Source of the DNA: a virus
Length of the DNA: 64,000 nucleotides
Reading direction: 5' to 3' (one strand)
IMG/VR virus record: IMGVR_UViG_3300010368_000009
Location: 37,447-101,446 of that record
Shown: positions 1 through 64,000 of the stretch, one piece after another
How the letters are laid out: each line of letters starts with the position of its first letter
Numbering within the stretch: position 1 is the first letter of the stretch
Made by a program: the position numbers and the translations under genes
Notes under the pieces: generated by a model
What the model was told of the DNA's origin: nothing
Seen by the model: only the letters and a program-made list of their open reading frames with translations
Database searches by the model: none

Positions 1-71
1 GATATTTTGGTAATTGGCGATGCTGGTATCTTATATCCCATTAAAGATGATATAAATTCATAAATAAACCC

Positions 72-458
72 ATGAATGTTCAATCTTTACAATACCGATT
101 TCTTAAAGTCGATGAATTCAAAAAGCGCGATTTACCATTGCCTCGATTTTATGATGGTGTTCATGATCATCATAATAATGAAACCTTTGGTGAATTTATT
201 TGTATTACCCCTGACTTTGATTGGGATCATAAGGTTTCAAAAGAGATATATGGTGTCATCACTTATGGAATATATAATAATGAAGAAACCATTATTAAGA
301 TGATAGAAACCAATGAGATATATCGTGGTCTTGGTATTGCTGCTGAGATGGTCAGTCAGCTTTCATTGAGACATAAGACTAAAATTGTAATGAGTCACAC
401 GACTGAAGATGGTGCCAAGTTGGTAGATTTTCTGAATGCAAATGGTTTTGAATTATAA
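72..458 (+). CDS. GNAT-family acetyltransferase-like protein
   Basis: Acetyl-CoA-binding motif A (IETNEIYRGLGIAAEMV); ATAAATA late-type box just upstream. Confidence 0.55.
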   Translation: MNVQSLQYRFLKVDEFKKRDLPLPRFYDGVHDHHNNETFGEFICITPDFDWDHKVSKEIYGVITYGIYNNEETIIKMIETNEIYRGLGIAAEMVSQLSLRHKTKIVMSHTTEDGAKLVDFLNANGFEL

Positions 459-488
459 TTGACAAGCTTCAATTATTAATCTATAAGT
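459..488 (+). promoter_or_regulatory. sigma70-type promoter for tRNA-Ser
   Basis: TTGACA-N17-TATAAGT directly upstream of the tRNA. Confidence 0.7.
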
Positions 489-496
489 ACAGTATT

Positions 497-588
497 GGAT
501 GGGTGACCGAGAGGCTTAAGGTGCTCGCCTGCTAAGTGAGTGAGCGATGAAAATTGTTCCGAGGGTTCGAATCCCTCCCCATCCGCCA
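497..588 (+). tRNA. tRNA-Ser(GCT)
   Basis: Cloverleaf with CTCGC-CT GCT AA-GTGAG anticodon arm, long variable arm, GGTTCGAATCC T-arm, G73 and CCA. Confidence 0.95.
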
Positions 589-607
589 AGCTTCACGAGT
601 TCCCTTC

Positions 608-793
608 ATGAAAAAACCACAAAAAGATGAGCCGGGTAGATATAAAGTCTATTCGTGTCCTTGTTGTGAAACATGTCGCTTTGATTTGAAATTCAATAGA
701 TGTGTTCAAGGTGGTCCATACAAAGGTTATGTCAATGTCGGAGAAACCAGTGATCATTTGGTGGAAACCGGGGATGCGGTCATCAACGATTGA
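608..793 (+). CDS. small Cys-rich hypothetical protein
   Basis: ORF from the ATG after the tRNA (MKKPQ...CPCCETC); the longer start overlaps the tRNA. Confidence 0.45.
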   Translation: MKKPQKDEPGRYKVYSCPCCETCRFDLKFNRCVQGGPYKGYVNVGETSDHLVETGDAVIND

Positions 794-1058
794 TAATAAG
801 GTAAAACACAGTCGTATATTTGATCGACCAATTCATCTTTATATTCATATTGATGTCCATGCTGGTATAAGTCAGAGTCGTATATTTGATATTATCCCTA
901 GTCGGTGTGGGTATACGTGTGACGTGATTTTAATATATCATGGTGGGTTCGACCTCGTATTAAAAAACCGCTATTCTCCCCCTGAAGGATTACAGATTTT
1001 CAAACGATCAATGGTTCGTGGTAATTTTATAAAGCTTCCTACCAGTTTCAAGATAAAA

Positions 1059-1089
1059 TAAAACCCGCTGGATTGCTCCAACGGGTTTT
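1059..1089. terminator. intrinsic terminator between convergent genes
   Basis: AAAACCCG..TGGA/TCCA..CGGGTTTT hairpin with A/T tracts on both sides. Confidence 0.6.
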
Positions 1090-1110
1090 ATCTTTGTGGT
1101 GGTTCAGTAG

Positions 1111-2742
1111 TTACCGAACGAATTCAGCCATTACCGATGGTGCGTTAGCATCAAATCCAACGATGTCGAGCATGCCCGGATCGTCTGGGTTAGCAATAGT
1201 GAACTCCGTTGCAGTCATACCAACAACAACCAGCTTTGCGTTGATGCCGGTCTTCTTGCGATAGTCACGAAGTGCTTCATGTGGATGAATGCCACCAGCC
1301 CATGTTTCATTATCCGTGTAGATAACAAAGACATCAACTTCAATACCATTATCCATTGCATAAAGCATTGGTGCTGCGCAATCGGTTCCACCGAATGGAA
1401 GACCACTGACCTTGCTAATCACGCCACTAAGCGTTGACGCCCGGCCAAAGTTTAGTGGCGTGACACCACGATCACCTACCGAAGACGATCCACGACCCCA
1501 ACCACCACGTGAAGGACTCGTGAAAGAAACAGTATGAGTAACCGGTTCTGTCTTCATTGTGATGAGAGCCATTGCAGCTGAAGCATCACGTGCAGTCAGA
1601 TTGGTATTCATAATGTTTTCCCAACCCATTGAGCCGGAAACATCAAGTGCAAGCAGATGACGCTTTCCAGTAGGAACAACATTCTTGAAGGCCAACATAA
1701 ATGCTTCTTCAAGAGCGGACGTAATGTTTCCATTAACATTCCATGTGTTATTACCACGGAAACCCTTACCACTTTCGTAAGTCTTCAGAGCAAGAAGCAC
1801 CGCCATTGGGTGGATACGTGACTTATGGATCAAATTTTGGTCCGTAAGACGACGCACTGCTTCTTGTTCAAACTCGGACATTGGCTTGAATAGATTGATC
1901 TTATCCGAAGACATATTTCCGAGATTACGGATCATAGCGGTCATTGGCATCTTATCAAAAAGAGCTTCCCAAACCTTTGGTTCGTTCAACATTTCCGTTG
2001 GAAGTGCTTCACGAGGCAGGTTAGCGTTCTTGATCAGATCAATCGTTTCCTTCACTGTTGCTGTCTTCACCATTTCGTATGCAGTGATGATAGCAGGCAG
2101 GTTAGCGGCATCTACTGGACGCCCGGACAGCCAACGGAAGAGCGAGTTACGCTCTGTGTCGTCTGTCTTAGGGTGTGCCAGACGAAGCAGGTCAAGGTGT
2201 GTCCAACCTTCGCGTTGACGATACTTCGTTGTCTGATAGGCAAGATCATCAACCGTTTGGTTGATATACCAATTACCGACAGCACGACGAAGCGCTGGAC
2301 CCCAACCACGGAACTGTTCTATGAATTCCGCGAACTGGAACAGGTGTGTACCGATACGAGCAACACGAGGCAGAGCCGCAAGAGCGTATGCAGCAACCTT
2401 TGGGTTAGCTGGATCACAAGCCATTGCGAGTGCAAACAGAGCTGCATCGTTACGATATGCACGACCGTTAACAGAAACGTCAACAATAAGATCGACTGCA
2501 CGGAAACCATTTTCAGCGATTGCCGTCTTCATGGAGTCTGCATTGCTAAGCGTGAGTTCACGAGCGGATGCATAATATGATGGTGCATCCGATCCAAGAA
2601 TCAGGAATCGTTCAAGACGACCGAAGCTATCCAGCGTGAACGAATATCCGCCCGCGTTGTTTTCCGCCTGCTTAGGGGAAGCTGCTTCTGTTTGTGGGGT
2701 TTGTCGGTTACGAGTTCCGACATTCTTATATGCAGTTGCCAT
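1111..2742 (-). CDS. rsr: Ro60/TROVE-domain RNA-binding protein (Rsr ortholog) with C-terminal vWA domain
   Basis: Motifs NNAGGYSF, RLERFLILGS, KYRQREGWTHLDLLRLAHPK, MPMTAMIRNLG, RIHP, vWA DVSGSM, GGTDC, YTDNETW. Start placed at MATAYK, which has an AGAAGG RBS; the longer TTG start runs into the RNA array. Confidence 0.97.
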   Translation of the reverse strand: MATAYKNVGTRNRQTPQTEAASPKQAENNAGGYSFTLDSFGRLERFLILGSDAPSYYASARELTLSNADSMKTAIAENGFRAVDLIVDVSVNGRAYRNDAALFALAMACDPANPKVAAYALAALPRVARIGTHLFQFAEFIEQFRGWGPALRRAVGNWYINQTVDDLAYQTTKYRQREGWTHLDLLRLAHPKTDDTERNSLFRWLSGRPVDAANLPAIITAYEMVKTATVKETIDLIKNANLPREALPTEMLNEPKVWEALFDKMPMTAMIRNLGNMSSDKINLFKPMSEFEQEAVRRLTDQNLIHKSRIHPMAVLLALKTYESGKGFRGNNTWNVNGNITSALEEAFMLAFKNVVPTGKRHLLALDVSGSMGWENIMNTNLTARDASAAMALITMKTEPVTHTVSFTSPSRGGWGRGSSSVGDRGVTPLNFGRASTLSGVISKVSGLPFGGTDCAAPMLYAMDNGIEVDVFVIYTDNETWAGGIHPHEALRDYRKKTGINAKLVVVGMTATEFTIANPDDPGMLDIVGFDANAPSVMAEFVR

Positions 2743-2806
2743 AATATTATTTCCTTCTCTCTTATACTTTCTCTTTAATAAGACAATATAAGACGAAGCG
2801 GATATC

Positions 2807-2889
2807 TTAACGAGCAAATGAGTTGCAGTGGATATGGTTTGTCAAAGTATGAGTCTGATTATGATAATCCATTACATCCGGCACGTTAA
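2807..2889 (-). ncRNA. Y RNA-like unit 1 (minimal, 83 nt)
   Basis: RNA 5'-UUAACGUGC[C]GGAUG...GGAUUAUC...CAUUUGCUCGUUAA; bulged-C helix; adjacent to Ro60. Confidence 0.8.
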
Positions 2890-2907
2890 TATTACTATAT
2901 TACTAAT

Positions 2908-3053
2908 ATGGCTTTGTGAGCAAATGTATAGAAAATAGGGTTTAAGCGCTCTACCGCTGAGCTACCAAGCCGCGAACGACCTGAGTTGGATTCGAACCAA
3001 CGACCTCTCCATTACAAGTGGATAACCTATTTTCATCCGGCTCACAAAGCCAT
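2908..3053 (-). ncRNA. Y RNA-like unit 2 (YrlA-type) with circularly permuted tRNA-Thr(UGU) domain
   Basis: Ro stem GAGC[C]GGAUG/CAUUUGCUC, then anticodon arm UCCA-CUUGUAA-UGGA, T-arm GUUGG-UUCGAAU-CCAAC, loop-closed acceptor stem and D-arm GCUC-AGCGGUA-GAGC. Confidence 0.88.
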
Positions 3054-3058
3054 TTTAG

Positions 3059-3205
3059 TAAGACGAGTAAATGAAATGACAAAGGGATAATATACAGTTG
3101 CGTCTACCAATTCCGCCACTCCCCGTTAGATTGGTCGGGGAGACAGGACTTGAACCTGTAATACTCACTGTTCCTTAGATAACCCTAAATCTCCGACACG
3201 TCTTA
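3059..3205 (-). ncRNA. Y RNA-like unit 3 (YrlA-type) with permuted Leu-like tRNA domain
   Basis: Ro stem GUGU[C]GGA/UUUACUC; T-arm ACAGG-UUCAAGU-CCUGU; acceptor CUCCCCG-ACCAAUCUAA-CGGGGAG; D-arm GCGGAAUUGGUAGACGC. Confidence 0.85.
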
Positions 3206-3236
3206 AATCATTTCCTTCTTTGTTCAGTCGTTAGTA

Positions 3237-3305
3237 GTTACGAGCAAATTGTTGAAAATGGGGGTTCATCAACAAAAGATAACCCACTCTCATCCGGCAC
3301 GTAAC
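3237..3305 (-). ncRNA. Y RNA-like unit 4 (minimal, 69 nt)
   Basis: GUUACGUGC[C]GGAUGAGAGUGGGUUAUC...CCCAUUUUCAACAAUUUGCUCGUAAC. Confidence 0.82.
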
Positions 3306-3314
3306 CGCTTTAGT

Positions 3315-3382
3315 ACTGCGAGCAAATTGTTTGAAATGGGGGTTCATCGTTGCAAGATAACCCACTTCATCCGGCCCGCAGT
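3315..3382 (-). ncRNA. Y RNA-like unit 5 (minimal, 68 nt)
   Basis: ACUGCGGGC[C]GGAUGAAGUGGGUUAUC...CCCAUUUCAAACAAUUUGCUCGCAGU; near-paralog of unit 4. Confidence 0.82.
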
Positions 3383-3400
3383 CTTATTGCGATGTGGATA

Positions 3401-3429
3401 TACTTAAGGGTAATAATTCGGGGTGTCAA
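3401..3429 (-). promoter_or_regulatory. putative sigma70 promoter of the Y RNA/Ro60 operon
   Basis: Minus strand TTGACA-N17-TAAGTA about 20 nt upstream of unit 5. Confidence 0.55.
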
Positions 3430-3502
3430 ACGGTTTTATGATTTTTCTGCATTTTTCTCTTTTTTGTTGCACATGGAGTGAAACGTGCTATAAGTATTAT
3501 CT

Positions 3503-3579
3503 TGCGGGTTAGAGAAGTTGGTCATCTCGTTAGACTCATAATCTGAAAACCGGTGGTTCGAGTCCACCACCCGCTCCCA
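3503..3579 (+). tRNA. tRNA-Met(CAT), initiator-like
   Basis: TTAGA-CT CAT AA-TCTGA anticodon arm, T-arm GGTGG-TTCGAGT-CCACC, CCA; U1:U72 mismatch and A11-U24 pair. Confidence 0.88.
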
Positions 3580-3598
3580 GTTTTACGTAGGAATAATT

Positions 3599-3763
3599 AT
3601 GAACAGAAAAGTAGAATTATTCCCAACGATTCATATCACCGAAGAAACTGTAGCTGACTTGAAAGAAATATATGATTTCGATGTCACGGCACCCATTGTT
3701 ATTCCATGGGGTGATGGAGACACGATTACTATAACACTGAAAGTTGTCACTGAGAATACTTGA
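3599..3763 (+). CDS. small hypothetical protein (54 aa, not in ORF track)
   Basis: AGGA RBS; MNRKVELFPTIHITEE...VVTENT*. Confidence 0.5.
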   Translation: MNRKVELFPTIHITEETVADLKEIYDFDVTAPIVIPWGDGDTITITLKVVTENT

Positions 3764-3815
3764 CATATAGTTGTAGACCTATTAGAGTGATAGCATAATC
3801 ACTTAGGGAACTACT

Positions 3816-4079
3816 ATGTCTAGCAATCCTTTTGAATTTGTGAAGTTTTCAACCAATTATATGGTGCCCCTGACAAATGAACAACGGCGGGTGCTGTTCC
3901 AACGGGGTGATCGGTTTCATAATAACAACTCGCCAGATGCAGACATTATGGCCATCGAGGGCGTCGAAGAGTTCCGTCTTCAGTGTTTGGTCTATGTTGT
4001 GGAAATCAATGTCAATCATGATACACCCGAAACACATTTGGCCGTTTCTAACATGATACGCAAACATCTGGCCGCTTGA
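3816..4079 (+). CDS. hypothetical protein
   Basis: ORF with AGGGAA RBS and a TTGACA box upstream. Confidence 0.6.
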   Translation: MSSNPFEFVKFSTNYMVPLTNEQRRVLFQRGDRFHNNNSPDADIMAIEGVEEFRLQCLVYVVEINVNHDTPETHLAVSNMIRKHLAA

Positions 4080-4204
4080 TAAATACCTTCATGATATATG
4101 TAATAATTATTGGTTGTATTGTTGCCGTGATTGTGTTACCACTAGCACATTATGTGGTGTTCGGTAAAAATCCACTGGACAAATTTATATAAAGAACCAG
4201 TACG

Positions 4205-4951
4205 ATGAAAATTGTTTCGAAATTCCAAGACTACTATGATTGTGGTCTGGCATACGGTGTTGACGAAAATATCGTTTATACTCGTACCGAACATGTTGAA
4301 CGTATCAAGATGGTGAATGGTTCGAACACACGCGAGGTCCGGCTTCGTGATAATCGCCCAACTCGCTATGGTATTAATAGTCCCAGCTGGTATCGATTAC
4401 AACCGAATTATCTTCACTTCTGTGGTATGGTGTATCCATTCTATCGTCTTTTCAAATCTGAAAAGATCGGTCGTGACCGTAAGACTGGCGAGGATGTGAT
4501 ACGAGAGTGGACTGAATATTATTGGGATAATGAATCAGTATCGAAGGAATATTCAGTTAGCCGTGAAAAAAGTCGGCATGCATACAATCCCGGTGAGCCA
4601 TTCGATATGGCCAATGAATGGAATGTAATTATCGATGATGAATTGAATCAACGATATCAGTCACCCATTGTTGTTGAAGTTTTTGGTACAATCGAACAAC
4701 GCCAAGCTTTTAGACCAATATATCATGATGTTAGTGAAGTTAATCATATCATCAACCCGTGTCTGAAAGATTATGGGTTCGGTAATCTAATCGATCCATA
4801 TACCGCCTTCCAAGAAATCAGTATGTATCTTGGTATGTTGCAGAACCCGGAAGATAAAGACTTGGACCCGACTGCAACCGATGTCGAAAAAATCAACCAA
4901 CATGGAATGGACCCAGTTTATGGCTTCAGAAAACCACCAGTTTCAAAATGA
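4205..4951 (+). CDS. phage hypothetical protein
   Basis: 248-aa ORF (MKIVSKFQDYYD...DPYTAFQEISMYLG) with codon usage typical of this genome. Confidence 0.75.
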   Translation: MKIVSKFQDYYDCGLAYGVDENIVYTRTEHVERIKMVNGSNTREVRLRDNRPTRYGINSPSWYRLQPNYLHFCGMVYPFYRLFKSEKIGRDRKTGEDVIREWTEYYWDNESVSKEYSVSREKSRHAYNPGEPFDMANEWNVIIDDELNQRYQSPIVVEVFGTIEQRQAFRPIYHDVSEVNHIINPCLKDYGFGNLIDPYTAFQEISMYLGMLQNPEDKDLDPTATDVEKINQHGMDPVYGFRKPPVSK

Positions 4952-5162
4952 TATTGGCACAGCCACTGAAGAATTTCGATCTATGGTCGAAAAGTGGTAT
5001 CGAGATATTATCATTCCTGCTGTAGCAGCAGATCAACCGAGAAATAATTGTCGGATCGTGGTCATGTTGATTCGCGATGATGAGAAAGATGCCGAACGAG
5101 GCGTTATTATGGATCGTATTAAAATCATGGAAAATATGGAAATAGGAGCTGGACATGAATAA
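4830..5162 (+). CDS. hypothetical protein (start uncertain, probably downstream)
   Basis: Fills the gap between neighbours; its stop overlaps the next start. Confidence 0.45.
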   Translation: MVCCRTRKIKTWTRLQPMSKKSTNMEWTQFMASENHQFQNDIGTATEEFRSMVEKWYRDIIIPAVAADQPRNNCRIVVMLIRDDEKDAERGVIMDRIKIMENMEIGAGHE

Positions 5163-5355
5163 ATCGGATTATAATAAAACTGTCGTGTATAGTGTGGCGA
5201 TTATCGGTGTCATTATTGTTCTATCGGGTTTTACTGTGTCCGATATAATGCGAAATAAAGCTATGAGTGAAGTGGGAATTGCCGGTATGGAATTACAACA
5301 GGCGTGTGTGGAACATGATATTCCGCTGGCCGAATGTCGAGTGCGTATCAGATAA
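5155..5355 (+). CDS. small membrane protein
   Basis: AGGAG RBS; hydrophobic segment VVYSVAIIGVIIVLSGF. Confidence 0.6.
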   Translation: MNKSDYNKTVVYSVAIIGVIIVLSGFTVSDIMRNKAMSEVGIAGMELQQACVEHDIPLAECRVRIR

Positions 5356-5438
5356 CGTTGATTCGTTCCCGGTGTGCCATCCATAGTGTTCCCAAAACGT
5401 TGTATCCAACCCAACCAGTAGCCGGTTGGGATGGATAA

Positions 5439-5855
5439 TCAGTCAACATCGATTTGTTCCATTGCGTCAAAGATTTTATCTGTCCAGTATATATCATATT
5501 TCTTTAACGTTTTCAATAGATGAAAACATTTTGCTGCTAATAACTCTCGGTCTTTTAAATTATATGCTCTATAACAAGCACATGAAGCTGCAATGATTCT
5601 GGAAGTATAAAGATACGCATTACCATCGAAATTCCAATTGGTAAGACATTTCTTTAAGACGGTGAACTTATCATCATTGGTTTCGGCAAAATCAGTTTCA
5701 CACGCGATTCGTAATCCACAATCCAATATAACGCTGCATAGAAATTCAATTCGATACATTGGTGCACCGAGAATCACCCGTTTGATTTCTGTCTGCGGAT
5801 CAAACATCTCCTTCAGATCATTATCTAATTCATCGGTATCCAAAAAATCTTCCAT
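5439..5855 (-). CDS. hypothetical protein
   Basis: 138-aa ORF with a TATAAAT box upstream on the minus strand. Confidence 0.6.
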   Translation of the reverse strand: MEDFLDTDELDNDLKEMFDPQTEIKRVILGAPMYRIEFLCSVILDCGLRIACETDFAETNDDKFTVLKKCLTNWNFDGNAYLYTSRIIAASCACYRAYNLKDRELLAAKCFHLLKTLKKYDIYWTDKIFDAMEQIDVD

Positions 5856-5882
5856 GATTAATTTATAGCTGCAAAATTATAA

Positions 5883-5912
5883 TTGACAAGGAAAATCATT
5901 CTGCCTATAAGT
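5883..5912 (+). promoter_or_regulatory. sigma70-type promoter of the NAD salvage operon
   Basis: TTGACA-N17-TATAAGT. Confidence 0.7.
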
Positions 5913-5955
5913 AATATTAACGAGACACTGCTGAAGGCGTCTTGGCTATAATAAC

Positions 5956-7119
5956 ATGGAGTGTGTTATGTCCAAACTAACAGGGGTTGATCCCCGTGCC
6001 GTATATAATGACGGAAAAATCCTAACCGATTCTCTCGGGCCGGATCAAAAGCATGACCTGTTGGTATTCATTGGCCGTTTTCAGCCATTGCATTATGGAC
6101 ACATGCGAGTAATCGATATTGCTCTTACTCGCGCCAAGCAAACATTGATCTTGGTAGGTTCGGCAAATGTCGGACGAACTCTTTACAACACCTTTACATA
6201 TCAAGAACGCTACGCGATGATTGCTTCCCAATATCAGGAAGCGATTGATGATGGCCGTCTTGTGCTTCGTCCACTGGATGATCACACCTACGCTGATGCC
6301 GATTGGCTCGAACAGGTTCAAGATATCGTTGAACACGATGTTCTCAAGAATAAAACTGCAAAGACTATCAGTCTGATTGGTTGTGAGAAAGATCACACCA
6401 GTTATTACCTTGGTCTGTTTCCGCAGTGGGGCAACATTGGTGTTGAATTCAAGGTGCCGTTGAACAGTACTGATGTTCGCAAAGCTGTATTCCTTCAAAA
6501 GAATAGTTATAATCCCGGTCCCGGTTCTGGTCGCATCATTAATGAAGAATACGAGTTTATTCATAAAGCGTGTCCTCCTGAAATCGCACGGTTGCTGTAT
6601 GCCTTTACGATGCGATCTGAGTATGAAGACATCAAAGAAGAATGGGGTTTTATCAACACGTATCGTAACAACCGCCAAAAAGGTAATGAATATCCCGTCA
6701 TCGATCATACGGTTGATGCATGTGTTGTTCAGTCGGGTCACGTGTTGGTTGTTCAACGTCGCTGGCGTCCGGGTAAAGGACTGTTTGCTCTTCCGGGTGG
6801 CTTCCTTAATGAATTTGAACCGGTTGATCATGCCATCCTTCGGGAACTTCGTGAAGAAACTCAAATTGATGTGAGTGATACGGTTCTTCGTGCCGGTTTT
6901 GTGAAACGTGAACAGTTCAGTGATCCACGCCGGTCTGATCGTGGCCGCATCATTACTGAGTGTGGTTTGTTCAAACTTCAAGATCGCGCCAAGCTTCCAA
7001 CGGTTAAGGGTGCCGATGATGCCGCCTGTGCATTCTGGTTGCCATTGAATAAAGTTGATCCAAGTGCATTTTTTGAAGACCATGCATTCATCATTCGCAA
7101 ACTGACAAAAGATTTGTGA
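5956..7119 (+). CDS. nadM: bifunctional NMN adenylyltransferase / Nudix ADP-ribose pyrophosphatase (NadM-Nudix, NatV-like)
   Basis: FIGRFQPLHYGH (HxGH), NSTDVR, Nudix box GGFLNEFEPVDHAILRELREET, FEDH. Confidence 0.93.
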   Translation: MECVMSKLTGVDPRAVYNDGKILTDSLGPDQKHDLLVFIGRFQPLHYGHMRVIDIALTRAKQTLILVGSANVGRTLYNTFTYQERYAMIASQYQEAIDDGRLVLRPLDDHTYADADWLEQVQDIVEHDVLKNKTAKTISLIGCEKDHTSYYLGLFPQWGNIGVEFKVPLNSTDVRKAVFLQKNSYNPGPGSGRIINEEYEFIHKACPPEIARLLYAFTMRSEYEDIKEEWGFINTYRNNRQKGNEYPVIDHTVDACVVQSGHVLVVQRRWRPGKGLFALPGGFLNEFEPVDHAILRELREETQIDVSDTVLRAGFVKREQFSDPRRSDRGRIITECGLFKLQDRAKLPTVKGADDAACAFWLPLNKVDPSAFFEDHAFIIRKLTKDL

Positions 7120-7129
7120 GGAGAACACT

Positions 7130-7291
7130 ATGGAAGATGACACCTATCAAATCATTCAAAAACTGAAAGATATGGTTGATGAAATCGATCTATATGAAAT
7201 TGAAATCGCCGCTGCTCGCGAGCGTATCACACAGAACCGGCTGGTAATCAAAGCATTGAAGGCCGAAACCGAAAAAGAAAAAGGAAATTAA
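7130..7291 (+). CDS. small coiled-coil protein (53 aa, not in ORF track)
   Basis: GAGGAG RBS; MEDDTYQIIQKLKDMVDEIDLYEIEIAAARERI... Confidence 0.6.
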   Translation: MEDDTYQIIQKLKDMVDEIDLYEIEIAAARERITQNRLVIKALKAETEKEKGN

Positions 7292-7295
7292 TATC

Positions 7296-8759
7296 ATGAC
7301 CATCATTGTAAACGTAAATGAAATCGAACGCATTCTTTCCAATCCGATTCTTATGTCAGATTCGTATAAGTTTTCACATTGGAAGCAATACCCACAAAAA
7401 TCTTTGTATGTGAATAGCTACATTGAATCTCGCGGCATGTGTACCGAATTGGTCAACAGTGGCCTCGACAACGAGTTGGTATTCTTTGGTATCCAAGGAT
7501 TTATCAAGCGTTACCTGTCTCGCCAAATCACACCCCAACATATTGATGAAGCTGAAAAATTCTGCAAGAATCATGGTGAACCATTCAATCGTCGTGGCTT
7601 TGAAATAATCGTGAATGATTACAACGGCTATTACCCTGTCAGTATTCAGGCTATTCCAGAAGGAACAGTCATCAGTGCACACAATGTTATGGTTCAAGTA
7701 ATCAATACTGACTCTCGGTTGTACTGGTTGACCTCGTTTCTGGAAACTGCATTGCTTCGCGCCGTGTGGTATCCAGTTTCCGTGGCTACCAAGAGCCGGG
7801 AAATCAAAAAGGTTATTGCCAAATATATGGATGATACGGTTGGCAATCGTGATGGTTTGGAATTCAAACTTCATGATTTCGGTGCCCGTGGTGTTTCTTC
7901 TCAAGAATCGGCCATGATTGGTGGCGCTGCCCATCTGGTGAACTTCATGGGAACTGATACCGTTGAAGCCGCTGTATGGCTCTCTGCACTGTATAGTGAG
8001 CCTATGGCCGGGTTCTCGGTGCCAGCCGCTGAGCATAGCACCACGACGACTTGGGGTGGACCGGAAGGCGAAGAAGCTAGTTTCTTGAATATGCTGGAAC
8101 AATTCCAAGGCAACTACCCGATTATCTCGGTGGTATCTGATAGCTATGACATTTACAATGCGATCACCAATCTTTGGGGTGGCACATTGAAGGAAGCTGT
8201 TATCGCTGCTTCAAAAATGGGTAGCAAGTTGGTCGTTCGTCCAGACAGTGGTGATCCAACAACGGTTCCTATCGATTGTGTTAAACTACTGATGGAAGTC
8301 TTTGGATACACGACTAATGATCTTGGGTATAAGGTATTGCCACCATATATCGGTGTGCTTCAGGGTGATGGTATCAACATCAATTCCATTCGTGCCATTC
8401 TTGAAAACATGAAGCGTGCTGGACTGTCGGTGGAAAACATTGTGTTCGGTATGGGCGGTGAGTTGCTTCAGGGTCATATGCGTGATGATCACAAATTCGC
8501 CATGAAGGCTTCTGAGATTCGGGTTGGTGATGAAGTTCGGGATGTGTTCAAGCAGCCGGTTACGGATGCTATGAAAATTTCAAAGAAGGGTCGATTGGCA
8601 CTTATTGAAACCAGCGGCGTTGGTTCTCGTGGCTACAACACATTGCGTGAATGTAATTTGGGCTACTTGGATAAAAACCTACTGCGGGAAATTTACCGTA
8701 ATGGTGAAATTTTAATCGATGACACCTTTACAACCATTCGGAAGCGTGCCAGTATCTGA
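7296..8759 (+). CDS. nadV: nicotinamide phosphoribosyltransferase (NAMPT/NadV)
   Basis: DSYKFSHWKQYP, LHDFGARG, AAEHS, SVVSDSYD, VRPDSGDP, QGDGI, FGMGG. Confidence 0.95.
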   Translation: MTIIVNVNEIERILSNPILMSDSYKFSHWKQYPQKSLYVNSYIESRGMCTELVNSGLDNELVFFGIQGFIKRYLSRQITPQHIDEAEKFCKNHGEPFNRRGFEIIVNDYNGYYPVSIQAIPEGTVISAHNVMVQVINTDSRLYWLTSFLETALLRAVWYPVSVATKSREIKKVIAKYMDDTVGNRDGLEFKLHDFGARGVSSQESAMIGGAAHLVNFMGTDTVEAAVWLSALYSEPMAGFSVPAAEHSTTTTWGGPEGEEASFLNMLEQFQGNYPIISVVSDSYDIYNAITNLWGGTLKEAVIAASKMGSKLVVRPDSGDPTTVPIDCVKLLMEVFGYTTNDLGYKVLPPYIGVLQGDGININSIRAILENMKRAGLSVENIVFGMGGELLQGHMRDDHKFAMKASEIRVGDEVRDVFKQPVTDAMKISKKGRLALIETSGVGSRGYNTLRECNLGYLDKNLLREIYRNGEILIDDTFTTIRKRASI

Positions 8760-8822
8760 TTGTCATACTGGCGTGGTTAGCTGTATGACGGTACTTCATG
8801 TTCTGATTATCCTTTGCGTAGA

Positions 8823-8861
8823 AGGGTCAGCGAAAGAATTTAAACACCTTTCGCTGACCCT
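8823..8861. terminator. 14-bp hairpin between convergent genes
   Basis: AGGGTCAGCGAAAG-N11-CTTTCGCTGACCCT. Confidence 0.5.
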
Positions 8862-9316
8862 GATATGTCTACACCATTAGATAATATTTGTTTGCATAAA
8901 CGCTGTTGGGTTTCAGTTTTAAAACGATCCCAACCACTGTCCGATCCGGTATAAAACGCAAAATCCAAACCTTCGAATCGGTATCTACCTTGTAAGTTGG
9001 TGGATGAATACTTCCATTCGCTCGGGGTTGGTTCTTGGTTTTGCGGTGTTACGAAACCCATCGCATATGGGATACCCATATTAAAACTGTACCCTTCTTG
9101 TTTCTCAAGTACGTTTAATATGGTTAGATGAGTACCAAGACCAGCCGCAAACAGAAACATGGTATTATCATAAACTAGAAACCGGCCTTCGTTTAATCGG
9201 AAGCTAGGTAAAACGCTTTTGACCTTAAACCAAGACGGGTCAATATAAATTGTGATATCAACCTGACCGTCCTTGGTTTTAATAAAACTGCGTTCTAAAA
9301 GTTTATTGAGCTTCAT
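8840..9316 (-). CDS. hypothetical, possible internal virion protein
   Basis: N-terminus MKLNKLLE; part of a three-gene unit with a late-type box. Confidence 0.6.
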   Translation of the reverse strand: MKLNKLLERSFIKTKDGQVDITIYIDPSWFKVKSVLPSFRLNEGRFLVYDNTMFLFAAGLGTHLTILNVLEKQEGYSFNMGIPYAMGFVTPQNQEPTPSEWKYSSTNLQGRYRFEGLDFAFYTGSDSGWDRFKTETQQRLCKQILSNGVDISGSAKGV

Positions 9317-10076
9317 TACTCATATTGCTTTCTGGGCCGGGTTTGAGTTTTTTATATTTTATTTTACTGATGAACATATCAACGGTTAGTTGTTGTTTTT
9401 GCTTCTCGTTACCATTGCCTTTCACTATAAGTGATGGTTCCATTTTAAATTTATTAATATATTGTTTGAACAGTTCGGAGATAGCTTTTCTTGCGAGCGT
9501 CATTATTTTGTCTTTTTCTATAACGGTTGGTTCAGAATAAGCTTGAACGATGATCATGCAATCGTTGTTTAACATAGTTGCGGCTAGGGCAGCAATCTCT
9601 GACGCAGCGGCATTCTTGTTGAGTGCTTTAGCAACACTCTGCATATTCCGCTGATTCATTTTTTCTATTTCGGCATCGGTCCATTTTATTAAGGCTTGAA
9701 CTCCCCTCTCTTTCGCGGCAGCTTCTCTTTCGTCATTCTTGGCAGAACGCTCTTTTTGTTCTAGATCGGCCACGTTCATATTATTACCATGGGCTAGTTT
9801 TTTCTTTTTCAAACTTTTAATGGCGGCTGAATTACCGGGGTATAGGTTTTCGGTTTTCTCGATAACTTCGCCGGTCGCATCAATTGTAAGAACGCGTTTT
9901 TCTTTAGTGATGCCCTTAATTACCCATCCGGCATCGGATGTCTGTACTTCGTAGATCGCAATGATGTTGTAACCAACGTCTAATAGGCGGGTGAATAGTG
10001 GAGTGTCATACATCATTGTTATGTTATCAATGCCGAAGAATTCTAACATTTCTCTTTGAGTGCTAAAGGTTTTCAT
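9303..10076 (-). CDS. hypothetical protein
   Basis: 257-aa ORF coupled to both neighbours. Confidence 0.7.
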   Translation of the reverse strand: MKTFSTQREMLEFFGIDNITMMYDTPLFTRLLDVGYNIIAIYEVQTSDAGWVIKGITKEKRVLTIDATGEVIEKTENLYPGNSAAIKSLKKKKLAHGNNMNVADLEQKERSAKNDEREAAAKERGVQALIKWTDAEIEKMNQRNMQSVAKALNKNAAASEIAALAATMLNNDCMIIVQAYSEPTVIEKDKIMTLARKAISELFKQYINKFKMEPSLIVKGNGNEKQKQQLTVDMFISKIKYKKLKPGPESNMSNEAQ

Positions 10077-10444
10077 TATCTTCCACCTGCTTTGACTACA
10101 ACGGAGCGTTTCTTATTGAAGTTCTTATCAATATTATAAACATTACGACTGACCGCAAAATAGCACCCAAGGTAAACACCTTTAGGATCACTATCTATAA
10201 AGATTTGATCTGGAAAGGTTTCACCTTCCCCCCATATTTCTTTATATTTTTCACTTAATGGGATTGCCATCACGTTTTTAGCACCGAATGCTGCAACGAG
10301 TGATGCTTCGTCGGCAAATGGCTTTAGTTCCGCCCGTGATAAGAATTTTTTAATTTTACGACCAGCGGTCTTTACCATTTCTGGCATCTCATCAAGTTGT
10401 TCAGACTCGATGATCAATTTGATTTTTTGTTTTATTTCATCCAT
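10076..10444 (-). CDS. hypothetical, possible internal virion protein
   Basis: MDEIKQKIKLIIESEQLDE; preceded by a hairpin with TAAATA in the loop. Confidence 0.65.
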   Translation of the reverse strand: MDEIKQKIKLIIESEQLDEMPEMVKTAGRKIKKFLSRAELKPFADEASLVAAFGAKNVMAIPLSEKYKEIWGEGETFPDQIFIDSDPKGVYLGCYFAVSRNVYNIDKNFNKKRSVVVKAGGR

Positions 10445-10449
10445 AAGAA

Positions 10450-10491
10450 AAACACCCGTTGCTTTTACTATTTAGTAAGCAACGGGTGTTT
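10450..10491 (-). terminator. terminator hairpin containing a late-promoter-like TAAATA in its loop
   Basis: 15-bp AAACACCCGTTGCTT inverted repeat followed by a T-tract on the minus strand. Confidence 0.6.
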
Positions 10492-10498
10492 CGTGGTT

Positions 10499-11206
10499 CT
10501 AATATCCGAGTGCTTCTACACCAACTGGTTCACACTCTGGACCGGATATTTGAAATGTCGATCCATTACTATTACGAATGAACAATGGACCTTCCCAATT
10601 TAGATATTCTTCCCATCCAGATTTCTCAGGAATGATAAGCTTTCTCTTCTTCATCTTGTTTGCAAGATCGAAGTAATCGGGCTTGTATGGCTTATGAATC
10701 GGACCCTTCTTCCCAGATGGACCAACCCATGTTTCGCTGTTGCCTTTTTTGCGATTACAAACATCACAAGCCGACACAATGTTATACCAATCGGTTCCAC
10801 CGCCCTTTGAGCGAGGGATAACGTGGTCAAACGTCAATTCGGAACCAGAGAAATGCTTACTGCAATACTGGCAGGTATAATTGTCTCGCAGGAAGATATT
10901 CTTCTTGCTAAACGGAAGTGTTTGTTCCGGCTTCTGATATTTCTTGACGGCCACGATGGATGGCAGCGGAACAGAAATTGATGGTGACCTGATAGCCACG
11001 TTCTGATATTCCGCAACTACATCATACTTTTCCGTGATGACGCCAACCACAGCTTCGCGCCAACCGATAGCAGATATCGGAATTACGCTAAATGGGTTGT
11101 AATCGGCATTCAGAACAAGAATTCTGAAATGGTCAAGGTGACCAAGTTGTCCAGCAGTAGCAGCAAGGACTTCTTGATACGTCATCTTGTCAAACGGCAA
11201 GCTCAT
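10499..11206 (-). CDS. HNH endonuclease (McrA/COG1403-like)
   Basis: LVLNADY...RDNYTCQYC...TFDHVIPRSKGG...NIVSACDVCNRKKG. Confidence 0.92.
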   Translation of the reverse strand: MSLPFDKMTYQEVLAATAGQLGHLDHFRILVLNADYNPFSVIPISAIGWREAVVGVITEKYDVVAEYQNVAIRSPSISVPLPSIVAVKKYQKPEQTLPFSKKNIFLRDNYTCQYCSKHFSGSELTFDHVIPRSKGGGTDWYNIVSACDVCNRKKGNSETWVGPSGKKGPIHKPYKPDYFDLANKMKKRKLIIPEKSGWEEYLNWEGPLFIRNSNGSTFQISGPECEPVGVEALGY

Positions 11207-11303
11207 GATAATCTCCTATGCTTAAATTATATTTACACGGTGAAACTCTTCTTGTCAACCCGGTTGGTTATATGTATGATAAATCTAAGATGAGGATAAT
11301 ATT

Positions 11304-11663
11304 ATGAAAATGTATGCCATCGTTCTTAACGAAGCACTTGCTGTCATGGGTGATAATCGTGGAAAGATTGCCGCCCAATGCGGACACGCGTTTGTTACGG
11401 TTGCCATGAAATGCAAATCCAGTGATCCGAAACGCTGGAAAGAATATGATGAATCAAGCTATCATGGCAAAGTTGTATTGAAGGCTGATATGGAAGAAGT
11501 TCAATCTTTGATGGATGAACTTAAAGGCAAAGTACCGATGCAACTTATTCGTGATGCTGGTCTAACTGTGTTTGATGGTCCTACAAATACTGTATTAGGC
11601 ATCGGTCCTATTCGAGATAGTGAACAGCCTAAGAGCTTGAAAGAATTGAAGTTACTCAGATAA
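11304..11663 (+). CDS. pth2: peptidyl-tRNA hydrolase, Pth2 family
   Basis: GKIAAQCGHA, KVVLK, IRDAGLT, TVLGIGP. Confidence 0.9.
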   Translation: MKMYAIVLNEALAVMGDNRGKIAAQCGHAFVTVAMKCKSSDPKRWKEYDESSYHGKVVLKADMEEVQSLMDELKGKVPMQLIRDAGLTVFDGPTNTVLGIGPIRDSEQPKSLKELKLLR

Positions 11664-11665
11664 CA

Positions 11666-14122
11666 TTAATCCCAGACGGAACTCATTTCATCGTGGAGTC
11701 TATTTTCGAAACTTTCTTTAGCAGCGTCTTCATCATGACCTGACCAACCGTGATATGGTTCATCAATATTAATAACTTTTTCATCGCTTCCATTGAATTC
11801 TGACAAATCTTCAAATCCGTGTTCAATCCAATGATCAGAAAAATATGCATCATTGAATACTTTTAATATATCTTTCTTCGGGAAGATAACCCATACTGTT
11901 GAATCAATGGAGTATTCCTTGGATAATGTTTTCATTGATATATCTTTCTTTTTACCGGCATCTTTGTCTTGATACGGTTGTTCGTGGAACATAACGGTAG
12001 CCGACAACCCGCCCGATACAGGATGTTCAACACCGCCATTTAGTGCTGATCGAAGTGTTTCATAAACTTCATTCTCGGCACCGACGCTAGCATCATCCAT
12101 CGCCGCCATATGTGCTGCTGCCTTAAACTCTTCAATGAATTCCAATGCAAAATCAATAACTAATCGCTTGTTATCCAGATCAACGCCTTCTTCTTCAACT
12201 TCATCTTCCATATTGGTTTTAATGTAGTCTAGTAGCTTCGCGTAATCTGCGTCAGTTATCCAATTTTCCACTTCCCATGAATCTGGTTCTTCCGCATAGT
12301 CACCACTATTGTGGAAGTCTTCGTCGCCGGTCACGACATCAATACAAAAGTTAGCAGTTCGGTTGCCATATTTTCCAACATAATCTTTAACCGTGTCACC
12401 AGATTCATATTTAAGATAGTAATAATCTGCATCAAAGCTTTCGAGATTTTCCCAACCGATACCTGTTTCGTCGGCCACTTTTTCAAAACGGGCCATTGCA
12501 ACCTTTGAATCGGTTCCAAGCATGTCCACATATGTTTCAACTCTTATAGCTTCGGGTTTACGTTTCAATATAAGTGCCTTGGCTTCATCCGGTAATGCGT
12601 TTGCTTTGGAAATAGAAATTCGGCTTTCTTCTTCTTCCCATTCTTCCAGTGCGTCCAGTGATTTCTGAAAACCCTCAGACATTGGACCAAACAATCTAGC
12701 ACTATCAGAAATATCGAGCAAATCTGGTCGCATCGTTTTGATGTAATCAATGTCATTCTCGGTGTATATACGTGATGGTTTCTCGAAACCGCCCTTGCGT
12801 TGAAGGAACTGGATGAATCTTAGAAATTCGTCTTGTCTATTAAGACCAAGAACCCATTTCTTCATTTCTTCGGATTTCAATCCAAAGACTCGCTCGATGG
12901 TATACATGTCCAAGAATTCAGGCTTTAGTGCGTAAGCCTTCTTCACCGTATCTGGTTCAAGTTTGGGTACTAGTTTAAGGAATGATCCCTTATCGGTTAG
13001 CTTCTTGATATATTCCCAGAAGTCTTCCGTTCCTTCTTTGAAATAATCTAATACACGATCTGGTTCAATTAGATTAGGTTTCATCTTGGCTAAGGTTCGT
13101 GCCTGTGCTTCTGGTAGATCACTAAGGGTGAAGTTTGTCGCAGCACTATAACCACCGCCTACGATGCCCTCGACATAATCAGATTCCAGAAGCTTTGCAA
13201 TATATTTGTGATATTTGGAATCTGGTTTTGCGTTTCCGAAACCCTTCATTTCGTAGAGAACTTTATCTTTGGTCATGAAGGTGGCAACTGGTTTCAACCA
13301 TTCTTTGCCTTTACGTTTGACCATTTCCCGCAATGAGTAAACAGTTCCGCCCGTTCCAGATGTTCTTGGATCAGTGCAACAATGTCGCATTGTTCGACCT
13401 TCATCACGACTGCTGCCAGTTTGAAGATCATACCAAGCAAAACCATCATTGAAATCAATGAGTACTTTAATGTTGTCGGTCATTTGACTGATCAGGATGT
13501 ACCGGTCATCGGCACCCATTTCCTGTGTCCACTTGGTTTCCAATGAGCGTAAATCAATCAATGCGGTTTCCCATGATCGACCTGTGACGTTGTACTGGTC
13601 GATTGGTGGATATTCTAAACTAGCATAATGAATAAGCTGATCACGCAACGAGGTCCAATTTCCAATTCGATCACCCGGTGACCAATCGAAGTTACCAGAT
13701 TTACCGCGTTTCAAACCAAGTACTCTTTGTATTTGTGCTTCGGTGTTCCCCAATGCCATTACTTTAGCAACATACGTGTTGATAATTTTGAACACCGCTG
13801 AACCATGTGGCCATTCAATATGAAGATTGCTGATTATAGATTGAAATACTTCAGCCGCGATGAGTGGTCTATATATCAGTAACAACCATGATGCCCGATC
13901 ACTGCGGTTGATACCTTGAATTATGGTGGTGATGCTTATTCGAACTAACTTTCCTACTTTTTTCTTTGTGGTCGCCCGGTCTTCTATTCTGAATACTTCA
14001 TCCGGGTAACTGTCAAGTTCAGCATTGAACGTTTCAATGAATGCAGAGAACATGTTGACGTAGTTCTGCCTATTCTTTTCGAGAAGCAGTTCGTCTTCAA
14101 ATAATTTCATCAATATGGACAT
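11666..14122 (-). CDS. large acidic protein with PcfJ-like segment, possible virion internal protein
   Basis: EGRTMRHC..VYSLRE..EMKGFGNAKP resembles a PcfJ-type motif; N-terminus MSILMKLFEDELLLE; TAAATA boxes upstream. Confidence 0.6.
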   Translation of the reverse strand: MSILMKLFEDELLLEKNRQNYVNMFSAFIETFNAELDSYPDEVFRIEDRATTKKKVGKLVRISITTIIQGINRSDRASWLLLIYRPLIAAEVFQSIISNLHIEWPHGSAVFKIINTYVAKVMALGNTEAQIQRVLGLKRGKSGNFDWSPGDRIGNWTSLRDQLIHYASLEYPPIDQYNVTGRSWETALIDLRSLETKWTQEMGADDRYILISQMTDNIKVLIDFNDGFAWYDLQTGSSRDEGRTMRHCCTDPRTSGTGGTVYSLREMVKRKGKEWLKPVATFMTKDKVLYEMKGFGNAKPDSKYHKYIAKLLESDYVEGIVGGGYSAATNFTLSDLPEAQARTLAKMKPNLIEPDRVLDYFKEGTEDFWEYIKKLTDKGSFLKLVPKLEPDTVKKAYALKPEFLDMYTIERVFGLKSEEMKKWVLGLNRQDEFLRFIQFLQRKGGFEKPSRIYTENDIDYIKTMRPDLLDISDSARLFGPMSEGFQKSLDALEEWEEEESRISISKANALPDEAKALILKRKPEAIRVETYVDMLGTDSKVAMARFEKVADETGIGWENLESFDADYYYLKYESGDTVKDYVGKYGNRTANFCIDVVTGDEDFHNSGDYAEEPDSWEVENWITDADYAKLLDYIKTNMEDEVEEEGVDLDNKRLVIDFALEFIEEFKAAAHMAAMDDASVGAENEVYETLRSALNGGVEHPVSGGLSATVMFHEQPYQDKDAGKKKDISMKTLSKEYSIDSTVWVIFPKKDILKVFNDAYFSDHWIEHGFEDLSEFNGSDEKVINIDEPYHGWSGHDEDAAKESFENRLHDEMSSVWD

Positions 14123-14245
14123 GTTTCTATTTACCGGTATTTATTATTATATTGCTTTCTTGAAAGCTTCATGTGTTCAAACACGTTTTTGTTGAAATAT
14201 TCTCTGGCGGCGTCCTCATCAAATCCATTTTTATCTAACGACATA

Positions 14246-14581
14246 TTATGCTGCCCAAGTCACCACTGAATCATTTGATGAACCAGCCGTTCGTTGAATT
14301 ACCCAAATTGGAATCGGTGAAACTTCAACAATTGCGGTTGCAGTATAAGATGCCATTTCAATCCATGCGTCAGCCGCAAGATATTTTCCGTATAGTTTTA
14401 ATGTGTCACCACTACCAACGACGACCTGAAGTCTAATCTTTGATCCACTGTCCCGGCCACGCCAAACCCGGTATCCGTCACCAAATCCATCTGCGTGAGT
14501 GTCATCGCCAGTAACAACGGAACCATATCCGCTGCCGTCTTCGGTTGCTGTAGTGTATACATCATAAGCGGTAATAGCCAT
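14246..14581 (-). CDS. hypothetical, beta-rich late protein
   Basis: GAGG RBS and ATAAATA upstream. Confidence 0.65.
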   Translation of the reverse strand: MAITAYDVYTTATEDGSGYGSVVTGDDTHADGFGDGYRVWRGRDSGSKIRLQVVVGSGDTLKLYGKYLAADAWIEMASYTATAIVEVSPIPIWVIQRTAGSSNDSVVTWAA

Positions 14582-14697
14582 TAATTTAATCCTCGGTAAT
14601 CTATAGTTATATTATTTATCCCCCTTCACCATAATGATTGACATAGGATGATGCGTGTGGTAGCTTAATGTTTGAATTTATCTTTTGGAGAATACCA

Positions 14698-14901
14698 ATG
14701 GCCAAACTTCCCTTCCGCACAAAGCGATATATTGTTCTAGCTCCTCATGGTGGTGGAATGATTAATGCTATCGGTGATACAATCTCTCGCGCACATGAAA
14801 ATGCTATTCATGAACTTGGTAATCAATTTACAGTTGACAAACTGAATTCTTACGGTTATCGTACAATTGAAGTTGAGCTAGTCGAAGTGACTCGCAAATA
14901 A
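14698..14901 (+). CDS. hypothetical protein
   Basis: GGAG RBS before MAKLPFRTK. Confidence 0.55.
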   Translation: MAKLPFRTKRYIVLAPHGGGMINAIGDTISRAHENAIHELGNQFTVDKLNSYGYRTIEVELVEVTRK

Positions 14902-14924
14902 CAATATAACCGGGGTGATATATT

Positions 14925-17093
14925 ATGAGAGTTTCACAGGTTGAACGCAAAGTTGAAATTACTGGTGCGGTTTCGCAAGAGCAATTCACTATTGCGATGA
15001 ATGCCAAGATGTTCGAAATGCTTTCTAAGAAAGTGTACGAGCGTCCAGCCGAAGCAGTTCTTCGCGAAATTTGTGCAAACGCATATGACTCCAATCGTGA
15101 AGCCGGTAATGGTGATGAGCCAATTACTGTTGTGATGCCAACCCTACTGGTTCCTGTTCTTCGGGTTCGTGATAATGGTCTTGGTATGTCGCATGATTTT
15201 GTTATGCGTAACTATACCAAGTATGGTGAATCCACTAAGGATGGTTCGGACGAATCAATTGGTGGCTTCGGTCTTGGTTGTAAATCCCCCTTTGCTGTCA
15301 CCGATACATTCACCGTAATCTCACGCCACGAAGGTGTTCAACGCACCTATACCGCAGTGATCGGCACCACTGGTTTCCCAACAATCAATTGTCTGGATGA
15401 ACATCCTACAGATGAACGCAATGGTGTTGAAGTCATCGTTCCTTGTTCGGATGATATGCTTCGTAAATTCACGGAAGCCGCCCCAAAGGTTTTCGAATAT
15501 TATGATGTGATGCCGACCTTCAAGAATTATGATGCTCGTCAAATTAATCAACTTCGTGAACAACTGCTTCTCGATACCGATACACTCACGATGTATAAGA
15601 ACAATAATTATTATCGCGAGAGTTCGCTTCGTATTCAGATGGGTATTGTGGGTTATCCGGTTGAACTGGGTGAAATGGATATTTCACGTGATGTTAGAGA
15701 CTTCATTTCGAACCTGCGTCTTACCCTGAAGCTGCCAATCGGTTCCGTTCCGTTGGCACCATCACGCGAACGTTTGAATTATGATAATGAAACTATCAAG
15801 TTGCTGGCCGACGCGCTTAACGATGCTCGCCAAGAAATTCTTGATTATTATTTGGAGCCGGTTCACTCGATCAGTGAATATTACGAAGCTTGTTGTGCAT
15901 TTATCAAGGTTCGCGAAAACCTTCCGTTTTTGCCTTCTGAGTATACTCATGGTGATCGCACTCTGAGAACAGCGACGACATTCACCTTTAATAAGAAACG
16001 TGGATTTTCGGTTATCAAAGCTGGCCGCAGTGAATTGTATAATGGTCGTATGCCTCGTGCTACCAATGATAATCGCGTGAATATCGCGTATGATCCTAAA
16101 ACCATTTTCGTTATCGATGATGTTTATCGGTGTCATGCTCGTGCAGAACGAATCGAGCGTGCCTGTCGTGATCATACGACTGTTGTTATTCTATCCAGTT
16201 CGCGTCTGAACCACGATAATCACGATACTGTTTCTCATGCATTGGATGTTGAACTTCAAGATATCTTCCGTCAAATCGGATATCCAAATGAAGATCAATT
16301 CTGTATTCTTTCAGAAACTGAAGAGGTTGAAAAACACCGAAACAATACTGGTGGATGGCGTACATCTGTTGGTGGCATTCGTCTCGCCACTGAACGGTTC
16401 CGTGCTAAACCAAGAGCTGTTAGTAATAATGATGGTGTATTGAGCGCCACGACTGAACCAAAGGAAGATGATGAAGGCAATCTTCTTCTTCCAGCGGATG
16501 CTCTGTACGTTAATATGTCACGTGGTAAGCCAACCATTCAAGAATCGGTTATCTACCAGTTCGTGATGAATGATCCGCGTCCACTTTATTTTATTCCGAA
16601 AACTCTGATTAAGAAGATTCCAGAATCTTGGAAGCCTTTGGAAAGCGTTGTTGATGGGATTGTGGACAAGGTTCGTGTTTCATCATATATTAAGTTGAAG
16701 AAGTTGTATGATAATCAGAAATTATCACATGGTGCACTTTACAAATTGATGAATAATAAAAACACACCAACGCGTAATCGAATTCTTGCGTTCGTTGAAA
16801 AATATCCAGAGAATCAACTTTCACAACTGATTAAAATGTATCAACGCGCTCATACTCATAAGGCCAACGCGCATATTGATGCCGTCATCACTTATAAGCA
16901 TGTGCCACTGGTTAACAGTATTGAATTTCGTACCACCAAAAAGGTTAACACCTTGTTCGCCGGGTTTGAGCATGCTCATTACCTGTTGTTCCGGGCGATC
17001 ACATCTTTGGGTGAAAACACTTATAGTTCGTCGCACAAGCAACAAGCATATAAAATGATTGACAACGTATTAGACACCGTATACGGTGTCTAA
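14925..17093 (+). CDS. rIIA: rIIA-like protein (GHKL ATPase N-terminus)
   Basis: LREICANAYDS, VRDNGLGM, GGFGLGCKSPF, PSRERL; immediately upstream of rIIB. Confidence 0.88.
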   Translation: MRVSQVERKVEITGAVSQEQFTIAMNAKMFEMLSKKVYERPAEAVLREICANAYDSNREAGNGDEPITVVMPTLLVPVLRVRDNGLGMSHDFVMRNYTKYGESTKDGSDESIGGFGLGCKSPFAVTDTFTVISRHEGVQRTYTAVIGTTGFPTINCLDEHPTDERNGVEVIVPCSDDMLRKFTEAAPKVFEYYDVMPTFKNYDARQINQLREQLLLDTDTLTMYKNNNYYRESSLRIQMGIVGYPVELGEMDISRDVRDFISNLRLTLKLPIGSVPLAPSRERLNYDNETIKLLADALNDARQEILDYYLEPVHSISEYYEACCAFIKVRENLPFLPSEYTHGDRTLRTATTFTFNKKRGFSVIKAGRSELYNGRMPRATNDNRVNIAYDPKTIFVIDDVYRCHARAERIERACRDHTTVVILSSSRLNHDNHDTVSHALDVELQDIFRQIGYPNEDQFCILSETEEVEKHRNNTGGWRTSVGGIRLATERFRAKPRAVSNNDGVLSATTEPKEDDEGNLLLPADALYVNMSRGKPTIQESVIYQFVMNDPRPLYFIPKTLIKKIPESWKPLESVVDGIVDKVRVSSYIKLKKLYDNQKLSHGALYKLMNNKNTPTRNRILAFVEKYPENQLSQLIKMYQRAHTHKANAHIDAVITYKHVPLVNSIEFRTTKKVNTLFAGFEHAHYLLFRAITSLGENTYSSSHKQQAYKMIDNVLDTVYGV

Positions 17094-17113
17094 TATACCT
17101 TGGGAGAATAAAA

Positions 17114-18442
17114 ATGATTATGCGTCCACCTATTGTTCAATCTGGCGAAACCATTACCGTTTATGTTGATGGCTTGCCTGAAACGATCAACCGCGACCAT
17201 TCCAATTGGGAACGCGTGAAGCAAGCCATTCGTGATGAACAATGGGATCAACTGGTTCCATTGATGAACATCCCGAAAGGACTGGTTCAATATAGTGAAG
17301 GCAACATCACGATTGTTGATGATGTGTTCCTTTTCCGTGGCATTGAAGTTGCGGATTATCTCGTCACGAAGATCATGGAAATGTTTCATGATAAGATGCC
17401 TATCCAGCCAATGGTTCGGTATTTTGAAAACCTGATGACCAATCCGAACCCGGAAGCACGCAAAGACCAATTCAAATGGTTGGAAGCTGGCAACATGCCG
17501 ATCACCGATGATGGTTATGTCATCGGGTACAAGTATGTTGATGAAAACTACAAGTCTTGTCACAACGGCGTTTGGGAACTGAAGGGTGGCAAGGATTGGA
17601 TTCTCAATACTGGTCGGTATTATGATCACGTTATTGGTTCCATTGTTACCATGCCACGTGAAAAGTGTGATGAAAACAGCCGCGCTACCTGTTCGACTGG
17701 TCTTCACTTCTGTTCGTTCTCGTATCTGAACTCTGGATATACGAAGTCCAAACGAATTGTTCTGGTCAAGATCAATCCGCGTGACATTGTTGCGGTTCCA
17801 GCCGATTATTCATTCGCCAAGGCTCGGTGCTGTGAATATGAAGTTATTACTGAAATCGATGTTCAAGAACACGGTGATATTCTGGCCGGGAAGCGTGTTG
17901 TTCGTGCTTCGCAAAAGATTACCACTCTTGATGATCTGATCTTCTCGCCAACACCGGCAGCTGTCGAAACTGATGCAGAGCGTCATGATCGTATTCTTGA
18001 AGAAGAGGAAGATGAACTTTATGAGGATCAATACAGTCTTCATGAAGATCATGTTGATTTTGATCGTGACGATGACGATGAAGACGTTGATGATGGTGAA
18101 ACTGAAACCTTCTACCATGAAGCAACGGATCAACGGTTCACTGCGGCTGAAGTATTGAACCTGTTGAGCAAATATGGTTCACAAGGTGCGGTTGCCCGTG
18201 AAACTTGTATTCCTCGATCAACGTTTGGTGGATGGTTGAACAAGATTACGGAAGATCGCGAATCATCTTCTGAAGTTCAACTTTCGTTTTTCCACGAAGG
18301 CACCAACCAAACCTTTACGGCACAAGGGGTTCTTGACCTGCTGTCCGCTCATGGTTCACAGGGTGCAGTTGAACGCAACATCGGTATTCCTCGATCCACT
18401 CTTCGTGGATGGTTGAACCGGATAGAAGCAGCCAACGGCTAA
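17114..18442 (+). CDS. rIIB: rIIB-like protein with duplicated C-terminal HTH
   Basis: ITDDGYVIGYK, MPREKCDEN..TCSTGLH, VKINPRDIVAVPADY...KARCCEYEV. Confidence 0.9.
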   Translation: MIMRPPIVQSGETITVYVDGLPETINRDHSNWERVKQAIRDEQWDQLVPLMNIPKGLVQYSEGNITIVDDVFLFRGIEVADYLVTKIMEMFHDKMPIQPMVRYFENLMTNPNPEARKDQFKWLEAGNMPITDDGYVIGYKYVDENYKSCHNGVWELKGGKDWILNTGRYYDHVIGSIVTMPREKCDENSRATCSTGLHFCSFSYLNSGYTKSKRIVLVKINPRDIVAVPADYSFAKARCCEYEVITEIDVQEHGDILAGKRVVRASQKITTLDDLIFSPTPAAVETDAERHDRILEEEEDELYEDQYSLHEDHVDFDRDDDDEDVDDGETETFYHEATDQRFTAAEVLNLLSKYGSQGAVARETCIPRSTFGGWLNKITEDRESSSEVQLSFFHEGTNQTFTAQGVLDLLSAHGSQGAVERNIGIPRSTLRGWLNRIEAANG

Positions 18443-18478
18443 CGTTCCCCCAGACGTTATGTTGACGGTTGCATCGGA

Positions 18479-18511
18479 GAATGGCTCTTGGAAACAAGGG
18501 CCATTCTTTTT
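18479..18511 (+). terminator. intrinsic terminator after rIIB
   Basis: GAATGGCTCTTG-GAAA-CAAGGGCCATTC-TTTTT. Confidence 0.8.
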
Positions 18512-18571
18512 ATGTAAACTTTGAAATATTTTTATTGACTCTATTGGTGATTTGCCTATAAGTAACATGAT

Positions 18572-18647
18572 GCGGATGTAGCTCAGTTGGCAGAGCGACA
18601 GATTTCCAATCTGTATGTCGTCGGTTCGAACCCGTCCATCCGCTCCA
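18572..18647 (+). tRNA. tRNA-Gly(TCC)
   Basis: ACAGA-TT TCC AA-TCTGT anticodon arm; U73 and CCA; promoter TTGACT-N16-TATAAGT upstream. Confidence 0.93.
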
Positions 18648-18653
18648 AGATTT

Positions 18654-18731
18654 GGTGCTGTAGCTCAGTTGGGAGAGCGCCACGCTCATAACGTGGGTCA
18701 GTCATCGGTTCGAGTCCGATCAGCACTACCA
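18654..18731 (+). tRNA. tRNA-CAT (elongator Met or Ile2)
   Basis: CCACG-CT CAT AA-CGTGG anticodon arm; A73 and CCA. Confidence 0.9.
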
Positions 18732-18904
18732 ATTCCATCGAAAGATGGAAACATTAACTTGCGGTTGCTACAGTTCCTCACCTGAAGAGATAGGCCGGTA
18801 GCATTAAATTAAATGGATGCGTTCAGCCGTATTTTATACTTGACTTATAGAAATTCAACCTGTATACAGATAATACAGAAACAACATACAAGGTAATAAA
18901 CATC

Positions 18905-19051
18905 ATGGCAAAGCACGCATCTGGTAATACTCATGTCGTTGGTGTACGTAAGCGCACCAGCATTGGTAACTCCTTCCGTTCGGGCGACAAGTCCAAGAAT
19001 GCGAAAAGCCGTAATGGTTCTCGCTTCACACGTGGTCAAGGTCGTCCGTGA
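18905..19051 (+). CDS. small basic protein ending RGQGRP (48 aa, not in ORF track)
   Basis: MAKHASGNTHVVGVRKRTSIGNSFRSGDKSKNAKSRNGSRFTRGQGRP; AAGG RBS; codons such as CGT, GGT and AAG suggest high expression. Confidence 0.75.
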   Translation: MAKHASGNTHVVGVRKRTSIGNSFRSGDKSKNAKSRNGSRFTRGQGRP

Positions 19052-19070
19052 ATAAAATGCAGTAACGGGG

Positions 19071-19099
19071 TTGACTTTATATAGATCGCCCTGTATAGT
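19071..19099 (+). promoter_or_regulatory. sigma70 promoter of the ncRNA region
   Basis: TTGACT-N17-TATAGT. Confidence 0.75.
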
Positions 19100-19107
19100 A
19101 TAAATCA

Positions 19108-19165
19108 TCGGCGGGGAGTTACTTCCTAGTAACTCCCCGCCGAAAGAATTGAATGCTCTTTGACA
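19108..19165 (+). promoter_or_regulatory. boxB-like hairpin plus boxA antitermination element
   Basis: Perfect 16-bp hairpin at 19108-19143, then TGCTCTTTGACA at 19154-19165, one mismatch from the rrn boxA TGCTCTTTAACA. Confidence 0.65.
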
Positions 19166-19174
19166 TTGTTGTGT

Positions 19175-19748
19175 GAAGCTTAGAACAGCTTCCGTTGGAG
19201 CATCGGGATAGATACTCCTTGTTTAACGAAAATAAACACTGTTGTGCTATTGGCATGGTATGATGGGTTCCGGTGTTTCATCGCAAGTTGTTCTAAAAGT
19301 TTGTTGACACAGATGCATGTGTTGTATTGGTGACCATAACCGGAGTACGGGGCGGAACTTTTACTGATCATTGCGGAATGCCTAGTTTAAATGGCGTGTG
19401 TCAAAGCCGGTGTCCCGTTTAAATCTGGGGATGTGACCGGCCTCGTCATCTTACAAAAGAGAGTCCAAACGTTTTCTAGAAACGACAAAAACTCAGCTCT
19501 GGTGGCCACAGAGAACCGGATATTCTCTTAATAGAGATAGCTTCGGGTGACGAGATATAGTTTTCGTGTACTGACTAGAGTGCACACAAGTTCCCTTCGG
19601 GGAAGGCATCTTATGGTGTCTTAGTGAATGGACTGACAAAAGAGAATATGGGCGGTAACCTGTAGGATCACAAATCAGTCGCCTTTACCGAGGAAAATCG
19701 GTTATTGTCATTCTGTTGGCATCACCACCAGAGTGGCTTACAGTCGGG
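19175..19748 (+). ncRNA. large structured ncRNA (or several adjacent RNAs), family unassigned
   Basis: No credible ORF; nested helices such as TTAGAACAGCTT/AAGTTGTTCTAA, TTGACACA/TGTGTCAA, CTCGTCATC/GGTGACGAG and a CUUCGG tetraloop. Confidence 0.6.
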
Positions 19749-19750
19749 AA

Positions 19751-19881
19751 TTAGTTTAGAGATGGGACGTAGCTCAATATGGTAGAGCTTCTTAATCCCG
19801 GCCACTTTGGAAAACGAACTGGTCCGGTAATGTCAAACGTTGTATGCGGGTTCGATTCCCGTCGCCTGTCATCTAAACTAG
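19751..19881 (+). ncRNA. tRNA-like RNA A (D and T arms, expanded anticodon region, no CCA)
   Basis: TAGCTCAATATGGTAGAGC; GCGGG-TTCGATT-CCCGT; closing TAGTTTAGA/TCTAAACTA. Confidence 0.7.
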
Positions 19882-19911
19882 CTGTTTCGTCCAAATGGAC
19901 AACAATAACTA

Positions 19912-19996
19912 TGCGTGCCGACTTAGACACATAGTCCGTAATACAAATGAGTGTCTGGATACGGTTGTAATGGGTTCGACTCCCGGTAGGCATGCA
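19912..19996 (+). ncRNA. tRNA-like RNA B (T-arm plus pseudoknot)
   Basis: TGCGTGCC/GGCATGCA; TGGG-TTCGACT-CCCG; crossing stems TAGACAC/GTGTCTG and CCGTA/TACGG. Confidence 0.55.
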
Positions 19997-20007
19997 AATG
20001 ATCTTAT

Positions 20008-20129
20008 AGTCGTTGGCTGTATTATCAGAAACAACACAAGGCCGTTGAGAATCCAGCGTGTTGTTTCTGGTAGGTGTCTAGATGGATATAGCTACCATCT
20101 AAGGAGTTCAAGTCTCTTAACGACTGCCA
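20008..20129 (+). ncRNA. tRNA-like RNA C with CCA end, long variable arm and no D-arm
   Basis: AGTCGTT/AACGACT-G-CCA; AGGAG-TTCAAGT-CTCTT; AGATGG/CCATCT; 14-bp central stem. Confidence 0.7.
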
Positions 20130-20131
20130 AT

Positions 20132-20256
20132 AATATCGAGTGAAGCACTGTCATAACATAGTTCGCGCAGAGGCTTATTATTTCGGGCTGGTATACTGAT
20201 GTGGAGTAGCGTAAGCTGACACCGATTAGTAATCAGTCAGGAATATACTCGGTATT
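20132..20256 (+). ncRNA. structured RNA D
   Basis: 11-bp closing stem AATATCGAGTG/TACTCGGTATT; internal ACTGAT/ATCAGT. Confidence 0.45.
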
Positions 20257-20281
20257 TTGTCAAGACAAATATACCTTATGA

Positions 20282-20371
20282 TTATGGGGTTGATCGATAA
20301 TGCTCAGTCTGGTAGAGCTTTCTTACAAAAACTAGGAAGGTCGTTGGTTCAAATCCAACTCGGTCGCATAA
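20282..20371 (+). ncRNA. tRNA-like RNA E (pseudo-tRNA, no CCA)
   Basis: GCTCAGTCTGGTAGAGC D-arm; GTTGG-TTCAAAT-CCAAC T-arm; TGATCGA/TCGGTCG; A-rich non-canonical anticodon loop. Confidence 0.7.
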
Positions 20372-20375
20372 ATAC

Positions 20376-20546
20376 TATCTATCAGTGCACGGGGTATGTG
20401 CACGCCTATATGTGAATCGCCCGTCCATCATCTGGTTACTGAGTAACAAGTAGGTAACAAATGGAGCAACGGGGGCAGTGAAGCAAGCGTTGAAAGTCGT
20501 CGAGGTTATGTAGACGATGGTTGGTTCGAATCCAATCTGATAGATA
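20376..20546 (+). ncRNA. tRNA-like RNA F (171 nt, large insert in place of the anticodon arm)
   Basis: TATCTATCAG/CTGATAGATA; TGCAC-GGGGTAT-GTGCA; TCGTC/GACGA; GTTGG-TTCGAAT-CCAAT. Confidence 0.65.
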
Positions 20547-20679
20547 TAATGGTGGCGTCATCTAGGAGCGGTGAAGTGTGCGTTCCGGGTGTTGCAGGCA
20601 TGCAAACCTATGCGGCAGTCCTTTTCCGAGGGCGAGTCGATTCTAGTCGTTTAACGAGCGACATGGCACCCCATCATTA
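20547..20679 (+). ncRNA. structured RNA G
   Basis: TAATGGTGG/CCATCATTA closing stem; CTAGGA/TTCTAG; GC-rich and non-coding. Confidence 0.45.
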
Positions 20680-20692
20680 AACGAGAAACATA

Positions 20693-21493
20693 ATGTTTTG
20701 GATAGTACAAGAAGATTTATATAACGAATACAATTATGATTCGTTTCTTGATTCGTTGAAAAGAATGAATATTGATCATGTATTGGTCAAGCCAATTCCA
20801 TTTACCAATACACTGGTTGATGAAGATCAAATTCATATCGATGATACCAAACCGATAATCGTATCAGGATCAATGGGATTAGTTCGTGTGGCTCGCCGTA
20901 GAGGTTGGAAGCCCGGATCATTCCTTGATGAAGATTTCGAATTCACTCAATGGCGTGATGGCTTCGGTAAAAAACATTGTATGAATGGATGGGGCAAGGT
21001 CAGTAAATTACGGGATGCATCTTTTTCCGGTAGCGATATATTCGTTCGTCCGACAGCTGATAATAAATCTTTCAACGGAACTATTATGAACCGGGAAGAG
21101 TTTATTTGCTGGCGTGACCATTATGCGGACATCGAACCAACCGATGAATTTCAATTACTCCATGCTGATACAGAAATTATGTTATGTCAGCCTAAAAACA
21201 TTTCGGCTGAATACAGATTCTTTATCGCTGGTGGCCAAATTCTAACCGGAAGCCTGTATTCTAGAAATAGACGCGTCCTTTATCAAGAATGTGTTGATGC
21301 AGGGCCGATAGCATTCATCAATGCAATGATCGCCATATATCAACCAGCGGAAGCATTCGTTCTAGATATAGCTTATATTCATGGTGAGTATAAAATAATT
21401 GAAGTTAATAATTTCAATTCATCTGGTTATTATGCTTGTGATGTTCAGAAAATCATTGACGGGGTTGAACAATTAACTTACAAGTATGAATAA
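20693..21493 (+). CDS. ATP-grasp domain protein (DUF4343/R2K-like)
   Basis: FVRPTADNKSFNG, EYRFFI, FVLDIA..YKIIEVNNFNSSGYY. Confidence 0.8.
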   Translation: MFWIVQEDLYNEYNYDSFLDSLKRMNIDHVLVKPIPFTNTLVDEDQIHIDDTKPIIVSGSMGLVRVARRRGWKPGSFLDEDFEFTQWRDGFGKKHCMNGWGKVSKLRDASFSGSDIFVRPTADNKSFNGTIMNREEFICWRDHYADIEPTDEFQLLHADTEIMLCQPKNISAEYRFFIAGGQILTGSLYSRNRRVLYQECVDAGPIAFINAMIAIYQPAEAFVLDIAYIHGEYKIIEVNNFNSSGYYACDVQKIIDGVEQLTYKYE

Positions 21494-21507
21494 AGAGGAT
21501 AACATTG

Positions 21508-21909
21508 ATGACAACAATGGTTTGGCTCGACGAAGAGAATAAAATAGCCTATACGGATTATGACCGTAATGATAGTCGTGTCGAATCGCGTGCGCAAGAT
21601 GTTCCAAGCGGAACCACACCGGGTGATAAACTTTATATTGTTTCGGTGGTTTATGAGTGGTATGATTCTGAAAGTCGTGAAGGTCCGTATTCCAAAGTTA
21701 TAGCGATGACGGTTGATGTTGTTGCTGTTGCAAAGTTGAAAATTGCTTTGAACGAATTATTGTTCGGTAGAAAACGGTATGACAATGATAAGGATCATAC
21801 GGTTGAGTCTAAGATCGAATTCGAAGGCTATATGATCAATTATGGTGAATTCTTGGGATGGGGAACATCCGCAAAAGAATTAAAACTTGAAGTTTACAAC
21901 GTGGTGTGA
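21508..21909 (+). CDS. hypothetical protein
   Basis: GAGG RBS; co-oriented with neighbours. Confidence 0.65.
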   Translation: MTTMVWLDEENKIAYTDYDRNDSRVESRAQDVPSGTTPGDKLYIVSVVYEWYDSESREGPYSKVIAMTVDVVAVAKLKIALNELLFGRKRYDNDKDHTVESKIEFEGYMINYGEFLGWGTSAKELKLEVYNVV

Positions 21910-21911
21910 TT

Positions 21912-22211
21912 ATGAAGCAAGAAATTTTAGATAAGTGGATTGCCAGACTTCGTGATCCATCAGCGAAGAAGGCCCGTGGGCAACTGTGGAATAAAAGCGG
22001 CATGTGCTGCTTGGGTCATCTTGGTGATGTCTGCGGTTTGTCTAAGTCTGATATGTCGAATGGAAACGGCGAGTCAATGCTACACCTTGATATGGCGTTT
22101 CTCCAAAAGGTTGAACTTCCGACTTCCCTATCAACGGAATTAGCTGATTTGAATGATACAAAAGCTGGTTTCCCCATCGATGAGATAATTAAACTAGTAC
22201 CGACCGATTGA
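21912..22211 (+). CDS. phage hypothetical protein
   Basis: KWIARLR...GQL...MCCLGHL...LADLND motif pattern. Confidence 0.65.
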   Translation: MKQEILDKWIARLRDPSAKKARGQLWNKSGMCCLGHLGDVCGLSKSDMSNGNGESMLHLDMAFLQKVELPTSLSTELADLNDTKAGFPIDEIIKLVPTD

Positions 22212-22219
22212 AAAATAGA

Positions 22220-22600
22220 ATTTGTACTAAACTGGACGCAGGTCCGATGAAACTGCGGCGGGAAGTAGCTACCTTAGCCGTATGGAGGATATGTACAAAT
22301 ACGGGTGCATTAGAGGAAGTTACTAATGCAGTAAAAAAGGAACGAAGCGTGATCCCTTGTTCCACCCACCATTATTAGTAGGCCGTCAGTCTAACCGTTT
22401 CTGAAGGTAAAAGCGAAGGTTATAAAGCATCCGCTGCCTACACGGTGGTTCTTGATAACAGTTATCAAGAATATGATGTGCCTTATCAATGGCTCTGGGG
22501 TACATCATTAAAAACCCATTAGCTGGCCCTTTCGAGGCATGCCATAGACAAATATCGAACGTTGTATAGTACACAGCGAAACCGCGATTGTCGGTCGGGG
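22220..22600 (+). ncRNA. cluster of small structured RNAs, one ending in ACCA
   Basis: ATTTGTAC/GTACAAAT; GGGT...ACCC-ACCA; GTAGGC/GCCTAC; ATGATGTGCC/GGTACATCAT. Confidence 0.45.
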
Positions 22601-22646
22601 GAGAGATTGATTGGCGAATAGGTCAATAATCTCTCCCCTTTTTTTA
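22597..22646 (+). terminator. intrinsic terminator
   Basis: GGGGAGAGATT...AATCTCTCCCC followed by a T-run. Confidence 0.7.
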
Positions 22647-23276
22647 TCTAGTTTTGAATGATACTGTGATATTGTTCGGATCAACCGGCCAATGACCGTC
22701 ACTCTTGCATGAATAAGAGATATCTTCTGGCCAAGCACCGGGAATATTATCTAGTGCTTTGTTGATAAGTTCATCAGTTTGTCGTGCTGTATCACTTACA
22801 ACTTTACGCTCGCCCAGTTTCTTCATGATTTCACTGAACTCGCTGCCTTTATTAAAGAGGTTTTCATTTAATGTGCGGAACCCCATTTGATTGAAATCAC
22901 CACTCAATAACTCTTTTAATGTTTTGCGGTGCTTGCGCGCCATCTTCTTATCCAACGATGATGTCACATCCATGAATCGCTGCATCTTATCATCTGGCAA
23001 ATCATTGATATAATCGTAGGTGTGTTTCAGCATTTTATCAACTTTGAGATAAGGCGGAAGATCATTGAACTCTGGTCCTACATCGGCATCGGTTCTATAT
23101 GTTTCTTCCATATGCTCTTCTTCGCATTCTGGATACTCGTCGGAATCGGGACATTCGGGTGTAGCATCCACGAAGGAGTCATTATTAAATAGCGCGTTCA
23201 CAATAGGACGCACTAATACTTCTGCCATGGTTTTGGCGATAGCTTCTCTTTCGTCTTCATTAAGATAAATTTGCAT
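22644..23276 (-). CDS. hypothetical protein
   Basis: 210-aa ORF with an AAGG RBS. Confidence 0.65.
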   Translation of the reverse strand: MQIYLNEDEREAIAKTMAEVLVRPIVNALFNNDSFVDATPECPDSDEYPECEEEHMEETYRTDADVGPEFNDLPPYLKVDKMLKHTYDYINDLPDDKMQRFMDVTSSLDKKMARKHRKTLKELLSGDFNQMGFRTLNENLFNKGSEFSEIMKKLGERKVVSDTARQTDELINKALDNIPGAWPEDISYSCKSDGHWPVDPNNITVSFKTR

Positions 23277-23322
23277 GGGTGATTAACCTTTCGTTTGCTA
23301 TAAGTATAATATGATAATTTAC

Positions 23323-23397
23323 GCAGTATTAGTTATAAGGGTAGAACAAGACCGTGCCATGGTCTAGGTGACGGTTCGAATCCGTCATACCGCTCCA
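23323..23397 (+). tRNA. tRNA-Gly(GCC)
   Basis: AGACC-GT GCC AT-GGTCT anticodon arm; GACGG-TTCGAAT-CCGTC; U73 and CCA; one A:C mismatch in the acceptor stem. Confidence 0.85.
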
Positions 23398-23398
23398 A

Positions 23399-23995
23399 TT
23401 ATCTTAATATTTTCAATGTATTGATATAAGTCCTGACCTTGCTGCAAAGCAAAGTCACACCACCTTCGTTTCCGGGGATTGTTTCATATGTGTATTCGTG
23501 TCGATCAAGTAATGATTTGACGGTTGTGTCAATCTCTATTGATTGTTCTAATGTATGTACTCGACCCTTTGGGTTAAATTGTTTTACTCTATTCAAGAAA
23601 AAGTTTTTATTGTCGTGCTGATCATATTGCCATTTGACCAAATCATCAAACGCTTGTGGATAATGTTCGCCTCTATAGATAGAACATAATAGTAATGGGC
23701 TATCGGTGATGATTGCATCAACCTTGCCTCTTAGCATTTCAATCCGGTTGGTTTGTTTGCCCAATAGATATATTTGATTAGCTAGCGTTTTGTTTCGTTC
23801 TTCCCATACTAGTTCTTTTGCATATTCAGTAACGAGTTCAACATTGTATCCATGTTGTTTGAGATGACCAAATAATAGGGCGGCAGATGTTGATTTACCA
23901 CTTCCGGGTCCACCAAATAAATTAATCACCAAAGGCTTTAAAGGAATCATTTTTATCTCCGTGTTCTTTTTATTATATGACATGTAAAACCCCAT
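23399..23995 (-). CDS. P-loop kinase/ATPase (AAA_28, NadR-kinase-like)
   Basis: VINLFGGPGSGKST, VTEYAKEL, IITDSPLLL. Confidence 0.8.
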   Translation of the reverse strand: MGFYMSYNKKNTEIKMIPLKPLVINLFGGPGSGKSTSAALLFGHLKQHGYNVELVTEYAKELVWEERNKTLANQIYLLGKQTNRIEMLRGKVDAIITDSPLLLCSIYRGEHYPQAFDDLVKWQYDQHDNKNFFLNRVKQFNPKGRVHTLEQSIEIDTTVKSLLDRHEYTYETIPGNEGGVTLLCSKVRTYINTLKILR

Positions 23996-24059
23996 CCTAT
24001 GCCTCTAAGTATATCACTGACAGAATAAATATGCCTGTCGATAATTTGGAGAGACATAA

Positions 24060-24317
24060 ATGAGTGCTAATAAAAAAGACGATACAGCCGAACACAACCC
24101 CGGTGCAGAAGTCGCCGCGACGAACCCAAGTCAAGAAAAGGCTAATTTGCCACTTGAAGATTTGGTGGTTCAAGATGGAGTCATCATGCTTCAGCTGGTT
24201 GATCGACTCTTTAAAAATGGTGGCGTCCAAGGCCGTGAAGCCCTTCCGGTTGGTATCTTACGTCAAAAGATCAGTGAGTCTTTGGCTAAGCAGGGTGTTA
24301 CGGAACAACAAGGATAA
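24060..24317 (+). CDS. hypothetical late protein
   Basis: ATAAATA box and GGAG RBS upstream. Confidence 0.7.
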   Translation: MSANKKDDTAEHNPGAEVAATNPSQEKANLPLEDLVVQDGVIMLQLVDRLFKNGGVQGREALPVGILRQKISESLAKQGVTEQQG

Positions 24318-24324
24318 TAATTAC

Positions 24325-25176
24325 ATGAGAAATTTTGGTGAACACGAAGGCGAACCTTGTTTGCTTCTTGGATATAGAGCAAACAATGGTAATATGCTGT
24401 TGGTACATTTGAATGATATTAGTGGTACTGCTGAAGTAGATACCATGATTAATTTCTTACAACGGCACAGAATGGACAATCGTAATATTGCAGCAATTCT
24501 TGCAGCAGAACCATCCCCGTTTATGGGATATCCAAGCATGATTGCATATTACTCTGGTAAGGCGGGTCATGATGGAAGTTCATCTTCGCTTCGCCAAATT
24601 CCTGAATTTTATATTTCGATGTATGATCAGCAGCAATCCGAAAGCTGGATTGGATCATCTGCTAGATATAAAGCTAAGCAGAAATCTCATCCGTTCTTGG
24701 ATAGATTTAAAGCATCATTGGGTCAACCTATTACAAAGTCGGATGAGCCATTGATTGAAAACAGACCAACCATCGCACCGGCACAATCTGAAAAGATTGA
24801 GGGTGATGCTGCACTTGCCTATCTCAAGCAACACAACCTACCGATCCCAGATCAACTTAAGCCGATGGTGGAACCTGTTGCCGAACCAATGGAACTTGAA
24901 GAATTTGTTTCTGGTGGCGGTAGTGGTCGCGGAACCAAGGTGGAAACATTGGATACGGTAGCAGAACAGCAATTGGCAGCATTGATGCAAATTGTTACAT
25001 TACAGAAGAACCTACTTGAGCAACAGGCCGAAGCATCTGGTCAAATCAAACGCGTTCTAGGACGTGTTGATGCTGTGGACAAATCTCTTCGCAGTGCCGC
25101 TAGAAATATGGAAAAGGCTGGTTTTGAAAAACCGGTTGTCCCTCCTACTAAGGCATCTCGTGGAAAGTCCAGTTAA
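24325..25176 (+). CDS. hypothetical protein
   Basis: Start moved to MRNFGEH, which follows an AAGGA RBS; the earlier part overlaps the previous gene. Confidence 0.65.
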   Translation: MRNFGEHEGEPCLLLGYRANNGNMLLVHLNDISGTAEVDTMINFLQRHRMDNRNIAAILAAEPSPFMGYPSMIAYYSGKAGHDGSSSSLRQIPEFYISMYDQQQSESWIGSSARYKAKQKSHPFLDRFKASLGQPITKSDEPLIENRPTIAPAQSEKIEGDAALAYLKQHNLPIPDQLKPMVEPVAEPMELEEFVSGGGSGRGTKVETLDTVAEQQLAALMQIVTLQKNLLEQQAEASGQIKRVLGRVDAVDKSLRSAARNMEKAGFEKPVVPPTKASRGKSS

Positions 25177-25570
25177 GAAACCCCTGTCGGTGGGTGTACC
25201 GAAGCTTCCTGTTAGATTCGAATACGATGATAACGGGAAGCTTCACATTCATTTTGATGGGGATACCGAATTACATTTCCATGGAACCAAATCTGAAGTC
25301 ATTGAAGACTCTTCGGTGGAATTCATACATGGTGACAAAATCATTATTACTTCGGGAGTGCATCACGTGAATCCATGGGGTGCAGAATTTTATGATCAAA
25401 TTCTAAATAATATTATAGAAAATGATACATTGAGAGAAGTAATGGAAGCTAAACTGAAGCTTCATAAAGAACAAGAAGTAAATAGTATTAAAGCGAACCG
25501 TTCTTTAAGTCTTCGTGAAAAATTATTTAAACGTATTATGAAAAAAGGTAAAAAGTGTTCTTGTGGCTGA
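25160..25570 (+). CDS. hypothetical with short gp5-like beta repeats (start uncertain)
   Basis: HIHFDGDTELHFHGTKSEVIEDSSVEFIHGDKII periodicity. Confidence 0.5.
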   Translation: MESPVKKPLSVGVPKLPVRFEYDDNGKLHIHFDGDTELHFHGTKSEVIEDSSVEFIHGDKIIITSGVHHVNPWGAEFYDQILNNIIENDTLREVMEAKLKLHKEQEVNSIKANRSLSLREKLFKRIMKKGKKCSCG

Positions 25571-25931
25571 ATTAGATAACCAGAAGCTAGATCAAATCAT
25601 TGATCTATTACAACAACTCGTTACCGTGACGAAGAATCCATCGGGTATCACGGTTGAGGAACGTCCTTGGTCTTTCCGATTGCTACAAGAATTGGCTAGC
25701 GGTGAAGATGCTGATGGCAACAACATGGTGTACGGTCATGATTTCATTTTCAATCAGGTGATCGATTGGCATCCACCAGCATTGCAATCATCTGCCGATA
25801 GTCTGACTCGGACATTCAAGGGCAATAAACGCATAACCTTTATTGAATACGCACAAAGTTTACCAGTTGATGACGTAAAGATTGAAAAAATTCTTGATTT
25901 CGTTGATAGTAAGAAACAATTAAATGGCTAA
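25563..25931 (+). CDS. hypothetical protein
   Basis: Translationally coupled to neighbours. Confidence 0.6.
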   Translation: MAELDNQKLDQIIDLLQQLVTVTKNPSGITVEERPWSFRLLQELASGEDADGNNMVYGHDFIFNQVIDWHPPALQSSADSLTRTFKGNKRITFIEYAQSLPVDDVKIEKILDFVDSKKQLNG

Positions 25932-26331
25932 TGTTGCCTTCGTCACATCACTGAGTACTGTATTTTTTGAATGCACACCGGATCAAGCTGTAACTGGATC
26001 ACCTGATACGTTTGTTAATGGACTAGCTGTTCATCGGAAAAATGATAAGTGGTCAGTTCATGCGTGTGCTCATGGGAACAGTTATGATGCATATCTTCAA
26101 GAAGGCGCTCCAACTCATTTAACCAACGGTCTGAACACGGGTCGTGTCGGTGATCCAATCACGCGCTGGCAGAAGGTCGCTGGATCGCAACCCTATCGCA
26201 CTGGTACGGCTTTCGTTGCTACGGGTTCGCGCGATACCTTTATTGGTGGAACGGGTGCTGGTGGCACTACCACGGGATATTTTCGTGCTGGTAAAGCTCG
26301 TGCTGGTAGCAAGCTTTATACAATTGGTTAA
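25924..26331 (+). CDS. PAAR-domain spike tip protein (gp5.4-like)
   Basis: TGSPDTFVNGLAVHR..D.W..H.C; NGLNTGRVGDPI; VATGSRDTFIGG. Confidence 0.85.
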   Translation: MANVAFVTSLSTVFFECTPDQAVTGSPDTFVNGLAVHRKNDKWSVHACAHGNSYDAYLQEGAPTHLTNGLNTGRVGDPITRWQKVAGSQPYRTGTAFVATGSRDTFIGGTGAGGTTTGYFRAGKARAGSKLYTIG

Positions 26332-26633
26332 TTGAGAGAAGTCACAAACGGTCGCTGATCCATTGCGATGTTTCGGGCCAAATAGATTGGTCCACCGATC
26401 ATAGACGATAGAAACAACACAACACGAGAAAAGATGGGAGAATTACCCAACTCGAATCTAAACCCTTCGGGAACATATTCAGTTGGGTAAAACCGGTACA
26501 GACCGAGATACCAGATGTATTCAATAAGACCAGCGATCAACCATAGTGATAGACAAATCTTCCATACGAATTCAACACCTAGAACTTCCATAATGTTTAC
26601 TTTCTTATGAACCGCACTTAACTGTAGCGCCAC
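26328..26633 (-). CDS. membrane protein
   Basis: Two hydrophobic segments. Confidence 0.55.
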   Translation of the reverse strand: MALQLSAVHKKVNIMEVLGVEFVWKICLSLWLIAGLIEYIWYLGLYRFYPTEYVPEGFRFELGNSPIFSRVVLFLSSMIGGPIYLARNIAMDQRPFVTSLN

Positions 26634-26919
26634 TCATCAGACTTTCCAAATCAACTAATAATTCCAACAATCGAATAGTATGTTCGTATGTTTTCGCAAT
26701 TTTGGATTGGATTATATATTTTTTCACAACGATTAATTCATAGTGGGTAAATCCTACTGATCCAAAATTCAATGCAAAATGAAGCACCGGATGTGAAAGG
26801 TTGACCCGATCATTATCATGTTTGGTGCAACTGAAATAGAATTTGCGCACAAGTGAACTAAGTTCAACATGTGGAAAAGCGTCATGTTCGCATAAAGAGT
26901 ATTTGATTTCTTTTCTCAT
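26605..26919 (-). CDS. hypothetical protein
   Basis: Coupled ORF. Confidence 0.5.
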   Translation of the reverse strand: MRKEIKYSLCEHDAFPHVELSSLVRKFYFSCTKHDNDRVNLSHPVLHFALNFGSVGFTHYELIVVKKYIIQSKIAKTYEHTIRLLELLVDLESLMSGATVKCGS

Positions 26920-27194
26920 TACTCTTCTGGTGTATCCGTTTCAATAGGTTCGATTTCAACTCCGGTTATATGACAAAAACCAAAAATGACAAATGCGGCA
27001 AGCCAAGCATTCGAAATAAACACGGACACATTACCAAATACGTTATCACCGAATATACCGGAAATCATTCCGAATACTACGAATAACAAAAAAGTATTAA
27101 CCAATGGTCGTTTTTGTATTACTACATTGTATATACTGATATAAATATCAACGACATGTTTTACCATGTCCTTTAAAAAACTGCGATCTGTCAT
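26919..27194 (-). CDS. membrane protein
   Basis: GGAG RBS; two TM-like segments. Confidence 0.6.
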   Translation of the reverse strand: MTDRSFLKDMVKHVVDIYISIYNVVIQKRPLVNTFLLFVVFGMISGIFGDNVFGNVSVFISNAWLAAFVIFGFCHITGVEIEPIETDTPEE

Positions 27195-27312
27195 GCGGAT
27201 TCTCCAAATTATGTTTCGAAACCGGTATCATGTTAATTTAGTCTGGTCAACTTTAAAACACATACAAGTTATCGAATAAATATTTAATAAGATTAGGAAT
27301 AAGTTCGACGTT

Positions 27313-30300
27313 ATGCATCGTATTGACAGTGAAGGCTCAATTAACAATCAATTCTCAGAGGGAAATCCGTCTCTTGGTGTTGAAGGAACAAAGGTTACTG
27401 CTGATTTCTTGAATGCTCTTCAAGAAGAATTAGCATATACAATTGAGTCTGCCGGGTTAACCTTGGAAAAAGGTAACCACTCCCAATTAGCAAATGCTAT
27501 TTTGACCCTCGTGGGTGGTGGTGGATCATTTCCAAATTTAGAAACACGTATTACTCAATTGAATTCTTCATATTTGTATGGTGCCAGAAATATATTCCGT
27601 CAAAATGACGAACCACTTGAAAATGTACAGGGTCCATTCTATGATAATGATATATGGATTGAAACAGATCAAAGCCCTGAACGAGTTTGGGTTTGGAATT
27701 CTATAACAGAAACATGGATTGATACTACTAGTGAAGCAAGCGCCCGTGGTATCTTATCCCAACAGAAGCTTCAGGCAATTTCTGACGGTGTTGTTCAGAT
27801 TTTCATACAAACCGATACACCAACTGGTGCTTCTGAGGGTGATCTTTGGTATAATGATCGTGATGACTTGCTATTCACCTATGATGCAGGTGTATGGTTT
27901 ACTGTATATGATGAGTTTTCGAAACGAGTTATCGTTGACGCGATCATCAGAGAAGCAGCGAACACTGCACAGGGTACAGCCGATTCAAAAATTCTCACCT
28001 ACTATCAAACATCGGCACCGGTCGGATTAACCGCACAGAACGATGGTGATATCTGGTTCGATACCAGTGACTCCAATAAAGTATATCGTTATGCACATCC
28101 TACGTGGATCGCCATTTCTGATCTTCGCATTCAAACCGCCCTAGATTATATTTTCCTTCAAGGAGCAATCGCTGACGGAACTATATTCGTTTATTTTTCT
28201 GCGGATGAACCAACCCAAGCTAACCAAGCTGCACTATCTCCACCAAAACAAGCACCATCCGAGGGTGATGTATGGGTTGATATTACCGATGATGGCGGAA
28301 GTCCAAGAAACGATGTTTACTTGTTCAATAATAATGTTTGGGTTCAACAGACTGATCCAGATTTCATTCGACTGCTTCTAAGTTTTGCGAGTGCTCGTGC
28401 AATTTCTGACGGTGCTGTAACCATTTACTTCAGTCCAACTGCACCAGATGACACATTCATTCCGGCACCGGCCTATGGTGATATTTGGTTTGATACATCT
28501 ACTGTTTCTATACCTGATGTGAATGCCGCTGACCCTGCTACCGCTGCTCAAATCAACGTTACCAAATGGGAACAATATAGATATGACGGAACATCATGGG
28601 TAGTGATTGCTGACTTCAAAGTTAAAATCATTGAAGCCAATCTGAAGAGTGAACAATTCGCACGAACCGCAGAAGACACTGCAATCTCTGGTGAAATCAC
28701 CACGGCGGTAACTCGTATTGGTGAAAATGAAGCAACCGTCCAGCAATCATTAGTATCAATCAACGGTATCGCTGGTGCTTATGGTGTTAGAACGAACGTT
28801 AATAATAAAGTGGTTGGTTTTGGTTTCATCACTGATTATGAACGAGAAATTGAATTCACCAACACCGGTTCGTTGGATTTTAATCCGGGTGATGAAGTCT
28901 TCCTTGGCGTTGACTATGCAAATAAAACCTATGCAGCTGTAATTGTATCGGTTGATAACGTTAATGAAACAATGCGAGTCATTTCGGAATCAGGTACATT
29001 TGCTACTGGTGTCACTTTGGCTTCTCGGTATAGATTGCTGGCGAATGCAACTATCGATGCAGGTACATTAAATCCGACGCCGGGTGATTCTGAATTCGAA
29101 ATCATTGTTGATAAGTTTAAAATCACTGATGGAACATCTTCGTTAACCCCATTCAGTATCAGTGGTGGCGTCGTATATGTTGGTGCTCTCGATACGAGTG
29201 TGCCACAAGTACAATACATTGGTGAGTTTGCATCTGATCCAGCAACGACTTATCCAATCAACTCAATTTACAAAAACACCACCAATGGTAACACGTATGT
29301 TTTGGAATATATCACCGGCACATCCGGTCCAAAACAGTGGGCGATCTTCCTAGAACGCGGTACAAACGCACGCTCGTTGGTCATCACCGCTAATGTTCCG
29401 GGTTATATGTTTGATAGCAATGCGGCATCATCTCCAACAAACCCTACTATAACCTTCAATGTACAATATCAGGGCCAAGCATCAGCAATCACAAGTACAG
29501 ATATTGTTGTTACTGATAAAGATGATAATGTGATTGCAGCAACACTTACGAGTACGGTTACGGATGATACCGTGATTTTTGATGCCGGTGGAACAACTCA
29601 TCGTGGATCATTCAAATTTGATATTGCTTATACAGAATTCGCAGCCAATGAATTTCCAATCACCATCACGGTTGATGATGGAACTCTATCTGACACCATG
29701 TTCGTTCCGAGAATTATTGGATCAACCGCCAAACTGATATCACTTAATCCAGATTCATCGGTCTTTCTTTTCGAGGATGATGTAGCAACTGTTCCAGAAA
29801 ATGCGTCTATCCATTTCCGCATCCAGCACCAATCATTGAGTACAGCACCGACAACATCGGAACTTACAATCGTTGATGATGCGGCAACATCATTCTCTTC
29901 TACCAACTTTACATCAGCTGGTAGTGGTTCGGGTGTATCATCGTTTGAATTATTATGGTCTACCGTTTCAGCCGCAGTTTTCCCAATCACGGTCACGATT
30001 GATGACGAAAGTATCAATGATGTCATCGTGGTTAGAAAACTAATCGGTGGTGTTGATGCCGTTGCAGGTTTCTTAACCAATGAATCTCATCTGGTGCCAG
30101 CTGAAGAAGATGGAACCATTGTGGTGGGTGGCCTTGATGATGCCATTGGTACATTTGATGTGTATCGCGGTATCACTAAGCGTAATACAGATACAGCATA
30201 TACTGTATTATCAACAATAGGTTGTTCAGCCACGATTGATGATACTGCTGGTGGAACTGCTGGTAATTATGCTATCACGGCGATGGCCGCCAATAAAGCA

Positions 30301-33300
30301 AGAGCTGTATTCCAAGCCGTATATGATTCGGTCACCATCACAAAAGTAATGAGCCTGACCAAATCATTAGCAGGGGTGGGTGCAAAAGCGCTTTATCTTT
30401 TCTCAGATGCGCAAACCTTTGAATTCACTGGGGATAATCAAGCGAAAGATGGTGGTGCCGTCATTACCTTGTCCACGATTCGTACTGGTGTTTCGGGAAT
30501 TACTTGGACAGCGGTAAACGAGCTTGATGATCCGGTCGCTTTGTCTGGAACTGGTGACGATACTAGAACCTTACCGATTGGTAACTTTGCTGCATCTGAA
30601 TATGTAACAGTCACGGTTGCTGTAACAATTGATACTGTTGAATATAGTGATAAGATCAGAATTGTTAGACTGGTTGATGGATCGAGTACAATTAATGTAG
30701 TTCTTTCAAATGAATCGCATACTTTTTTTGCTGATGAGAATGGTGTCATCAGTGGTGGAGATTACGATAGTGGAAACTCTTTAATATCGGTGTATCGCGG
30801 CACTGAAGTAATTTTATATCAGGGTGCGGCTGGTAATAACAAATTTAGATTTGGTACGATTACTGCTTCTGCTGGTATCACTATTGATGGTGGCGAAACT
30901 GCACCAACCGTTGGTATTTCCGCCATGACCAATTTGTTTGGTTATATTGATGTACCTGTCATCTATAGAAATAATAATGGTGCCGACACAACATATACTA
31001 AACGTATTTCATATGCTAAATCACGCGAAGGTGAATTGGGAAGAAACCTTCAACTGTATGGTACTGGACAGGTGTTTAGATTTGATGGCGATAATATTGC
31101 AATCAATCCTTCTGACACAATTACGATTACCGCCTTCCGTCAACATCTTGATACAGACCCTGTATTCACTGCTCTAAACGATAGTGCTCAATCGGTAACC
31201 TTGACTGGCACTGGTGATTCAAGAGCATTGAGTATTACTGATTTTGGTACATCCGAATTCGTTAAGGTCACCTGTGTTGCAACATATACTGTCAATGCGG
31301 TTGAAGTAGAAATCACTGATACCTTCTCCATCTATAGAATCAAAGGTGCAATCGCTGGTCTAGTTGTTCTTATGACCAATGAAAACCATACCTTCTTTGC
31401 TGGCCCAGACGGAACAATTGATGCTGGACTGTTCGATGATGGTAATTGTACTGTTCGTGTGTTCCGTGGTTCTGAAGAAATCTCATATGATGTTGGTGGC
31501 GGTCTTAATACTTTCAGTTTCGGAACCATTGTTGCCAGCAATGTTATCAAAGATGTAACAGAGACTGCACCCGAAATTGGTGTTAGTTCAATGTCTGGTG
31601 ATGCTGGTTCTCTTACCGTTCCGGTAATCTATAAAGACCCTACCGGTAATGATGAAACCATAACCCGTGTCATCTCTTATTCCAAGGCCAAGGTTGGTGC
31701 ACAGGCACGTGGGTTGCGCATGTCTGCCACATCACAAATCTTTAGATTTGATGGTGAAGGTGTCGCTCTTAATGGTGCTGATGAAATTACCCTAACCACT
31801 CAGAGAACACTCTTGGGTGACAATCCGACATGGACCGCTATCAATCAGGCTGGTGGTGCCGTGGCTCTGTCATCAGTGGATGCAGATACCAAAAAAGTAA
31901 CGATTGCCAACTTTGGTTCATCTGAATGGGTTAGAGTTTCGGCATCGATCACAACTAGTATCGATGGCAACAGTGTCACGTATCGTGATGAGATAACCAT
32001 TGTAAGATTGAAACGTGGTACTGATGCAATTACTGCATTGATTGAAAATGAATCACACATCTTCCCATCAGATGAAAATGGTGTTGTTTCTGATTACACC
32101 AGTGGTGATACAATAGTTCGTGTATTCTTGGGTGATACAGAAAAAACATATGGTACTGGTAATGAAGAATTTCGGTTTGGCACTATAACTCCAACGAATG
32201 TAACCAATGCAAATTTAACTGCTCCTGCGATTGGTGTTTCTGCCATGACAGAAGATACTGGTCGTTTGAGATTACCGATTATCTATCGCGATGTGAATGC
32301 TGTTGATAGAACTGTATATAAAGAAATCACATATGTTAAGTCTCGTGCTGGTGTGGCCGCTCGTAATCTAAGATTATTTGCAACCAAATTGGTTTTTGAA
32401 TTTGATAGCGAAGACTCACCGGTCAATGGAAGTGACAGTATTGTATTCACAGCTGTTGCCACCAATGTATCCAATCTTACATTCGCTGCCGAAGATCAAA
32501 ATGAAGTAGCTGTTGCATTAACCGGATCAGGTAACCAACGCACTCTTGCAATAACAGCATTTGATGATGCACAAAGTGTCAGTGTGACCGCGAGTGGAAC
32601 ATCCATGATCGGTGGTGTTTCGGTCGGCTTCAGTGATACAATCACTATTGTGAGACTACGTGAAGGTGCTGGTGGTGTACAGGTTTCATTAACTAATGAA
32701 TCACATACGTTCTATGCAGATGAAGAAAATGCAGTAATCGGAACAGAGTATGCTGGTGGTAATTCAATAATCAAAGTATATGCTGGCACCACCGAAGTAA
32801 ATTATAATGCTAGTGTTGTTCCGGGTACATGGCGTTTAGGTACGGTAACCCCAACCGATGTCACACGCAACGGAGCATTGGCGTTACCAATTATTGGTAT
32901 CTCGGATTTTGTTAAAGCTAGCAACACCGGTATATTATTATTCGAAGTAATTTATACTGACCTTAATAGTGTTGATAGAACTATACAACGTGCCATCACT
33001 TATTCCAAGTCTAAAGCTGGAACCGATGCTCGTGCCCTGAGATTGATAGCCTCTTCTCAATTATTCAACTTCAATACATCCGGTCAACCTGTTGATAATG
33101 CTGATGAAATCACTCTAAACGCGGTTCGTCAATTTATTGATGGTACAGCGGCATGGACTGCTGTGGATGAGGATAGTAATAATCTTTCATTGACTTCTGG
33201 TGCTAATGGTGACGAGAAGATTTTAAGTATTGCCAACTTTGGTTCTGCTAATCAGGCGAATATTTCTGTTAGTGCTGTGGATTCGTTCACGGGTGAAACT

Positions 33301-36300
33301 TTAGTTGATACCTTAACCATTTATAGACTTAATCAGGGTTCCGAGGGTAAAGACGGAGTAACTGTCTTTATTGGAAATGATAATCATTCATTCCCTGCGG
33401 ACGAGGCTGGGTTGGTGGATGATTATTCTACCGCTAATACGACTGTAGTTGTTTATAGTGGTTCTGTTGCAATCAACTATTCGGCAACGAAGGTGAACAA
33501 CACTTTCCGTTTCGGTACAATGACACCAACCAATGTGACTCGTAATGTTGGCTTGGTTGCCCCTATCATTGGTATTTCGGCAATGTCTGATACTGATGGT
33601 TCGCTTACTGTTCCGGTTATCTTTACGGATAATCAAGGATCAGATTTGACCTTCACCAAGATAATTTCTTATACGAAATCACTTGCAGGAACGAATGTAA
33701 GAAATATTAGACTTCGTGCAACATCTTTTACGTTTGAGTTCGACCAGTTCGGTGACCCGATTGATACCAATCAAATCATAACCTTCTCGTCTCTTAGAAT
33801 AAATGTTCCATCAGCAACGTGGACGGCTGTTGATCAAAATGATGATGCTGTTGCATTCACATCATCACCAGATGCTGACACACGAACATTAGACATTGAT
33901 GACATCGGTTCTGCAACCGAGATAACCGTTAGTGTATCATCTACCTATAACGCTATTGATTACATTGACACTATTCGAGTAGTTAGATTGGATCAAGCTC
34001 GTGATTCTATTACCATCGTTGGAACAAATGAAAACCATAGTTTCTTTGCTGATGAAGGTGGTGTTATTTTAGTAGGTGATTATGCAAGTGGTGACTGTAC
34101 TTTCTCAGTTTACCATGGTACTAGACTAATAACATATCAATCAACTGCGGCTGATGATCGTTGGCGCTTCGGTGTCATAACGGCCAACAGTGTTACTAAA
34201 AATGCGGCTTTAACTGGTGGTGCAACTGGTATTACGGCTATGTCGGCAAATGTCGGCAACTTAACAGTACCAATTGTTTATAGAGATAAAAATGGACAAG
34301 ATACTACCTACACAAAAATTATATCTTACACAAAATCAAGAAACGGGCGCGATGCGAGATGGGTACAACTCGCGGCATCGGAACAAGTATTCAGATTTAC
34401 AGGCGACGACTTACCGCTTGATAATGTTCAAACCGTTTCAATCAATGTAGCTGTAAATCTTGTTGATACTGGTGATGTAGTTGTTACTGCTAAAGATGAA
34501 CTAGGCGGTTCGATAACACTGGGTGGTTCTGGTGTTGCGAGAACTATGACGATTTCACAGTTCGGTAATTCCGAATATGCAGTCGTTGAAGCTACAGCAT
34601 CGATAACGGTTCAGGGTCAAGCCCAAGTTATCAAAGACACCATCACGATTGGTCGTGTGCGGAACGGTTCGGGGGTTGTTCAAGCTCTCCTTACCAATGA
34701 ATCACATTCATTCGCAGCAGATGAAGATGGTGTTGTTTCATCGTATGGCGGTGGCGATACAGATGTTCGTGTCTTCCGTGGTTCCGAAGAAATAAACTAT
34801 CAAGCCACTGCTGCTAATAATAAATTCCGGTTTGGAACTTATATAGTTTCGAATGTTACTAGTAATGGTGGTTTGACCAAACCAGCGGTCGGCATTTCTG
34901 CCATGTCTAGCGATTTTGGCACACTGACCATTCCAATTATCTATCGTGATCCGAATGGTGATGATGTAACAATCAATAAAGTTGTTTCATATTCCAAGTC
35001 GCGTGCTGGTAATAAAGCTCGTTTGATGCGACTTTATGGAACAGGGCAAGTATTCAAATTCAATCAGGATGGTAATCCTGTAAATGGTTCTGATACTATT
35101 ACCCTAAATGCCATTTCTACTAATCTCGGCGTTCCAACGTGGACAGCTGTAGATGAGAATTCAGTCAACCGAAACACTTTGCTATTAACTGGTGCGACCG
35201 ATTATCAGAAAATATTAAACATCGCCAATTTCATACCATATGAAACCATTACAGTGACTGCATCAGCGACTCATGACGCTGTAAATTATTCTGATCAATT
35301 CACTGTTTATAAGGTAGATGAAGGTGCCAGTAATATTGTTGTGGCTCTGTCGAACGAAGCTCATATATTTGGTGCTGATGAGGAAGGGGTTGTTTCTGAT
35401 TATGACAGTGGCGATTCGGTAATCCGTGTCTTCCGTGGTGCTACTGAAGTTTCATATAATGCCGGTGGTGCAGATGATAGTTTCTTGGTTAATAATTTTG
35501 TTGCGACCGACACAACACGCGATGGTGCTCTAGCCTTACCAAGTGTCGGTATTTCTGCCATGTCAGAAGATGCTGGTACGCTTTCATTCGACGTTGTTTA
35601 TACTGATTCAGTGGGTTCAACCGGACCAACCCAAACTAAGACTATTTCATATTCCAAAGCTCGTGCTGGTGTTAATGCTAGAGCAATTCGTTTGTTCTCT
35701 TCATCAATGCAATTCAACTTTGATGCTGGTGACAGTCCACTCAACGGCAGTGATTCAATTGCGTTCGATGCTATCAAGTCCTTCTTACCGGGAACGGTCA
35801 CATGGACTGCTAAAGATCAAACAGCCGGTAATATTACATTAACCGGTACTGGTAATAGTCGTGCTTTATCTGTCACCAATTTTGGTTCATCTACATATGT
35901 TGATGTCAAAGCGAGTGTATCGGATACCGTTAATACGATAACCACTGTTTATGAAGATCAAATCCGCGTTGTGAGGGTCCGTGACGGTGCTTCTGGTTCA
36001 ATTGGTGCCGATGCCCTACAAGTGTTCCTGACGAACCCACAGACGGCCTTTGCGTTGGATGGTGATGGCAAAATGGTTGAGAGTTACCTAATAGGTAACA
36101 CCGATGTTGAAGTTTATCTTGGAACAACCGCTGTATCTTATTCGGGAACCACCACAGCCAACACGTGGAGATATGGAACCTTTACGGAAACCAATGTCAA
36201 AAAATATCAATCGTCTGGTACGGTAGGTATTAGTGACATGTTCGCTGATCAGGGTTCTTTGTCTGTTCAAATTATATATAGAACAACCGATGCTCAAGAT

Positions 36301-39300
36301 ATAGTAATCAATAGAACAATCAATTATTCCAAAATTAGATCGGGTGTATCTCAATCTGATTGGTATCTGATTCCAACTAAACAAACGTTTGCGTTCGATG
36401 GTGATGATAATGCTAAAAATGGTTCTGATACGATTACCGCTAATCTTACTCGTTCGGCATCAATCTCGGAACCGGTTTGGACAACCTCGCCTTCTATCAC
36501 ATTATCCGCTGGCACTTCGGTTGATCAAAAAATAATCACTATTGGTAACTTTGGTGCCAATGAGATTGTTGATGTCAAGGCTACATCGAGTGAAGGCAAG
36601 CCGGTATATTCAAACAACTACAATTATGATTTCGATAGTAGTATTTTCGGATGGCAAATTTCTGGTGCCGTTACTCAGACAATTAATAATGGCTGGGCAA
36701 TCACGGTTGATGATTTGGTTAGCACAAATCAATATGTATACAATGATTTACCAGCAGCTGATTATTTTGCGGGTGCTGATTATAGATACATGGCAGTTGA
36801 GATTGAAGTTATTTCATCTAATGGAACCGGTCAGAAGCGTATCTATTGGAGTACAGCGGGTCATAGTTATGCTAGTTCCAACTATACAACAGCTAATATA
36901 CAAGATGCTGACCTATCTATTGTTGGCACTCATACATTAATCTTTGATCTACATAATCCAACCGTTGGTTCCTCAACAGACTTTAGTGGTAATACTATTC
37001 GTGGTATCCGTTTTGATCCATATGGTGCTGATGATGCATCATTCGTTATTAAGCGCATCGGTCTTGCAACAGCCATTACTTATTTTGAAGATAATTTCAC
37101 CATCTCTCGTATCATCGATGGTACAAATAATATTCAGGTCATCGGTTCTAATGAATCACACACATACAAAGCTGATGAAGATGGCGTAATCACGGTTGCG
37201 ATGAATACCGGTAACTGCGTATATACATTGTATCGTGGTTCGAATGTCGTTTCATATTCTGGCACCACGACCAACAACACATGGCGTTGGGGAACCTTCA
37301 CAACCACGTCTGGAACGATCACCGCATCTTATTCCGGCTCGACTGTGACGCCAACTGTACTGGGTGCTGATACAAATACTTTAGACGTTCAGCTTATCTA
37401 TCGTGATCCGAATGGTGTTGATACCACGTTCACTCGTACTCTTTCTTGGACCAAAGCAAGACAGGGTGTTCTCGCAAGAACATTAAAGATCACTGCTTCT
37501 TCGCTCGTGTTTGAATTTGATCAAGACGCGAATGCCAAAAACGGTGCTGATTATATTGATTTCGATGTCAATGTATTGAATCTATCATCGCCTTATACTT
37601 GGACCGCTGTAGATCAGAGTGGATCATCATTAACATTAACCACGGTAGATTCAAATACATCAAGATTAACAATTGCTAACTTCGGTACATCCACTCGCGC
37701 AACGATTACTGCTTCTCGCACGGAGTCGGTTGATGGTTCAAATAAAACTTATACTGATAGTGTAACTGTTGGTCGCATTCAAGATGCTTCTAATAATGTG
37801 GTTGTCATTCCAACTAATGAATCACACACATTCTTCGCTAATGAAGACGGTTATGTTACCGATTATTCTGGTGGAGTCGGCACCTTTGTTGTTTACCGTG
37901 GCTTAAGCTCAATCAGTTATTCAGCAACGCCAACCAATAATAAATGGCGTTATGGCACTATTGTTCCTATTGGTATTTCACATAGTGTTGTTGGTGCCGA
38001 TATCATAACTTCAAACATGACGCTTAGTGAAGCTCGTATCGATGTTCCTGTGATTTACCGGGATGCCAATGGTCAAGATTATACATACAATCAACGGTTA
38101 TCATTTGCTAAAGCAATACAAGGTTTTATCGGTGCTGGTGGTATTTCTATTTTCCAAACCAATCCAACACATGTCTTCACCACTGATCAGGCTGGTGCTC
38201 TTCTACCGGGTATTGCATATTCTGATGGTGATTCAACATTCTCGGTATATGCTGGTGATGAAGAATTAACGCACAGCACTTTCCCTAAGCTGAATTCATT
38301 CACCATTACTAATACTACTCCAAGTAATGTGACCCAGAATGGTGGATTGTCTTTACCAACTATTGGTATATCTGCACTATCTGCCGATTCTGGAAACATC
38401 ACATCTACTATTGTTGCATATCAAGCATCAACCCGCGTTTATAATTTTGGTTTCGAAAAAGGTATTGATGGAACCCAGACAACAACGGGTCCAATTGGGT
38501 GGCTTTACTCTGGTTCGACCAATAACGTTGGATATGTAGCCACCGTTGATTCCAATAGTAATTTCAACTCTACCTTATCATGGGGATCAACAACTAGCAC
38601 TTCACCATTTGGGTCATGTGGTTGGTATAGAGTTGGTAAACGCTTTGGTGTTCAGTCGGTTCCTAGCTTCATCACCATGACCGCGAAGGTTCGTCCTTCT
38701 TCTATGCTTGTACCAGCATCTGTTTCGGTATCAGGTACACAGGTTTATCTAGCTGAAGATGATTGTTATGCTGAAGTCATCTTCCGAGATATAAACAATG
38801 CACAGATTGGATCAACGGTTTATTCAAAATCATTATCACATCAATTGTTTGATCAGGGTGAAGGCGGTCAGTCTTATAATGGTGTGTGGACAACCTTCAC
38901 TTACACCAACTCGTCCGTTCCAGTGGGCACCGAAGCGATTGAAATATATCTTGTTTCGTCTGAAGCTTCTAATTCTGTTCAAACAAATGGGTATCGTGGT
39001 TCCAATTCGGGTGTTCTATTTGATGATTTCCAATTTGCATCAGATGCGGCGATCTATGACATCACTCTTGAACGCGAAATTACACAAACCACTTTATATA
39101 CTCGTTCGAAAACTGGTCAGAATTCAGTACTCTATTACATTCAACCAACCACTGGTACTGCTATTAAGAATGGTGTCGGTTCGTTAACTGGTGAATTACA
39201 TAAAGTTGATGGACCATCTGATGTCAAGGTTACGAGTGGTAATGTCAAACTATATCAAGACGGCGTTTTAATAACCAGTCCAACAAATTATGCTTATAGT

Positions 39301-40881
39301 TTGAATTCAGCTGCAATAACCGGTTCAACTCTTATTGAAGCAAAAGATGGTGCAACTGTTTATGACACTATTTCATTATTAGATGTCAAAGATGCATTGG
39401 GTGGTGGATACATCACTGCTAATAATGGTCTTGTTATGCAGCGGGTTAGTTCCGAGGCGTCAACTGTTACTCCATCAACGTCAACACTGGTTGGAACTTT
39501 CTATAGAGCTGGTGATGCAACTACGCCTTATACTAAATCATGTCGTATAGAAGGACGTGTCAGTGCAGGAGCATTGCAATTACGTTGGGTTGACTTGGGT
39601 GGTTCGTCTGATATCGCTTCGGTCATCACTCGTGACAGTGCGTCTAGTGCAACATCTGGAACTTGGTATACCACAACTTCATTAACGGTCAGCTATACAT
39701 TTAGTGATCCGGTCAGTGGTGGAACTAGTAAGGTTGTAGAAACTGTATATATTATTTCTGCTGGTGTTCGTGGCTCTCGTCAATTTTATGGAACCAATGG
39801 TAGCTGGTCTGATACAGTTGCTGTTGCAACAATTACTGCGGCTGGTCTGGTTCCAGTTCTCGGTGATGTGGTTACTCTTTCTACTACTGGATTTGCCGAA
39901 ACGCGTTTCTATGATGGCGTGAACTGGTCAAGTGTAGCTCAAGTTATCAATGGTAATTTGGTTGTTCAAGGAACAATGGCGGCTGACAGAATAGCTTCTG
40001 GTTTGATTGATACTGCTAATATTCAATTAGGCTCATCCCGTTTCTCTCTTAATGCAGCCACTGAAAATATGATCATTCAGGACGAGAACGGTTATACCCG
40101 TGTTAAAATTGGTGACCTTGGTGCTGGTGCAAGTGCATATGGTATCGAGATTAGAGACAGTGGTGGTAATCTAGTTCTGTCTTCAGGCGGTTTGGCTAGT
40201 AGTTTTGTCACCGGTACATTTGATTGGGATACGTTCCTTGATGGTATACCGGAAGGTGTTACCGGTGCTGCCGCAGCGATGGACGTTAATGGTAACCTAG
40301 CTTGGGGTAATATCAATGGCACTGGTAGACCCGCCGATGATGCTACCTTGTCGAGAGCATTCAGACAAGGTACTGATCCGGTTGTTACTTTTGGAGCTGG
40401 TGGGTTAACTACCGACGACACATGGTTTAATACTGGTAATAATAAACATTATCGTTGGTCTGGTACGGTTTGGCAAGAAATTGGTCATAACATCCTTGAT
40501 ACGTCATTATTCAATGATGATGCTGGTCTTGGGACTACGGCTACATGGGCTTCTGTTTCTGGTTCTGGACGGCCTGCTGATAATGCAACAGTTGGTGCTC
40601 GTGCCGGTGTGAATTTAACCGATCACACGGGCGGTGCAGTCAGTACTCTTGGTTCTTTTGCTAGACTGGTTGGCACTTTAAATATTTCAAATATTACAAC
40701 ATATATCGCTGGTGCCGCTATTGATACCGCCTTGATTCGAGACGCAGCAATTGTCAATGCCAAGATATTTGATCTTGAAGCTAGTAAAATTACTGCCGGA
40801 ACGATTGATGTCAACATAAATATCGGAAGCGCCAACATCAGCCTTGATGGTGTTAACAATAGAATATTGATCAGTGACTAA
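27313..40881 (+). CDS. giant tail fibre / adhesin-like protein (4522 aa)
   Basis: Mu-type fibre N-terminus (MHRID..F.EGNP..GT.VTADFLNALQEEL), GDIWFDT repeats, TipJ-like segment, about 13 tandem ~220-aa repeats; ATAAATA upstream. Confidence 0.85.
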   Translation: MHRIDSEGSINNQFSEGNPSLGVEGTKVTADFLNALQEELAYTIESAGLTLEKGNHSQLANAILTLVGGGGSFPNLETRITQLNSSYLYGARNIFRQNDEPLENVQGPFYDNDIWIETDQSPERVWVWNSITETWIDTTSEASARGILSQQKLQAISDGVVQIFIQTDTPTGASEGDLWYNDRDDLLFTYDAGVWFTVYDEFSKRVIVDAIIREAANTAQGTADSKILTYYQTSAPVGLTAQNDGDIWFDTSDSNKVYRYAHPTWIAISDLRIQTALDYIFLQGAIADGTIFVYFSADEPTQANQAALSPPKQAPSEGDVWVDITDDGGSPRNDVYLFNNNVWVQQTDPDFIRLLLSFASARAISDGAVTIYFSPTAPDDTFIPAPAYGDIWFDTSTVSIPDVNAADPATAAQINVTKWEQYRYDGTSWVVIADFKVKIIEANLKSEQFARTAEDTAISGEITTAVTRIGENEATVQQSLVSINGIAGAYGVRTNVNNKVVGFGFITDYEREIEFTNTGSLDFNPGDEVFLGVDYANKTYAAVIVSVDNVNETMRVISESGTFATGVTLASRYRLLANATIDAGTLNPTPGDSEFEIIVDKFKITDGTSSLTPFSISGGVVYVGALDTSVPQVQYIGEFASDPATTYPINSIYKNTTNGNTYVLEYITGTSGPKQWAIFLERGTNARSLVITANVPGYMFDSNAASSPTNPTITFNVQYQGQASAITSTDIVVTDKDDNVIAATLTSTVTDDTVIFDAGGTTHRGSFKFDIAYTEFAANEFPITITVDDGTLSDTMFVPRIIGSTAKLISLNPDSSVFLFEDDVATVPENASIHFRIQHQSLSTAPTTSELTIVDDAATSFSSTNFTSAGSGSGVSSFELLWSTVSAAVFPITVTIDDESINDVIVVRKLIGGVDAVAGFLTNESHLVPAEEDGTIVVGGLDDAIGTFDVYRGITKRNTDTAYTVLSTIGCSATIDDTAGGTAGNYAITAMAANKARAVFQAVYDSVTITKVMSLTKSLAGVGAKALYLFSDAQTFEFTGDNQAKDGGAVITLSTIRTGVSGITWTAVNELDDPVALSGTGDDTRTLPIGNFAASEYVTVTVAVTIDTVEYSDKIRIVRLVDGSSTINVVLSNESHTFFADENGVISGGDYDSGNSLISVYRGTEVILYQGAAGNNKFRFGTITASAGITIDGGETAPTVGISAMTNLFGYIDVPVIYRNNNGADTTYTKRISYAKSREGELGRNLQLYGTGQVFRFDGDNIAINPSDTITITAFRQHLDTDPVFTALNDSAQSVTLTGTGDSRALSITDFGTSEFVKVTCVATYTVNAVEVEITDTFSIYRIKGAIAGLVVLMTNENHTFFAGPDGTIDAGLFDDGNCTVRVFRGSEEISYDVGGGLNTFSFGTIVASNVIKDVTETAPEIGVSSMSGDAGSLTVPVIYKDPTGNDETITRVISYSKAKVGAQARGLRMSATSQIFRFDGEGVALNGADEITLTTQRTLLGDNPTWTAINQAGGAVALSSVDADTKKVTIANFGSSEWVRVSASITTSIDGNSVTYRDEITIVRLKRGTDAITALIENESHIFPSDENGVVSDYTSGDTIVRVFLGDTEKTYGTGNEEFRFGTITPTNVTNANLTAPAIGVSAMTEDTGRLRLPIIYRDVNAVDRTVYKEITYVKSRAGVAARNLRLFATKLVFEFDSEDSPVNGSDSIVFTAVATNVSNLTFAAEDQNEVAVALTGSGNQRTLAITAFDDAQSVSVTASGTSMIGGVSVGFSDTITIVRLREGAGGVQVSLTNESHTFYADEENAVIGTEYAGGNSIIKVYAGTTEVNYNASVVPGTWRLGTVTPTDVTRNGALALPIIGISDFVKASNTGILLFEVIYTDLNSVDRTIQRAITYSKSKAGTDARALRLIASSQLFNFNTSGQPVDNADEITLNAVRQFIDGTAAWTAVDEDSNNLSLTSGANGDEKILSIANFGSANQANISVSAVDSFTGETLVDTLTIYRLNQGSEGKDGVTVFIGNDNHSFPADEAGLVDDYSTANTTVVVYSGSVAINYSATKVNNTFRFGTMTPTNVTRNVGLVAPIIGISAMSDTDGSLTVPVIFTDNQGSDLTFTKIISYTKSLAGTNVRNIRLRATSFTFEFDQFGDPIDTNQIITFSSLRINVPSATWTAVDQNDDAVAFTSSPDADTRTLDIDDIGSATEITVSVSSTYNAIDYIDTIRVVRLDQARDSITIVGTNENHSFFADEGGVILVGDYASGDCTFSVYHGTRLITYQSTAADDRWRFGVITANSVTKNAALTGGATGITAMSANVGNLTVPIVYRDKNGQDTTYTKIISYTKSRNGRDARWVQLAASEQVFRFTGDDLPLDNVQTVSINVAVNLVDTGDVVVTAKDELGGSITLGGSGVARTMTISQFGNSEYAVVEATASITVQGQAQVIKDTITIGRVRNGSGVVQALLTNESHSFAADEDGVVSSYGGGDTDVRVFRGSEEINYQATAANNKFRFGTYIVSNVTSNGGLTKPAVGISAMSSDFGTLTIPIIYRDPNGDDVTINKVVSYSKSRAGNKARLMRLYGTGQVFKFNQDGNPVNGSDTITLNAISTNLGVPTWTAVDENSVNRNTLLLTGATDYQKILNIANFIPYETITVTASATHDAVNYSDQFTVYKVDEGASNIVVALSNEAHIFGADEEGVVSDYDSGDSVIRVFRGATEVSYNAGGADDSFLVNNFVATDTTRDGALALPSVGISAMSEDAGTLSFDVVYTDSVGSTGPTQTKTISYSKARAGVNARAIRLFSSSMQFNFDAGDSPLNGSDSIAFDAIKSFLPGTVTWTAKDQTAGNITLTGTGNSRALSVTNFGSSTYVDVKASVSDTVNTITTVYEDQIRVVRVRDGASGSIGADALQVFLTNPQTAFALDGDGKMVESYLIGNTDVEVYLGTTAVSYSGTTTANTWRYGTFTETNVKKYQSSGTVGISDMFADQGSLSVQIIYRTTDAQDIVINRTINYSKIRSGVSQSDWYLIPTKQTFAFDGDDNAKNGSDTITANLTRSASISEPVWTTSPSITLSAGTSVDQKIITIGNFGANEIVDVKATSSEGKPVYSNNYNYDFDSSIFGWQISGAVTQTINNGWAITVDDLVSTNQYVYNDLPAADYFAGADYRYMAVEIEVISSNGTGQKRIYWSTAGHSYASSNYTTANIQDADLSIVGTHTLIFDLHNPTVGSSTDFSGNTIRGIRFDPYGADDASFVIKRIGLATAITYFEDNFTISRIIDGTNNIQVIGSNESHTYKADEDGVITVAMNTGNCVYTLYRGSNVVSYSGTTTNNTWRWGTFTTTSGTITASYSGSTVTPTVLGADTNTLDVQLIYRDPNGVDTTFTRTLSWTKARQGVLARTLKITASSLVFEFDQDANAKNGADYIDFDVNVLNLSSPYTWTAVDQSGSSLTLTTVDSNTSRLTIANFGTSTRATITASRTESVDGSNKTYTDSVTVGRIQDASNNVVVIPTNESHTFFANEDGYVTDYSGGVGTFVVYRGLSSISYSATPTNNKWRYGTIVPIGISHSVVGADIITSNMTLSEARIDVPVIYRDANGQDYTYNQRLSFAKAIQGFIGAGGISIFQTNPTHVFTTDQAGALLPGIAYSDGDSTFSVYAGDEELTHSTFPKLNSFTITNTTPSNVTQNGGLSLPTIGISALSADSGNITSTIVAYQASTRVYNFGFEKGIDGTQTTTGPIGWLYSGSTNNVGYVATVDSNSNFNSTLSWGSTTSTSPFGSCGWYRVGKRFGVQSVPSFITMTAKVRPSSMLVPASVSVSGTQVYLAEDDCYAEVIFRDINNAQIGSTVYSKSLSHQLFDQGEGGQSYNGVWTTFTYTNSSVPVGTEAIEIYLVSSEASNSVQTNGYRGSNSGVLFDDFQFASDAAIYDITLEREITQTTLYTRSKTGQNSVLYYIQPTTGTAIKNGVGSLTGELHKVDGPSDVKVTSGNVKLYQDGVLITSPTNYAYSLNSAAITGSTLIEAKDGATVYDTISLLDVKDALGGGYITANNGLVMQRVSSEASTVTPSTSTLVGTFYRAGDATTPYTKSCRIEGRVSAGALQLRWVDLGGSSDIASVITRDSASSATSGTWYTTTSLTVSYTFSDPVSGGTSKVVETVYIISAGVRGSRQFYGTNGSWSDTVAVATITAAGLVPVLGDVVTLSTTGFAETRFYDGVNWSSVAQVINGNLVVQGTMAADRIASGLIDTANIQLGSSRFSLNAATENMIIQDENGYTRVKIGDLGAGASAYGIEIRDSGGNLVLSSGGLASSFVTGTFDWDTFLDGIPEGVTGAAAAMDVNGNLAWGNINGTGRPADDATLSRAFRQGTDPVVTFGAGGLTTDDTWFNTGNNKHYRWSGTVWQEIGHNILDTSLFNDDAGLGTTATWASVSGSGRPADNATVGARAGVNLTDHTGGAVSTLGSFARLVGTLNISNITTYIAGAAIDTALIRDAAIVNAKIFDLEASKITAGTIDVNINIGSANISLDGVNNRILISD
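30060..38430 (+). repeat. about 13 tandem ~220-aa (~660 bp) degenerate repeats in the fibre
   Basis: Recurring NE(S/N/A)H(T/S/I)F.AD..G...VGISAM...(I/V)IY.D...ISYSKSR.G..AR motif. Confidence 0.85.
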
Positions 40882-41327
40882 TGGTAAACAGAGTAACAAC
40901 AAAATTAAATGATGGAACACACGGTTTGTTTATTTCCAAACCGGGTATTGATGTATTGACGGCATCTCAATGGGAAATGGTTTTTGATTCTAGAAACAAT
41001 TATGCTGCAACGGTTATTCAAACTGGTACAGCCTCGCGTGGAGCAACAGTTAGTTTCCCCACACAATCATATACCCCACAAGCAATAGTTTCGATTGTCA
41101 CTGCTGGTAATATGAATGGTTTAAAATATTATAATTCTGCTGTTGAGGATATTTATTTGTACGGCGAAGACACAGGATATAATTTTGTCCGCAAACGATT
41201 AATTGAACCTATATACAAAATAACATCAAATAGTATTGAATTCATTGACGACTATGTAGCAAATTATGATCCGTCTGGTGGATATACGGTTAGATATGCG
41301 ATATTACGTATACCGGGTGCAGTATGA
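40881..41327 (+). CDS. tail fibre-associated protein (paralog 1)
   Basis: GLFISKPGIDVLTA motif; coupled to the fibre gene. Confidence 0.7.
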   Translation: MVNRVTTKLNDGTHGLFISKPGIDVLTASQWEMVFDSRNNYAATVIQTGTASRGATVSFPTQSYTPQAIVSIVTAGNMNGLKYYNSAVEDIYLYGEDTGYNFVRKRLIEPIYKITSNSIEFIDDYVANYDPSGGYTVRYAILRIPGAV

Positions 41328-41710
41328 CAAACAGAATAATTATCGGTCAAAAAAACATAGGTGAATATGGTCTTTGGGTTTCCCGACTCGGGTATGATGT
41401 TTTGACCACATCTGATAGTAATTTATTGTTTTCCATGTCGGGTGCTTATCTACAAGTATTGCAACAGGGAGAGTTTACAATAGGCTCAGGTACAAATCCG
41501 TATTTAAATATTTCATTATCTGGAACTAATGGGATTTCTCCCTTTGTGTATGTTTTTATTAAAGATTCATATGATGTTGGAACACGGGTATACAATATTA
41601 ATGCAAGCATGAATGTAGTAGCATCTTCTAGTAATTTAAATATTGCACTGGATGGTTATCATTCGTCTACAACTCAGGGATCATATATTTGTTTTTACGA
41701 TGGTGAATAG
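41324..41710 (+). CDS. tail fibre-associated protein (paralog 2)
   Basis: GLWVSRLGYDVLT motif. Confidence 0.7.
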   Translation: MTNRIIIGQKNIGEYGLWVSRLGYDVLTTSDSNLLFSMSGAYLQVLQQGEFTIGSGTNPYLNISLSGTNGISPFVYVFIKDSYDVGTRVYNINASMNVVASSSNLNIALDGYHSSTTQGSYICFYDGE

Positions 41711-43412
41711 AGTTTTAATTGACGCTAACAATTTTAAAGTATCGAAGCCGGGCATTGATGTTCTTACGGCAAACAATAGCCAATTGATTATTAGAAACAA
41801 TTCAACATCATTGGGTATTATGCAAACTGGTACATTTACCGAAAGCGTGATAGATGGATATTATGCTTATAATACATTTAGACCGTACTTTTTTGAGTAT
41901 CTACCAGTGAGCCATGCTATAATTAACCCAACCGGCTTCCTTCCCTTGATGCTTCATCAACGTATTGATAATAGTAATTCATCCATCGCTTGGGGCGGCG
42001 GATTCTATATGGAATATTCAGCATCGGGTGCATATGTGGACCAGAGTGGGGAATTCGATACCATTGGTACATCGTCCGCTGGTTCAACGAGTGGTCATTG
42101 GGTTGTTTTTCTAGCACCAGACGGAGCAAAATGTATTGGTGGTGGCGGTGGAATCATTGCCAATGGTATTGATGAATTTTTCTTTAGATCGGTTTATCAA
42201 GAATCATCATATAGATATAATGCGTTCTTCACCAAATCTACCGAAGATGATCAACCGCCTGATCCAAAAGATAGAATACCGAATGCAATAAGCTTCAATG
42301 ATAAAATTAATACAACTGATGCAGCGGTAACAAATTCTCAAACGATTAGTGGGGTTGATGCAGGGTTTTTTATAGAAGCTACCTTATCATCCTCGTTGAA
42401 TTCTGGAGCAAGTGAAAAGTTTACAGCTACCCGTATCGAAACCGATGACACGAGTAAATCGGTTCAGGTGACTTCCGGTAATTCAGTACTACTTGATGTA
42501 TTACCGGGTAGTTCTGTATCTTTTATGTTTGAGGGAACCGCAGCTAAGCTAGTTGATGTAACTTTAAAAAATGTAAATAATGGAAACAATATATTAGATA
42601 CATTCACACTCGGTGTAAACTCATTTGATTATTATCCTGACCCGTTGGATTTTTCTAACTTAACAGGGTCCGGTTATGATATTGGTAACACAGTGACTGT
42701 TACGGGTATTAATACCGCAACTGATATAAGAATTGAATTACCAACAATTCTTTCAGCAGGCCAATACTTGGCAATTTATAAAAATAGTGTCATAACTCTA
42801 CAGACTTCTGGATCGACACTCACCACGGTGTTTAATGATGGTGATGATGTTTCATTTGCTATATATTCTCATAATGGATATTCTGGTACGGTTACGGTTA
42901 GAAATTTAGAAAATAATGAGATACTAGATACATTCACATCTAGTATCTCGTCTAATAACAGCATTCCAGATATAATACCCAACCTTGATTCGTTTTCAGC
43001 ATCAAGTGTTACTAATATAACAACCGATACGACAAATTCCATTTCGATGACGGGTTATAGTGGTTCTGCTACTATGAAATTGATAACATTGACTCTTGGG
43101 GTGTCTGATGGTCCGTCTATACCGGATTACACAATGAATTTTGTGATCCTATCAAATGGTTCAGTAATCAAAACTATACCGTCCGGTTCCACCGATAATA
43201 TTTTTTCATTCCCGGTTGGAGCATCATTATCGATTAGGGCTGAATTGAATAATAGTGATACAACAGGTATTACTGTTACCGGAACTGCTACACTGAGCGT
43301 AAACGCCGGTGGTCAATATGCGTTTTTAGATAATATGGCTGTAAATATGTATGCTGCCGCAGCGGCAGGTGGTGGCGGTGGTCCGGGCGGTGGAGGCTTT
43401 GGTGGTATATAA
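41700..43412 (+). CDS. tail fibre-associated / receptor-binding protein (paralog 3)
   Basis: Start moved to MVNRV; FKVSKPGIDVLTA; internal repeats (NILDTFT/EILDTFT); Gly-rich tail. Confidence 0.7.
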   Translation: MVNRVLIDANNFKVSKPGIDVLTANNSQLIIRNNSTSLGIMQTGTFTESVIDGYYAYNTFRPYFFEYLPVSHAIINPTGFLPLMLHQRIDNSNSSIAWGGGFYMEYSASGAYVDQSGEFDTIGTSSAGSTSGHWVVFLAPDGAKCIGGGGGIIANGIDEFFFRSVYQESSYRYNAFFTKSTEDDQPPDPKDRIPNAISFNDKINTTDAAVTNSQTISGVDAGFFIEATLSSSLNSGASEKFTATRIETDDTSKSVQVTSGNSVLLDVLPGSSVSFMFEGTAAKLVDVTLKNVNNGNNILDTFTLGVNSFDYYPDPLDFSNLTGSGYDIGNTVTVTGINTATDIRIELPTILSAGQYLAIYKNSVITLQTSGSTLTTVFNDGDDVSFAIYSHNGYSGTVTVRNLENNEILDTFTSSISSNNSIPDIIPNLDSFSASSVTNITTDTTNSISMTGYSGSATMKLITLTLGVSDGPSIPDYTMNFVILSNGSVIKTIPSGSTDNIFSFPVGASLSIRAELNNSDTTGITVTGTATLSVNAGGQYAFLDNMAVNMYAAAAAGGGGGPGGGGFGGI

Positions 43413-43810
43413 TGTATATTGTAATATATGATCCTATAACAAAACGACCGTCTTATACAGCAGAACAGTCTGATCTAATTAAATTGGATTTTTTCAAAGA
43501 CCAAGGTTTAAGTTGCTTTCTTTCAGAAACTGCTAATATATCAAATCAATATGTTGAAAATGATACATTGGTTTCTATGAAGGCGATGTCTTTGGGATAT
43601 GAACCCACGGGGTTAGTCGGCCAAGAACATATAATCACAGGAGTACCAGATAACACGGAAGTTTCGGTTGATGGTGTTTCTATGGGACTAATAAATGATG
43701 GTATGGCCGAATTCACATTTGATGATGTTGCCGAATACCACATTATGTTCAAAAATGAACCAAGGTATGTAACAACTAATATAATGGTAAACATCGGCAA
43801 TGAAATTTAA
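43412..43810 (+). CDS. tail accessory protein
   Basis: Coupled ORF within the fibre operon. Confidence 0.6.
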   Translation: MYIVIYDPITKRPSYTAEQSDLIKLDFFKDQGLSCFLSETANISNQYVENDTLVSMKAMSLGYEPTGLVGQEHIITGVPDNTEVSVDGVSMGLINDGMAEFTFDDVAEYHIMFKNEPRYVTTNIMVNIGNEI

Positions 43811-44195
43811 TATTAAAAAAGATTATGATTATAATCAATTAAGAACTAACGCGAAGCGTTATATTGATTCTGAAGCCGAACGAGCCAGACGTAGACTGAC
43901 AACAGATGGCGCTATTATGTCAATGGTTTATTCTTCCAAATTAGAAGAAGCTAAATCATATATTAATGACCCTGACCCAGATGATTCAAAATACACATTC
44001 TTGTGTGCTGAACTCCCTATCACAGAGGGTAGGAGTATGATTAGTCTCGCTAATATGATCATAGAAAAAAATAATTTGTGGAAAAATCAAATGGCACGAA
44101 TTGAACGTATTAGAATTGAACGTAAAAAAATGATTGATGTAACACAGAATGATCGTGTTGTTATTGAAAAAATTGCTAATAACACATCTTTTTGA
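43800..44195 (+). CDS. tail fibre assembly-like protein
   Basis: IDSEAERARRR..T.G..MVY..KLEEA...Y.FL.AE pattern typical of fibre-adjacent proteins. Confidence 0.6.
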   Translation: MKFNIKKDYDYNQLRTNAKRYIDSEAERARRRLTTDGAIMSMVYSSKLEEAKSYINDPDPDDSKYTFLCAELPITEGRSMISLANMIIEKNNLWKNQMARIERIRIERKKMIDVTQNDRVVIEKIANNTSF

Positions 44196-44226
44196 TTCTA
44201 TTACGAAAAAAAAATGCACTTAGGTG

Positions 44227-44255
44227 TTGACATAGTTTCGTTTTCTGGTATAAGT
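44227..44255 (+). promoter_or_regulatory. sigma70-type promoter of the Pro/Pro/Gln tRNA cluster
   Basis: TTGACA-N16-TATAAGT. Confidence 0.7.
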
Positions 44256-44407
44256 ATATTCATGAACACGATGTTGACATACGATGCCTTCGGGGCAACA
44301 GCCACAGGAATTACGATTTCTGTTGACGCTATCGCTATGCCAACTCCACAGGCTGTCCAACCCCTTTAGGGGTTTGTTGAGAATGCCTGAAATTCATTTC
44401 TAATTAT

Positions 44408-44484
<77 letters not shown>

Positions 44485-44490
44485 ATTTCC

Positions 44491-44566
44491 CAGAATGTAG
44501 CTCAGTGGCGAGAGCACCGGTCTTGGGCACCGGGGGTCGCAGGTTCGAATCCTGCCATTCTGACCA
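44491..44566 (+). tRNA. tRNA-Pro(TGG), second divergent copy
   Basis: CCGGT-CT TGG GC-ACCGG anticodon arm; A73 and CCA. Confidence 0.93.
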
Positions 44567-44617
44567 ATTTATTCATCAGGAGAATAAAATGAATACCGGA
44601 GCTTAATAAAAGTTTAA

Positions 44618-44692
44618 TGGAGAGTCGCCAAGCGGTAAGGCAACAGGTTTTGATCCTGTCATGCGCAGGTTCGAATCCTGCCTCTCCAGCCA
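44618..44692 (+). tRNA. tRNA-Gln(TTG)
   Basis: ACAGG-TT TTG AT-CCTGT anticodon arm; U1-A72; G73 and CCA. Confidence 0.95.
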
Positions 44693-44745
44693 TTTTTATA
44701 TTCGAACCACCTTTTGCTATAAGTAGTATTAAAGGTGGTTCGAAT

Positions 44746-45450
44746 ATGGTTAGATTTAATTGGAGTGGTAGTGAAGAAGTAATACATGAAGCTGTATCGG
44801 CGTCATATTCTGTTACTGAAACACTAAGGCGATTGGGTTTGGATAATAAGGGTGGTAATTATAAAACGTGTAAGAAATATATAGAATTATTTAATATTGA
44901 TAAATCGCATTTCAAGACACAGGGGGAACTCATAAGTGGTAAACGCAATGTTAATCATACTACATTAGATGAATATCTATGTAGTACTAACCCTGTGAAT
45001 CAAGTCATCAGAAAGAAAATGGTAGCAGAAGGTATCAAACCGGACGTATGTGAAATATGCGGGCAGGGAAACACATGGAATGATCGACCACTAGTTCTTC
45101 AAATAGATCATATGGATGGAGATAACCAAAATAATAATCTGACCAATCTTCGTATAATTTGCCCAAATTGCCACACACAGACGAAAACGTTTGGATTTAA
45201 GAGCCGAGTGGTAAAACGACATTGTATTATTTGTACCAGTCCTATTATGACAGGTAATAATAAAACATGTTCACGCGAGTGTCATGCAGAACTAGCTAGA
45301 CGTATAACAACCCATGATAATCCAATATGGTTAAAATATGATCTATCCGAGATGATCAAAACAATGACTAATACCCAAATAGCACAGGAAATAGGTTTCA
45401 CTGAAACATCGGTGAGAAAACGATTAAAAAAGCTCAATCTTACTAGATGA
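44746..45450 (+). CDS. HNH homing endonuclease next to tRNA genes
   Basis: CEICG...LVLQIDHMDGDNQNNNLTNLRIICPNCH plus a C-terminal HTH; start moved out of the tRNA to MVRFNW. Confidence 0.9.
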   Translation: MVRFNWSGSEEVIHEAVSASYSVTETLRRLGLDNKGGNYKTCKKYIELFNIDKSHFKTQGELISGKRNVNHTTLDEYLCSTNPVNQVIRKKMVAEGIKPDVCEICGQGNTWNDRPLVLQIDHMDGDNQNNNLTNLRIICPNCHTQTKTFGFKSRVVKRHCIICTSPIMTGNNKTCSRECHAELARRITTHDNPIWLKYDLSEMIKTMTNTQIAQEIGFTETSVRKRLKKLNLTR

Positions 45451-45452
45451 AG

Positions 45453-46166
45453 TTATTCTTCATCAGGGAATATTTCACCGTAATGATTATTGATCAATTT
45501 ATCTAAATGGTTGGAAACAGTTTTCATATATTCTGCATCACGTTCCGGTTTGTTATCTAAATGCTTAGACATACGAACACCATCGCCTTTACAGAACGCC
45601 ATCCACCAACCGAACGTTTTACCAAGTTGTAAGTTAAGTTCATTGTTACCAAATTCACCAAGTAACATTTCTTTGGTTTTATCAATAATAAACCATTTGC
45701 CCATATTGATGACACGATAAAATATGAAAGTTGGACTTTCATATTCATAATAACACGAGATGCCATCAACTTCGTGAATAGGTGTCGATTTCGAGTCTGG
45801 ATCAAATACAGCTTCCATCATCATATCAAAGCTCCCTGCCCAATTATCAAATGCCCCTGCAAATTCATCATCATCCAAATCTGCAAATTTGTCAATATCC
45901 GAATCGATTTCCTGACTATCGCTTTGATCAAAATCGGTAATTCCGGGTCCATCCAGTTTCATCAACGTGTATGAATTATCGGGTCCGATCACCATAACGT
46001 AAAAATTACCCGAATGGACAATTTCACTGGTGATGTCCGTACCGGATGAAGATGCTGGATCGAGTTCTTCATCCGGTACTGGGATTTCAGCCGGTGGTGC
46101 TTCTAATGCTGGTGGTCCGTATTCGTCTTTATATGCGTTGATAACGTCTTTGATAGAAATAGCCAT
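45453..46166 (-). CDS. acidic hypothetical protein
   Basis: GAGG RBS and ATAAATA upstream. Confidence 0.7.
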   Translation of the reverse strand: MAISIKDVINAYKDEYGPPALEAPPAEIPVPDEELDPASSSGTDITSEIVHSGNFYVMVIGPDNSYTLMKLDGPGITDFDQSDSQEIDSDIDKFADLDDDEFAGAFDNWAGSFDMMMEAVFDPDSKSTPIHEVDGISCYYEYESPTFIFYRVINMGKWFIIDKTKEMLLGEFGNNELNLQLGKTFGWWMAFCKGDGVRMSKHLDNKPERDAEYMKTVSNHLDKLINNHYGEIFPDEE

Positions 46167-46182
46167 ATCTTACCTCAATATG

Positions 46183-46887
46183 TTATTTATCATCAAGGAT
46201 CATTCCGAGTTCCATAAATTCTTTTCTGATATTCATGAACATCATTCCTTGTTCAATAGCATCATCCAATGCATCATGTGTATGCGGTAGGTCAGAGAAC
46301 CAACGCTTTGGCATATAACGCTTTGTCGTTTTCACCCAACGGGTTCCAAGACGAGCGTATACATATGATTTGATATCAATGGCACGACTGAATCCTAATG
46401 GATTTTCACCATGGTAGCGACAGAAATAATAATCTGGCCACTTCCAATCAAACGCGAGTGGATAACAAACCACCGTCATATCCCAATCCTTCGATGGGAA
46501 ATTGGTGTTCCGCCATTCAATAAAATCATCAACAAAATGTGGGGGTGAAATCATATCAACGCGTGTGCGATCATACATTTTCCGATGTTGTTCATCTCTG
46601 AACCAGAATTCGTTCATCGTTTTTTCGCTTTGGGTTGCACCGGGTAGCAATTCCAAATTACGATAAAAGGTTGATACAGGTTGCTCTTCGCCATCGACAA
46701 ATGCTGCATACCCAATAGACAACATACTATTCAAACCGGGAAATGGGCCATCGGCTTCAATATCCATTGATACGAAAACTTCTTTCTTGACCCGTTCGTT
46801 TTTATTTCTAGACATTACTTGTTCCTTCATTTTGGGTATCATATTACAATAATCACTACTTGACAAGTTATTATATTCCGTATACAT
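46183..46887 (-). CDS. DEDDh 3'-5' exonuclease (RNase AS/Rv2179c-like)
   Basis: VSMDIEADGPFPG..SMLSIG, AFDWKW, HTHDALDDAIEQ; true start probably downstream. Confidence 0.8.
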   Translation of the reverse strand: MYTEYNNLSSSDYCNMIPKMKEQVMSRNKNERVKKEVFVSMDIEADGPFPGLNSMLSIGYAAFVDGEEQPVSTFYRNLELLPGATQSEKTMNEFWFRDEQHRKMYDRTRVDMISPPHFVDDFIEWRNTNFPSKDWDMTVVCYPLAFDWKWPDYYFCRYHGENPLGFSRAIDIKSYVYARLGTRWVKTTKRYMPKRWFSDLPHTHDALDDAIEQGMMFMNIRKEFMELGMILDDK

Positions 46888-46909
46888 TGATCATACAGGG
46901 AGAGCGATT

Positions 46910-47437
46910 ATGTATACCAAACTTGAACAACCTTATATGATGCAACCGGATCGCGTCGTTCTGACTCCAATGGTTGGTGTCAAGGATGCCCATATTAGTT
47001 TGGTTCGTCGCGTCAATGTGAAGAATGGGTGGGGTGGTGAAGTTCTCGCCACTATCGAACCTTCTGAACATAGGGTGTTGTGTGAGTGTGTTGCTCTTCG
47101 TTTGATCGAAATCAATGATGATGGTCTGTTCAACCTTGCGCCACTCGGTGCAACCTTTCTCGCTGAACATGGTGAAGATAGCATCTTCTATTTTGCTGAC
47201 AGTGAAACTGGTGAAGTTGTCGAAGTCACTGATCTTGAAATGATCCTGCTTCAAACAGCAGCCTACACCGAAGACGGTTGCCATGGTGTTGGTGATACCG
47301 TGGAAATCGACATCATCAAAACTCTCGAATGTGTTGGTCTGGTCAAGACTCGCACCAATGATAAGGGTCAAATTGACTTCTATCTGACCAAGACTGGTAT
47401 CGATTTCTTGATTGATGAAGGTTATCTTCTCGGTTAA
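46910..47437 (+). CDS. hypothetical, possibly tandem winged-helix
   Basis: TTGACA-N17-TACATT upstream and GGAG RBS; two L..LGL(I/V)...LT..G..FL-like motifs. Confidence 0.65.
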   Translation: MYTKLEQPYMMQPDRVVLTPMVGVKDAHISLVRRVNVKNGWGGEVLATIEPSEHRVLCECVALRLIEINDDGLFNLAPLGATFLAEHGEDSIFYFADSETGEVVEVTDLEMILLQTAAYTEDGCHGVGDTVEIDIIKTLECVGLVKTRTNDKGQIDFYLTKTGIDFLIDEGYLLG

Positions 47438-47513
47438 TTGTCCTATTTCCCATGCTATTGGCTTAATCTTATAAATAGTTAAGCCAATAATCTTTAAATG
47501 GGAGACTAGTTCA

Positions 47514-48233
47514 ATGGCAATTGCACAATCTAATCTAACAGCAGTCCTAACAGCCGCACAAGGCTCTATGGTTGCTGCATCCGGTACAATCACTATCAGT
47601 GCTACAGACGTGTCTAACGATGACACAATCACTGTTAATGGCGTTACCTATACTTTCAAGACAACCGCCACCGCTTCCACACATGTTGGAATTGGTGTTG
47701 ATAACGATGCCACTGCTGCTGCTCTTCAAGCAAAACTTGCTGGTGTAACCACAGCTGCTGTCGCTAAGGCTGTATATACTGTGACCGATAACGTTGTCAC
47801 CGCGACTTATAAAGTTCCGGGTACAATCGGTAATGCGTTCACTCTTGCTAAATCTGCTGCTGAAATCACTCTATCCGGTGCAACCCTTGCATCTGGTGCT
47901 GATACTGGCGCGACCGATTATGCATCTGATGATACTGCTGAAGGTGAAACTGCTCCACTCCGTCAGGATAGTGATTTCGAAAAGAATGTTCTTGCGTTGA
48001 TCGCAACAGCAGAAGCTATCGTTACGCTTGGTGCTAACCCATCAACATCTGCCGACACTGCATTGCAGGCTCGCCGTCAGCGCCGTACCCTAAAGCATGT
48101 TCTTCAGGTTCTTGCGTCTGTCGTTCCTTCCGTATCTGATGCTACCGCTGATGATCGTGCAGGAATTGCTTCACGTATTCGTCTAGAAGCTCTTCGTCGT
48201 TACAACAATGTGAACCAGCCTACCGGTCTATAA
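47514..48233 (+). CDS. virion structural protein (Ala/Thr-rich)
   Basis: TATAAATA late box; ASGTIT...DTITVNGVTYTF...GNAFTLA..LSGATLASG pattern typical of sheath or decoration inserts. Confidence 0.65.
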   Translation: MAIAQSNLTAVLTAAQGSMVAASGTITISATDVSNDDTITVNGVTYTFKTTATASTHVGIGVDNDATAAALQAKLAGVTTAAVAKAVYTVTDNVVTATYKVPGTIGNAFTLAKSAAEITLSGATLASGADTGATDYASDDTAEGETAPLRQDSDFEKNVLALIATAEAIVTLGANPSTSADTALQARRQRRTLKHVLQVLASVVPSVSDATADDRAGIASRIRLEALRRYNNVNQPTGL

Positions 48234-48243
48234 GGTTGTGAAT

Positions 48244-48546
48244 ATGTCTTATGCTCGCCGCCAAGCAGTTACGCGACTTCTTAATGAGTGTGATTGTGAT
48301 AAGGAAACGGTTGATGAAGATCAACTAACGCTCGGTGATAAACCGGACGGGGCAAAAGATATACGTGCTGAAGTCTCTGGTTTAGTTTTCAATGGATGGA
48401 TCACTATTGCTGATAAAGCTGATATTGTTCTATTCATTGAAAATGACACTAGTGATTCTATGACGGACATATGTGAACCTGATAAAGCATCAATTCATAA
48501 GTGTATTTCTCACATGTGTCGGGAACTATCTTCCAAATCAAACTGA
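48244..48546 (+). CDS. hypothetical protein
   Basis: AAGG RBS before MSYARRQ. Confidence 0.6.
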   Translation: MSYARRQAVTRLLNECDCDKETVDEDQLTLGDKPDGAKDIRAEVSGLVFNGWITIADKADIVLFIENDTSDSMTDICEPDKASIHKCISHMCRELSSKSN

Positions 48547-48559
48547 TTGTGCAGAATCA

Positions 48560-48590
48560 AACGGCCCTCGGTTAATAACCGAGGGCCGTT
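48560..48590. terminator. bidirectional terminator hairpin
   Basis: AACGGCCCTCGGTT-AAT-AACCGAGGGCCGTT between convergent genes. Confidence 0.7.
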
Positions 48591-48612
48591 CTCTGTCATT
48601 CAGTCGATTTGA

Positions 48613-49389
48613 TTAAGCGACTTTCTTGGTATTCCAGCGCTTGTGTTGTGCAGCGGAACGCGATGCTGACAGTGCTGGTGGAACCGATGGATAATCATCT
48701 GGTAGGTTCCACTTTTCCTTATATTCCGCAAAGGTCATCGAGTGGCGGGACTTCAGCCAGCGCGTCAACGTTTTGACGGATTGACCATCTTCCAGACAAA
48801 TCAGATGATCGGGCTGGATGGTTGCTTCAACCGAAGTAATGCCTTCAGGTGGGGTTTGACCATTCCAGAGTGAGCTTGGACTGTCGCTTTCCGATGGCGC
48901 GGCATCACCCGTGTCTTCAGAAGGCGTGGTCACTGCGGTGCTACCGGCTTTGCGACCAAGGCCATAGGTCTTGGCGAGCTTCGACCGGCTCTTCGAATAC
49001 TTGCTGCATACCATAGGGTAATCGCTTGGAAGATTGAACTTCGCGATATATTCAGCAGGAGTAAGCCCATTGGTGGACAGATGACGTTTCAACATCTTGT
49101 ACTTATTGCCATCGACCAGAGAGATAATACCATCCTTGAAGACAGTAGCCTCAACGATTGCTGCCGGGGTGCTCATGTCTTGTGTGGCGAAGACAGAATG
49201 CACGACCGCATCAACCACGGTCAGGCGTGGTGATTCGAACAGAATATTCGTGGCCGATGTGATGCGAGAAAGCACATCGTCAAGGCTCTCGATTGGAACT
49301 TCATTGCGACCAAGATAGGTGGCGACGATATTACCCACGATGCCAGCACGGACAGCAGTGGATACAGAGGTTTCGGGAGTAGTGTTCAT
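48613..49389 (-). CDS. mucR: MucR/Ros-family regulator with two tandem DNA-binding domains
   Basis: IVATYLGRNEVP N-domain; ISLVDGNKYKMLKRHL...EYIAKFNLPSDYPMV; ICLEDGQSVKTLTRWL...EYKEKWNLPDDYPSV. Confidence 0.9.
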   Translation of the reverse strand: MNTTPETSVSTAVRAGIVGNIVATYLGRNEVPIESLDDVLSRITSATNILFESPRLTVVDAVVHSVFATQDMSTPAAIVEATVFKDGIISLVDGNKYKMLKRHLSTNGLTPAEYIAKFNLPSDYPMVCSKYSKSRSKLAKTYGLGRKAGSTAVTTPSEDTGDAAPSESDSPSSLWNGQTPPEGITSVEATIQPDHLICLEDGQSVKTLTRWLKSRHSMTFAEYKEKWNLPDDYPSVPPALSASRSAAQHKRWNTKKVA

Positions 49390-49564
49390 GTCGGTGTTTC
49401 CTTGTAGCCGATCTATGTTCAAACACGCGTTCAAACACGCATGCGTCTTTCGATGGATTGAAATATACGGAACACTTCTCTTACTGTCAACACTAATCGT
49501 TGTTTTTTATTCCATCAACATTTCAGTTAATGGTTAACGTTATAAAAAACAACGACTTAGCGTG

Positions 49565-52500
49565 CTACAATTTTATGTTCAAACGGCTATCTGTGAGCGA
49601 ATCCACGATTTCAATCTCATTAGTTGATGCAGATGGAAGGAATAATTCATCTGGTTCAGCGCGGATTTGGAACAGTTTACCGAAAGATTCACCTGATACC
49701 GATACTGGTACTACCGATTGTATGACTGTGGCTAACTTCGTGTGGATGTAAGAGCACAATTCGGTGTAGTAGAATTTTTCACCGAAATCCCAAAGCGAAA
49801 TATCAAAGTATTCGTCAATCGCCTGTAGTACACGGATTTTCAAATCGTTGTCTGGTATCGAGGAACCGGGTGTTCGGATCACGAGAAATTTGGCACGAAG
49901 TTCGGATGATGCGGTTGAACCGAACAACATCTTATATCTAGCTGGATGCCACACAATTGCGTCTGATAGCATTTTGAAATTTTCGAATGCTTGGTATTGT
50001 GTGCGAATTTGATTTGATGTTGGTGGAGTTGGTTCAACCCCGCCTTCAGCAATCCATGTTCTCATGCTTGTATCAAATGCCTTGGTTAGAACAAACGTAT
50101 CAATGATGTTTGTCGCAGCCGGGTCAATGCGATGATCTTCTGACGTATAATGATGCCAACGGAATTGAATACCGGATCGACCAATCGCTTTCTTATAAAG
50201 AGTTTGATCAGCAGCAGCTGCCCATGTTGTGTCACCGGCAATCAACCATGAATCGTTCGGTTGATCATAATGAATATCACCTACTGTGGAATCGCTGGTA
50301 ACCGTATCGCCCGCATGGAAGATGTAATTACTTGAATGGAATGTTCCACGAGGAATTGATGTTTTTGAAATTGGTTCCCATACATCGAAACCGTTTTCGA
50401 CGATCTTTCTCCATAGAACCAAATCTGATTTATCATCAGCTATAACGAAATTACCAAAACCGAATGGATCATCAATCGCACCATTCAGGTCTTCATCAAC
50501 ATTCGTCAATCTGATTCCACGTACATTAGAATAACCATCCGAATGACGTAAACGATCATGAGCCAAATAGGTCTTAGGGGTGGTGATGTATCTTGCCGGT
50601 ACACTATAAGCTGACCGGGTAATGTAATCATACCCTACGTTCAATGAACCAGTGACCGTGAAATTGGTGATGATGACTTTTTCACCACCAGATAAAGGTG
50701 ATGATAGAATGACATCATCAATACCATCATCATAAGCGAACGAATGTTGATACGCACCATTGACCCAAACCATTGTTCTCAGGGTGGATGCATTGTGTGC
50801 ATCGGTTGGTGGTTCGAAGTTGGTTTGTCCTACTGTGCCCGTGTATTCCACTTCATGGATTTTGAACAGGTCATCAAAGACGAGTGCTCGAATATGGATT
50901 TTTGCATCCACAGCCGGTGCTGTGTCGAAATCAATCTCATACGAATTTTCAACGGACGTATCCAAGGTGTAATTAGTAACTCGATCACCATTAACAAAAA
51001 CCATAACATATGAAGTTGACATACGTAAAGGATATTCTATAGTTGAACCATCACCAACATAGTTGAAAGATGTGAATGCTGGTGCTCCACCGTGTAGGTA
51101 ATTGATGCTTAACGCTTGTCCATCACCCGGTGTAGTTTGGTATTTGATTCTCGAATCAGAAACTTCATCATAGATGCTGTACTCTTCATATGGCTGAAGT
51201 AGTTTGGTTGCTTTGAATGCAAACGTGTTATCGGTACGAATATTGTTTCTAGATAAAGCATACACCGGTGTATTACCATCAGCAGTGTAATCTTTACGGA
51301 GTGGGGTTGCATATGTTTTACGTGGATCGAACACGACTGTTATGTTCTGACCATTAGTGGGTGCTGTATCAAATGTGAGAACGGGTTTGCCTGTTCCAGT
51401 CACAATAGACCAATCAGATCGCGCCGTTGGAACATTATCAACTAAGAAGAAAATAACGGTTTCATCAACCCGATCAACATTAAGATCGAATGCTGTAGTG
51501 GTTCCATCACCCGTGATCAATATTTTGCCAGCGAGTGGATCAGTTCCAACAGAAGATTTGACGCCACGACGCGGAAGACTGTTTCTGTCCTCATTGGTTT
51601 CTAATAGGATAACAGAGTCCCGAAGCTTCTTACCAGTCTTGTCATCAACAATCGCGCGATCATTAACGTGAATGAATTCAACCTCTTTCTCTGATTCAAA
51701 GTTAATCGAAACTCCACGATCAGTAAGGGTCCATTCGTCTTCACCATTGCTGCCAACACGATATTCTAATTTGATCAACCAACTGGTATCACGAGATGTG
51801 CCTGTCTTATCGCCTTGATATGTGAAGGCAAAATCACCAGAAACATCGATGTCTTCATTATTGATAACATCCCATGTGACATTAATGGCGTTCCATCGAA
51901 TACCAAAGGTGCGTCTTAGGAGTAATCGTTCGGATATTTTTGATTTCTCATCTTCAGTAAAGACGCGTTTCAATGGTGGAAGGATATGTGTGATGCGTGA
52001 GGAAACGAAACCAACTTTTCTTTTCAATAGAATAGAATTATTAGTTGTTCCGTCTGTTCCAGATACGACATAATCAACACGGGAATCTGATCCATCTTCA
52101 AAGAATAGAATAGAATTTGGAACTATTTTATCAAGATCACCACTAGTAGTGGGTGTATCAATCTTACCCAAGCTTCGATTATTGGCTTCAGATGTTACAG
52201 TGAAGGTGGTATTTGGGATGGCAAACTTTGGATACCCATCATAATACAGGATTTGTTTATCTTCTTTTTTGATAAGCGGTGAAATACTTTCGGCGATAAA
52301 CGTACCGATGCTCTTGATAGAACTATCATAGACGGCTCTAATACTGGATGATGTGACTTCTTTAAAGATACGACCATCTGTACCAAAGGCGTTGATATTA
52401 TTATATGTACCGGATGGATCACGTAAAGGCACACTCTTCCCGTGGCCCGAGAAGGTTCTATTAACTGACTTCACTTTAATGATAGATGCATCGCTATATG

Positions 52501-53815
52501 GGTAGCTGTTGTAATCTTCACCGGTGACCATGCGGTTTTGAGTGTAGAACACCTTGTTCGCTCTGGTTCTGATATCCTCGTTGGTTTCGGCCTTGGCGGC
52601 ATTGGATACATTAGAGACGAGCGATAGCGTCAGTGTGAGATTATAGACTTCACCGTTTGATACATATGGGATGGTGATGTTTTTGTTTTGGATGTCCGTT
52701 GTTCTGATAACCGGCGCAGCTGAAGATGATGTTCTATACCAAATTCTGAATATGCCGGTTGGGATGGTTCCGAATTTACCATCACCGAATTTAATGCTGA
52801 CCTGATCATTGTTTCTGGTGATCACTTCAAACACGGTCGAATTCGCGATTGATGGATGGTAGGCGAGACTTTCATTCAATACGGATTGAACCTGTGTCCA
52901 TTTCTCAATCACGTCACCGGTTTCATTGATACGAGTAACAAATATATCGGTATCATTGACGTTGTTCACGTTGATATCAACGGAACGCATTGGCACTGAA
53001 TCCGTGAAGGTCGCATCCGTGAAATTTATCGTCCCTTGTTTGAACGGCAAGAAGAAACCATTACCGATTGAACCGGTTCCCTTCCCATCAGCACGATACA
53101 GGATATGGAATGAATTCAATCTGTCCGGTGACATCTCATCATAAACCCCGGTGGATTCGTTTAAGAGAATGTTGTTGATTTCAAACGGGAGTGCTCCGGC
53201 TGATGTCGGGGTTGAAAAATTATAAACCCCGGTTGATGGTGATGGGGAATTCAATCGATACAGGTTGATATCATCTGTAGTTGTCTTGTATCTGCGAAGC
53301 GGTGTTCCCCATTTGGTTCTGGATGATAACGCAGTATTCATGACGATGAGCCATTTATCGAACCAGTCTTGGTCCGATGTATCATTCCATTTGATGGTTC
53401 CTGAAATTGGATTGTCATCCAAATCTAATAACCGCTGGGTGGTTCGTATGGATGTGACCTTCAGTTCACCACTGGCCGCTTGTATTCTATTAACTTTGTA
53501 TGCAATGTTATATGCAAGACGTAAAAGACTATCTCGTCTTTCAGCAGTTGTTAGAAAGTTTTCACGAGTATTAAGGTCAATACGATATGACAATGATTGT
53601 GCGAAGTAAGTTAAGATGTCGAGCTTGATAATAAACTCTGAAGAACCAGTCCAGTCGTTGAATTCATCCGGGTATGTCACCTTGATATATTCTAGGATGG
53701 CGTCACGAAGTGCGTGTTGATCATATGCCGTGAAGTCAATATTACTAAGGGCTTCGTAAATACGACGCCAATCTTCGGCAACAAATAATGTGTTTTGGCG
53801 GGAAATACTCGTCAC
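49565..53815 (-). CDS. baseplate wedge protein (gp6-like)
   Basis: RIDLNTRENFLTTAERRDSLLRLA, IKFGDGKFG.IP, ETNEDIR...TQNRMVTGEDY; inserted GDG.TT.F repeats. Confidence 0.85.
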   Translation of the reverse strand: MTSISRQNTLFVAEDWRRIYEALSNIDFTAYDQHALRDAILEYIKVTYPDEFNDWTGSSEFIIKLDILTYFAQSLSYRIDLNTRENFLTTAERRDSLLRLAYNIAYKVNRIQAASGELKVTSIRTTQRLLDLDDNPISGTIKWNDTSDQDWFDKWLIVMNTALSSRTKWGTPLRRYKTTTDDINLYRLNSPSPSTGVYNFSTPTSAGALPFEINNILLNESTGVYDEMSPDRLNSFHILYRADGKGTGSIGNGFFLPFKQGTINFTDATFTDSVPMRSVDINVNNVNDTDIFVTRINETGDVIEKWTQVQSVLNESLAYHPSIANSTVFEVITRNNDQVSIKFGDGKFGTIPTGIFRIWYRTSSSAAPVIRTTDIQNKNITIPYVSNGEVYNLTLTLSLVSNVSNAAKAETNEDIRTRANKVFYTQNRMVTGEDYNSYPYSDASIIKVKSVNRTFSGHGKSVPLRDPSGTYNNINAFGTDGRIFKEVTSSSIRAVYDSSIKSIGTFIAESISPLIKKEDKQILYYDGYPKFAIPNTTFTVTSEANNRSLGKIDTPTTSGDLDKIVPNSILFFEDGSDSRVDYVVSGTDGTTNNSILLKRKVGFVSSRITHILPPLKRVFTEDEKSKISERLLLRRTFGIRWNAINVTWDVINNEDIDVSGDFAFTYQGDKTGTSRDTSWLIKLEYRVGSNGEDEWTLTDRGVSINFESEKEVEFIHVNDRAIVDDKTGKKLRDSVILLETNEDRNSLPRRGVKSSVGTDPLAGKILITGDGTTTAFDLNVDRVDETVIFFLVDNVPTARSDWSIVTGTGKPVLTFDTAPTNGQNITVVFDPRKTYATPLRKDYTADGNTPVYALSRNNIRTDNTFAFKATKLLQPYEEYSIYDEVSDSRIKYQTTPGDGQALSINYLHGGAPAFTSFNYVGDGSTIEYPLRMSTSYVMVFVNGDRVTNYTLDTSVENSYEIDFDTAPAVDAKIHIRALVFDDLFKIHEVEYTGTVGQTNFEPPTDAHNASTLRTMVWVNGAYQHSFAYDDGIDDVILSSPLSGGEKVIITNFTVTGSLNVGYDYITRSAYSVPARYITTPKTYLAHDRLRHSDGYSNVRGIRLTNVDEDLNGAIDDPFGFGNFVIADDKSDLVLWRKIVENGFDVWEPISKTSIPRGTFHSSNYIFHAGDTVTSDSTVGDIHYDQPNDSWLIAGDTTWAAAADQTLYKKAIGRSGIQFRWHHYTSEDHRIDPAATNIIDTFVLTKAFDTSMRTWIAEGGVEPTPPTSNQIRTQYQAFENFKMLSDAIVWHPARYKMLFGSTASSELRAKFLVIRTPGSSIPDNDLKIRVLQAIDEYFDISLWDFGEKFYYTELCSYIHTKLATVIQSVVPVSVSGESFGKLFQIRAEPDELFLPSASTNEIEIVDSLTDSRLNIKL

Positions 53816-53816
53816 C

Positions 53817-54089
53817 TTAATTCTCCATTACAATTTCTATATTGTGTTCTTTATTTAATTTGAGAAATTCGATTAGGTGAACCGAGTCCTGCAAAAATAT
53901 TTTCACTGATTCCGCAATGAGTGGTTTACAATCCTCATCGACGGGACCATATTGTATTTGTTCGTTGAATCTCTTAACGAATATGAACGGTTGGCCGTCG
54001 CGATTTACTAGTGCGGATGTGCCCGGAACCATTTCCTTAACCCATGATGTATCATGCGACGGGGATATAATGCGTCGTGATTTGATCAT
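53817..54089 (-). CDS. hypothetical protein
   Basis: Coupled between the gp25-like and gp6-like genes. Confidence 0.55.
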   Translation of the reverse strand: MIKSRRIISPSHDTSWVKEMVPGTSALVNRDGQPFIFVKRFNEQIQYGPVDEDCKPLIAESVKIFLQDSVHLIEFLKLNKEHNIEIVMEN

Positions 54090-54451
54090 CAGCTAATACT
54101 CTGTTCATTTATAAAGAAGTCAAACAAGTCTTCGACGCCGAGTTCAACATAGTAAAGCCGTGCTTTGATGGTTATACTATGGTTGTCACTGGTCATTTCG
54201 AACGATTTTAACTCAACACGGGGATCGTAGTTAATTACAGCACGAACGTCATTTTCTATCGTTTGTTTTGTGTAATTGTTCAACGGTTGTCCTATAATCT
54301 CTTTGAGACGAGTCCCAAACCGTGGAACCCCACGAACCTCGCCTTTTTGAATAGATAGATGATTACGAAGGTCTTGTTTAACCAATTCAATATCCGTCAA
54401 TCGCGTATCGATTGAACCAGATGCGGTTGAAAATCCTTTATACAGTGCCAT
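54089..54451 (-). CDS. baseplate wedge protein gp25-like
   Basis: LTDIELVKQDLRNHL.IQKGE...PRFGT...INYDPRVEL; start moved to MALYKGFST. Confidence 0.88.
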   Translation of the reverse strand: MALYKGFSTASGSIDTRLTDIELVKQDLRNHLSIQKGEVRGVPRFGTRLKEIIGQPLNNYTKQTIENDVRAVINYDPRVELKSFEMTSDNHSITIKARLYYVELGVEDLFDFFINEQSIS

Positions 54452-54497
54452 ACATAAACGCCCTTTATGATATTTATGACCAAAACGAGGTATACTA

Positions 54498-55310
54498 ATG
54501 GTAAATAAAAATAAAAACAAATCGGCCTATTCATTGGTTGAAGAAGTTGCTGCAATTATCAAATTCCAATTTATGGAAGATGAAGAATCTAAAAGCATTC
54601 TATTTGCTCAATATTCTAATTTGGTTCATATGCATGCTCATAGGATTTATGGCAAATCAATGAAATCATCTATCACCTTTAATGATCTTGTATCTGAAGG
54701 GTTCATCGGTCTATTGGTCGCCATGAAAAAACATAATGTATTTCGTTGTGACAAAATGTACCCAACCGCTAATTTCTATATTATCGAAAATATCAACTGT
54801 TACGTGATGGACGCCATGTCTATGACCCGTAATCTTTCTACAAATTCAAATGGTAGAAAGATGTTCCATAGATATGGAAAAACCCTAAATCAGTTAGGAT
54901 TTGAACCGCCCCTAAATATTCCACAAATTGAGGCGATGTCAGTTGAATTGTCTGTACCGGTGCGTGATATAGAGTTTATGGAATCCGTTTATGCAAACAA
55001 ATCAGTGTCTACCACTGATGATAGTATTATGAATCTCAGATCAGATCATGATCATGAAACCGTTGAGGATGATCTTGATAGTGTTCGCCTTATGTCACTA
55101 ATCAAAAACAAATACTTGCATAGATTGTCCGAAAAAGAACAAGACATTGCTAAACGCCGAATTCTCACAGATGATGCTGAGAACGCAAAGAAGATTGCTG
55201 ATGAATATGGAGTATCAACTTCATCCATCTACCAATTGGAAAAAAGAGTGAGCCAAAAACTTATATCAATGGCTCAAGAAGAAATGAAAATTAATATCAA
55301 GGCGGCATAG
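54498..55310 (+). CDS. sigma70-family sigma factor, RpoH-like and divergent
   Basis: Region 2 DLVSEGFIGLLVAMKK, RpoH-box-like GRKMFHRY, region 4 LSEKEQDIAKRR...KIADEYGVSTSSIYQLEKR. Confidence 0.78.
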   Translation: MVNKNKNKSAYSLVEEVAAIIKFQFMEDEESKSILFAQYSNLVHMHAHRIYGKSMKSSITFNDLVSEGFIGLLVAMKKHNVFRCDKMYPTANFYIIENINCYVMDAMSMTRNLSTNSNGRKMFHRYGKTLNQLGFEPPLNIPQIEAMSVELSVPVRDIEFMESVYANKSVSTTDDSIMNLRSDHDHETVEDDLDSVRLMSLIKNKYLHRLSEKEQDIAKRRILTDDAENAKKIADEYGVSTSSIYQLEKRVSQKLISMAQEEMKINIKAA

Positions 55311-55425
55311 AATGAATAAACTTATTGAAACAATAGTGTTCAAACTAAACTATTATGGTGGATATATTATTAGCGCTATACTAGTGGTGGGTGTAATATA
55401 TTTAAATGTAACTGTTGGTTGCTAA

Positions 55426-58413
55426 CTATACTGCTGGTGCTCTGGGTTCAGCAGCAACACCGGTTGTTCGCCATCTTTGAACATTCATTGATGGACAATC
55501 CTTGCGTTCAGCTGGATTTGAATACGACCCATTGAAATCTCTGTGACCCATTAATTCAGCGGTTGGATATCTACCTTCAAGTTCATCAAGTAGTGTTGAT
55601 AATGCGGCTAGCTGTACTGATCTGAAATTAGCAGCAGCGCGCCCTTCACTATCAATACCGCCAATCAAGCATATACCCAGTGATACATAGTTAACGCCAT
55701 CGGCACCAACGTGAATACCACGAACATTTTCCGGGCTACCAACACTGATACTTCCATCGTATTCAATTATATAATGATATCCAATACGCGACCAACCTCT
55801 AACTCCAACGTGATATCGTTCGATTGATTCTTTATTGTGATTAGGAGCTACAGGCGTAGCTGAACAATGAACTACCAAGTATCTAATGTCATCGGGATCA
55901 AGTACCAACCCTTCACGACTTGTTGATGTGCTACTACCAGCCGCCGATCTATCGGCAGGCGATGTAACACCGTGATCCGATGCTGATTTTTCACCAGCAC
56001 CAGTTGTTCCTACTGCTGGTGGAACAACTCGTCCTTCGGGTTTCCATGGTTCATGTTGTGGCACACGTTTTGCAGCATATGCTTGGTTTGATCCGGGTTG
56101 GGCAGTCTGTGCTTGACCAACGGATGGAGGACCGGGTAGTGGAGCTGTTGGGATTTTTGATGAACTGGCAGCACCGGTTAATGCATTATCAAGAACTCCA
56201 CCTAAATTGCCTATATCAATATTAGGCAAATCAATATTATTAAGCAGACCCGTCACATTTGCTAAGTCTATTCCTAATCCCGATAATCCACCCGACACAA
56301 GATTAGTTAATGCGGATGAACCAAGTGTTCCTATGCTGGAAATCATAGAAGAGATATTAGATGAATTATTAATAAGATCAAGAATCTGACCACCATGCTC
56401 ACGTCCGAATAATCCACGAGCATCATCTAATGTTAATCCACGCTCATTCAATATACCAAGCACCGAACTAATATCGGTTCCTCCGATATTCATTGATTCA
56501 ACATTGACACCAAGACGGTTGAATATATCGATTTGGCCCGCGTTGGGATTTTCTAATGTGCCAGTTAAACTATTCAAAACCGACGAAACGTTTACACGCG
56601 GCGCAGTAATAGAGGATAGTTGTGATACCAACGCGCCTGCTTCTGTTTCTGAAAGATTAGAAGTATTGATATTTGATAAGATACCCGTGGCCTGTTCTCT
56701 AAAGGAATTCAATTCAACTTTACCAAGTATCTGATTTACCTTGGATAATGCTGAACCCTTTGTTGCAATTTCTGCAAAGGCTGTTCCGATATCAGCACCA
56801 AACAGAGTTGTTGCATCAAACTGTGATATACCAGCAAGGTTTATGTTACTCAATACTTGTGTTAATCCAAGCGACGATATGTCGAAATCGGGTAACGATA
56901 ACCCCAAGTTGGATAGAATTCCGAGTTGTGAAATATTAGGGTTTTGTAATAGTTCAATAACTCCCTGTAATTGTGATGGTATATTAGAGATATCAATACC
57001 ATTTTGCGCAAGGGTACTTACCATACTCGATATTTCAGAAACATCGATGCCAACAGATGCCGCAATTGGGCCTAATGCCTCTACTGCACCAGAAAGAACA
57101 CCAGCATCTAACCCGCCTATTAAACTGGAAACATTAACCGAATTCACCATGTCTGTTATTTGACTAGAAGCACCACCCAACGCATTTAGAGTAGTTGCCA
57201 TTGCGGTGGATGATATTGCAAAACTTGGAAGAGATGCGACATCTGCTTCCATATAAACTTGAACACCGGAATCAATACCAACAATACCAGTTCCCCATGC
57301 CAGTAATTTTGATTTTGAACTAATAGATGTAGTTGATGTTGATAGAGTATCTAACCTACCTTGTGACACGAGTTTATAGTTACCAGTTGTGGCAATATCG
57401 TAAGTTCGACCTACATTAGTTTTCAGATAGCCATCAAAGGTTTGATCGGTATTACCGCCCACTTCTAATTTATAATCACCCGCAACCTTATGAATAAAAT
57501 CACCCGCAACATCTAAAATATAATCGCCGTCTGCCCGGACATTGATATCTGCTTCACTGTGAACAGAAATACTGCTTTTGGAATAAACATCAATCTTACC
57601 GTTGTCGGTAATCTCAACCCATGCATTTCCTTGACCGGTTGCTATATAAATGCTGTCTGATACATCAGAGAAGGTGATTTGATGACCACGTGACGTTCTG
57701 AAGCGGATACCCTGTTGTTCAGGAAGGTCGTCCATGATGAATGAGTGGCCCGGTACGCCATCCTTCGGGTGTCCGGGTGTCAGCATGCCAGCGACCTTTG
57801 ATGGGCTTTCACGGGCACTTCCTGACGTTCCAATGCCTCTGATGCGATCATTGGCTAAGCCAGCGTTCAGAATACGCTGTTGTAGATCATCCATCACCTT
57901 GCGGTCTTCGGTATTAGTTTGGGCTTTTTCAGAAACGGGTGCCGGGAATTCATGATTGGAAGAAATGGCACCGGGCACGCCGGGCACTTGGAAATTCTTT
58001 CGTGGTTTCGGTAAGCAACCAAGCCAAATGGCCATTGTTCCGTTGAGGAAACCAACAACTACAATATCACCCTTCCGTGGTTGTGGACCCCAAAAGCCAT
58101 ATGAGTTAGAAAACCCATCTTCGGAACCAAGTGAGTCCGTTGTTCCGAACGATGGCATCATTGGATAACACCAAATGAAACCAACATTGGCACCGTTTTC
58201 TTTCTTCTTACCAGCATATTCCGAAGACCCTGCCGAAAGGTCTGGTATGTTAACCAACACACGACCTTGCTTCTGTGGATCATAGTCATCTTCGACGGTC
58301 GCCCAATATAAACCATTGGTGCGTGCACTTGCTCTACGCTGTTCATCAAATATTTGACGATTGCGTTCCGAGAATCCAGTTTCACTAATAGGTCGTTTAA
58401 TATTTCTACTCAT
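55426..58413 (-). CDS. baseplate hub/spike protein (gp5-like) with C-terminal N-acetylmuramoyl-L-alanine amidase
   Basis: OB-fold DPQKQGRV; GHSFIMDD..IRFRTSRGHQI; beta repeats VAGD/VGGN; amidase VVHCSAT..GWSRIGYHY..GHRD..KDCP. Confidence 0.88.
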   Translation of the reverse strand: MSRNIKRPISETGFSERNRQIFDEQRRASARTNGLYWATVEDDYDPQKQGRVLVNIPDLSAGSSEYAGKKKENGANVGFIWCYPMMPSFGTTDSLGSEDGFSNSYGFWGPQPRKGDIVVVGFLNGTMAIWLGCLPKPRKNFQVPGVPGAISSNHEFPAPVSEKAQTNTEDRKVMDDLQQRILNAGLANDRIRGIGTSGSARESPSKVAGMLTPGHPKDGVPGHSFIMDDLPEQQGIRFRTSRGHQITFSDVSDSIYIATGQGNAWVEITDNGKIDVYSKSSISVHSEADINVRADGDYILDVAGDFIHKVAGDYKLEVGGNTDQTFDGYLKTNVGRTYDIATTGNYKLVSQGRLDTLSTSTTSISSKSKLLAWGTGIVGIDSGVQVYMEADVASLPSFAISSTAMATTLNALGGASSQITDMVNSVNVSSLIGGLDAGVLSGAVEALGPIAASVGIDVSEISSMVSTLAQNGIDISNIPSQLQGVIELLQNPNISQLGILSNLGLSLPDFDISSLGLTQVLSNINLAGISQFDATTLFGADIGTAFAEIATKGSALSKVNQILGKVELNSFREQATGILSNINTSNLSETEAGALVSQLSSITAPRVNVSSVLNSLTGTLENPNAGQIDIFNRLGVNVESMNIGGTDISSVLGILNERGLTLDDARGLFGREHGGQILDLINNSSNISSMISSIGTLGSSALTNLVSGGLSGLGIDLANVTGLLNNIDLPNIDIGNLGGVLDNALTGAASSSKIPTAPLPGPPSVGQAQTAQPGSNQAYAAKRVPQHEPWKPEGRVVPPAVGTTGAGEKSASDHGVTSPADRSAAGSSTSTSREGLVLDPDDIRYLVVHCSATPVAPNHNKESIERYHVGVRGWSRIGYHYIIEYDGSISVGSPENVRGIHVGADGVNYVSLGICLIGGIDSEGRAAANFRSVQLAALSTLLDELEGRYPTAELMGHRDFNGSYSNPAERKDCPSMNVQRWRTTGVAAEPRAPAV

Positions 58414-60643
58414 TTGTACTAACTCTATTTCCAGTAGGTGATGCTATTTCTTGGGATAATCTGTAACCCGTGAGCTTTTGATTATAAATCCCGCCTTCAA
58501 AACTATGTTCGACTGATATGATTTGGAAGAATCCACCATAATTTGCACTAAGCAGAATAGGTTTTGTTGTATCAGAGTCTTCATTCATATATTCGCTTTG
58601 GTCTGGATACAATAATTTCAAGTATATGATGTCTGTAGCCAAAGAACTTGCAACTTCATTTGTTGCATTTTCAATCATTTGGTTTTCATTAAGACTGTAT
58701 ATACTCGCTAACCATTGCGGGTCGCCTCTAATATCAAGTCCTTCAAGTTTTATTGACGAAACTCTTAAACTGTTTTCTAATCGTTCTTGATATAGGGCAT
58801 AACCAAATAGAACGTCATTGGGTACGGTTTCATCAGGAGTAGGCGTTGTTCGTGCATTTTGAATCATGTTCCGGTTCATATTACGACGAGACGGGAATAG
58901 ATTTCCAGATGCGGCTTCTTGAGTATTACCGTAAATTTCTGTTATGGTTTTATTAATGGAATTTTCCGAATATAGATTATACGTGGTGTTGTTATTTTGT
59001 TCACTTTCATTAAGAGATACTTCTGTCGAATTGTATCGAGGATCATCTTCCGGTCGTGGAGTAAGATGATTCCAAAATACATTAGCATTCAGTTGAAAAC
59101 TCTTGACTACAGTATTATCACCAGAGAAAACATATTTGTATACCTTCTTCAAGGCACCAGAGCCAATTATTTCAGATGCTCGTTCTCTTGCTGTACTACT
59201 CCAATTGGCTACACTACTTGTACCAGCCGGAGTATATCTATACTCTTTCTTCTTTTCTATATAATAATGAACTTTGACCTTAACCAAATCACCCCAAAAT
59301 CCCATATGCTCTTCGGATGCTTTACTATAATCTAATCGTGCTCTAACAGTATAAACTTCTCTTGGGTAATTATTGGTCATTAACGCGTTTCTACCTTCAG
59401 TAGTATACGTTATTTTATGAAACATATCTTCTCGGATTGATCGACTTCGTGCACTCAACCGGGAACTTGCCACACGTTCTTCATCGTTGCTGGTTTCAGG
59501 TAAGAAATCGAAAGGTTCATCCCGTAATTCGCTCGGGACATGAAAAATATATTTTCTCAATTGTACTTGATCGCCTTGCCAAACCGTTGATTGTTCGACC
59601 TGTGCTTGAATTTCTTCGGCATCATGTTGTCGGGATATTTGATAACCTATTGGTGGTGACCATTTGTAGAATTCGTTGAGATAATTTTGTAGTTCTGTAA
59701 TGTAATCACCAAACGTACTATTACCGTCACTTTCTGATAATTCCAAATCAGTTGGGTTCAGTGTATCATACTCAGGATACATAGCGATATCTTGAACAGG
59801 TAACATCTGTAGTTTATAACTAGTTGAGTTACCGTTGCTTAATTCAGCTTCGATTTGGATAATATGAACAAAGTAACTAAAACTTGTTTCAGTTGTATAA
59901 TGACCTTCGTTTAATATGGTTGTTTCGTGTGTGCTGTCCGGGTTACCGGGTAACTCTGGCGCGATAGATGGCGCATCACCCGAAGTTCCATGAGTGGTGG
60001 ATAATATTGGATACGGGTTAATCACGGGAATTCGTTCAACAAATTCCCCACTGCTTTCTTTATAACCTGAAAACCATATATCTAAACGAAAAATAAATCT
60101 GTTAGGTGGGAAGTATTGTGAATATCCAAGAGTAATTCCTGCTTCGCGTATTGTTCTATCTAACGAGAAACCATACGGTTCTTCAATATCCATACTGAAT
60201 ATAGCGGTGTTTGGTGTTTCTGGATTGACAGTGCTAAGTGAATTGATCGTCTTGAAATTCATAGTCTTGATAAAGAATTGAACAGGTGAAACCCTATCAC
60301 CATATTCTTCGGGGTTACCCCTTGTGGTATCAGACTTGGCAATAAAGAACCTGTTCCCTAATTCTTTCAGGGTTTCACTATCAGTTATTCCCTTATTTGC
60401 ATCACCAACTAAGCTAAGTTCAATGTTATATTTTGTGCTTACATAATCATCTAGTGTGTGCTTGTGGAGTATCTGATGAAGTAATCCTTCATTGTCTTCA
60501 CCAGACAAAATACCATCTGGATTTGATATATCAATTGAGTCACGCGATGGTGGAATCGGGTTTGATCGCCCGCCAACACTATCAGCGGTATCAGCGCCAC
60601 CGGTGATTCTGTTGATCAATGGGCCAAGATTAGGAAGAGGCAT
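58406..60643 (-). CDS. baseplate hub-like structural protein
   Basis: LDIRGDPQWL and GFFQIISVEHSFEGGIYNQKL C-terminus typical of hub proteins; located between gp53-like and gp5-like genes. Confidence 0.6.
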   Translation of the reverse strand: MPLPNLGPLINRITGGADTADSVGGRSNPIPPSRDSIDISNPDGILSGEDNEGLLHQILHKHTLDDYVSTKYNIELSLVGDANKGITDSETLKELGNRFFIAKSDTTRGNPEEYGDRVSPVQFFIKTMNFKTINSLSTVNPETPNTAIFSMDIEEPYGFSLDRTIREAGITLGYSQYFPPNRFIFRLDIWFSGYKESSGEFVERIPVINPYPILSTTHGTSGDAPSIAPELPGNPDSTHETTILNEGHYTTETSFSYFVHIIQIEAELSNGNSTSYKLQMLPVQDIAMYPEYDTLNPTDLELSESDGNSTFGDYITELQNYLNEFYKWSPPIGYQISRQHDAEEIQAQVEQSTVWQGDQVQLRKYIFHVPSELRDEPFDFLPETSNDEERVASSRLSARSRSIREDMFHKITYTTEGRNALMTNNYPREVYTVRARLDYSKASEEHMGFWGDLVKVKVHYYIEKKKEYRYTPAGTSSVANWSSTARERASEIIGSGALKKVYKYVFSGDNTVVKSFQLNANVFWNHLTPRPEDDPRYNSTEVSLNESEQNNNTTYNLYSENSINKTITEIYGNTQEAASGNLFPSRRNMNRNMIQNARTTPTPDETVPNDVLFGYALYQERLENSLRVSSIKLEGLDIRGDPQWLASIYSLNENQMIENATNEVASSLATDIIYLKLLYPDQSEYMNEDSDTTKPILLSANYGGFFQIISVEHSFEGGIYNQKLTGYRLSQEIASPTGNRVSTNE

Positions 60644-60927
60644 TAACTAATACTCTTCACGGTTTCGTAACTCGGTATGATGATCGATGCACCAGCTATG
60701 AAATCATAGATCGGGTCTTGCATTCCGTTTCGTTGTGGAATGATCCACCAAAGACTTGGATCACCATATAAATCCAACGCCATTAGATCAGGTGCATGTT
60801 CATATTTTTGATCAATGGTGATCACTGTATCAGAATCCCGCTTGGGAACGACCTTGTGTACATAGTATCCGAGAAAGCCTTTGCTTGTCGGTGTGTTTGT
60901 ATAAACGTGCTTTGAGTTTCTAATCAT
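60643..60927 (-). CDS. baseplate wedge gp53/LysM-like protein
   Basis: YEHAPDLMALDLYGDPSLWWII..RN...DPIYDF. Confidence 0.8.
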   Translation of the reverse strand: MIRNSKHVYTNTPTSKGFLGYYVHKVVPKRDSDTVITIDQKYEHAPDLMALDLYGDPSLWWIIPQRNGMQDPIYDFIAGASIIIPSYETVKSIS

Positions 60928-61565
60928 CGGTTTCTAATTAAGTTCCCATTTCTGAAATCGGAAAGACTGAAATCACTCTCACCGAGTCCACGCCAGTAGT
61001 TAGGGGAATGTTGCACGATTAATGAAATATCTCCAAGGTTTAATTTGGCTGGCAACCACGAATAATCACCACCGCCCGGATTTTCAACAGCTACCATATC
61101 AATGTCCTGATCCGACAAATTCATATTGAACCCCTTGAACAATACTGGGACTTTGTGAAACATATATTTCCCAAATGCACTGAAGTGCATGGGTGATGGT
61201 GGTCGGCCAGTCTTAGCAGTACCAAAATCCATCAATGAATAACTACGCATGAAGTGAATAGCAGCCAAGGCGTAACGAGCATTCTCCTTGGTATCACACG
61301 GGAAGATGACATTACCAATATTGATCTGTCTGTTGTCTGTCCCTCTATAAACATTGAATGCCTCATTGGTGTGCGGAATTTCCACACTGTCATAATTCAC
61401 CGCACCCGTTTCCGTAATATTCGGAGTGATCGGGAATATAAGACCACCTGTACGGTAAATCGGATTAAGCGGATGTGTCTCATCGCTTAGTTCACTGCTC
61501 AATAAACCAAAATCAAATGGGGTTAATTTTGCTGCGTCGGTTTCAATACTCATAGAAATTCTCAC
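60924..61565 (-). CDS. baseplate / tail-tube initiator-like protein
   Basis: LIFPITPNI..YD....HTN; GRPPSP..FSAFGKYMFHKVPV; first gene of the baseplate operon. Confidence 0.55.
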   Translation of the reverse strand: MRISMSIETDAAKLTPFDFGLLSSELSDETHPLNPIYRTGGLIFPITPNITETGAVNYDSVEIPHTNEAFNVYRGTDNRQINIGNVIFPCDTKENARYALAAIHFMRSYSLMDFGTAKTGRPPSPMHFSAFGKYMFHKVPVLFKGFNMNLSDQDIDMVAVENPGGGDYSWLPAKLNLGDISLIVQHSPNYWRGLGESDFSLSDFRNGNLIRNR

Positions 61566-61576
61566 TCTGATACGAA

Positions 61577-61593
61577 TATTTATGAAATAAATA
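61577..61593. promoter_or_regulatory. divergent T4-type late promoter boxes
   Basis: ATAAATA on the minus strand (61577-61583) and plus strand (61587-61593) between the baseplate operon and gp55. Confidence 0.55.
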
Positions 61594-61657
61594 CAGTAAA
61601 CCGTATGACTTATAGGAATATGTCATATTATTAGAGTATAAGCCTTGAGGATTCACC

Positions 61658-62275
61658 ATGAACGATACAAAGGACACGCCTACAGAAGTCATTTCGGAAG
61701 CTGCCGAAGACTTGAATACCAGCGAAGAAATCATCGCTGAACCAGTGATTACAGAAGAACCACCTAAGCCGAAACGCAAACGGCAGAAGGCGACTCACTA
61801 TATTAAAAATAATGAGATGCTTGACGAGGTTCGTAAAAGCAAAGCGCGATTGATTGAAAATCCTGATATGGGTGGACAAGCCATCACGCCTAAATTGGCT
61901 GACATGTTTGTTAGGTTGGTTCATCACTATGCAACTAGACAGAACTGGTCTGGTTATTCATATCTTGATGAACTCAAGGGTGAAGCCTTGGTCAACTTGG
62001 TCAACAAGTGGCATAAATTTGATTGCGACCGGTTCGATAAACCATTCGCTTATTATTCTATACTGGTTGAACGATCCTTTAAGGGTCAAATCCAAAAGGA
62101 AAAGAAACCGCAGCGTGTTAGAGATTCTATCATAACATCACGCGGTGAGATGCCTTCGTTTGGTGCACAAGAAGAATATGAAAAAGAATGGAAGGAAAAT
62201 GTGGATGCAAAAGATGCATACGATTCCAACCAGAATGATCGCTTCAATGAACCGAGGGTAACCAATGACGATTGA
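61658..62275 (+). CDS. late-transcription sigma factor (T4 gp55-like)
   Basis: HYIKNNEML, NWSGYSYLDELKGEAL, KFD...KPFAYYS...FKGQIQKEKK; upstream of the gp47-like gene as in T4-like phages. Confidence 0.88.
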   Translation: MNDTKDTPTEVISEAAEDLNTSEEIIAEPVITEEPPKPKRKRQKATHYIKNNEMLDEVRKSKARLIENPDMGGQAITPKLADMFVRLVHHYATRQNWSGYSYLDELKGEALVNLVNKWHKFDCDRFDKPFAYYSILVERSFKGQIQKEKKPQRVRDSIITSRGEMPSFGAQEEYEKEWKENVDAKDAYDSNQNDRFNEPRVTNDD

Positions 62276-62846
62276 AAATGCTTTTCAACCATTGATCATG
62301 GAACGGGTTATGCTAGCATTGCGTAACCTACTGAATACAGAAAAGCTCGTCATCACCGATGTGGGCACCTATGATGGCAAGAATGTTGTCATAGGTGCCC
62401 GTACTGGTACGATAACAATCCCGTTCGCATTATACTTCAATCAGACACCGACTGTGTATGCAGGGTCAATGAAGACAGGATGGTTTCCTAAATCGCATTA
62501 CATCATTGATAAGTCCGAACATCCCCCATTCAATTATGATGGGTCATTGGTTCGCTTTGAAGAATGTCTACCAAACAAATTTCAACTCAAAGACGAAACC
62601 GAAGATTTGTTAGGATACAAAGCCACTAATAAATTCAAACATATGCATCGTGATAGATGGCACCGTGTGTCTATATCGACAAAGGATTTGGTTGCAGCAG
62701 TACGAGATAACAAAATTCGTAACCTGTGGTCATGGACTTATGAGATTAACATGAACAACGTAACTGGCACGAATGTCATATATTGTAGGAAGAAGCGTGA
62801 CGCTGCCGCTCTAATGAAAGATGATGATCATGAAGTCGTTCGATGA
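62265..62846 (+). CDS. hypothetical protein
   Basis: Coupled ORF. Confidence 0.65.
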   Translation: MTIENAFQPLIMERVMLALRNLLNTEKLVITDVGTYDGKNVVIGARTGTITIPFALYFNQTPTVYAGSMKTGWFPKSHYIIDKSEHPPFNYDGSLVRFEECLPNKFQLKDETEDLLGYKATNKFKHMHRDRWHRVSISTKDLVAAVRDNKIRNLWSWTYEINMNNVTGTNVIYCRKKRDAAALMKDDDHEVVR

Positions 62847-63294
62847 CGAACCCAGAACCATTCAGGAATTAGCCGAATTCATTGAAACGATTCATAGTGA
62901 CAATCGCAGTGATTGGATGTGGACCAGCAAAGACGCAATGATGTGTCAATGGAAATTCGCTCAAGGGGATTCAGACACCAATGTGTTATTGGTTTATGCA
63001 CTATCCGCGTTGCCTAATGACGATGAACCAATCAATCCAAAGAACATCATCACTTATTATTTTGATCGTTCTGGTAGAGCAGTTGACAGAGCGAGGGGTA
63101 AATTGGTTGATCGCCTGTCAACGATGTTAGAGCATATTGATCAATTAGAATACGTCAATTGTTCTGATACCGAGAGCGAAGACTTGTTTAGTGATGATCC
63201 TATGTTGATTACTGAATTCCGATTCGGTTTTAAGGATGTGAATTTTGTATTAGAAGTTAATCAGAAAAATAATCAATTCATGAAGGGCGAGTGA
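62830..63294 (+). CDS. hypothetical protein
   Basis: Coupled ORF. Confidence 0.65.
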   Translation: MKSFDDEPRTIQELAEFIETIHSDNRSDWMWTSKDAMMCQWKFAQGDSDTNVLLVYALSALPNDDEPINPKNIITYYFDRSGRAVDRARGKLVDRLSTMLEHIDQLEYVNCSDTESEDLFSDDPMLITEFRFGFKDVNFVLEVNQKNNQFMKGE

Positions 63295-63545
63295 TGAGCC
63301 TGTTTTCCACTCTGGATGAATTAGATGCATTCAATAATCGGTTGGTCAATCCAATACGAAATATCGATCATATGAGTACAAAGGCCGGTGTTCTCGGTCA
63401 GATAAACGAAAGCAAAACCGTTGATCCGTCTCGGTTAATGCATAAAGTAGTAATAGCATCAAGACCTGATCGAGAATCCATAGAACTGTTTGCAGAAGAA
63501 TGGTTCATTCGCGATAACTTGGTGTTTGTTTCAAAGGTAAGATGA
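63291..63545 (+). CDS. hypothetical protein
   Basis: Coupled ORF. Confidence 0.6.
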   Translation: MMSLFSTLDELDAFNNRLVNPIRNIDHMSTKAGVLGQINESKTVDPSRLMHKVVIASRPDRESIELFAEEWFIRDNLVFVSKVR

Positions 63546-64000
63546 TGACACCATTATTTAAAAAAGCTGCATCGTTCTCTGATATTCACTTCGGTGAAGA
63601 CGGCGATTCAAAACATCATAACGAATTATGTTTGACATTTGTCAAGTGGTTCATCAAACAATGTAAACTCAATGGTGTATCCCATATCTTCTTCATGGGT
63701 GATTGGCATCATGCTCGTTCCAAGGTTGGCTCCGAAACTCTAAAGTATTCATACGAGGGAACCAAACTACTAAACGATTGTGGCATCCCTGTATACTTCA
63801 TGATCGGTAACCATGATCTATTCTATAGAGACAATAGATCAGTGCATTCGTTACCATGGCTTGCCAGCATGTCTAACATCACCGTTGTAGATAATCCTAC
63901 CTTGGTCGGTGATACGCTGATGGTGCCGTGGATATGTCCCGGTGATGACCTATCTGTGATAGCTCAATCAAAAGCCAAATATGCTTTTGGTCATTTCGAA
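63542..64000 (+). CDS. recombination endonuclease subunit (gp47/Mre11-SbcD-like), truncated by the window end
   Basis: Manual translation gives FSDIHFG, MGDWHH, IGNHD, FGHFE metallophosphoesterase motifs. Confidence 0.9.
   Translation, partial: MMTPLFKKAASFSDIHFGEDGDSKHHNELCLTFVKWFIKQCKLNGVSHIFFMGDWHHARSKVGSETLKYSYEGTKLLNDCGIPVYFMIGNHDLFYRDNRSVHSLPWLASMSNITVVDNPTLVGDTLMVPWICPGDDLSVIAQSKAKYAFGHFE

Follow-up and report, generated by a model that had tools for sequence, protein, structure and literature searches.

Introduction

In bacterial rRNA operons, boxA is reported to be required, and by itself enough, for the rrn antitermination complex to form (PMC13753749). The same paper quotes the E. 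coli boxA consensus and describes B. subtilis rrn operons, in which a 5' hairpin is followed directly by boxA (PMC13753749). In E. coli rrnH, the order of elements is the P2 promoter (TTGACT...TAATAT), a hairpin, TGCTCTTTAACAA at approximately +36, and TGTGTGGG 15 nt later. BoxA leaders also exist in CRISPR arrays and in suhB, as cited in PMC13753749 and PMC5725501. A literature search returned rrn, lambda nut, suhB and CRISPR as the known contexts of boxA (PMC5725501, PMC13753749 and others) and found no paper linking boxA to phage tRNA or non-coding RNA arrays or to GOLLD, an absence that is no proof of being unpublished.

The DNA analyzed here, hereafter the window, is a 64-kb stretch (64,000 nucleotides) of an IMG/VR viral contig of 101 kb, with an estimated completeness of 30%, and its source is a phage of the 330-kb class. 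An earlier note on the same letters had described an rRNA-operon-style antitermination leader in front of a phage non-coding region. Our analysis indicates that positions 19071-19171 are quite probably a promoter-proximal, rrn-type, N-independent antitermination leader.

Results

The source phage and its relatives

By baseplate protein, Agrobacterium phage Atu_ph07 and Sinorhizobium phage Phosso were the nearest cultured relatives (35% amino-acid identity), with RaK2-like jumbo phages next. Conservation was compared with one relative, L002, which belongs to a complete phage genome of 335 kb bounded by terminal repeats and has a gene order different from that of the window. Megablast of the region against deposited phages gave no match, and distant blastn against the same phages matched solely two ordinary tRNAs. 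No related locus was found with the upstream 442-aa protein, and a metagenome scan with the R2K protein found one locus, 35% identical, that was without boxA. A 32-nt query around boxA returned no cultured phage with the element, the best matches of this insensitive short-query BLAST being in coding regions. GCTCTTTRACA was absent throughout the four cultured distant relatives Atu_ph07, Phosso, RaK2 and GAP32, and the boxA device is therefore not a lineage-wide trait. One open reading frame of 4522 aa spans 27313-40881 (+ strand) of the window.

Organization of the leader

The leader and the gene next to it are made up of the following features.

18905-19051, + strand: gene of a very basic protein of 48 aa (pI 12), preceded by its own promoter at 18840-18868
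19071..19099, + strand: sigma-70-type promoter, TTGACT, 17-nt spacer, TATAGT
19108..19143, + strand: perfect hairpin of 16 bp, loop TCCT (UCCU), approximately +2 to +38 of the predicted transcript
19154..19165, + strand: boxA core TGCTCTTTGACA, 11/12 match to E. coli rrnH boxA TGCTCTTTAACA
19154..19171, + strand: extended box TGCTCTTTGACATTGTTG, boxA plus a 6-nt tail, 18/18 in L002
19166..19175, + strand: GT-rich stretch TTGTTGTGTG, possibly boxC-like, in which TGTGTG starts 4 nt after the 12-mer
L002 6868-7011: the relative's copy of the 48-aa basic protein gene

The sigma-70 promoter, the perfect GC-rich hairpin of 16 bp between promoter and boxA, and the boxA sequence TGCTCTTTGACA at 19154-19165 were all present as the earlier note had claimed. 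The -35 element TTGACT occupies 19071-19076 and the -10 element TATAGT 19094-19099; judged from the -10 position, transcription would start near 19106. The predicted promoter lies 54 nt upstream of boxA, which places the box in a sense-strand 5' leader position. A generic promoter scan gave 31 sites compared to 26.6 expected, and the promoter match alone is not beyond chance. The pattern TTGAC-N17-19-TATA was enriched in the window, with 9 sites compared to 2.85 expected, several of which directly precede tRNA genes or ORFs. The counterpart promoter in L002 is TTGACT-17-TATATA, with 18/29 positions identical and an identical -35 block, TTGACTTT. Short tRNA units with similar promoters at 459, 18535 and 44227 were all without boxA, and boxA in the window was restricted to the long untranslated unit.

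Three similar promoters are found in tandem within 560 nt at 18535-19099, preceding in turn a tRNA-Gly/tRNA-Met pair, the small basic ORF and the boxA leader. Since no terminator lies between them, read-through transcripts from upstream would also carry the hairpin and boxA. In L002, approximately 400 nt separate the small basic gene from two tandem promoters near 7405 and 7495.

The 48-aa basic protein gene adjoins the leader, upstream, in both phages, and its product has conserved KRTSIGNS and RGQG motifs with no Pfam or PHROG match. In the protein collection the family has at least 71 clusters, and at least 132 viral loci encode a member, many of these loci being on small contigs. As a candidate N-like partner of the leader this protein was rejected, the family being widespread in viral contigs without a nearby same-strand boxA and missing from other boxA-bearing loci.

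Conservation of boxA and of the extended 18-mer

The boxA 12-mer had a single exact site in the 64-kb window, where allowing one mismatch added no other, and the full 101-kb contig likewise contained one copy, compared to a chance expectation of approximately 0.008 exact matches in 64 kb on both strands. In the complete 335-kb relative, its 11-mer core has a single exact site, which lies in the matching leader. There the 18-mer, an identical TGCTCTTTGACATTGTTG, lies at 7538-7555 of L002, 17 nt after the TTGACT-17-TATATA promoter. In the alignment of the two phages, identity was 18/18 over the 18-mer, 9/54 between the -10 element and boxA, 34/100 after boxA and 12/41 upstream of the -35 element. 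The predicted centroid fold leaves 19144-19163 unpaired, so that boxA would be accessible. The GT-rich stretch after the box is a weak candidate for a boxC-like element, because TGTGTG is not kept in L002, where the corresponding letters are TTGTTGGGAA. No Rfam family was found for the leader.

Match to alphaproteobacterial rrn leaders

Measured against E. coli, whose boxA consensus is UGCUCUUUAACA, the window boxA matches that of rrnH in 11/12 positions and differs by A -> G at one. The comparison with the host rrn boxA that the earlier note had proposed was run as an exact scan with the 18-mer in 185,579 species genomes, and gave an 18/18 match to alphaproteobacterial 16S leaders. At least 120 matching stretches were found, and those listed came almost exclusively from Alphaproteobacteria, among them Microvirga, several Rhodobacteraceae, Jiella, Devosia, Maricaulis, Kordiimonas, Nisaea, Sphingomonadales and Rhodospirillales. 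In 52 of the 120 matches listed, the 5' end of the 16S gene was 157-363 nt downstream of the 18-mer. In another 51, the sequence ended less than 400 nt from the 18-mer, mostly at a contig end, as expected at collapsed rRNA operons, and the sequence downstream of the 18-mer in these stretches was the same as in the leader matches. The remaining 17 of the 120 listed lay elsewhere, which is approximately the number estimated for chance.

The 12-mer is the rrn boxA in the sampled Alphaproteobacteria, and the 6-nt tail varies among them (TTGTGG, TTGATG, ATGTGA, CTGTAA). The exact 18-mer was present in 1/301 sampled alphaproteobacterial genomes, many of which are small MAGs, probably without assembled rrn operons; with this count and the variable tail, the exact 18-mer was rejected as a class-wide signature. 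Because the tail varies, the host inference is based on a subset of Alphaproteobacteria, and it is to the rrn leader box of such a subset that the phage box is identical in sequence. Taken together, the boxA identity and the baseplate-protein relatives point with moderate confidence to an alphaproteobacterial host, the Agrobacterium and Sinorhizobium relatives agreeing with the host suggested by boxA.

Recurrence of the promoter and boxA in other viral contigs

Eleven further viral contigs contain the exact 18-mer, and seven of them place it approximately 7-35 nt after a sigma-70-type promoter, so that the layout of promoter then boxA is common to the window, L002 and 7 other phage contigs. 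Same-strand tRNA genes were found downstream in 6/7 of these promoter-proximal contigs, as follows.

L012: 24 tRNAs and GOLLD over approximately 11 kb, headed by promoter and 18-mer
L012 12005-12474, - strand: GOLLD (RF02032, 190 bits), within the same-strand tRNA array
L004: 9 tRNAs and GOLLD, headed by promoter and 18-mer
L004 1177-1643, - strand: GOLLD (RF02032, 187 bits), within the same-strand tRNA array
L009: group I intron adjoining the leader, and 15 tRNAs
L007, L010 and L014: shorter tRNA runs after the 18-mer
L006: the seventh promoter-proximal 18-mer contig, with approximately 590 nt of downstream sequence

Because GOLLD is embedded in arrays that begin with a promoter and the identical 18-nt boxA, it is probably made as part of a boxA-led polycistronic RNA. 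Two further observations concern these contigs. The group I intron of L009 (RF00028, 56 bits) is at 9806-9999 (- strand), at the start of the 15-tRNA array, and L006 carries at 3599-3674 (- strand) a tRNA found by ARAGORN with a CTA anticodon (amber suppressor, labelled Pyl).

A gapped scan was then made for TTGAC-N17-19-TATA followed after 8-38 nt by GCTCTTTGACA, with the 11-mer reversed as control. The promoter and boxA were found together in at least 120 viral contigs compared to 5 for the reversed control, an enrichment of at least 24-fold. Same-strand tRNA genes lay within 1.5 kb downstream in 49 of the 120 contigs listed (median 6, maximum 19) and in none of the 5 controls, and an opposite-strand tRNA was found in one of the 120 listed and again in 0/5 controls. 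The A-type E. coli box GCTCTTTAACA was found in at least 118 viral contigs, and 37 of those listed have arrays of up to 25 tRNAs. The other 71 of the 120 listed leaders (L136-L251) were without a downstream tRNA; in these contigs an ORF mostly begins a median of 40 nt after boxA, and many of the leaders have a short hairpin abutting boxA, e.g. L138, L155 and L186. Such tRNA-less leaders may serve protein-coding early operons in phages that infect other hosts, as antitermination leaders of the N-independent or N-type kind, and some of them may be ordinary lambdoid nut sites.

These counts bear on the explanation that the boxA of the window is a chance match, or a functionless scrap of a host rrn leader captured recently. 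Twelve bases are short, and the promoter consensus scan by itself did not exceed chance. Such an origin is nevertheless scarcely credible when approximately 0.008 exact matches are expected per window, when 18/18 positions are kept in a relative whose flanks are 17-34% identical, and when the same element recurs in unrelated phage contigs at least 24-fold more often than its reversed control. Recent capture is further opposed by the extent of the match, since only 18 nt are common with the bacterial leaders and the flanks are unrelated.

The position of boxA in these loci is also relevant to the proposal that it is a decoy, in which an abundant leader RNA titrates NusB/NusE off host rrn and aids host shut-off, and boxA does not serve the phage transcript itself. 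We regard this as improbable, because in many phages boxA consistently heads long untranslated arrays and is not carried on a free-standing short transcript, and because one copy per genome is a weak sink compared to several host rrn operons. Overexpressed boxA RNA does compete for NusB in E. coli, and a strong promoter joined to a host-identical 18-mer would make an effective competitor; decoy and cis roles can also coexist. The reading as an rrn-type boxA behind a host-type promoter, at the head of a long untranslated structured RNA, is strongly supported by the comparative evidence.

The hairpin between promoter and boxA

The arms TCGGCGGGGAGTTACT (19108-19123) and AGTAACTCCCCGCCGA (19128-19143) form 16/16 pairs, 10 of them G-C, with a folding energy of approximately -31 kcal/mol, and this is the longest perfect hairpin of the 64-kb window. 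A second copy of the hairpin arm was absent from both phage genomes, and it is not a repeated element. In the alignment with L002 the hairpin is missing as a clean insertion/deletion. Across 57 distinct alphaproteobacterial rrn leaders, the usual distance from the end of a hairpin to boxA is 0-4 nt, compared to 10 nt in the window, and a stable hairpin precedes boxA in approximately one third of 91 phage leaders compared to 8% of shuffles.

Since hairpins are usual before boxA in such leaders, the hairpin of the window occupies a boxB-like place. The order of boxB then boxA claimed in the earlier note holds insofar as a hairpin precedes boxA, but its identity as boxB is not backed by conservation, L002 being without it; with the hairpin absent from the relative and 10 nt away from boxA, the name boxB is plausible and unproven. 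E. coli rrn can dispense with boxB. The hairpin does not belong to the conserved core of the device by sequence, and it may be an accessory element, for which a boxB-like role and a 5'-end stabilizing role are equally likely.

An account in which the hairpin is not boxB has about an even chance of being correct. It would then be a 5'-terminal stabilizer against 5'-end-dependent decay, or a weak terminator or insulator against read-through from the upstream tRNA and small-ORF units or against antisense transcription. The hairpin starts 1-2 nt after the predicted start of transcription and, at -31 kcal/mol and 16 bp, is far more stable than the short boxA-adjacent hairpins of bacterial and phage leaders, to which its distance of 10 nt from boxA (usually 0-4 nt) and its loss from the relative may be added. 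On the minus strand, TGATTTAT comes directly after it and a scan marked it as weakly terminator-like, and a second perfect hairpin of 15 bp at 48560-48590, between convergent genes, occupies a terminator-like place. On the plus strand, however, the hairpin is followed by AAAGAAUUGAA, with no U-run, in contrast to the U7 of the unit's real terminator; no minus-strand genes read into it within 3.5 kb; and a 5' hairpin directly before boxA is the layout of B. subtilis rrn (PMC13753749) and of E. coli rrnH. A canonical plus-strand intrinsic terminator was rejected for want of a U-run directly after the stem. Neither side of the hairpin at 48560-48590 shows a clear U-run, and this hairpin may be an unusual bidirectional terminator.

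The probable transcription unit downstream of boxA

Downstream of the leader, the following features were found.

19176..20680, + strand: non-coding RNA array of tRNA-like modules, ORF-poor and structured, the cargo of the leader
20693-21493, + strand: ORF of an R2K ATP-grasp protein
21505-21909 and 21906-22211, + strand: second and third ORFs
22220..22590, + strand: second cluster, of small structured RNAs, within the same unit
22598..22645, + strand: canonical intrinsic terminator, a long GC-rich stem and U7 (-29 kcal/mol, z -4.3)

Approximately 1.5 kb without a credible ORF follow boxA in the window, and approximately 2.8 kb without ORFs follow it in L002. The array RNAs of the window are not GOLLD, and most of them fail tRNA models. 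In L002, 7012-10300 is a stretch of approximately 3.3 kb without + strand ORFs of 60 aa or more, in which no Rfam family was found.

No + strand promoter was found at 20560-20692 ahead of the R2K gene, by a narrow pattern or by the generic scan, and no canonical terminator, defined as a strong stem with a U-run, was found between array and ORFs or elsewhere before 22598; the generic scan gave weak promoter-like and terminator-like sites elsewhere within 19100-22500. With the promoter missing ahead of the R2K ORF and the terminator missing before 22598, the three ORFs are probably co-transcribed with the array, and the unit is probably approximately 3.5 kb long, comprising the RNA array, the three ORFs and the second RNA cluster and ending at 22598-22645. 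The transcript length of approximately 1.5 kb in the earlier note would be superseded by this estimate.

RNA-library contigs from 3 metatranscriptome runs of 3 studies matched 19332-19504, 19601-19849 and 20388-20662 at 98-100% identity. Parts of the array occur in RNA libraries, in which carry-over of DNA is possible. The cover of these contigs excludes the leader at 19100-19330 and the flanking coding regions, a gap that carries no weight as evidence, and such contigs cannot show RNA ends.

The array was composed of 25.8% G and 19.6% C, and 1/76 windows along it was C-rich (C/G of at least 1.3). rRNA has the same skew of G over C. With regard to the proposed protection of the transcript from Rho, the composition of this G-rich array does not directly point to strong Rho loading sites, and a role in folding or elongation may therefore matter as much.

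The same untranslated stretch bears on a negative role for boxA like that in the suhB 5' UTR, in which Nus binding would repress or attenuate the unit and tie its output to the level of free Nus factors. For suhB it is established that Nus factors repress through boxA (PMC5725501). In the window, however, the first credible ORF is 1.5 kb away, the intervening 1.5 kb being non-coding, and the context resembles the long untranslated transcripts of rrn and CRISPR type. Repression of the suhB type reportedly works by blocking translation of the adjacent ORF. We find such a role very hard to reconcile with the locus and prefer an antitermination leader for the RNA array.

Discussion

Under the antitermination reading, host RNA polymerase with the housekeeping sigma factor would start near 19106, and the nascent RNA would first form the very stable 5' hairpin and then expose a single-stranded boxA, UGCUCUUUGACA followed by UUGUUG, at approximately +49. 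By analogy with rrn operons, boxA would be bound by host NusB-NusE(S10), and the joining of NusA, NusG and SuhB would turn the polymerase into a termination-resistant, fast and RNA-chaperoning complex. This complex would transcribe the tRNA-like array, probably the three ORFs and the second RNA cluster, and stop at 22598-22645. Nus-factor binding and resistance to Rho and intrinsic termination are what the analogy predicts, and a chaperone effect on the array RNAs would be expected on the same grounds.

Pfam models found no gene for NusB, S10, NusG or the RNA polymerase beta subunit in the contig or the complete relative, although divergent phage RNA polymerases could escape such models. As phage-encoded Nus and RNA polymerase genes were not found, host factors and host polymerase are implied. 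Of the elements in the claim that the phage uses the host complex, the rrn-type boxA, the promoter and the untranslated RNA have comparative support; the boxB is not backed by conservation, and the unit is probably longer than 1.5 kb. Elsewhere in the window, the ORF at 54498-55310 (+ strand), which has a counterpart in the relative, gave a weak, below-cutoff Sigma70_r2 hit of 22.7 bits, and its product may be a phage late sigma factor.

If correct, this reading would explain, concretely and testably, how kilobases of untranslated structured RNA can be transcribed by phages even though Rho normally aborts such RNAs in their hosts, the RNAs concerned being tRNA arrays, tRNA-like decoys and GOLLD-type RNAs. 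It would extend Nus/boxA biology from rrn, lambdoid nut, CRISPR and suhB to virulent-type and giant phages, and it favors purposeful synthesis of the downstream tRNA-like RNAs from one primary transcript. With the chaperone activity of the complex, large ornate phage RNAs may be able to fold co-transcriptionally. For an uncultured freshwater phage of the 330-kb class, the box provides a clue to the host, Alphaproteobacteria; the extended box (boxA plus tail) may, if the reading is true, track the host clade and could serve in host prediction. The promoter with boxA would also be a simple sequence handle for non-coding RNA operons in viral metagenomes.

More broadly, the rrn-type promoter-proximal boxA could be a general, undescribed phage device that places the host antitermination and chaperone complex on long untranslated RNA operons, that is, on tRNA, tRNA-like and GOLLD-containing arrays in many lineages. 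We give equal weight to this being so and to its not being so.

Compared to the known systems, the locus is closest in layout to the rrn leaders (boxB-boxA-boxC; NusB/NusE/NusA/NusG/SuhB/S4, rrnTAC). It has the same order of promoter, hairpin, boxA and GT-rich stretch, boxA stands ahead of a long, untranslated, highly structured and G-rich RNA, and a dedicated phage protein is apparently not needed. It differs from rrn operons in that the cargo is an array of tRNA-like RNAs with ORFs instead of rRNA, in that the hairpin is much longer and farther from boxA, and in that the hairpin and the boxC-like stretch are not kept in L002. Moreover, rrn operons have a spacer boxA, whereas a second boxA was not found in the phage unit.

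With lambdoid nut sites the locus would have in common a phage boxA in the nascent RNA near an early promoter that recruits host Nus factors. The cargo in the window differs in being non-coding RNA, and while the lambda boxA is of a weakened type, the window boxA is of the full rrn consensus type. No N-like protein was identified for the window leader, and a lambda-type nut site was rejected on the order of hairpin then boxA and on the loop UCCU, which is not a GNRA-like pentaloop. The boxA of suhB differs in being repressive and translation-dependent. The boxA of CRISPR arrays is similar in being promoter-proximal and in protecting a long, untranslated, repetitive RNA array, whereas the array of the window consists of tRNA-like RNAs in a virulent-type giant phage. 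Finally, in the phage tRNA arrays and GOLLD loci the same 18-mer heads the arrays, and the cargo of the window is likewise an array of tRNA-derived RNA.

What the first reader, a model, noticed from the sequence alone, without database searches (positions are those of the whole stretch)
19175..19748. Candidate large ornate ncRNA (~570 nt)
Seen: no credible ORF in an otherwise densely coding genome. Consecutive multi-helix domains occur at about 19180-19296, 19305-19403, 19406-19441, 19442-19554 and 19565-19620, with G-U-rich pairing and a CUUCGG tetraloop, which points to RNA-level structure. Established: large phage ncRNAs such as GOLLD and ROOL often lie near tRNA genes. I cannot assign it to either, so it may be a new class.
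Basis: partly seen in the sequence, partly recalled or inferred. Interest (0 to 1): 0.75.

Follow-up and report, generated by a model that had tools for sequence, protein, structure and literature searches.

The report
Conserved cloverleaf RNA in phage operon
This 570-base stretch of a giant phage is real non-coding RNA at the head of an operon built like a ribosomal-RNA operon, but only a ~115-base cloverleaf-shaped piece is conserved in the one related phage, so it looks like a chain of small folded RNAs (one a new conserved motif), not one large ornate RNA.

Summary
Window 19175-19748 lies in a 101-kb fragment of an uncultured jumbo phage. It is free of ORFs under four genetic codes and matches no Rfam 15 family, including GOLLD, ROOL, tRNA, tmRNA and Y RNA.

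It follows a sigma-70-type promoter, a 16-bp hairpin and an 18-nt boxA. That boxA is identical to the boxA of alphaproteobacterial rRNA leaders. The stretch is therefore the 5' third of a 1.6-kb untranslated operon that continues into tRNA look-alikes.

Stability against shuffles is uneven: D1 z -5.9, D4 -3.7, D5 -3.8, D3 -2.9, D6 -1.9, D2 -0.4.

Only one relative could be reached, a complete 335-kb phage, G001. It has the same leader in front of about 3 kb of non-coding DNA.

- D4 (19442-19554) is clearly conserved there: covariance-model hit at 32 bits, E 1e-7; the same four-way junction; 10-16 compensatory pairs; structural-alignment z 6.5.
- D1, a 28-bp rod just after boxA, has a structural counterpart in G001.
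- D2, D3, D5 and D6 show no demonstrable conservation.

Verdict: a polycistronic chain of small structured RNAs that includes one new conserved cloverleaf motif. A single ornate RNA is not supported. Function is unknown, and the comparison rests on two genomes.

The parts
19071..19099 (+). Sigma-70-type promoter (TTGACT, 17 nt, TATAGT) that would start the transcript near 19106
   Evidence: Promoter scan, 10 of 12 matches, the best in 18400-21000. It is the only TTGACT-N15-18-TATANT site in the 64-kb window. G001 has a similar promoter in front of its boxA.
19108..19143 (+). Perfect 16-bp hairpin with a 4-nt loop, in the position of boxB in an rRNA leader
   Evidence: Inverted repeat I2, 100% complementary; seen again in the fold. 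Alphaproteobacterial rrn leaders also carry a GC-rich hairpin just before boxA.
19154..19171 (+). boxA, 18 nt (TGCTCTTTGACATTGTTG)
   Evidence: Identical in G001. The exact 18-mer occurs in more than 120 genome contigs, most of them Alphaproteobacteria and many at contig ends. It lies about 135-165 nt upstream of 16S rRNA in L245 and L256. The 17-mer with a promoter precedes tRNA arrays in many other phage contigs.
19180..19296 (+). D1: a 28-bp rod (12 bp, 1x1 loop, 2 bp, 1x1 loop, 14 bp with 5 G-U) capped by two small hairpins. Candidate leader-trailer-type helix and RNase III target.
   Evidence: z -5.9, 0 of 200 shuffles; the - strand scores -4.1. G001 has a 27-bp rod of the same build starting 13 nt after boxA (L002 7568-7765, z -6.4). 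Structural alignment of the two gives z 4.7. No sequence-level or covariance-model match.
19304..19404 (+). D2: predicted domain with no statistical support. Best treated as a linker.
   Evidence: z -0.4, 71 of 200 shuffles fold as well. No conserved consensus structure with G001; structural alignment z 1.45. Three collinear 9-10-mers shared with G001 are the only hint of homology.
19406..19441 (+). D3: 36-nt hairpin with an internal loop
   Evidence: z -2.9, 2 of 200 shuffles. Not demonstrably conserved (z -0.5 to 1.1).
19442..19554 (+). D4: conserved four-way junction with cloverleaf topology. P1 19442-19449/19547-19554. P2 19461-19464/19491-19494, with inner hairpin 19470-19475/19479-19484. 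P3 19497-19501/19509-19513, with 7-nt loop GUGGCCA. P4 19516-19520/19542-19546, with inner hairpin 19524-19528/19533-19537.
   Evidence: z -3.7. A single-sequence covariance model hits G001 at L002 8162-8282 on the + strand only: 32.2 bits, E 1.2e-7, full length. On the fitted alignment 96.8% of cells pair and 10 pairs changed on both sides, against 0-2 in slid controls. An independent structural alignment gives 33 shared pairs, 16 compensatory, z 6.3-6.5. The G001 copy folds on its own into the same topology (z -3.65, MFE frequency 0.37). One copy per genome.
19566..19622 (+). D5: three short hairpins, the middle one with the C(UUCG)G tetraloop at 19595-19600
   Evidence: z -3.8 on the + strand against -1.1 on the - strand. 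Not demonstrably conserved (z 1.2).
19623..19750 (+). D6: three hairpins, weakly supported. It runs up to the extended acceptor-like stem of the first tRNA look-alike (19751-19881).
   Evidence: z -1.9, 5 of 200 shuffles. D5+D6 against the collinear G001 stretch gives z 0.18.

Best explanation
19175-19748 is the 5'-proximal, non-tRNA part of a polycistronic stable-RNA operon of a jumbo phage whose host is probably an alphaproteobacterium.

Shown. A strong promoter, a hairpin and an exact copy of the alphaproteobacterial rRNA-leader boxA precede 1.6 kb without ORFs. The first 600 nt fold into successive self-closed domains on the + strand. One of them, D4, is a 113-nt cloverleaf-topology four-way junction that is kept in the sister phage through many compensatory changes. 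D1, a 28-bp rod starting 9 nt after boxA, has a structural counterpart there.

Inferred. boxA recruits the host NusB/NusE antitermination complex, so that RNA polymerase resists Rho on this untranslated transcript, as in rRNA operons. The complex holds the 5' strand of the D1 rod until its 3' strand appears, as with a leader-trailer helix. RNase III cuts the rod. RNase P, Z and E cut at the tRNA look-alikes downstream. Each domain-closing helix brings the two ends of a module together, so the precursor is cut into separate small RNAs. D4 is the functional RNA of this stretch. Its conserved junction bases (CAG, AA, GAACCG) and its GGCC-containing loop are the likely contact surface for a protein or another RNA. 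The remaining pieces (D2, D3, D5, D6) are lineage-specific modules or spacers.
For: Non-coding. Leader. The same boxA heads tRNA arrays in many other phage contigs, so a boxA-led stable-RNA operon is a recurring phage design. Strand; the model R2 hits only the + strand of G001. D4 conservation and covariation. D1 counterpart. Flanks not conserved. The operon is conserved as a unit while its place has moved: it lies upstream of the ATP-grasp gene here and downstream of it in G001. A truly conserved module elsewhere in the non-coding stretch (18756-18827) is picked up by plain blastn and nhmmer. So the failure of those sequence searches to align D2, D3, D5 and D6 counts against close conservation of those parts. 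Even D4 reached only E 0.014 with nhmmer.
Against: There are no expression data; the promoter, the Nus recruitment and every processing step are inferred. Only two genomes are available, so each covarying pair rests on one comparison. The alignment A10 was fitted to the structure derived from the window; the independent aligner and the independent fold of the G001 copy reduce this concern but do not remove it. The shuffle control for D1 mostly shows that both RNAs have a long rod, not that the rods are homologous: sequence similarity of the strands is not significant and the D1 model finds nothing. D3 and D5 are more stable than shuffles and may be functional although not conserved. Function is unknown.
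Confidence: 0.55

Rival explanations
1. One large ornate RNA of about 570-600 nt. [quoted passage not shown]
For: Whole-stretch fold z -2.9. It lies in a phage next to tRNA genes, like GOLLD and ROOL (10.1101/2024.12.08.627333). The D4 loop holds a GGCC palindrome (UGGCCA here) that could form a self-kissing contact. Three collinear 9-10-mers upstream of D4 are shared with G001.
Against: No Rfam hit. No supported long-range helix. D2 is no more stable than chance. The flanks score like shuffled sequence against G001. In G001 a tRNA look-alike and 330 extra nt lie between the leader and D4.
Confidence: 0.12
2. D4 is a much-altered tRNA derivative, in which long hairpins replace the D loop and the T loop. 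It would then be one more member of the tRNA look-alike array that follows, acting as a decoy or processing signal for tRNA-binding enzymes.
For: Helix lengths of 8, 4, 5 and 5 bp in tRNA order, a 7-nt loop on the third arm with U at its second position, 2-nt junctions, and no spacer between P4 and P1. It sits in an operon of tRNA look-alikes under a leader that heads true tRNA arrays in other phages.
Against: No match to the tRNA model even at E 10 on a 151-nt search. ARAGORN finds nothing. There is no T-loop or D-loop motif and no CCA. An 8-11-nt junction stands where tRNA has 2 nt. The third-arm loop is 9 nt in G001, with A before GGC.
Confidence: 0.18
3. The stretch is a long transcribed leader or spacer with no RNA product of its own. 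Its hairpins only serve folding, nuclease protection or processing of the downstream tRNA look-alikes, and D4 is a conserved processing or protein-loading site acting in cis.
For: Most of the stretch is not conserved. rRNA and tRNA operons have structured spacers. D1 looks like a processing stem.
Against: In other phages boxA lies only 20-120 nt before the first tRNA, so 600 nt is not needed for a leader. D4 keeps four helices and its junction bases, which is more than a cleavage site needs. Its distance to boxA and to the next module differs between the two phages.
Confidence: 0.15

Closest known systems
GOLLD (RF01998) and ROOL (RF03087), large ornate phage RNAs
   Same: Phage-encoded, near tRNA genes, no ORF, function unknown. 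The stretch is about the size of ROOL as I recall it (~580 nt, from memory). A conserved core with variable flanks would resemble GOLLD.
   Different: No match to either model, even at E 10. No pseudoknots or long-range helices are supported. Only 113 nt are conserved. The stretch sits inside a polycistronic operon with an rRNA-type leader.
Small stable RNAs in the tRNA gene clusters of phages T4 and T5 (T4 species 1 and 2 RNAs; T5 tRNA-like RNAs).
   Same: Non-tRNA or tRNA-like stable RNAs co-transcribed with tRNA-type units in a phage operon and released by processing; function unknown.
   Different: No sequence or model comparison was made. Here no true tRNA is in the operon, and the operon has an rRNA-type boxA leader.
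Bacterial rRNA operon 5' architecture: boxB, boxA, and the leader-trailer helix cut by RNase III (PMC10250234; PMC5725501)
   Same: A hairpin followed by a boxA identical to the alphaproteobacterial rrn boxA. A long helix then starts about 10 nt after boxA and encloses a cargo (D1).
   Different: The cargo is 60 nt (140 nt in G001), not a 16S rRNA. The helix closes locally. Several more RNAs follow it.
tRNA
   Same: D4 has cloverleaf topology with arm lengths of 8, 4, 5 and 5 bp and a 7-nt loop on the third arm.
   Different: No D-loop or T-loop motifs, no CCA, a long P1/P2 junction, and no hit with the tRNA covariance model or ARAGORN.

Membership tests
GOLLD (Rfam RF01998) | Match to the family covariance model | tested here: not met
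   No hit at gathering score or at E up to 10 with lax filters.
GOLLD (Rfam RF01998) | Phage or prophage location near tRNA genes | tested here: met
   Jumbo-phage record. tRNA-Gly and tRNA-Met lie at 18572-18731, and tRNA look-alikes start at 19751.
GOLLD (Rfam RF01998) | Length often above 800 nt, with a universally conserved 3' region | tested here: not met
   The stretch is 570 nt, and the 3' part (D5, D6) is not conserved in G001 (z 0.18).
ROOL (Rfam RF03087) | Match to the family covariance model | tested here: not met
   No hit.
ROOL (Rfam RF03087) | Complex fold with several pseudoknots conserved across homologues | tested here: inconclusive
   No pseudoknot search was run. Nested long-range helices of 9-10 bp are at chance level. 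Two genomes are too few to judge.
tRNA (RF00005) | Cloverleaf with four helices in the right order and of the right lengths | tested here: met
   D4 has P1 8 bp, P2 4 bp, P3 5 bp with a 7-nt loop, and P4 5 bp.
tRNA (RF00005) | Covariance-model or ARAGORN match, T loop, D loop, 3' CCA or discriminator base | tested here: not met
   No tRNA hit in 19175-19748 at E up to 10. ARAGORN finds none. No GTTCRANYC motif and no CCA after P1.
rRNA-type antitermination leader (boxB-boxA) | boxA sequence as in host rRNA leaders, downstream of a promoter and a hairpin | tested here: met
   The 18-mer is identical to the one upstream of 16S rRNA in two alphaproteobacterial genomes and occurs in more than 120 contigs. 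Promoter and hairpin.
rRNA-type antitermination leader (boxB-boxA) | Binding of NusB/NusE and resistance to Rho | not testable with these tools
   This needs biochemistry or genetics.
Y RNA / YrlA (RF00019, RF02553) | Model match and a Ro60-binding helix, next to the Ro60 gene | tested here: not met
   The phage encodes Ro60. Y-RNA-like hits lie only next to that gene, at 2807-3383 on the - strand. There are none in 18700-20750.

The most novel reading that the evidence does not exclude
D4 is the founding member of a new class of phage structured RNA. It would be a ~115-nt expanded cloverleaf made from an rRNA-style, Nus-protected operon, working in trans. It could act as a mimic or decoy for a tRNA- or ribosome-binding factor, or as the conserved core of a larger self-assembling RNA that pairs through its GGCC loop. 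If so, phage stable-RNA operons carry functional RNAs beyond tRNAs.
Probability: 0.3. Interest if true: 0.7.

Novelty: new variant of a known kind. Interest (0 to 1): 0.5.

Why it matters
Giant phages carry many tRNA genes and a few enigmatic large RNAs, but little is known about other RNAs they make.

Here a phage has copied the host's rRNA-operon leader exactly. This device keeps long untranslated transcripts alive and helps them fold. The leader drives a chain of folded RNAs that are not tRNAs.

One of them, D4, is kept by selection on its base pairs in a sister phage whose neutral sites are probably saturated (neighbouring proteins are 44-69% identical). That gives a short, well-defined RNA of 113 nt, with four helices and conserved junction bases, that can be synthesised, probed, pulled down and deleted.

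The same boxA also turned up in front of tRNA arrays in many unrelated phage contigs. This suggests that hijacking Nus-factor antitermination for stable-RNA operons is common in phages and under-described.

Tried and rejected
**Searches for homologues that found nothing**
- blastn of 18730-20700 against 50,697 phage records: no match.
- The search for related loci in IMG/VR with the 442-aa protein, the ATP-grasp protein, the HATPase protein and their alignments: only G001.
- Metagenome scan with the ATP-grasp alignment: only distant relatives (55% identity or less) with no similar non-coding DNA.
- A 25-nt pattern from a conserved neighbouring module: only G001.
So I could not fetch the contigs that encode the identical ATP-grasp protein (P0001, 3 contigs) or the 62%-identical one (P0003, on a 7.7-kb contig).

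**A false negative from a tool filter**
- The genome search with the single-sequence models R1 and R2 reported nothing in G001.
- For D4 (R2) this came from the tool's first-look filter: cmsearch with filters off found it.
- D1 (R1) stayed negative with filters off.

**The two-sequence D4 model (R3)**
- No hits in 100 boxA-bearing viral loci.
- No hits in Atu_ph07, Phosso or SCTP-2.
- No hits in 151 sampled alphaproteobacterial genomes.

**Ideas rejected**
- Recoded or hidden ORFs.
- Pseudogene remnants.
- Tandem or CRISPR-like repeats.
- Y RNAs for the phage's Ro60.
- A functional link between the 48-aa basic protein and the RNAs: its many homologues sit in ordinary coding operons.

**Tests with no significant result**
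- RNAalifold on a MAFFT alignment of D2/D3.
- Sequence-only scans of the D1 strands.
- mafft-qinsi was not usable, so I wrote a Sankoff-type aligner.

Full report
**Where it is**

The window is bases 37447-101446 of a 101-kb IMG/VR virus record rated about 30% complete. The baseplate wedge protein is 35% identical to those of Agrobacterium phage Atu_ph07, Sinorhizobium phage Phosso and the Rak2/GAP32 group. This is therefore a jumbo myovirus. The window is densely coding, except for 18732-20692, which lies between tRNA-Gly/tRNA-Met and an ATP-grasp gene. That gap holds one conserved 48-aa basic ORF (18905-19051) and otherwise nothing longer than 63 aa.

**Checking the observation**

- Coding. 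19175-19748 has no credible ORF in table 11 or with TAG, TGA or TAA recoded. The short ORFs hit no Pfam or PHROG family. tblastx against the related locus finds only the 48-aa gene.
- Domains.
- Strand. The + strand folds at -199.7 kcal/mol and the - strand at -154.5.
- Stability per domain, 200 shuffles: D1 -5.9, D2 -0.4, D3 -2.9, D4 -3.7, D5 -3.8, D6 -1.9. On the - strand D1, D4 and D5 are clearly weaker, D2 and D6 much the same, and D3 marginally stronger (-3.1 against -2.9).
- Tetraloop. The C(UUCG)G tetraloop is at 19595-19600.
- Summary. Long-range helices of 9-10 bp are at chance level.

**Known families**

Rfam 15 gives only tRNAs in the window at gathering score. It gives nothing in 19175-19748 at E up to 10. 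That rules out a detectable GOLLD, ROOL, RNase P RNA, tmRNA, intron, riboswitch or Y RNA. ARAGORN finds no tmRNA. There are no tandem or CRISPR-like repeats.

**Context: an rRNA-style leader**

Just upstream lie three elements:
- the best promoter match of the region, 19071-19099, 10 of 12, which is the only site of its type in the window;
- a perfect 16-bp hairpin, 19108-19143;
- the 18-mer TGCTCTTTGACATTGTTG, 19154-19171.

This 18-mer is identical in the sister phage. It occurs in more than 120 genome contigs, nearly all Alphaproteobacteria and often at contig ends. It lies 135-165 nt upstream of 16S rRNA in the two genomes I checked, preceded by a GC-rich hairpin. It is therefore the alphaproteobacterial rrn boxA, and the host is probably an alphaproteobacterium.

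Among phage contigs fetched with the first 15 nt, many carry the 17-mer behind a promoter and directly in front of tRNA arrays: L017, L058, L086, L097, L111, L125, L046 and L102. A boxA-led stable-RNA operon is thus a recurring phage design. In those phages the first tRNA follows within 20-120 nt. Here 600 nt of non-tRNA RNA come first.

**The one relative**

Every protein-based search of IMG/VR returned a single relative, G001 (IMGVR_UViG_3300031957_002643; 335,552 bp with terminal repeats, complete). Its neighbouring proteins are 44-69% identical, so its neutral sites are probably saturated.

G001 has the same 48-aa gene, promoter and boxA, followed by about 3.1 kb without ORFs. This unit lies downstream of the ATP-grasp gene in G001 and upstream of it here. 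Rfam finds nothing in it. blastn aligns boxA and a 72-nt module that lies outside my stretch (18756-18827 with L002 9834-9899), but nothing in 19175-19748.

**D4 is conserved**

- nhmmer weakly aligned 19442-19561 with L002 8157-8289 (E 0.014). This is collinear with three shared 9-10-mers further upstream.
- A covariance model built from the window's D4 alone, run with filters off, hits L002 8162-8282 on the + strand over its full length: 32.2 bits, E 1.2e-7. The next hit scores 6.7 bits.
- On the model-fitted alignment, 96.8% of cells pair and 10 pairs changed on both sides, against 0-2 when partners are slid.
- My own Sankoff-type aligner uses base-pair probabilities of each sequence separately. 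It gives 33 shared pairs, 16 of them compensatory, and a score 6.3-6.5 sd above 20-40 dinucleotide shuffles.
- A scan of D4 along G001 peaks at the true site (z 4.1).
- The G001 copy folds by itself into the same four-way junction (z -3.65, MFE frequency 0.37).
- Conserved unpaired bases are CAG between P2 and P3, GGCCA(C) in the P3 loop, and GAACCG at P3/P4.
- G-U pairs in both copies, and the + strand-only hit, fix the strand.
- The family is single-copy in both phages. It was not found in 100 other boxA-bearing viral loci, in three cultured relatives, or in 151 sampled alphaproteobacterial genomes.
- Neither copy resembles any Rfam family.

**D1**

D1 is a 28-bp rod (12 bp, 1x1 loop, 2 bp, 1x1 loop, 14 bp) starting 9 nt after boxA. 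G001 has a 27-bp rod (16, 1x1, 3, 1x1, 8) starting 13 nt after boxA. It encloses 140 nt, against 60 nt here (z -6.4). The structural alignment gives z 4.7. The strands are not significantly similar in sequence, and the D1 model finds nothing. I therefore call it a conserved architecture; homology is not proven.

**The rest**

D2+D3 (z 1.45), D3 (-0.5 to 1.1), D5 (1.2) and D5+D6 (0.18) score like shuffled partners. RNAalifold finds no consensus structure for D2/D3.

**Interpretation**

The stretch is the head of a Nus-protected polycistronic RNA. It is a chain of self-closed modules, not one fold.
- D1 is best read as a small leader-trailer-type helix and a likely RNase III site. This is by analogy with rRNA operons (PMC10250234) and is an inference.
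- D4 is a conserved small RNA with cloverleaf topology and unknown function.
- The remaining pieces are lineage-specific.
- The reading as a single ornate RNA keeps some probability, because GOLLD also has a variable half and only two genomes exist.
- A tRNA origin for D4 is possible on topology alone, but fails every tRNA test I could run.

**Limits**

- There are no expression data.
- Only two genomes could be compared.
- E-values from the short-calibrated models are rough.
- The genome search missed the D4 hit, so its negative results are weak evidence.

Noticed in passing
window 1111-3429 (- strand): A Ro60/Rsr gene (TROVE plus vWA_Ro60). Directly upstream of it are weak hits to YrlA, a tRNA-like element and nematode sbRNA (a Y RNA homologue). 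Other follow-ups of this scan already cover this locus.
   Followed up: partly
window 18756-18827; L002 9834-9899: A ~72-nt module just after tRNA-Met is 74% identical to a module inside the G001 non-coding operon (nhmmer E 2e-7). By eye its closing helix changes by compensatory substitutions (CGGTTG/CAGCCG here against a 14-bp helix in G001). In this phage it lies outside the boxA-led operon.
   Followed up: partly
window 18905-19051; loci L150-L229: The 48-aa basic protein (conserved KRTSIGNS and RGQGRP motifs) belongs to a family with more than 130 members on small viral contigs of 4-20 kb. There it sits inside tight coding operons. No Pfam or PHROG family matches it.
   Followed up: partly
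loci L017, L018, L028, L051, L058, L086, L091, L097, L102, L111, L125, L046: The 17-mer boxA TGCTCTTTGACATTGTT, usually behind a TTGAC-type promoter, precedes or sits inside tRNA arrays of up to 22 genes in many unrelated phage contigs. In L011 it precedes protein-coding genes. Phage use of the host rRNA boxA seems widespread.
   Followed up: partly
L002 7919-7995: G001 has a tRNA look-alike (D arm and T arm present, not called by ARAGORN) between its leader domains and its D4 copy. The window has none there.
   Followed up: no
window 27313-40881: A single 4522-aa ORF. Atu_ph07 and Phosso have comparably large virion structural protein genes next to their baseplate wedge genes.
   Followed up: no
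window 5956-8759: NAD salvage genes: a cytidylyltransferase-like/NUDIX fusion protein and a NAMPT/NAPRTase-family protein.
   Followed up: no
tool behaviour: the genome search with an RNA model missed a 32-bit full-length hit that cmsearch with filters off found. Its negative RNA results need a filters-off check.
   Followed up: yes

Follow-up and report, generated by a model that had tools for sequence, protein, structure and literature searches.

A boxA-led non-coding operon of a freshwater jumbo phage may encode stable tRNA mimics unable to decode

Introduction

What kind of RNA keeps the acceptor/T-arm half of a tRNA and has its decoding half exchanged for unrelated structures? This question is raised by a freshwater giant (jumbo) phage, which carries a non-coding operon with seven small folded RNAs. 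Extra tRNA-like stable RNAs in phage tRNA clusters (T4 RNAC/RNAD, T5 RNA1-3) have been known for decades, and the same design appears to recur here, in very clear form, in an unrelated and uncultivated jumbo phage. A first-pass annotation of the locus had proposed tRNA-scaffolded RNAs with swapped cores that serve as decoys in a possibly undescribed counter-defence; as a whole, our analysis supports that interpretation in part. All coordinates refer to the window, i.e. the whole stretch of 64,000 nt that was analysed.

Results and Discussion

The array spans window 19752-20679 on the + strand and consists of seven stem-closed modules (M1-M7), all of which lie, with short A/U-rich linkers between them, where the first-pass annotation had placed them:

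19752-19880, + strand: M1, interrupted 17-bp closing helix followed by a canonical D-arm, one enlarged and one small hairpin and the T-arm (19846-19862); no CCA
19912-19996, + strand: M2, closing helix with an interruption (8+3 bp), core, T-arm (19970-19986); no CCA
20008-20129, + strand: M3, perfect 7-bp acceptor stem, rod of 14-16 bp, 7-bp extra hairpin, T-arm (20102-20118), G73 and CCA
20132-20257, + strand: M4, irregular long hairpin domain without T-arm
20291-20367, + strand: M5, full cloverleaf with 7-bp acceptor stem, D-arm, 'anticodon' stem of 5-6 bp and T-arm (20343-20359); no CCA
20376-20546, + strand: M6, perfect 9-bp closing stem, D-like hairpin, multi-hairpin insert, T-arm (20520-20536); no CCA
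20548-20679, + strand: M7, four-hairpin stem-closed domain without T-arm, ending 14 nt ahead of the next start codon

The linkers (1-33 nt) are richer in A+T than the modules (69% versus 53%), and 19752-20679 holds no ORF under table 11 nor, at a cut-off of at least 90 aa on the + strand, with TAG read as Q or under table 4. A census of closing stems by 7-mers passes 87% of random positions, which is too lax, and was left unused as evidence.

Five of the seven modules (M1, M2, M3, M5, M6) possess a T-arm, starting at 19846, 19970, 20102, 20343 and 20520; M4 and M7 do not. In each of the five, a T-loop with T54, T55, C56, R57 and A58 tops a 4-5 bp stem with G53/C61, whose 3' strand passes directly - as in tRNA - into the acceptor-type closing helix, and the loop sequences read earlier (TTCGATT, TTCGACT, TTCAAGT, TTCAAAT, TTCGAAT) are exact. 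Outside the array, the same pattern yields seven non-tRNA matches on the + strand of about 100 kb; from these, by our own arithmetic, about 0.05 T-arms would be expected in the 0.7 kb where five are seen (Poisson p about 2e-9). The acceptor/T build is 7/5 in M3 and M5 and 9/5 in M6, M1 and M2 have interrupted helices, and the closing helices of M1 and M6 exceed 7 bp.

What lies between these retained parts differs from module to module, and each of the cores described before (enlarged hairpin, pseudoknot, rod, A-rich loop, insert of ~90 nt) was located. The pseudoknot of M2 can be drawn as H-type (19923-30/19951-58 plus 19936-40/19960-64), M3 is without a D-arm and closes with Watson-Crick pairs only (7/7), and in M6 the loop of the D-like hairpin contains GGGG and the insert comprises several hairpins over about 95 nt. 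D-arms proper are present in M1, where A15 pairs with U48 ahead of the T-stem, and in M5, where G15 pairs with C48. An anticodon stem whose loop counts 7 or 8 nt occurs in no module: the 'anticodon' stem of M5 ends in an A-rich loop of 10 nt, and M1, M2, M3 and M6 have other structures instead. M3 alone encodes CCA, as had been noticed, compared to all 17 canonical tRNAs of the same phage (17/17), and the 3' tail of M5 reads ATA at the place of their CCA. The earlier view of a tRNA-derived scaffold that keeps acceptor-type helix and T-arm and has its decoding part replaced thus agrees with our folds.

May the modules nonetheless be working tRNAs of odd build, i.e. intron-containing, allo-tRNA-like or frameshift-reading? 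Irregular and 8/4 tRNAs are known from phage clusters, polycistrons included (PMC5389517), and M3 with its 7/5 acceptor branch, G73-CCA and long extra arm would suit such a scenario. However, none of the modules has the 7- or 8-nt loop just discussed, four of the five with a T-arm lack the CCA that real tRNAs here encode, and the inserts, at 20-95 nt, fall short of the size of group I introns and match no ribozyme family in Rfam. ARAGORN at default called no module, be it with or without introns; among Rfam models, the tRNA family (RF00005) reaches its threshold with M5 alone (29.7 versus 29 bits) and leaves M1, M2, M3 and M6 unmatched at E<=10. To our minds, working odd tRNAs are therefore the least probable of all the readings considered here. 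Relaxed ARAGORN settings (-ps80, -ps70) produced mutually inconsistent calls that we regard as noise. A tmRNA was not called by ARAGORN either, and in Rfam there were only T-arm-sized or weak permuted-tmRNA matches (13.6 and 14.8 versus 47 bits), the latter of which, across M1-M2, was dismissed; the tRNA-Ala-like G3:U70 pair of a tmRNA acceptor stem is U3-A70 in M3. Also dismissed was a SAM/SAH riboswitch within M6 (16 bits versus a threshold of 40, E 1.5).

The array does not stand alone. Upstream of it, at a distance of 1 kb, are tRNA-Gly and tRNA-Met, and it is placed between the following elements:

19071-19099, + strand: sigma-70-type promoter-like site, TTGACT-17-TATAGT, 10/12 matches, the best within 18400-21000
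19108-19143, + strand: perfect 16-bp G+C-rich hairpin in boxB position, with no U-run after it on the + strand
19154-19171, + strand: boxA-like 18-mer of rrn type, TGCTCTTTGACATTGTTG
19159-19752, + strand: upstream part of the same unit, about 590 nt folded into several closed multi-helix domains (context, outside the finding proper)
20693-21493, + strand: R2K-clade ATP-grasp gene (Pfam PF14243, 2e-18; PF18299), directly downstream of the array

The promoter-like site likely marks the start of the non-coding unit, judging from its sequence. The boxA-like core GCUCUUUG shares 7 of 8 bases with GCUCUUUA, which we take to be the rrn boxA core; a core length of 8 nt is given in PMC3177189. The 18-mer occurs in 12 viral contigs and, in at least five of these, directly before tRNA arrays. 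A scan for terminators found no terminator-like site between the array and the R2K gene, relatives of which sit amid tRNA arrays at numerous metagenomic loci; a metagenome scan with an R2K alignment returned relatives at no more than 55% identity. Separately, an identical copy of the R2K protein is present on another contig, and one relative (P0003) is 62% identical. The phage also encodes a protein of the CCA-adding-enzyme family, and genes for RtcB and RNase III are absent from it and from its nearest relative, G001. A gene for a 48-aa basic protein precedes the unit in this phage as well as in G001. We rejected a link between that protein and the RNA operon: 80 of its relatives in other phages adjoin no tRNA or ORF-free stretch.

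With such a leader, one may ask whether 19150-20680 is one large RNA, similar to GOLLD or ROOL, that folds or oligomerises as a single entity and has tRNA-like elements embedded. GOLLD and ROOL occur near tRNA islands, just as the unit here follows tRNA-Gly and tRNA-Met, and the opening stretch of multi-helix domains would be in line with this. Against it, covariance models for GOLLD and ROOL have no match at E<=10 over 18700-20900, nor was any other Rfam match obtained at E<=10 for such an RNA, and the upstream domains (19159-19752) belong to no Rfam family at that cut-off. Moreover, each module has its own closing helix and is set apart by single-stranded A/U-rich linkers, which is typical of precursors, and the unit in G001 differs in size (3.1 kb) and modules. 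One large RNA hence seems improbable to us.

Is the unit transcribed? In two metatranscriptome runs from two studies, all phage-specific contigs on 18400-21600 (19332-19504, 19601-19849, 20388-20557 and 20393-20662) fall into the non-coding unit and none into the flanking protein genes, though DNA runs do cover the latter. These contigs are assembled at low depth, are blind to ends, strand, processing and abundance, and stem from runs that may hold DNA, so they give a weak hint that the non-coding unit is expressed. The contigs are patchy and leave M2-M5 uncovered. Four variant letters distinguish the RNA-run strain (19701, 19737, 19742, 19749), and all lie ahead of M1. Pairing survives as G-U at two of them and is lost at a third, and the fourth is unpaired; such a number is too small to count.

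Where do the modules come from? M5 aligns with phage tRNAs, also by BLAST, and D-/T-arm sequence is common to M1/M5 (89% identity between the D-arms), M1/M2 (93% between the T-arms) and M5/M6 (83% in the T-arm region). On these sequence grounds the array is tRNA-derived. Beyond M5, the searches turned up no alignable homologue of any module. A 'distant' blastn (word 11) of 50,697 phage records gave no match to the array, T5 and T4 RNAs included; an exact 27-mer from the 3' end of M3 and an upstream 442-aa protein retrieved nothing usable in viral contigs; and blastn at word 7-9 of the unit against fetched loci and G001 returned only the boxA 18-mer, generic T-arms and the matches of M5 to tRNAs. 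G001, the nearest relative (69% identity in a neighbouring protein), has its operon in another location, with unrelated module sequences and three T-arms in 3.1 kb. The only stretch it has in common with our unit is the boxA 18-mer, 100% conserved. By sequence, this divergence fits fast turnover of modules and would also fit weak constraint.

Weak constraint leads to the option that the modules are decaying pseudogenes of a former tRNA array, still transcribed owing to their place in the operon and at most passive, t-element-like punctuation for the transcript into the R2K gene, which no terminator precedes. M5 is an ordinary phage tRNA save for its 10-nt loop and lost CCA, an identical boxA leader stands before intact tRNA arrays of other phages, and G001 conserves none of the modules. 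Folding statistics, obtained by comparison with dinucleotide shuffles, in part agree: M2 folds no better than its shuffles (z -0.8). The whole stretch, however, has a z-score of -5.2, and the other modules range over -3.7 (M1), -4.3 (M3), -4.0 (M4), -1.9 (M5), -2.2 (M6) and -2.2 (M7), compared to -0.7 to -2.3 for real tRNAs of the phage and +0.2 to -1.2 for ORFs. Neutral loss should break stems; instead, all five T-arms keep G53/C61, the loop consensus and 4-5 pairs, closing helices have stayed intact or become longer (9 bp in M6, 7 bp in M3, both perfect), replacement parts are well-formed helices with z down to -4.3, and the structured domains M4 and M7 contain no remnant of a tRNA. That intact stems speak against plain decay, as the first-pass annotation had argued, is a view we share; decay of a former tRNA array is, all told, unlikely.

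The phage also harbours genuine Y RNAs, which permits a direct comparison. Its Ro60/TROVE frame (window 1111-2817, - strand) lies 17 kb from the array and on the opposite strand, and is adjoined by true Y RNAs, four in number; a Ro-adjacent RNA scores 28.4 bits against RF02553 (E 2e-4). The Ro-binding helix motif, GCCGGATG ... TTTGCTC, is present in all four, is confined to window 2807-3383 on the - strand and is absent from 19100-20700; by this motif, the array modules are not Y RNAs. Could they still be extra, YrlA-like ligands of the phage Ro60? Over T-arm and 3' acceptor strand, a YrlA-like RNA of the phage is 93% identical to M5 (30 nt), and the D-/T-arm sequences of M1 and M5 come near the YrlA consensus. 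[quoted passage not shown] Yet neither RF02553 nor sbRNA models match 19300-20900 at E<=10, the tRNA-like parts have ordinary, not permuted, topology, and the T-arm is one that ordinary tRNAs of the phage group have as well. Additional Y RNAs are thus very improbable, and the parallel drawn by the first-pass annotation fails if understood as membership.

Together, these findings lead us to favour, at a probability of roughly 55%, that the array encodes processed, stable, non-decoding tRNA mimics. It would form the distal part of a polycistronic stable-RNA operon, and promoter, hairpin and rrn-type boxA (19071 onwards) imply that this operon would be guarded from Rho in the manner of rRNA and tRNA operons. 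The modules may have been born from the phage's own tRNA genes through duplication and remodelling, with selection retaining the upper half of the tRNA - acceptor-type helix on T-arm and, in M1 and M5, also D-arm and 15-48 pair - and the decoding half being exchanged for unrelated hairpins, a rod, a possible pseudoknot and an oversized loop. Cleavage of the precursor by host tRNA-processing enzymes would take place at the acceptor helices as well as within the A/U-rich linkers, probably with RNase P acting on the 5' side and RNase E or Z, together with exonucleases, on the 3' side, and a host enzyme or the CCA-adding-type enzyme of the phage might supply CCA. Release by the tRNA-processing machinery, as suggested before, fits a boxA-led unit with such linkers. 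Since helices are interrupted in M1 and M2 and longer than 7 bp in M1 and M6, RNase P cleavage sites are not obvious in the modules. The predicted products are stable RNAs of 77-171 nt that may look like tRNA to readers of acceptor, T-arm or elbow and would be unable to decode.

As for the partner of such mimics, proteins reading acceptor, T-arm or 3' end are the likeliest class, for example a defence system or toxin targeting tRNA ends or a factor in tRNA maturation or repair. An anticodon nuclease is less likely, and the previously proposed decoy for PrrC, RloC or PARIS can hardly be upheld, since a 7-nt anticodon loop is missing from every module. A more specific scenario has the modules as diversified upper-half mimics with differing cargo, acting as sponge or decoy for acceptor/T-arm/3'-end readers such as toxins that modify tRNA 3' ends or CCA-tail-cleaving nucleases of Cas12a3 type, which bind acceptor stem, T-arm and 3' end (PMC12851939). 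The phage CCA-adding enzyme would then keep decoys loaded, and fast module turnover among related phages would reflect an arms race; we consider this specific scenario possible yet doubtful. Returning to stable non-decoding mimics, a genome with three tRNA-shaped kinds of RNA (tRNAs, Ro60/Y RNAs and the putative mimics) plus a CCA-adding enzyme helps to narrow their roles: they would be neither decoders nor, by motif, Ro ligands nor bait for anticodon nucleases, a contrast that points to proteins reading the upper half of tRNA. Five RNAs that, by their predicted folds, keep only the acceptor/T-arm half within what looks like an rrn-style antiterminated operon make the locus a well-documented example, although the locus alone does not solve their function.

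Comparison with known systems

Tying tRNA-like parts to longer transcripts has precedents. In the TMERs (tRNA-miRNA units) of murine gammaherpesvirus 68, a tRNA-like part serves the cutting of a longer transcript. Plant mitochondrial t-elements mimic acceptor and T-arm for cleavage by RNase P or Z (PMC1920247), and mascRNA-type signals direct such cutting through a tRNA-like part (PMC8457004). All of these are eukaryotic or organellar and act as a cutting signal for a neighbouring RNA, whereas in the array the product may be the modules themselves. Irregular tRNAs, allo-tRNAs and their polycistrons (Mukai et al., PMC5389517) are non-standard, tRNA-shaped and clustered genes as well, some from phages, and some irregular tRNAs are charged yet unused in translation; in these, however, the anticodon arm is kept and the acceptor branch measures 12 bp, while the array has no anticodon arm and attains that branch length in M3 and M5 alone. 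GOLLD and ROOL are encoded by phages close to tRNA islands, sometimes with covalently linked tRNAs, and have an unknown function - GOLLD env-38 lies downstream of tRNA-Met, and its linker can hold tRNAs (PMC12286853) - and in contrast to one conserved fold, the array, which matches neither family, is modular like beads on a string. YrlA and other Y RNAs (RF02553; Chen et al. 2014, PMC4201824) resemble it in non-decoding tRNA mimicry, D-/T-arms and the 15-48 pair, and differ by Ro-binding helix, proximity to the Ro gene, permuted topology and covariance-model match.

Closest, by analogy, are the tRNA-like RNAs of T5 and T4, and we suggest that the array modules are of the same kind as T5 RNA1, RNA2 and RNA3 and T4 RNAC and RNAD. 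The latter two (species 1 and 2 RNAs) are processed together with tRNAs and have tRNA-like ends. Small RNAs encoded with phage tRNA genes, they were detected as RNAs in infection with a function still unknown (PMC9697503); compared to the array, they are two RNAs without sequence relation to it. In T5, RNA1, RNA2 and RNA3, with RNAI, RNAIII, RNAIV, RNA2H and RNAX as neighbours, lie in the tRNA region head to tail, as our modules do (RNA1, RNAI, RNAIII and tRNA-His are contiguous), and are stem-closed at 73-172 nt; in the GenBank record (AY543070), the tRNA cluster includes entries labelled 'tRNA-like stable RNA with unknown functions'. When folded, T5 RNA2 has a core unlike that of tRNA, enclosed by an 8-bp closing stem and the canonical T-arm joined straight to it; in RNA1, D- and T-arms flank a core of about 70 nt; and RNAX (719 nt), which follows a promoter and directly precedes tRNA-Arg, resembles the long structured leader here. 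In view of these, 'undescribed' was too strong a word for the array. It shares no sequence similarity with the T5 RNAs, is known from sequence and folds, has longer closing helices and larger inserts, and unites five T-arm modules in one boxA-led unit. Two features of the T5-type class, which is descriptive and not a homology family, are found in the array: location in a tRNA region, and a stem and T-arm with a foreign core, the latter in M1, M2, M3 and M6 and, with its oversized loop, M5.

Genomic setting and layout of the array

The window covers bases 37447-101446 of a 101-kb IMG/VR virus record, whose completeness is estimated at about 30%. Among complete genomes, its closest relative, phage G001, measures 335.5 kb and has terminal repeats; we therefore regard the virus of the window as a jumbo phage. 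The stretch is found in sequencing runs from aquatic/freshwater metagenomes; Rfam tRNA matches number 19 in the record, with 8 of these inside the window. From ~19071 to 20692, neither strand has a credible ORF (table 11, TAG read as Gln, or table 4), and it is here that the seven modules proposed by the first-pass annotation were recovered at the same coordinates.

Features around the array (window coordinates; T-arms by start position)
18572-18731: tRNA-Gly(TCC) and tRNA-Met
18905-19051: 48-aa basic ORF, 3' of the tRNA-Gly/tRNA-Met pair
19752-19880, + strand: M1, T-arm at 19846; textbook D-arm
19912-19996, + strand: M2, T-arm at 19970
20008-20129, + strand: M3, T-arm at 20102; perfect 7-bp acceptor stem, then G73 and CCA
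20132-20257, + strand: M4, stem-closed domain without T-arm
20291-20367, + strand: M5, T-arm at 20343; full cloverleaf with a loop of 10 nt
20376-20546, + strand: M6, T-arm at 20520; perfect 9-bp helix
20548-20679, + strand: M7, stem-closed domain without T-arm
20693-21493: R2K-clade ATP-grasp protein gene (R2K), next gene after the ORF-free stretch

The 48-aa protein is very basic (KKRTSIG...TRGQGRP) and has a family of more than 130 relatives in small viral contigs; no tRNAs or non-coding stretches adjoin those compared here (L027-L106). In many of the 19 metagenomic relatives (L006-L024), R2K is located next to tRNA arrays or within them. One of these relatives, L006, has an intergenic tRNA-like RNA of 106 nt that lies 25 nt upstream of the gene; its acceptor stem measures 6-7 bp, one of its two inner hairpins resembles a T-arm, and it has a T-arm proper and ACCA. 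A second small stem-closed RNA group (window 22220-22445), downstream of the R2K operon, includes a 69-nt two-hairpin element (GGGU/ACCC closing, ACCA end, z -2.5).

Module structure and relation to tRNA

As the first-pass annotation had claimed, five modules carry a canonical T-arm (G53, TTCRANN loop, C61). With the array and tRNA genes excluded, this pattern occurs seven times on the + strand in ~100 kb, so that five in 0.7 kb, where our arithmetic expects ~0.05, are far beyond chance. In all five, the closing helix has a 3' strand that begins immediately after the T-stem, which is the acceptor/T-arm arrangement of tRNA. Compared with dinucleotide shuffles, folding is better by 5.2 sd for the whole stretch; z spans -4.3 to -0.8 for the single modules, as against -0.7 to -2.3 for real tRNAs of the phage and +0.2 to -1.2 for ORF controls. 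One large ornate RNA is a reading which, set beside stems that close module by module and linkers of 1-33 nt with 69% A+T, we consider improbable. ARAGORN calls none of the seven modules, and the Rfam tRNA model reaches its threshold with M5 only (29.7 bits). That the array consists of odd but working tRNAs strikes us as extremely improbable.

M5 can be aligned over its length to tRNAs of the same phage group (alignment and BLAST matches), and arms are shared within the array: a D-arm between M1 and M5 (89% over 19 nt), a T-arm between M1 and M2 (93% over 14 nt) and a T-arm region between M5 and M6 (83% over 23 nt). The 15-48 tertiary pair is kept in two forms, A15 with U before the T-stem in M1 and G15 with C in M5, the same alternation as in YrlA RNAs (PMC4201824). 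CCA is encoded by 17/17 canonical tRNAs of the record; M5 has ATA at this place and, as already noticed in the first pass, M3 alone among the modules has CCA. The shared arms, the M5-tRNA alignment, the 15-48 pair and the CCA pattern together argue that the modules are tRNA relatives, which have kept the upper half and lost or replaced the decoding half. A reading of the modules as tRNA genes in decay, or as nothing more than processing punctuation, has against it the perfect helices of M3 and M6 and the fold beyond shuffles; we see it as unlikely.

Further tRNA-like elements lie outside the window (G000:C1, whole-record coordinates). An 83-nt element without ARAGORN call (G000:C1:16756-16838) combines a non-tRNA core with a T-arm, A73-CCA and an acceptor stem of 7 bp that includes G3-U70. 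Since the G3:U70 pair marks alanine identity, AlaRS might charge the element. Two serine-type tRNAs missed by the Rfam search (G000:C1:14215-14300 and 24568-24655; anticodons CGA and GGA by eye; G73-CCA) have a 6-bp D-stem and a D-loop of 4-5 nt; an 8/4 drawing of their acceptor branch is possible, as in the phage (8/4) tRNA-Ser described by Mukai et al. (PMC5389517). An enzyme of the CCA-adding/poly(A) polymerase family (G000:C1:28696-29055, 391-aa frame) is present although all 17 canonical tRNAs come with their own CCA.

Transcription unit and its counterpart in G001

The highest-ranking promoter-like site in this region (19071-19099) precedes a hairpin of 16 bp, after which comes the 18-mer TGCTCTTTGACATTGTTG (19154-19171), the sole part of the unit conserved with G001 (100% identity). 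An exact search returned the 18-mer from 12 viral contigs; it is directly ahead of ordinary tRNA gene arrays in at least five (L108, L111, L114, L116, L118), and in L114 it also precedes further irregular tRNA-like modules. Its core resembles rrn boxA and, together with its place at the head of tRNA arrays, makes the unit look like a stable-RNA operon with Nus-type antitermination. Several unrelated large phages have a promoter and such a boxA-like 18-mer in front of tRNA arrays, which suggests that Nus-type antitermination is common in phage tRNA operons. From M7 to the R2K start codon, 14 nt downstream, there is no terminator-like site. Two metatranscriptome runs (from two studies) gave contigs at 19332-19504, 19601-19849 and 20388-20662 and none for the flanking protein genes, though DNA runs cover these; low in depth, blind to ends and strand and open to DNA carry-over, the contigs are a weak hint that the unit is expressed.

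In G001, four small paralogous ORFs and no array lie between tRNA-Met and R2K. Downstream of R2K follow a basic-protein gene, a promoter and the boxA 18-mer, and then ~3.1 kb free of ORFs (7012-10650 on L001, the locus cut from G001; G001:C1 ~296400-300030) with ~16 back-to-back stem-closed domains of 110-260 nt. Just three have a T-arm, and one of these (L001 ~7922-7995) is shaped like a tRNA with a tetraloop closing off the anticodon arm. No module can be aligned between the window array and the G001 unit, while the boxA/promoter layout is found in both; thus, the operon type is conserved while its module content turns over. Elsewhere in G001 (G001:C1 ~183660-183950), a perfect T-arm has a closing strand of 7 bp and ACCA behind it, with the partner strand ~290 nt upstream; this element, for which ARAGORN makes no tRNA call, may represent either a tmRNA-like gene or a tRNA interrupted by a large insert or an intron.

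Relation to Ro60 and Y RNAs

The window encodes Ro60/TROVE (1111-2817, - strand, 568-aa frame), with four RNAs just upstream on the - strand that all have a Ro-binding-type helix:

3315-3383, - strand: sbRNA/Y-like RNA, matched by the sbRNA model
3237-3306, - strand: sbRNA/Y-like RNA, matched by the sbRNA model
2807-2890, - strand: sbRNA/Y-like RNA, matched by the sbRNA model
~2909-3051, - strand: YrlA-type RNA (YrlA model, 28.4 bits) in permuted order (T-arm, acceptor hairpin, D-arm)

The cluster holds an additional T-arm element (~3159), and G001 has the same Ro60/Y-RNA arrangement (G001:C1:277119-278600). A parallel between array and Y RNAs had been drawn in the first pass, and the M5 T-arm indeed hardly differs from the T-arm of the YrlA-like RNA, but ordinary tRNAs of the phage group have it as well. 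The helix motif of the Ro60-adjacent RNAs is absent from the array and no Y-RNA model matches there; by these tests of motif and model, the modules are therefore not Y RNAs, and to see them as Ro ligands is very improbable.

Proposed mechanism and comparison with known systems

Given the folds, the descent from tRNA, the lost decoding features and the operon setting observed here, we favor a model (probability about 0.55) in which a boxA-protected precursor transcript, on cleavage by the tRNA-processing enzymes of the host, would yield stable tRNA mimics of 77-171 nt that do not decode; their CCA could come from the host or from the CCA-adding-family enzyme of the phage itself. We infer that the modules are processed and stable, and likewise any role they may play. 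Bait for anticodon nucleases, as had been envisaged, is unlikely since none of the seven modules offers an anticodon loop. More plausible partners would be factors recognizing acceptor stem, T-arm and CCA, of which Cas12a3 is an example (PMC12851939); a counter-defence role for the array seems doubtful.

The phage RNAs GOLLD and ROOL occur close to tRNA islands and in some cases have tRNAs linked into them (PMC12286853); no family of this type matches at the array locus. Polycistrons of irregular tRNAs are on record (PMC5389517), and the function of T4 RNAC and RNAD is still unknown (PMC9697503). Inside its tRNA region, the T5 record annotates RNA1 and RNA2 as 'tRNA-like stable RNA with unknown functions', besides RNA3, RNAI, RNAIII, RNAIV, RNA2H and, ahead of tRNA-Arg, a 719-nt RNAX. 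When folded here, RNA2 joins an 8-bp closing stem to a canonical T-arm, the two enclosing a foreign core; RNA1 has retained D- and T-arms, which flank a core of ~70 nt. Judged by these predicted folds, T5 RNA1/RNA2 and the array modules are of the same design.
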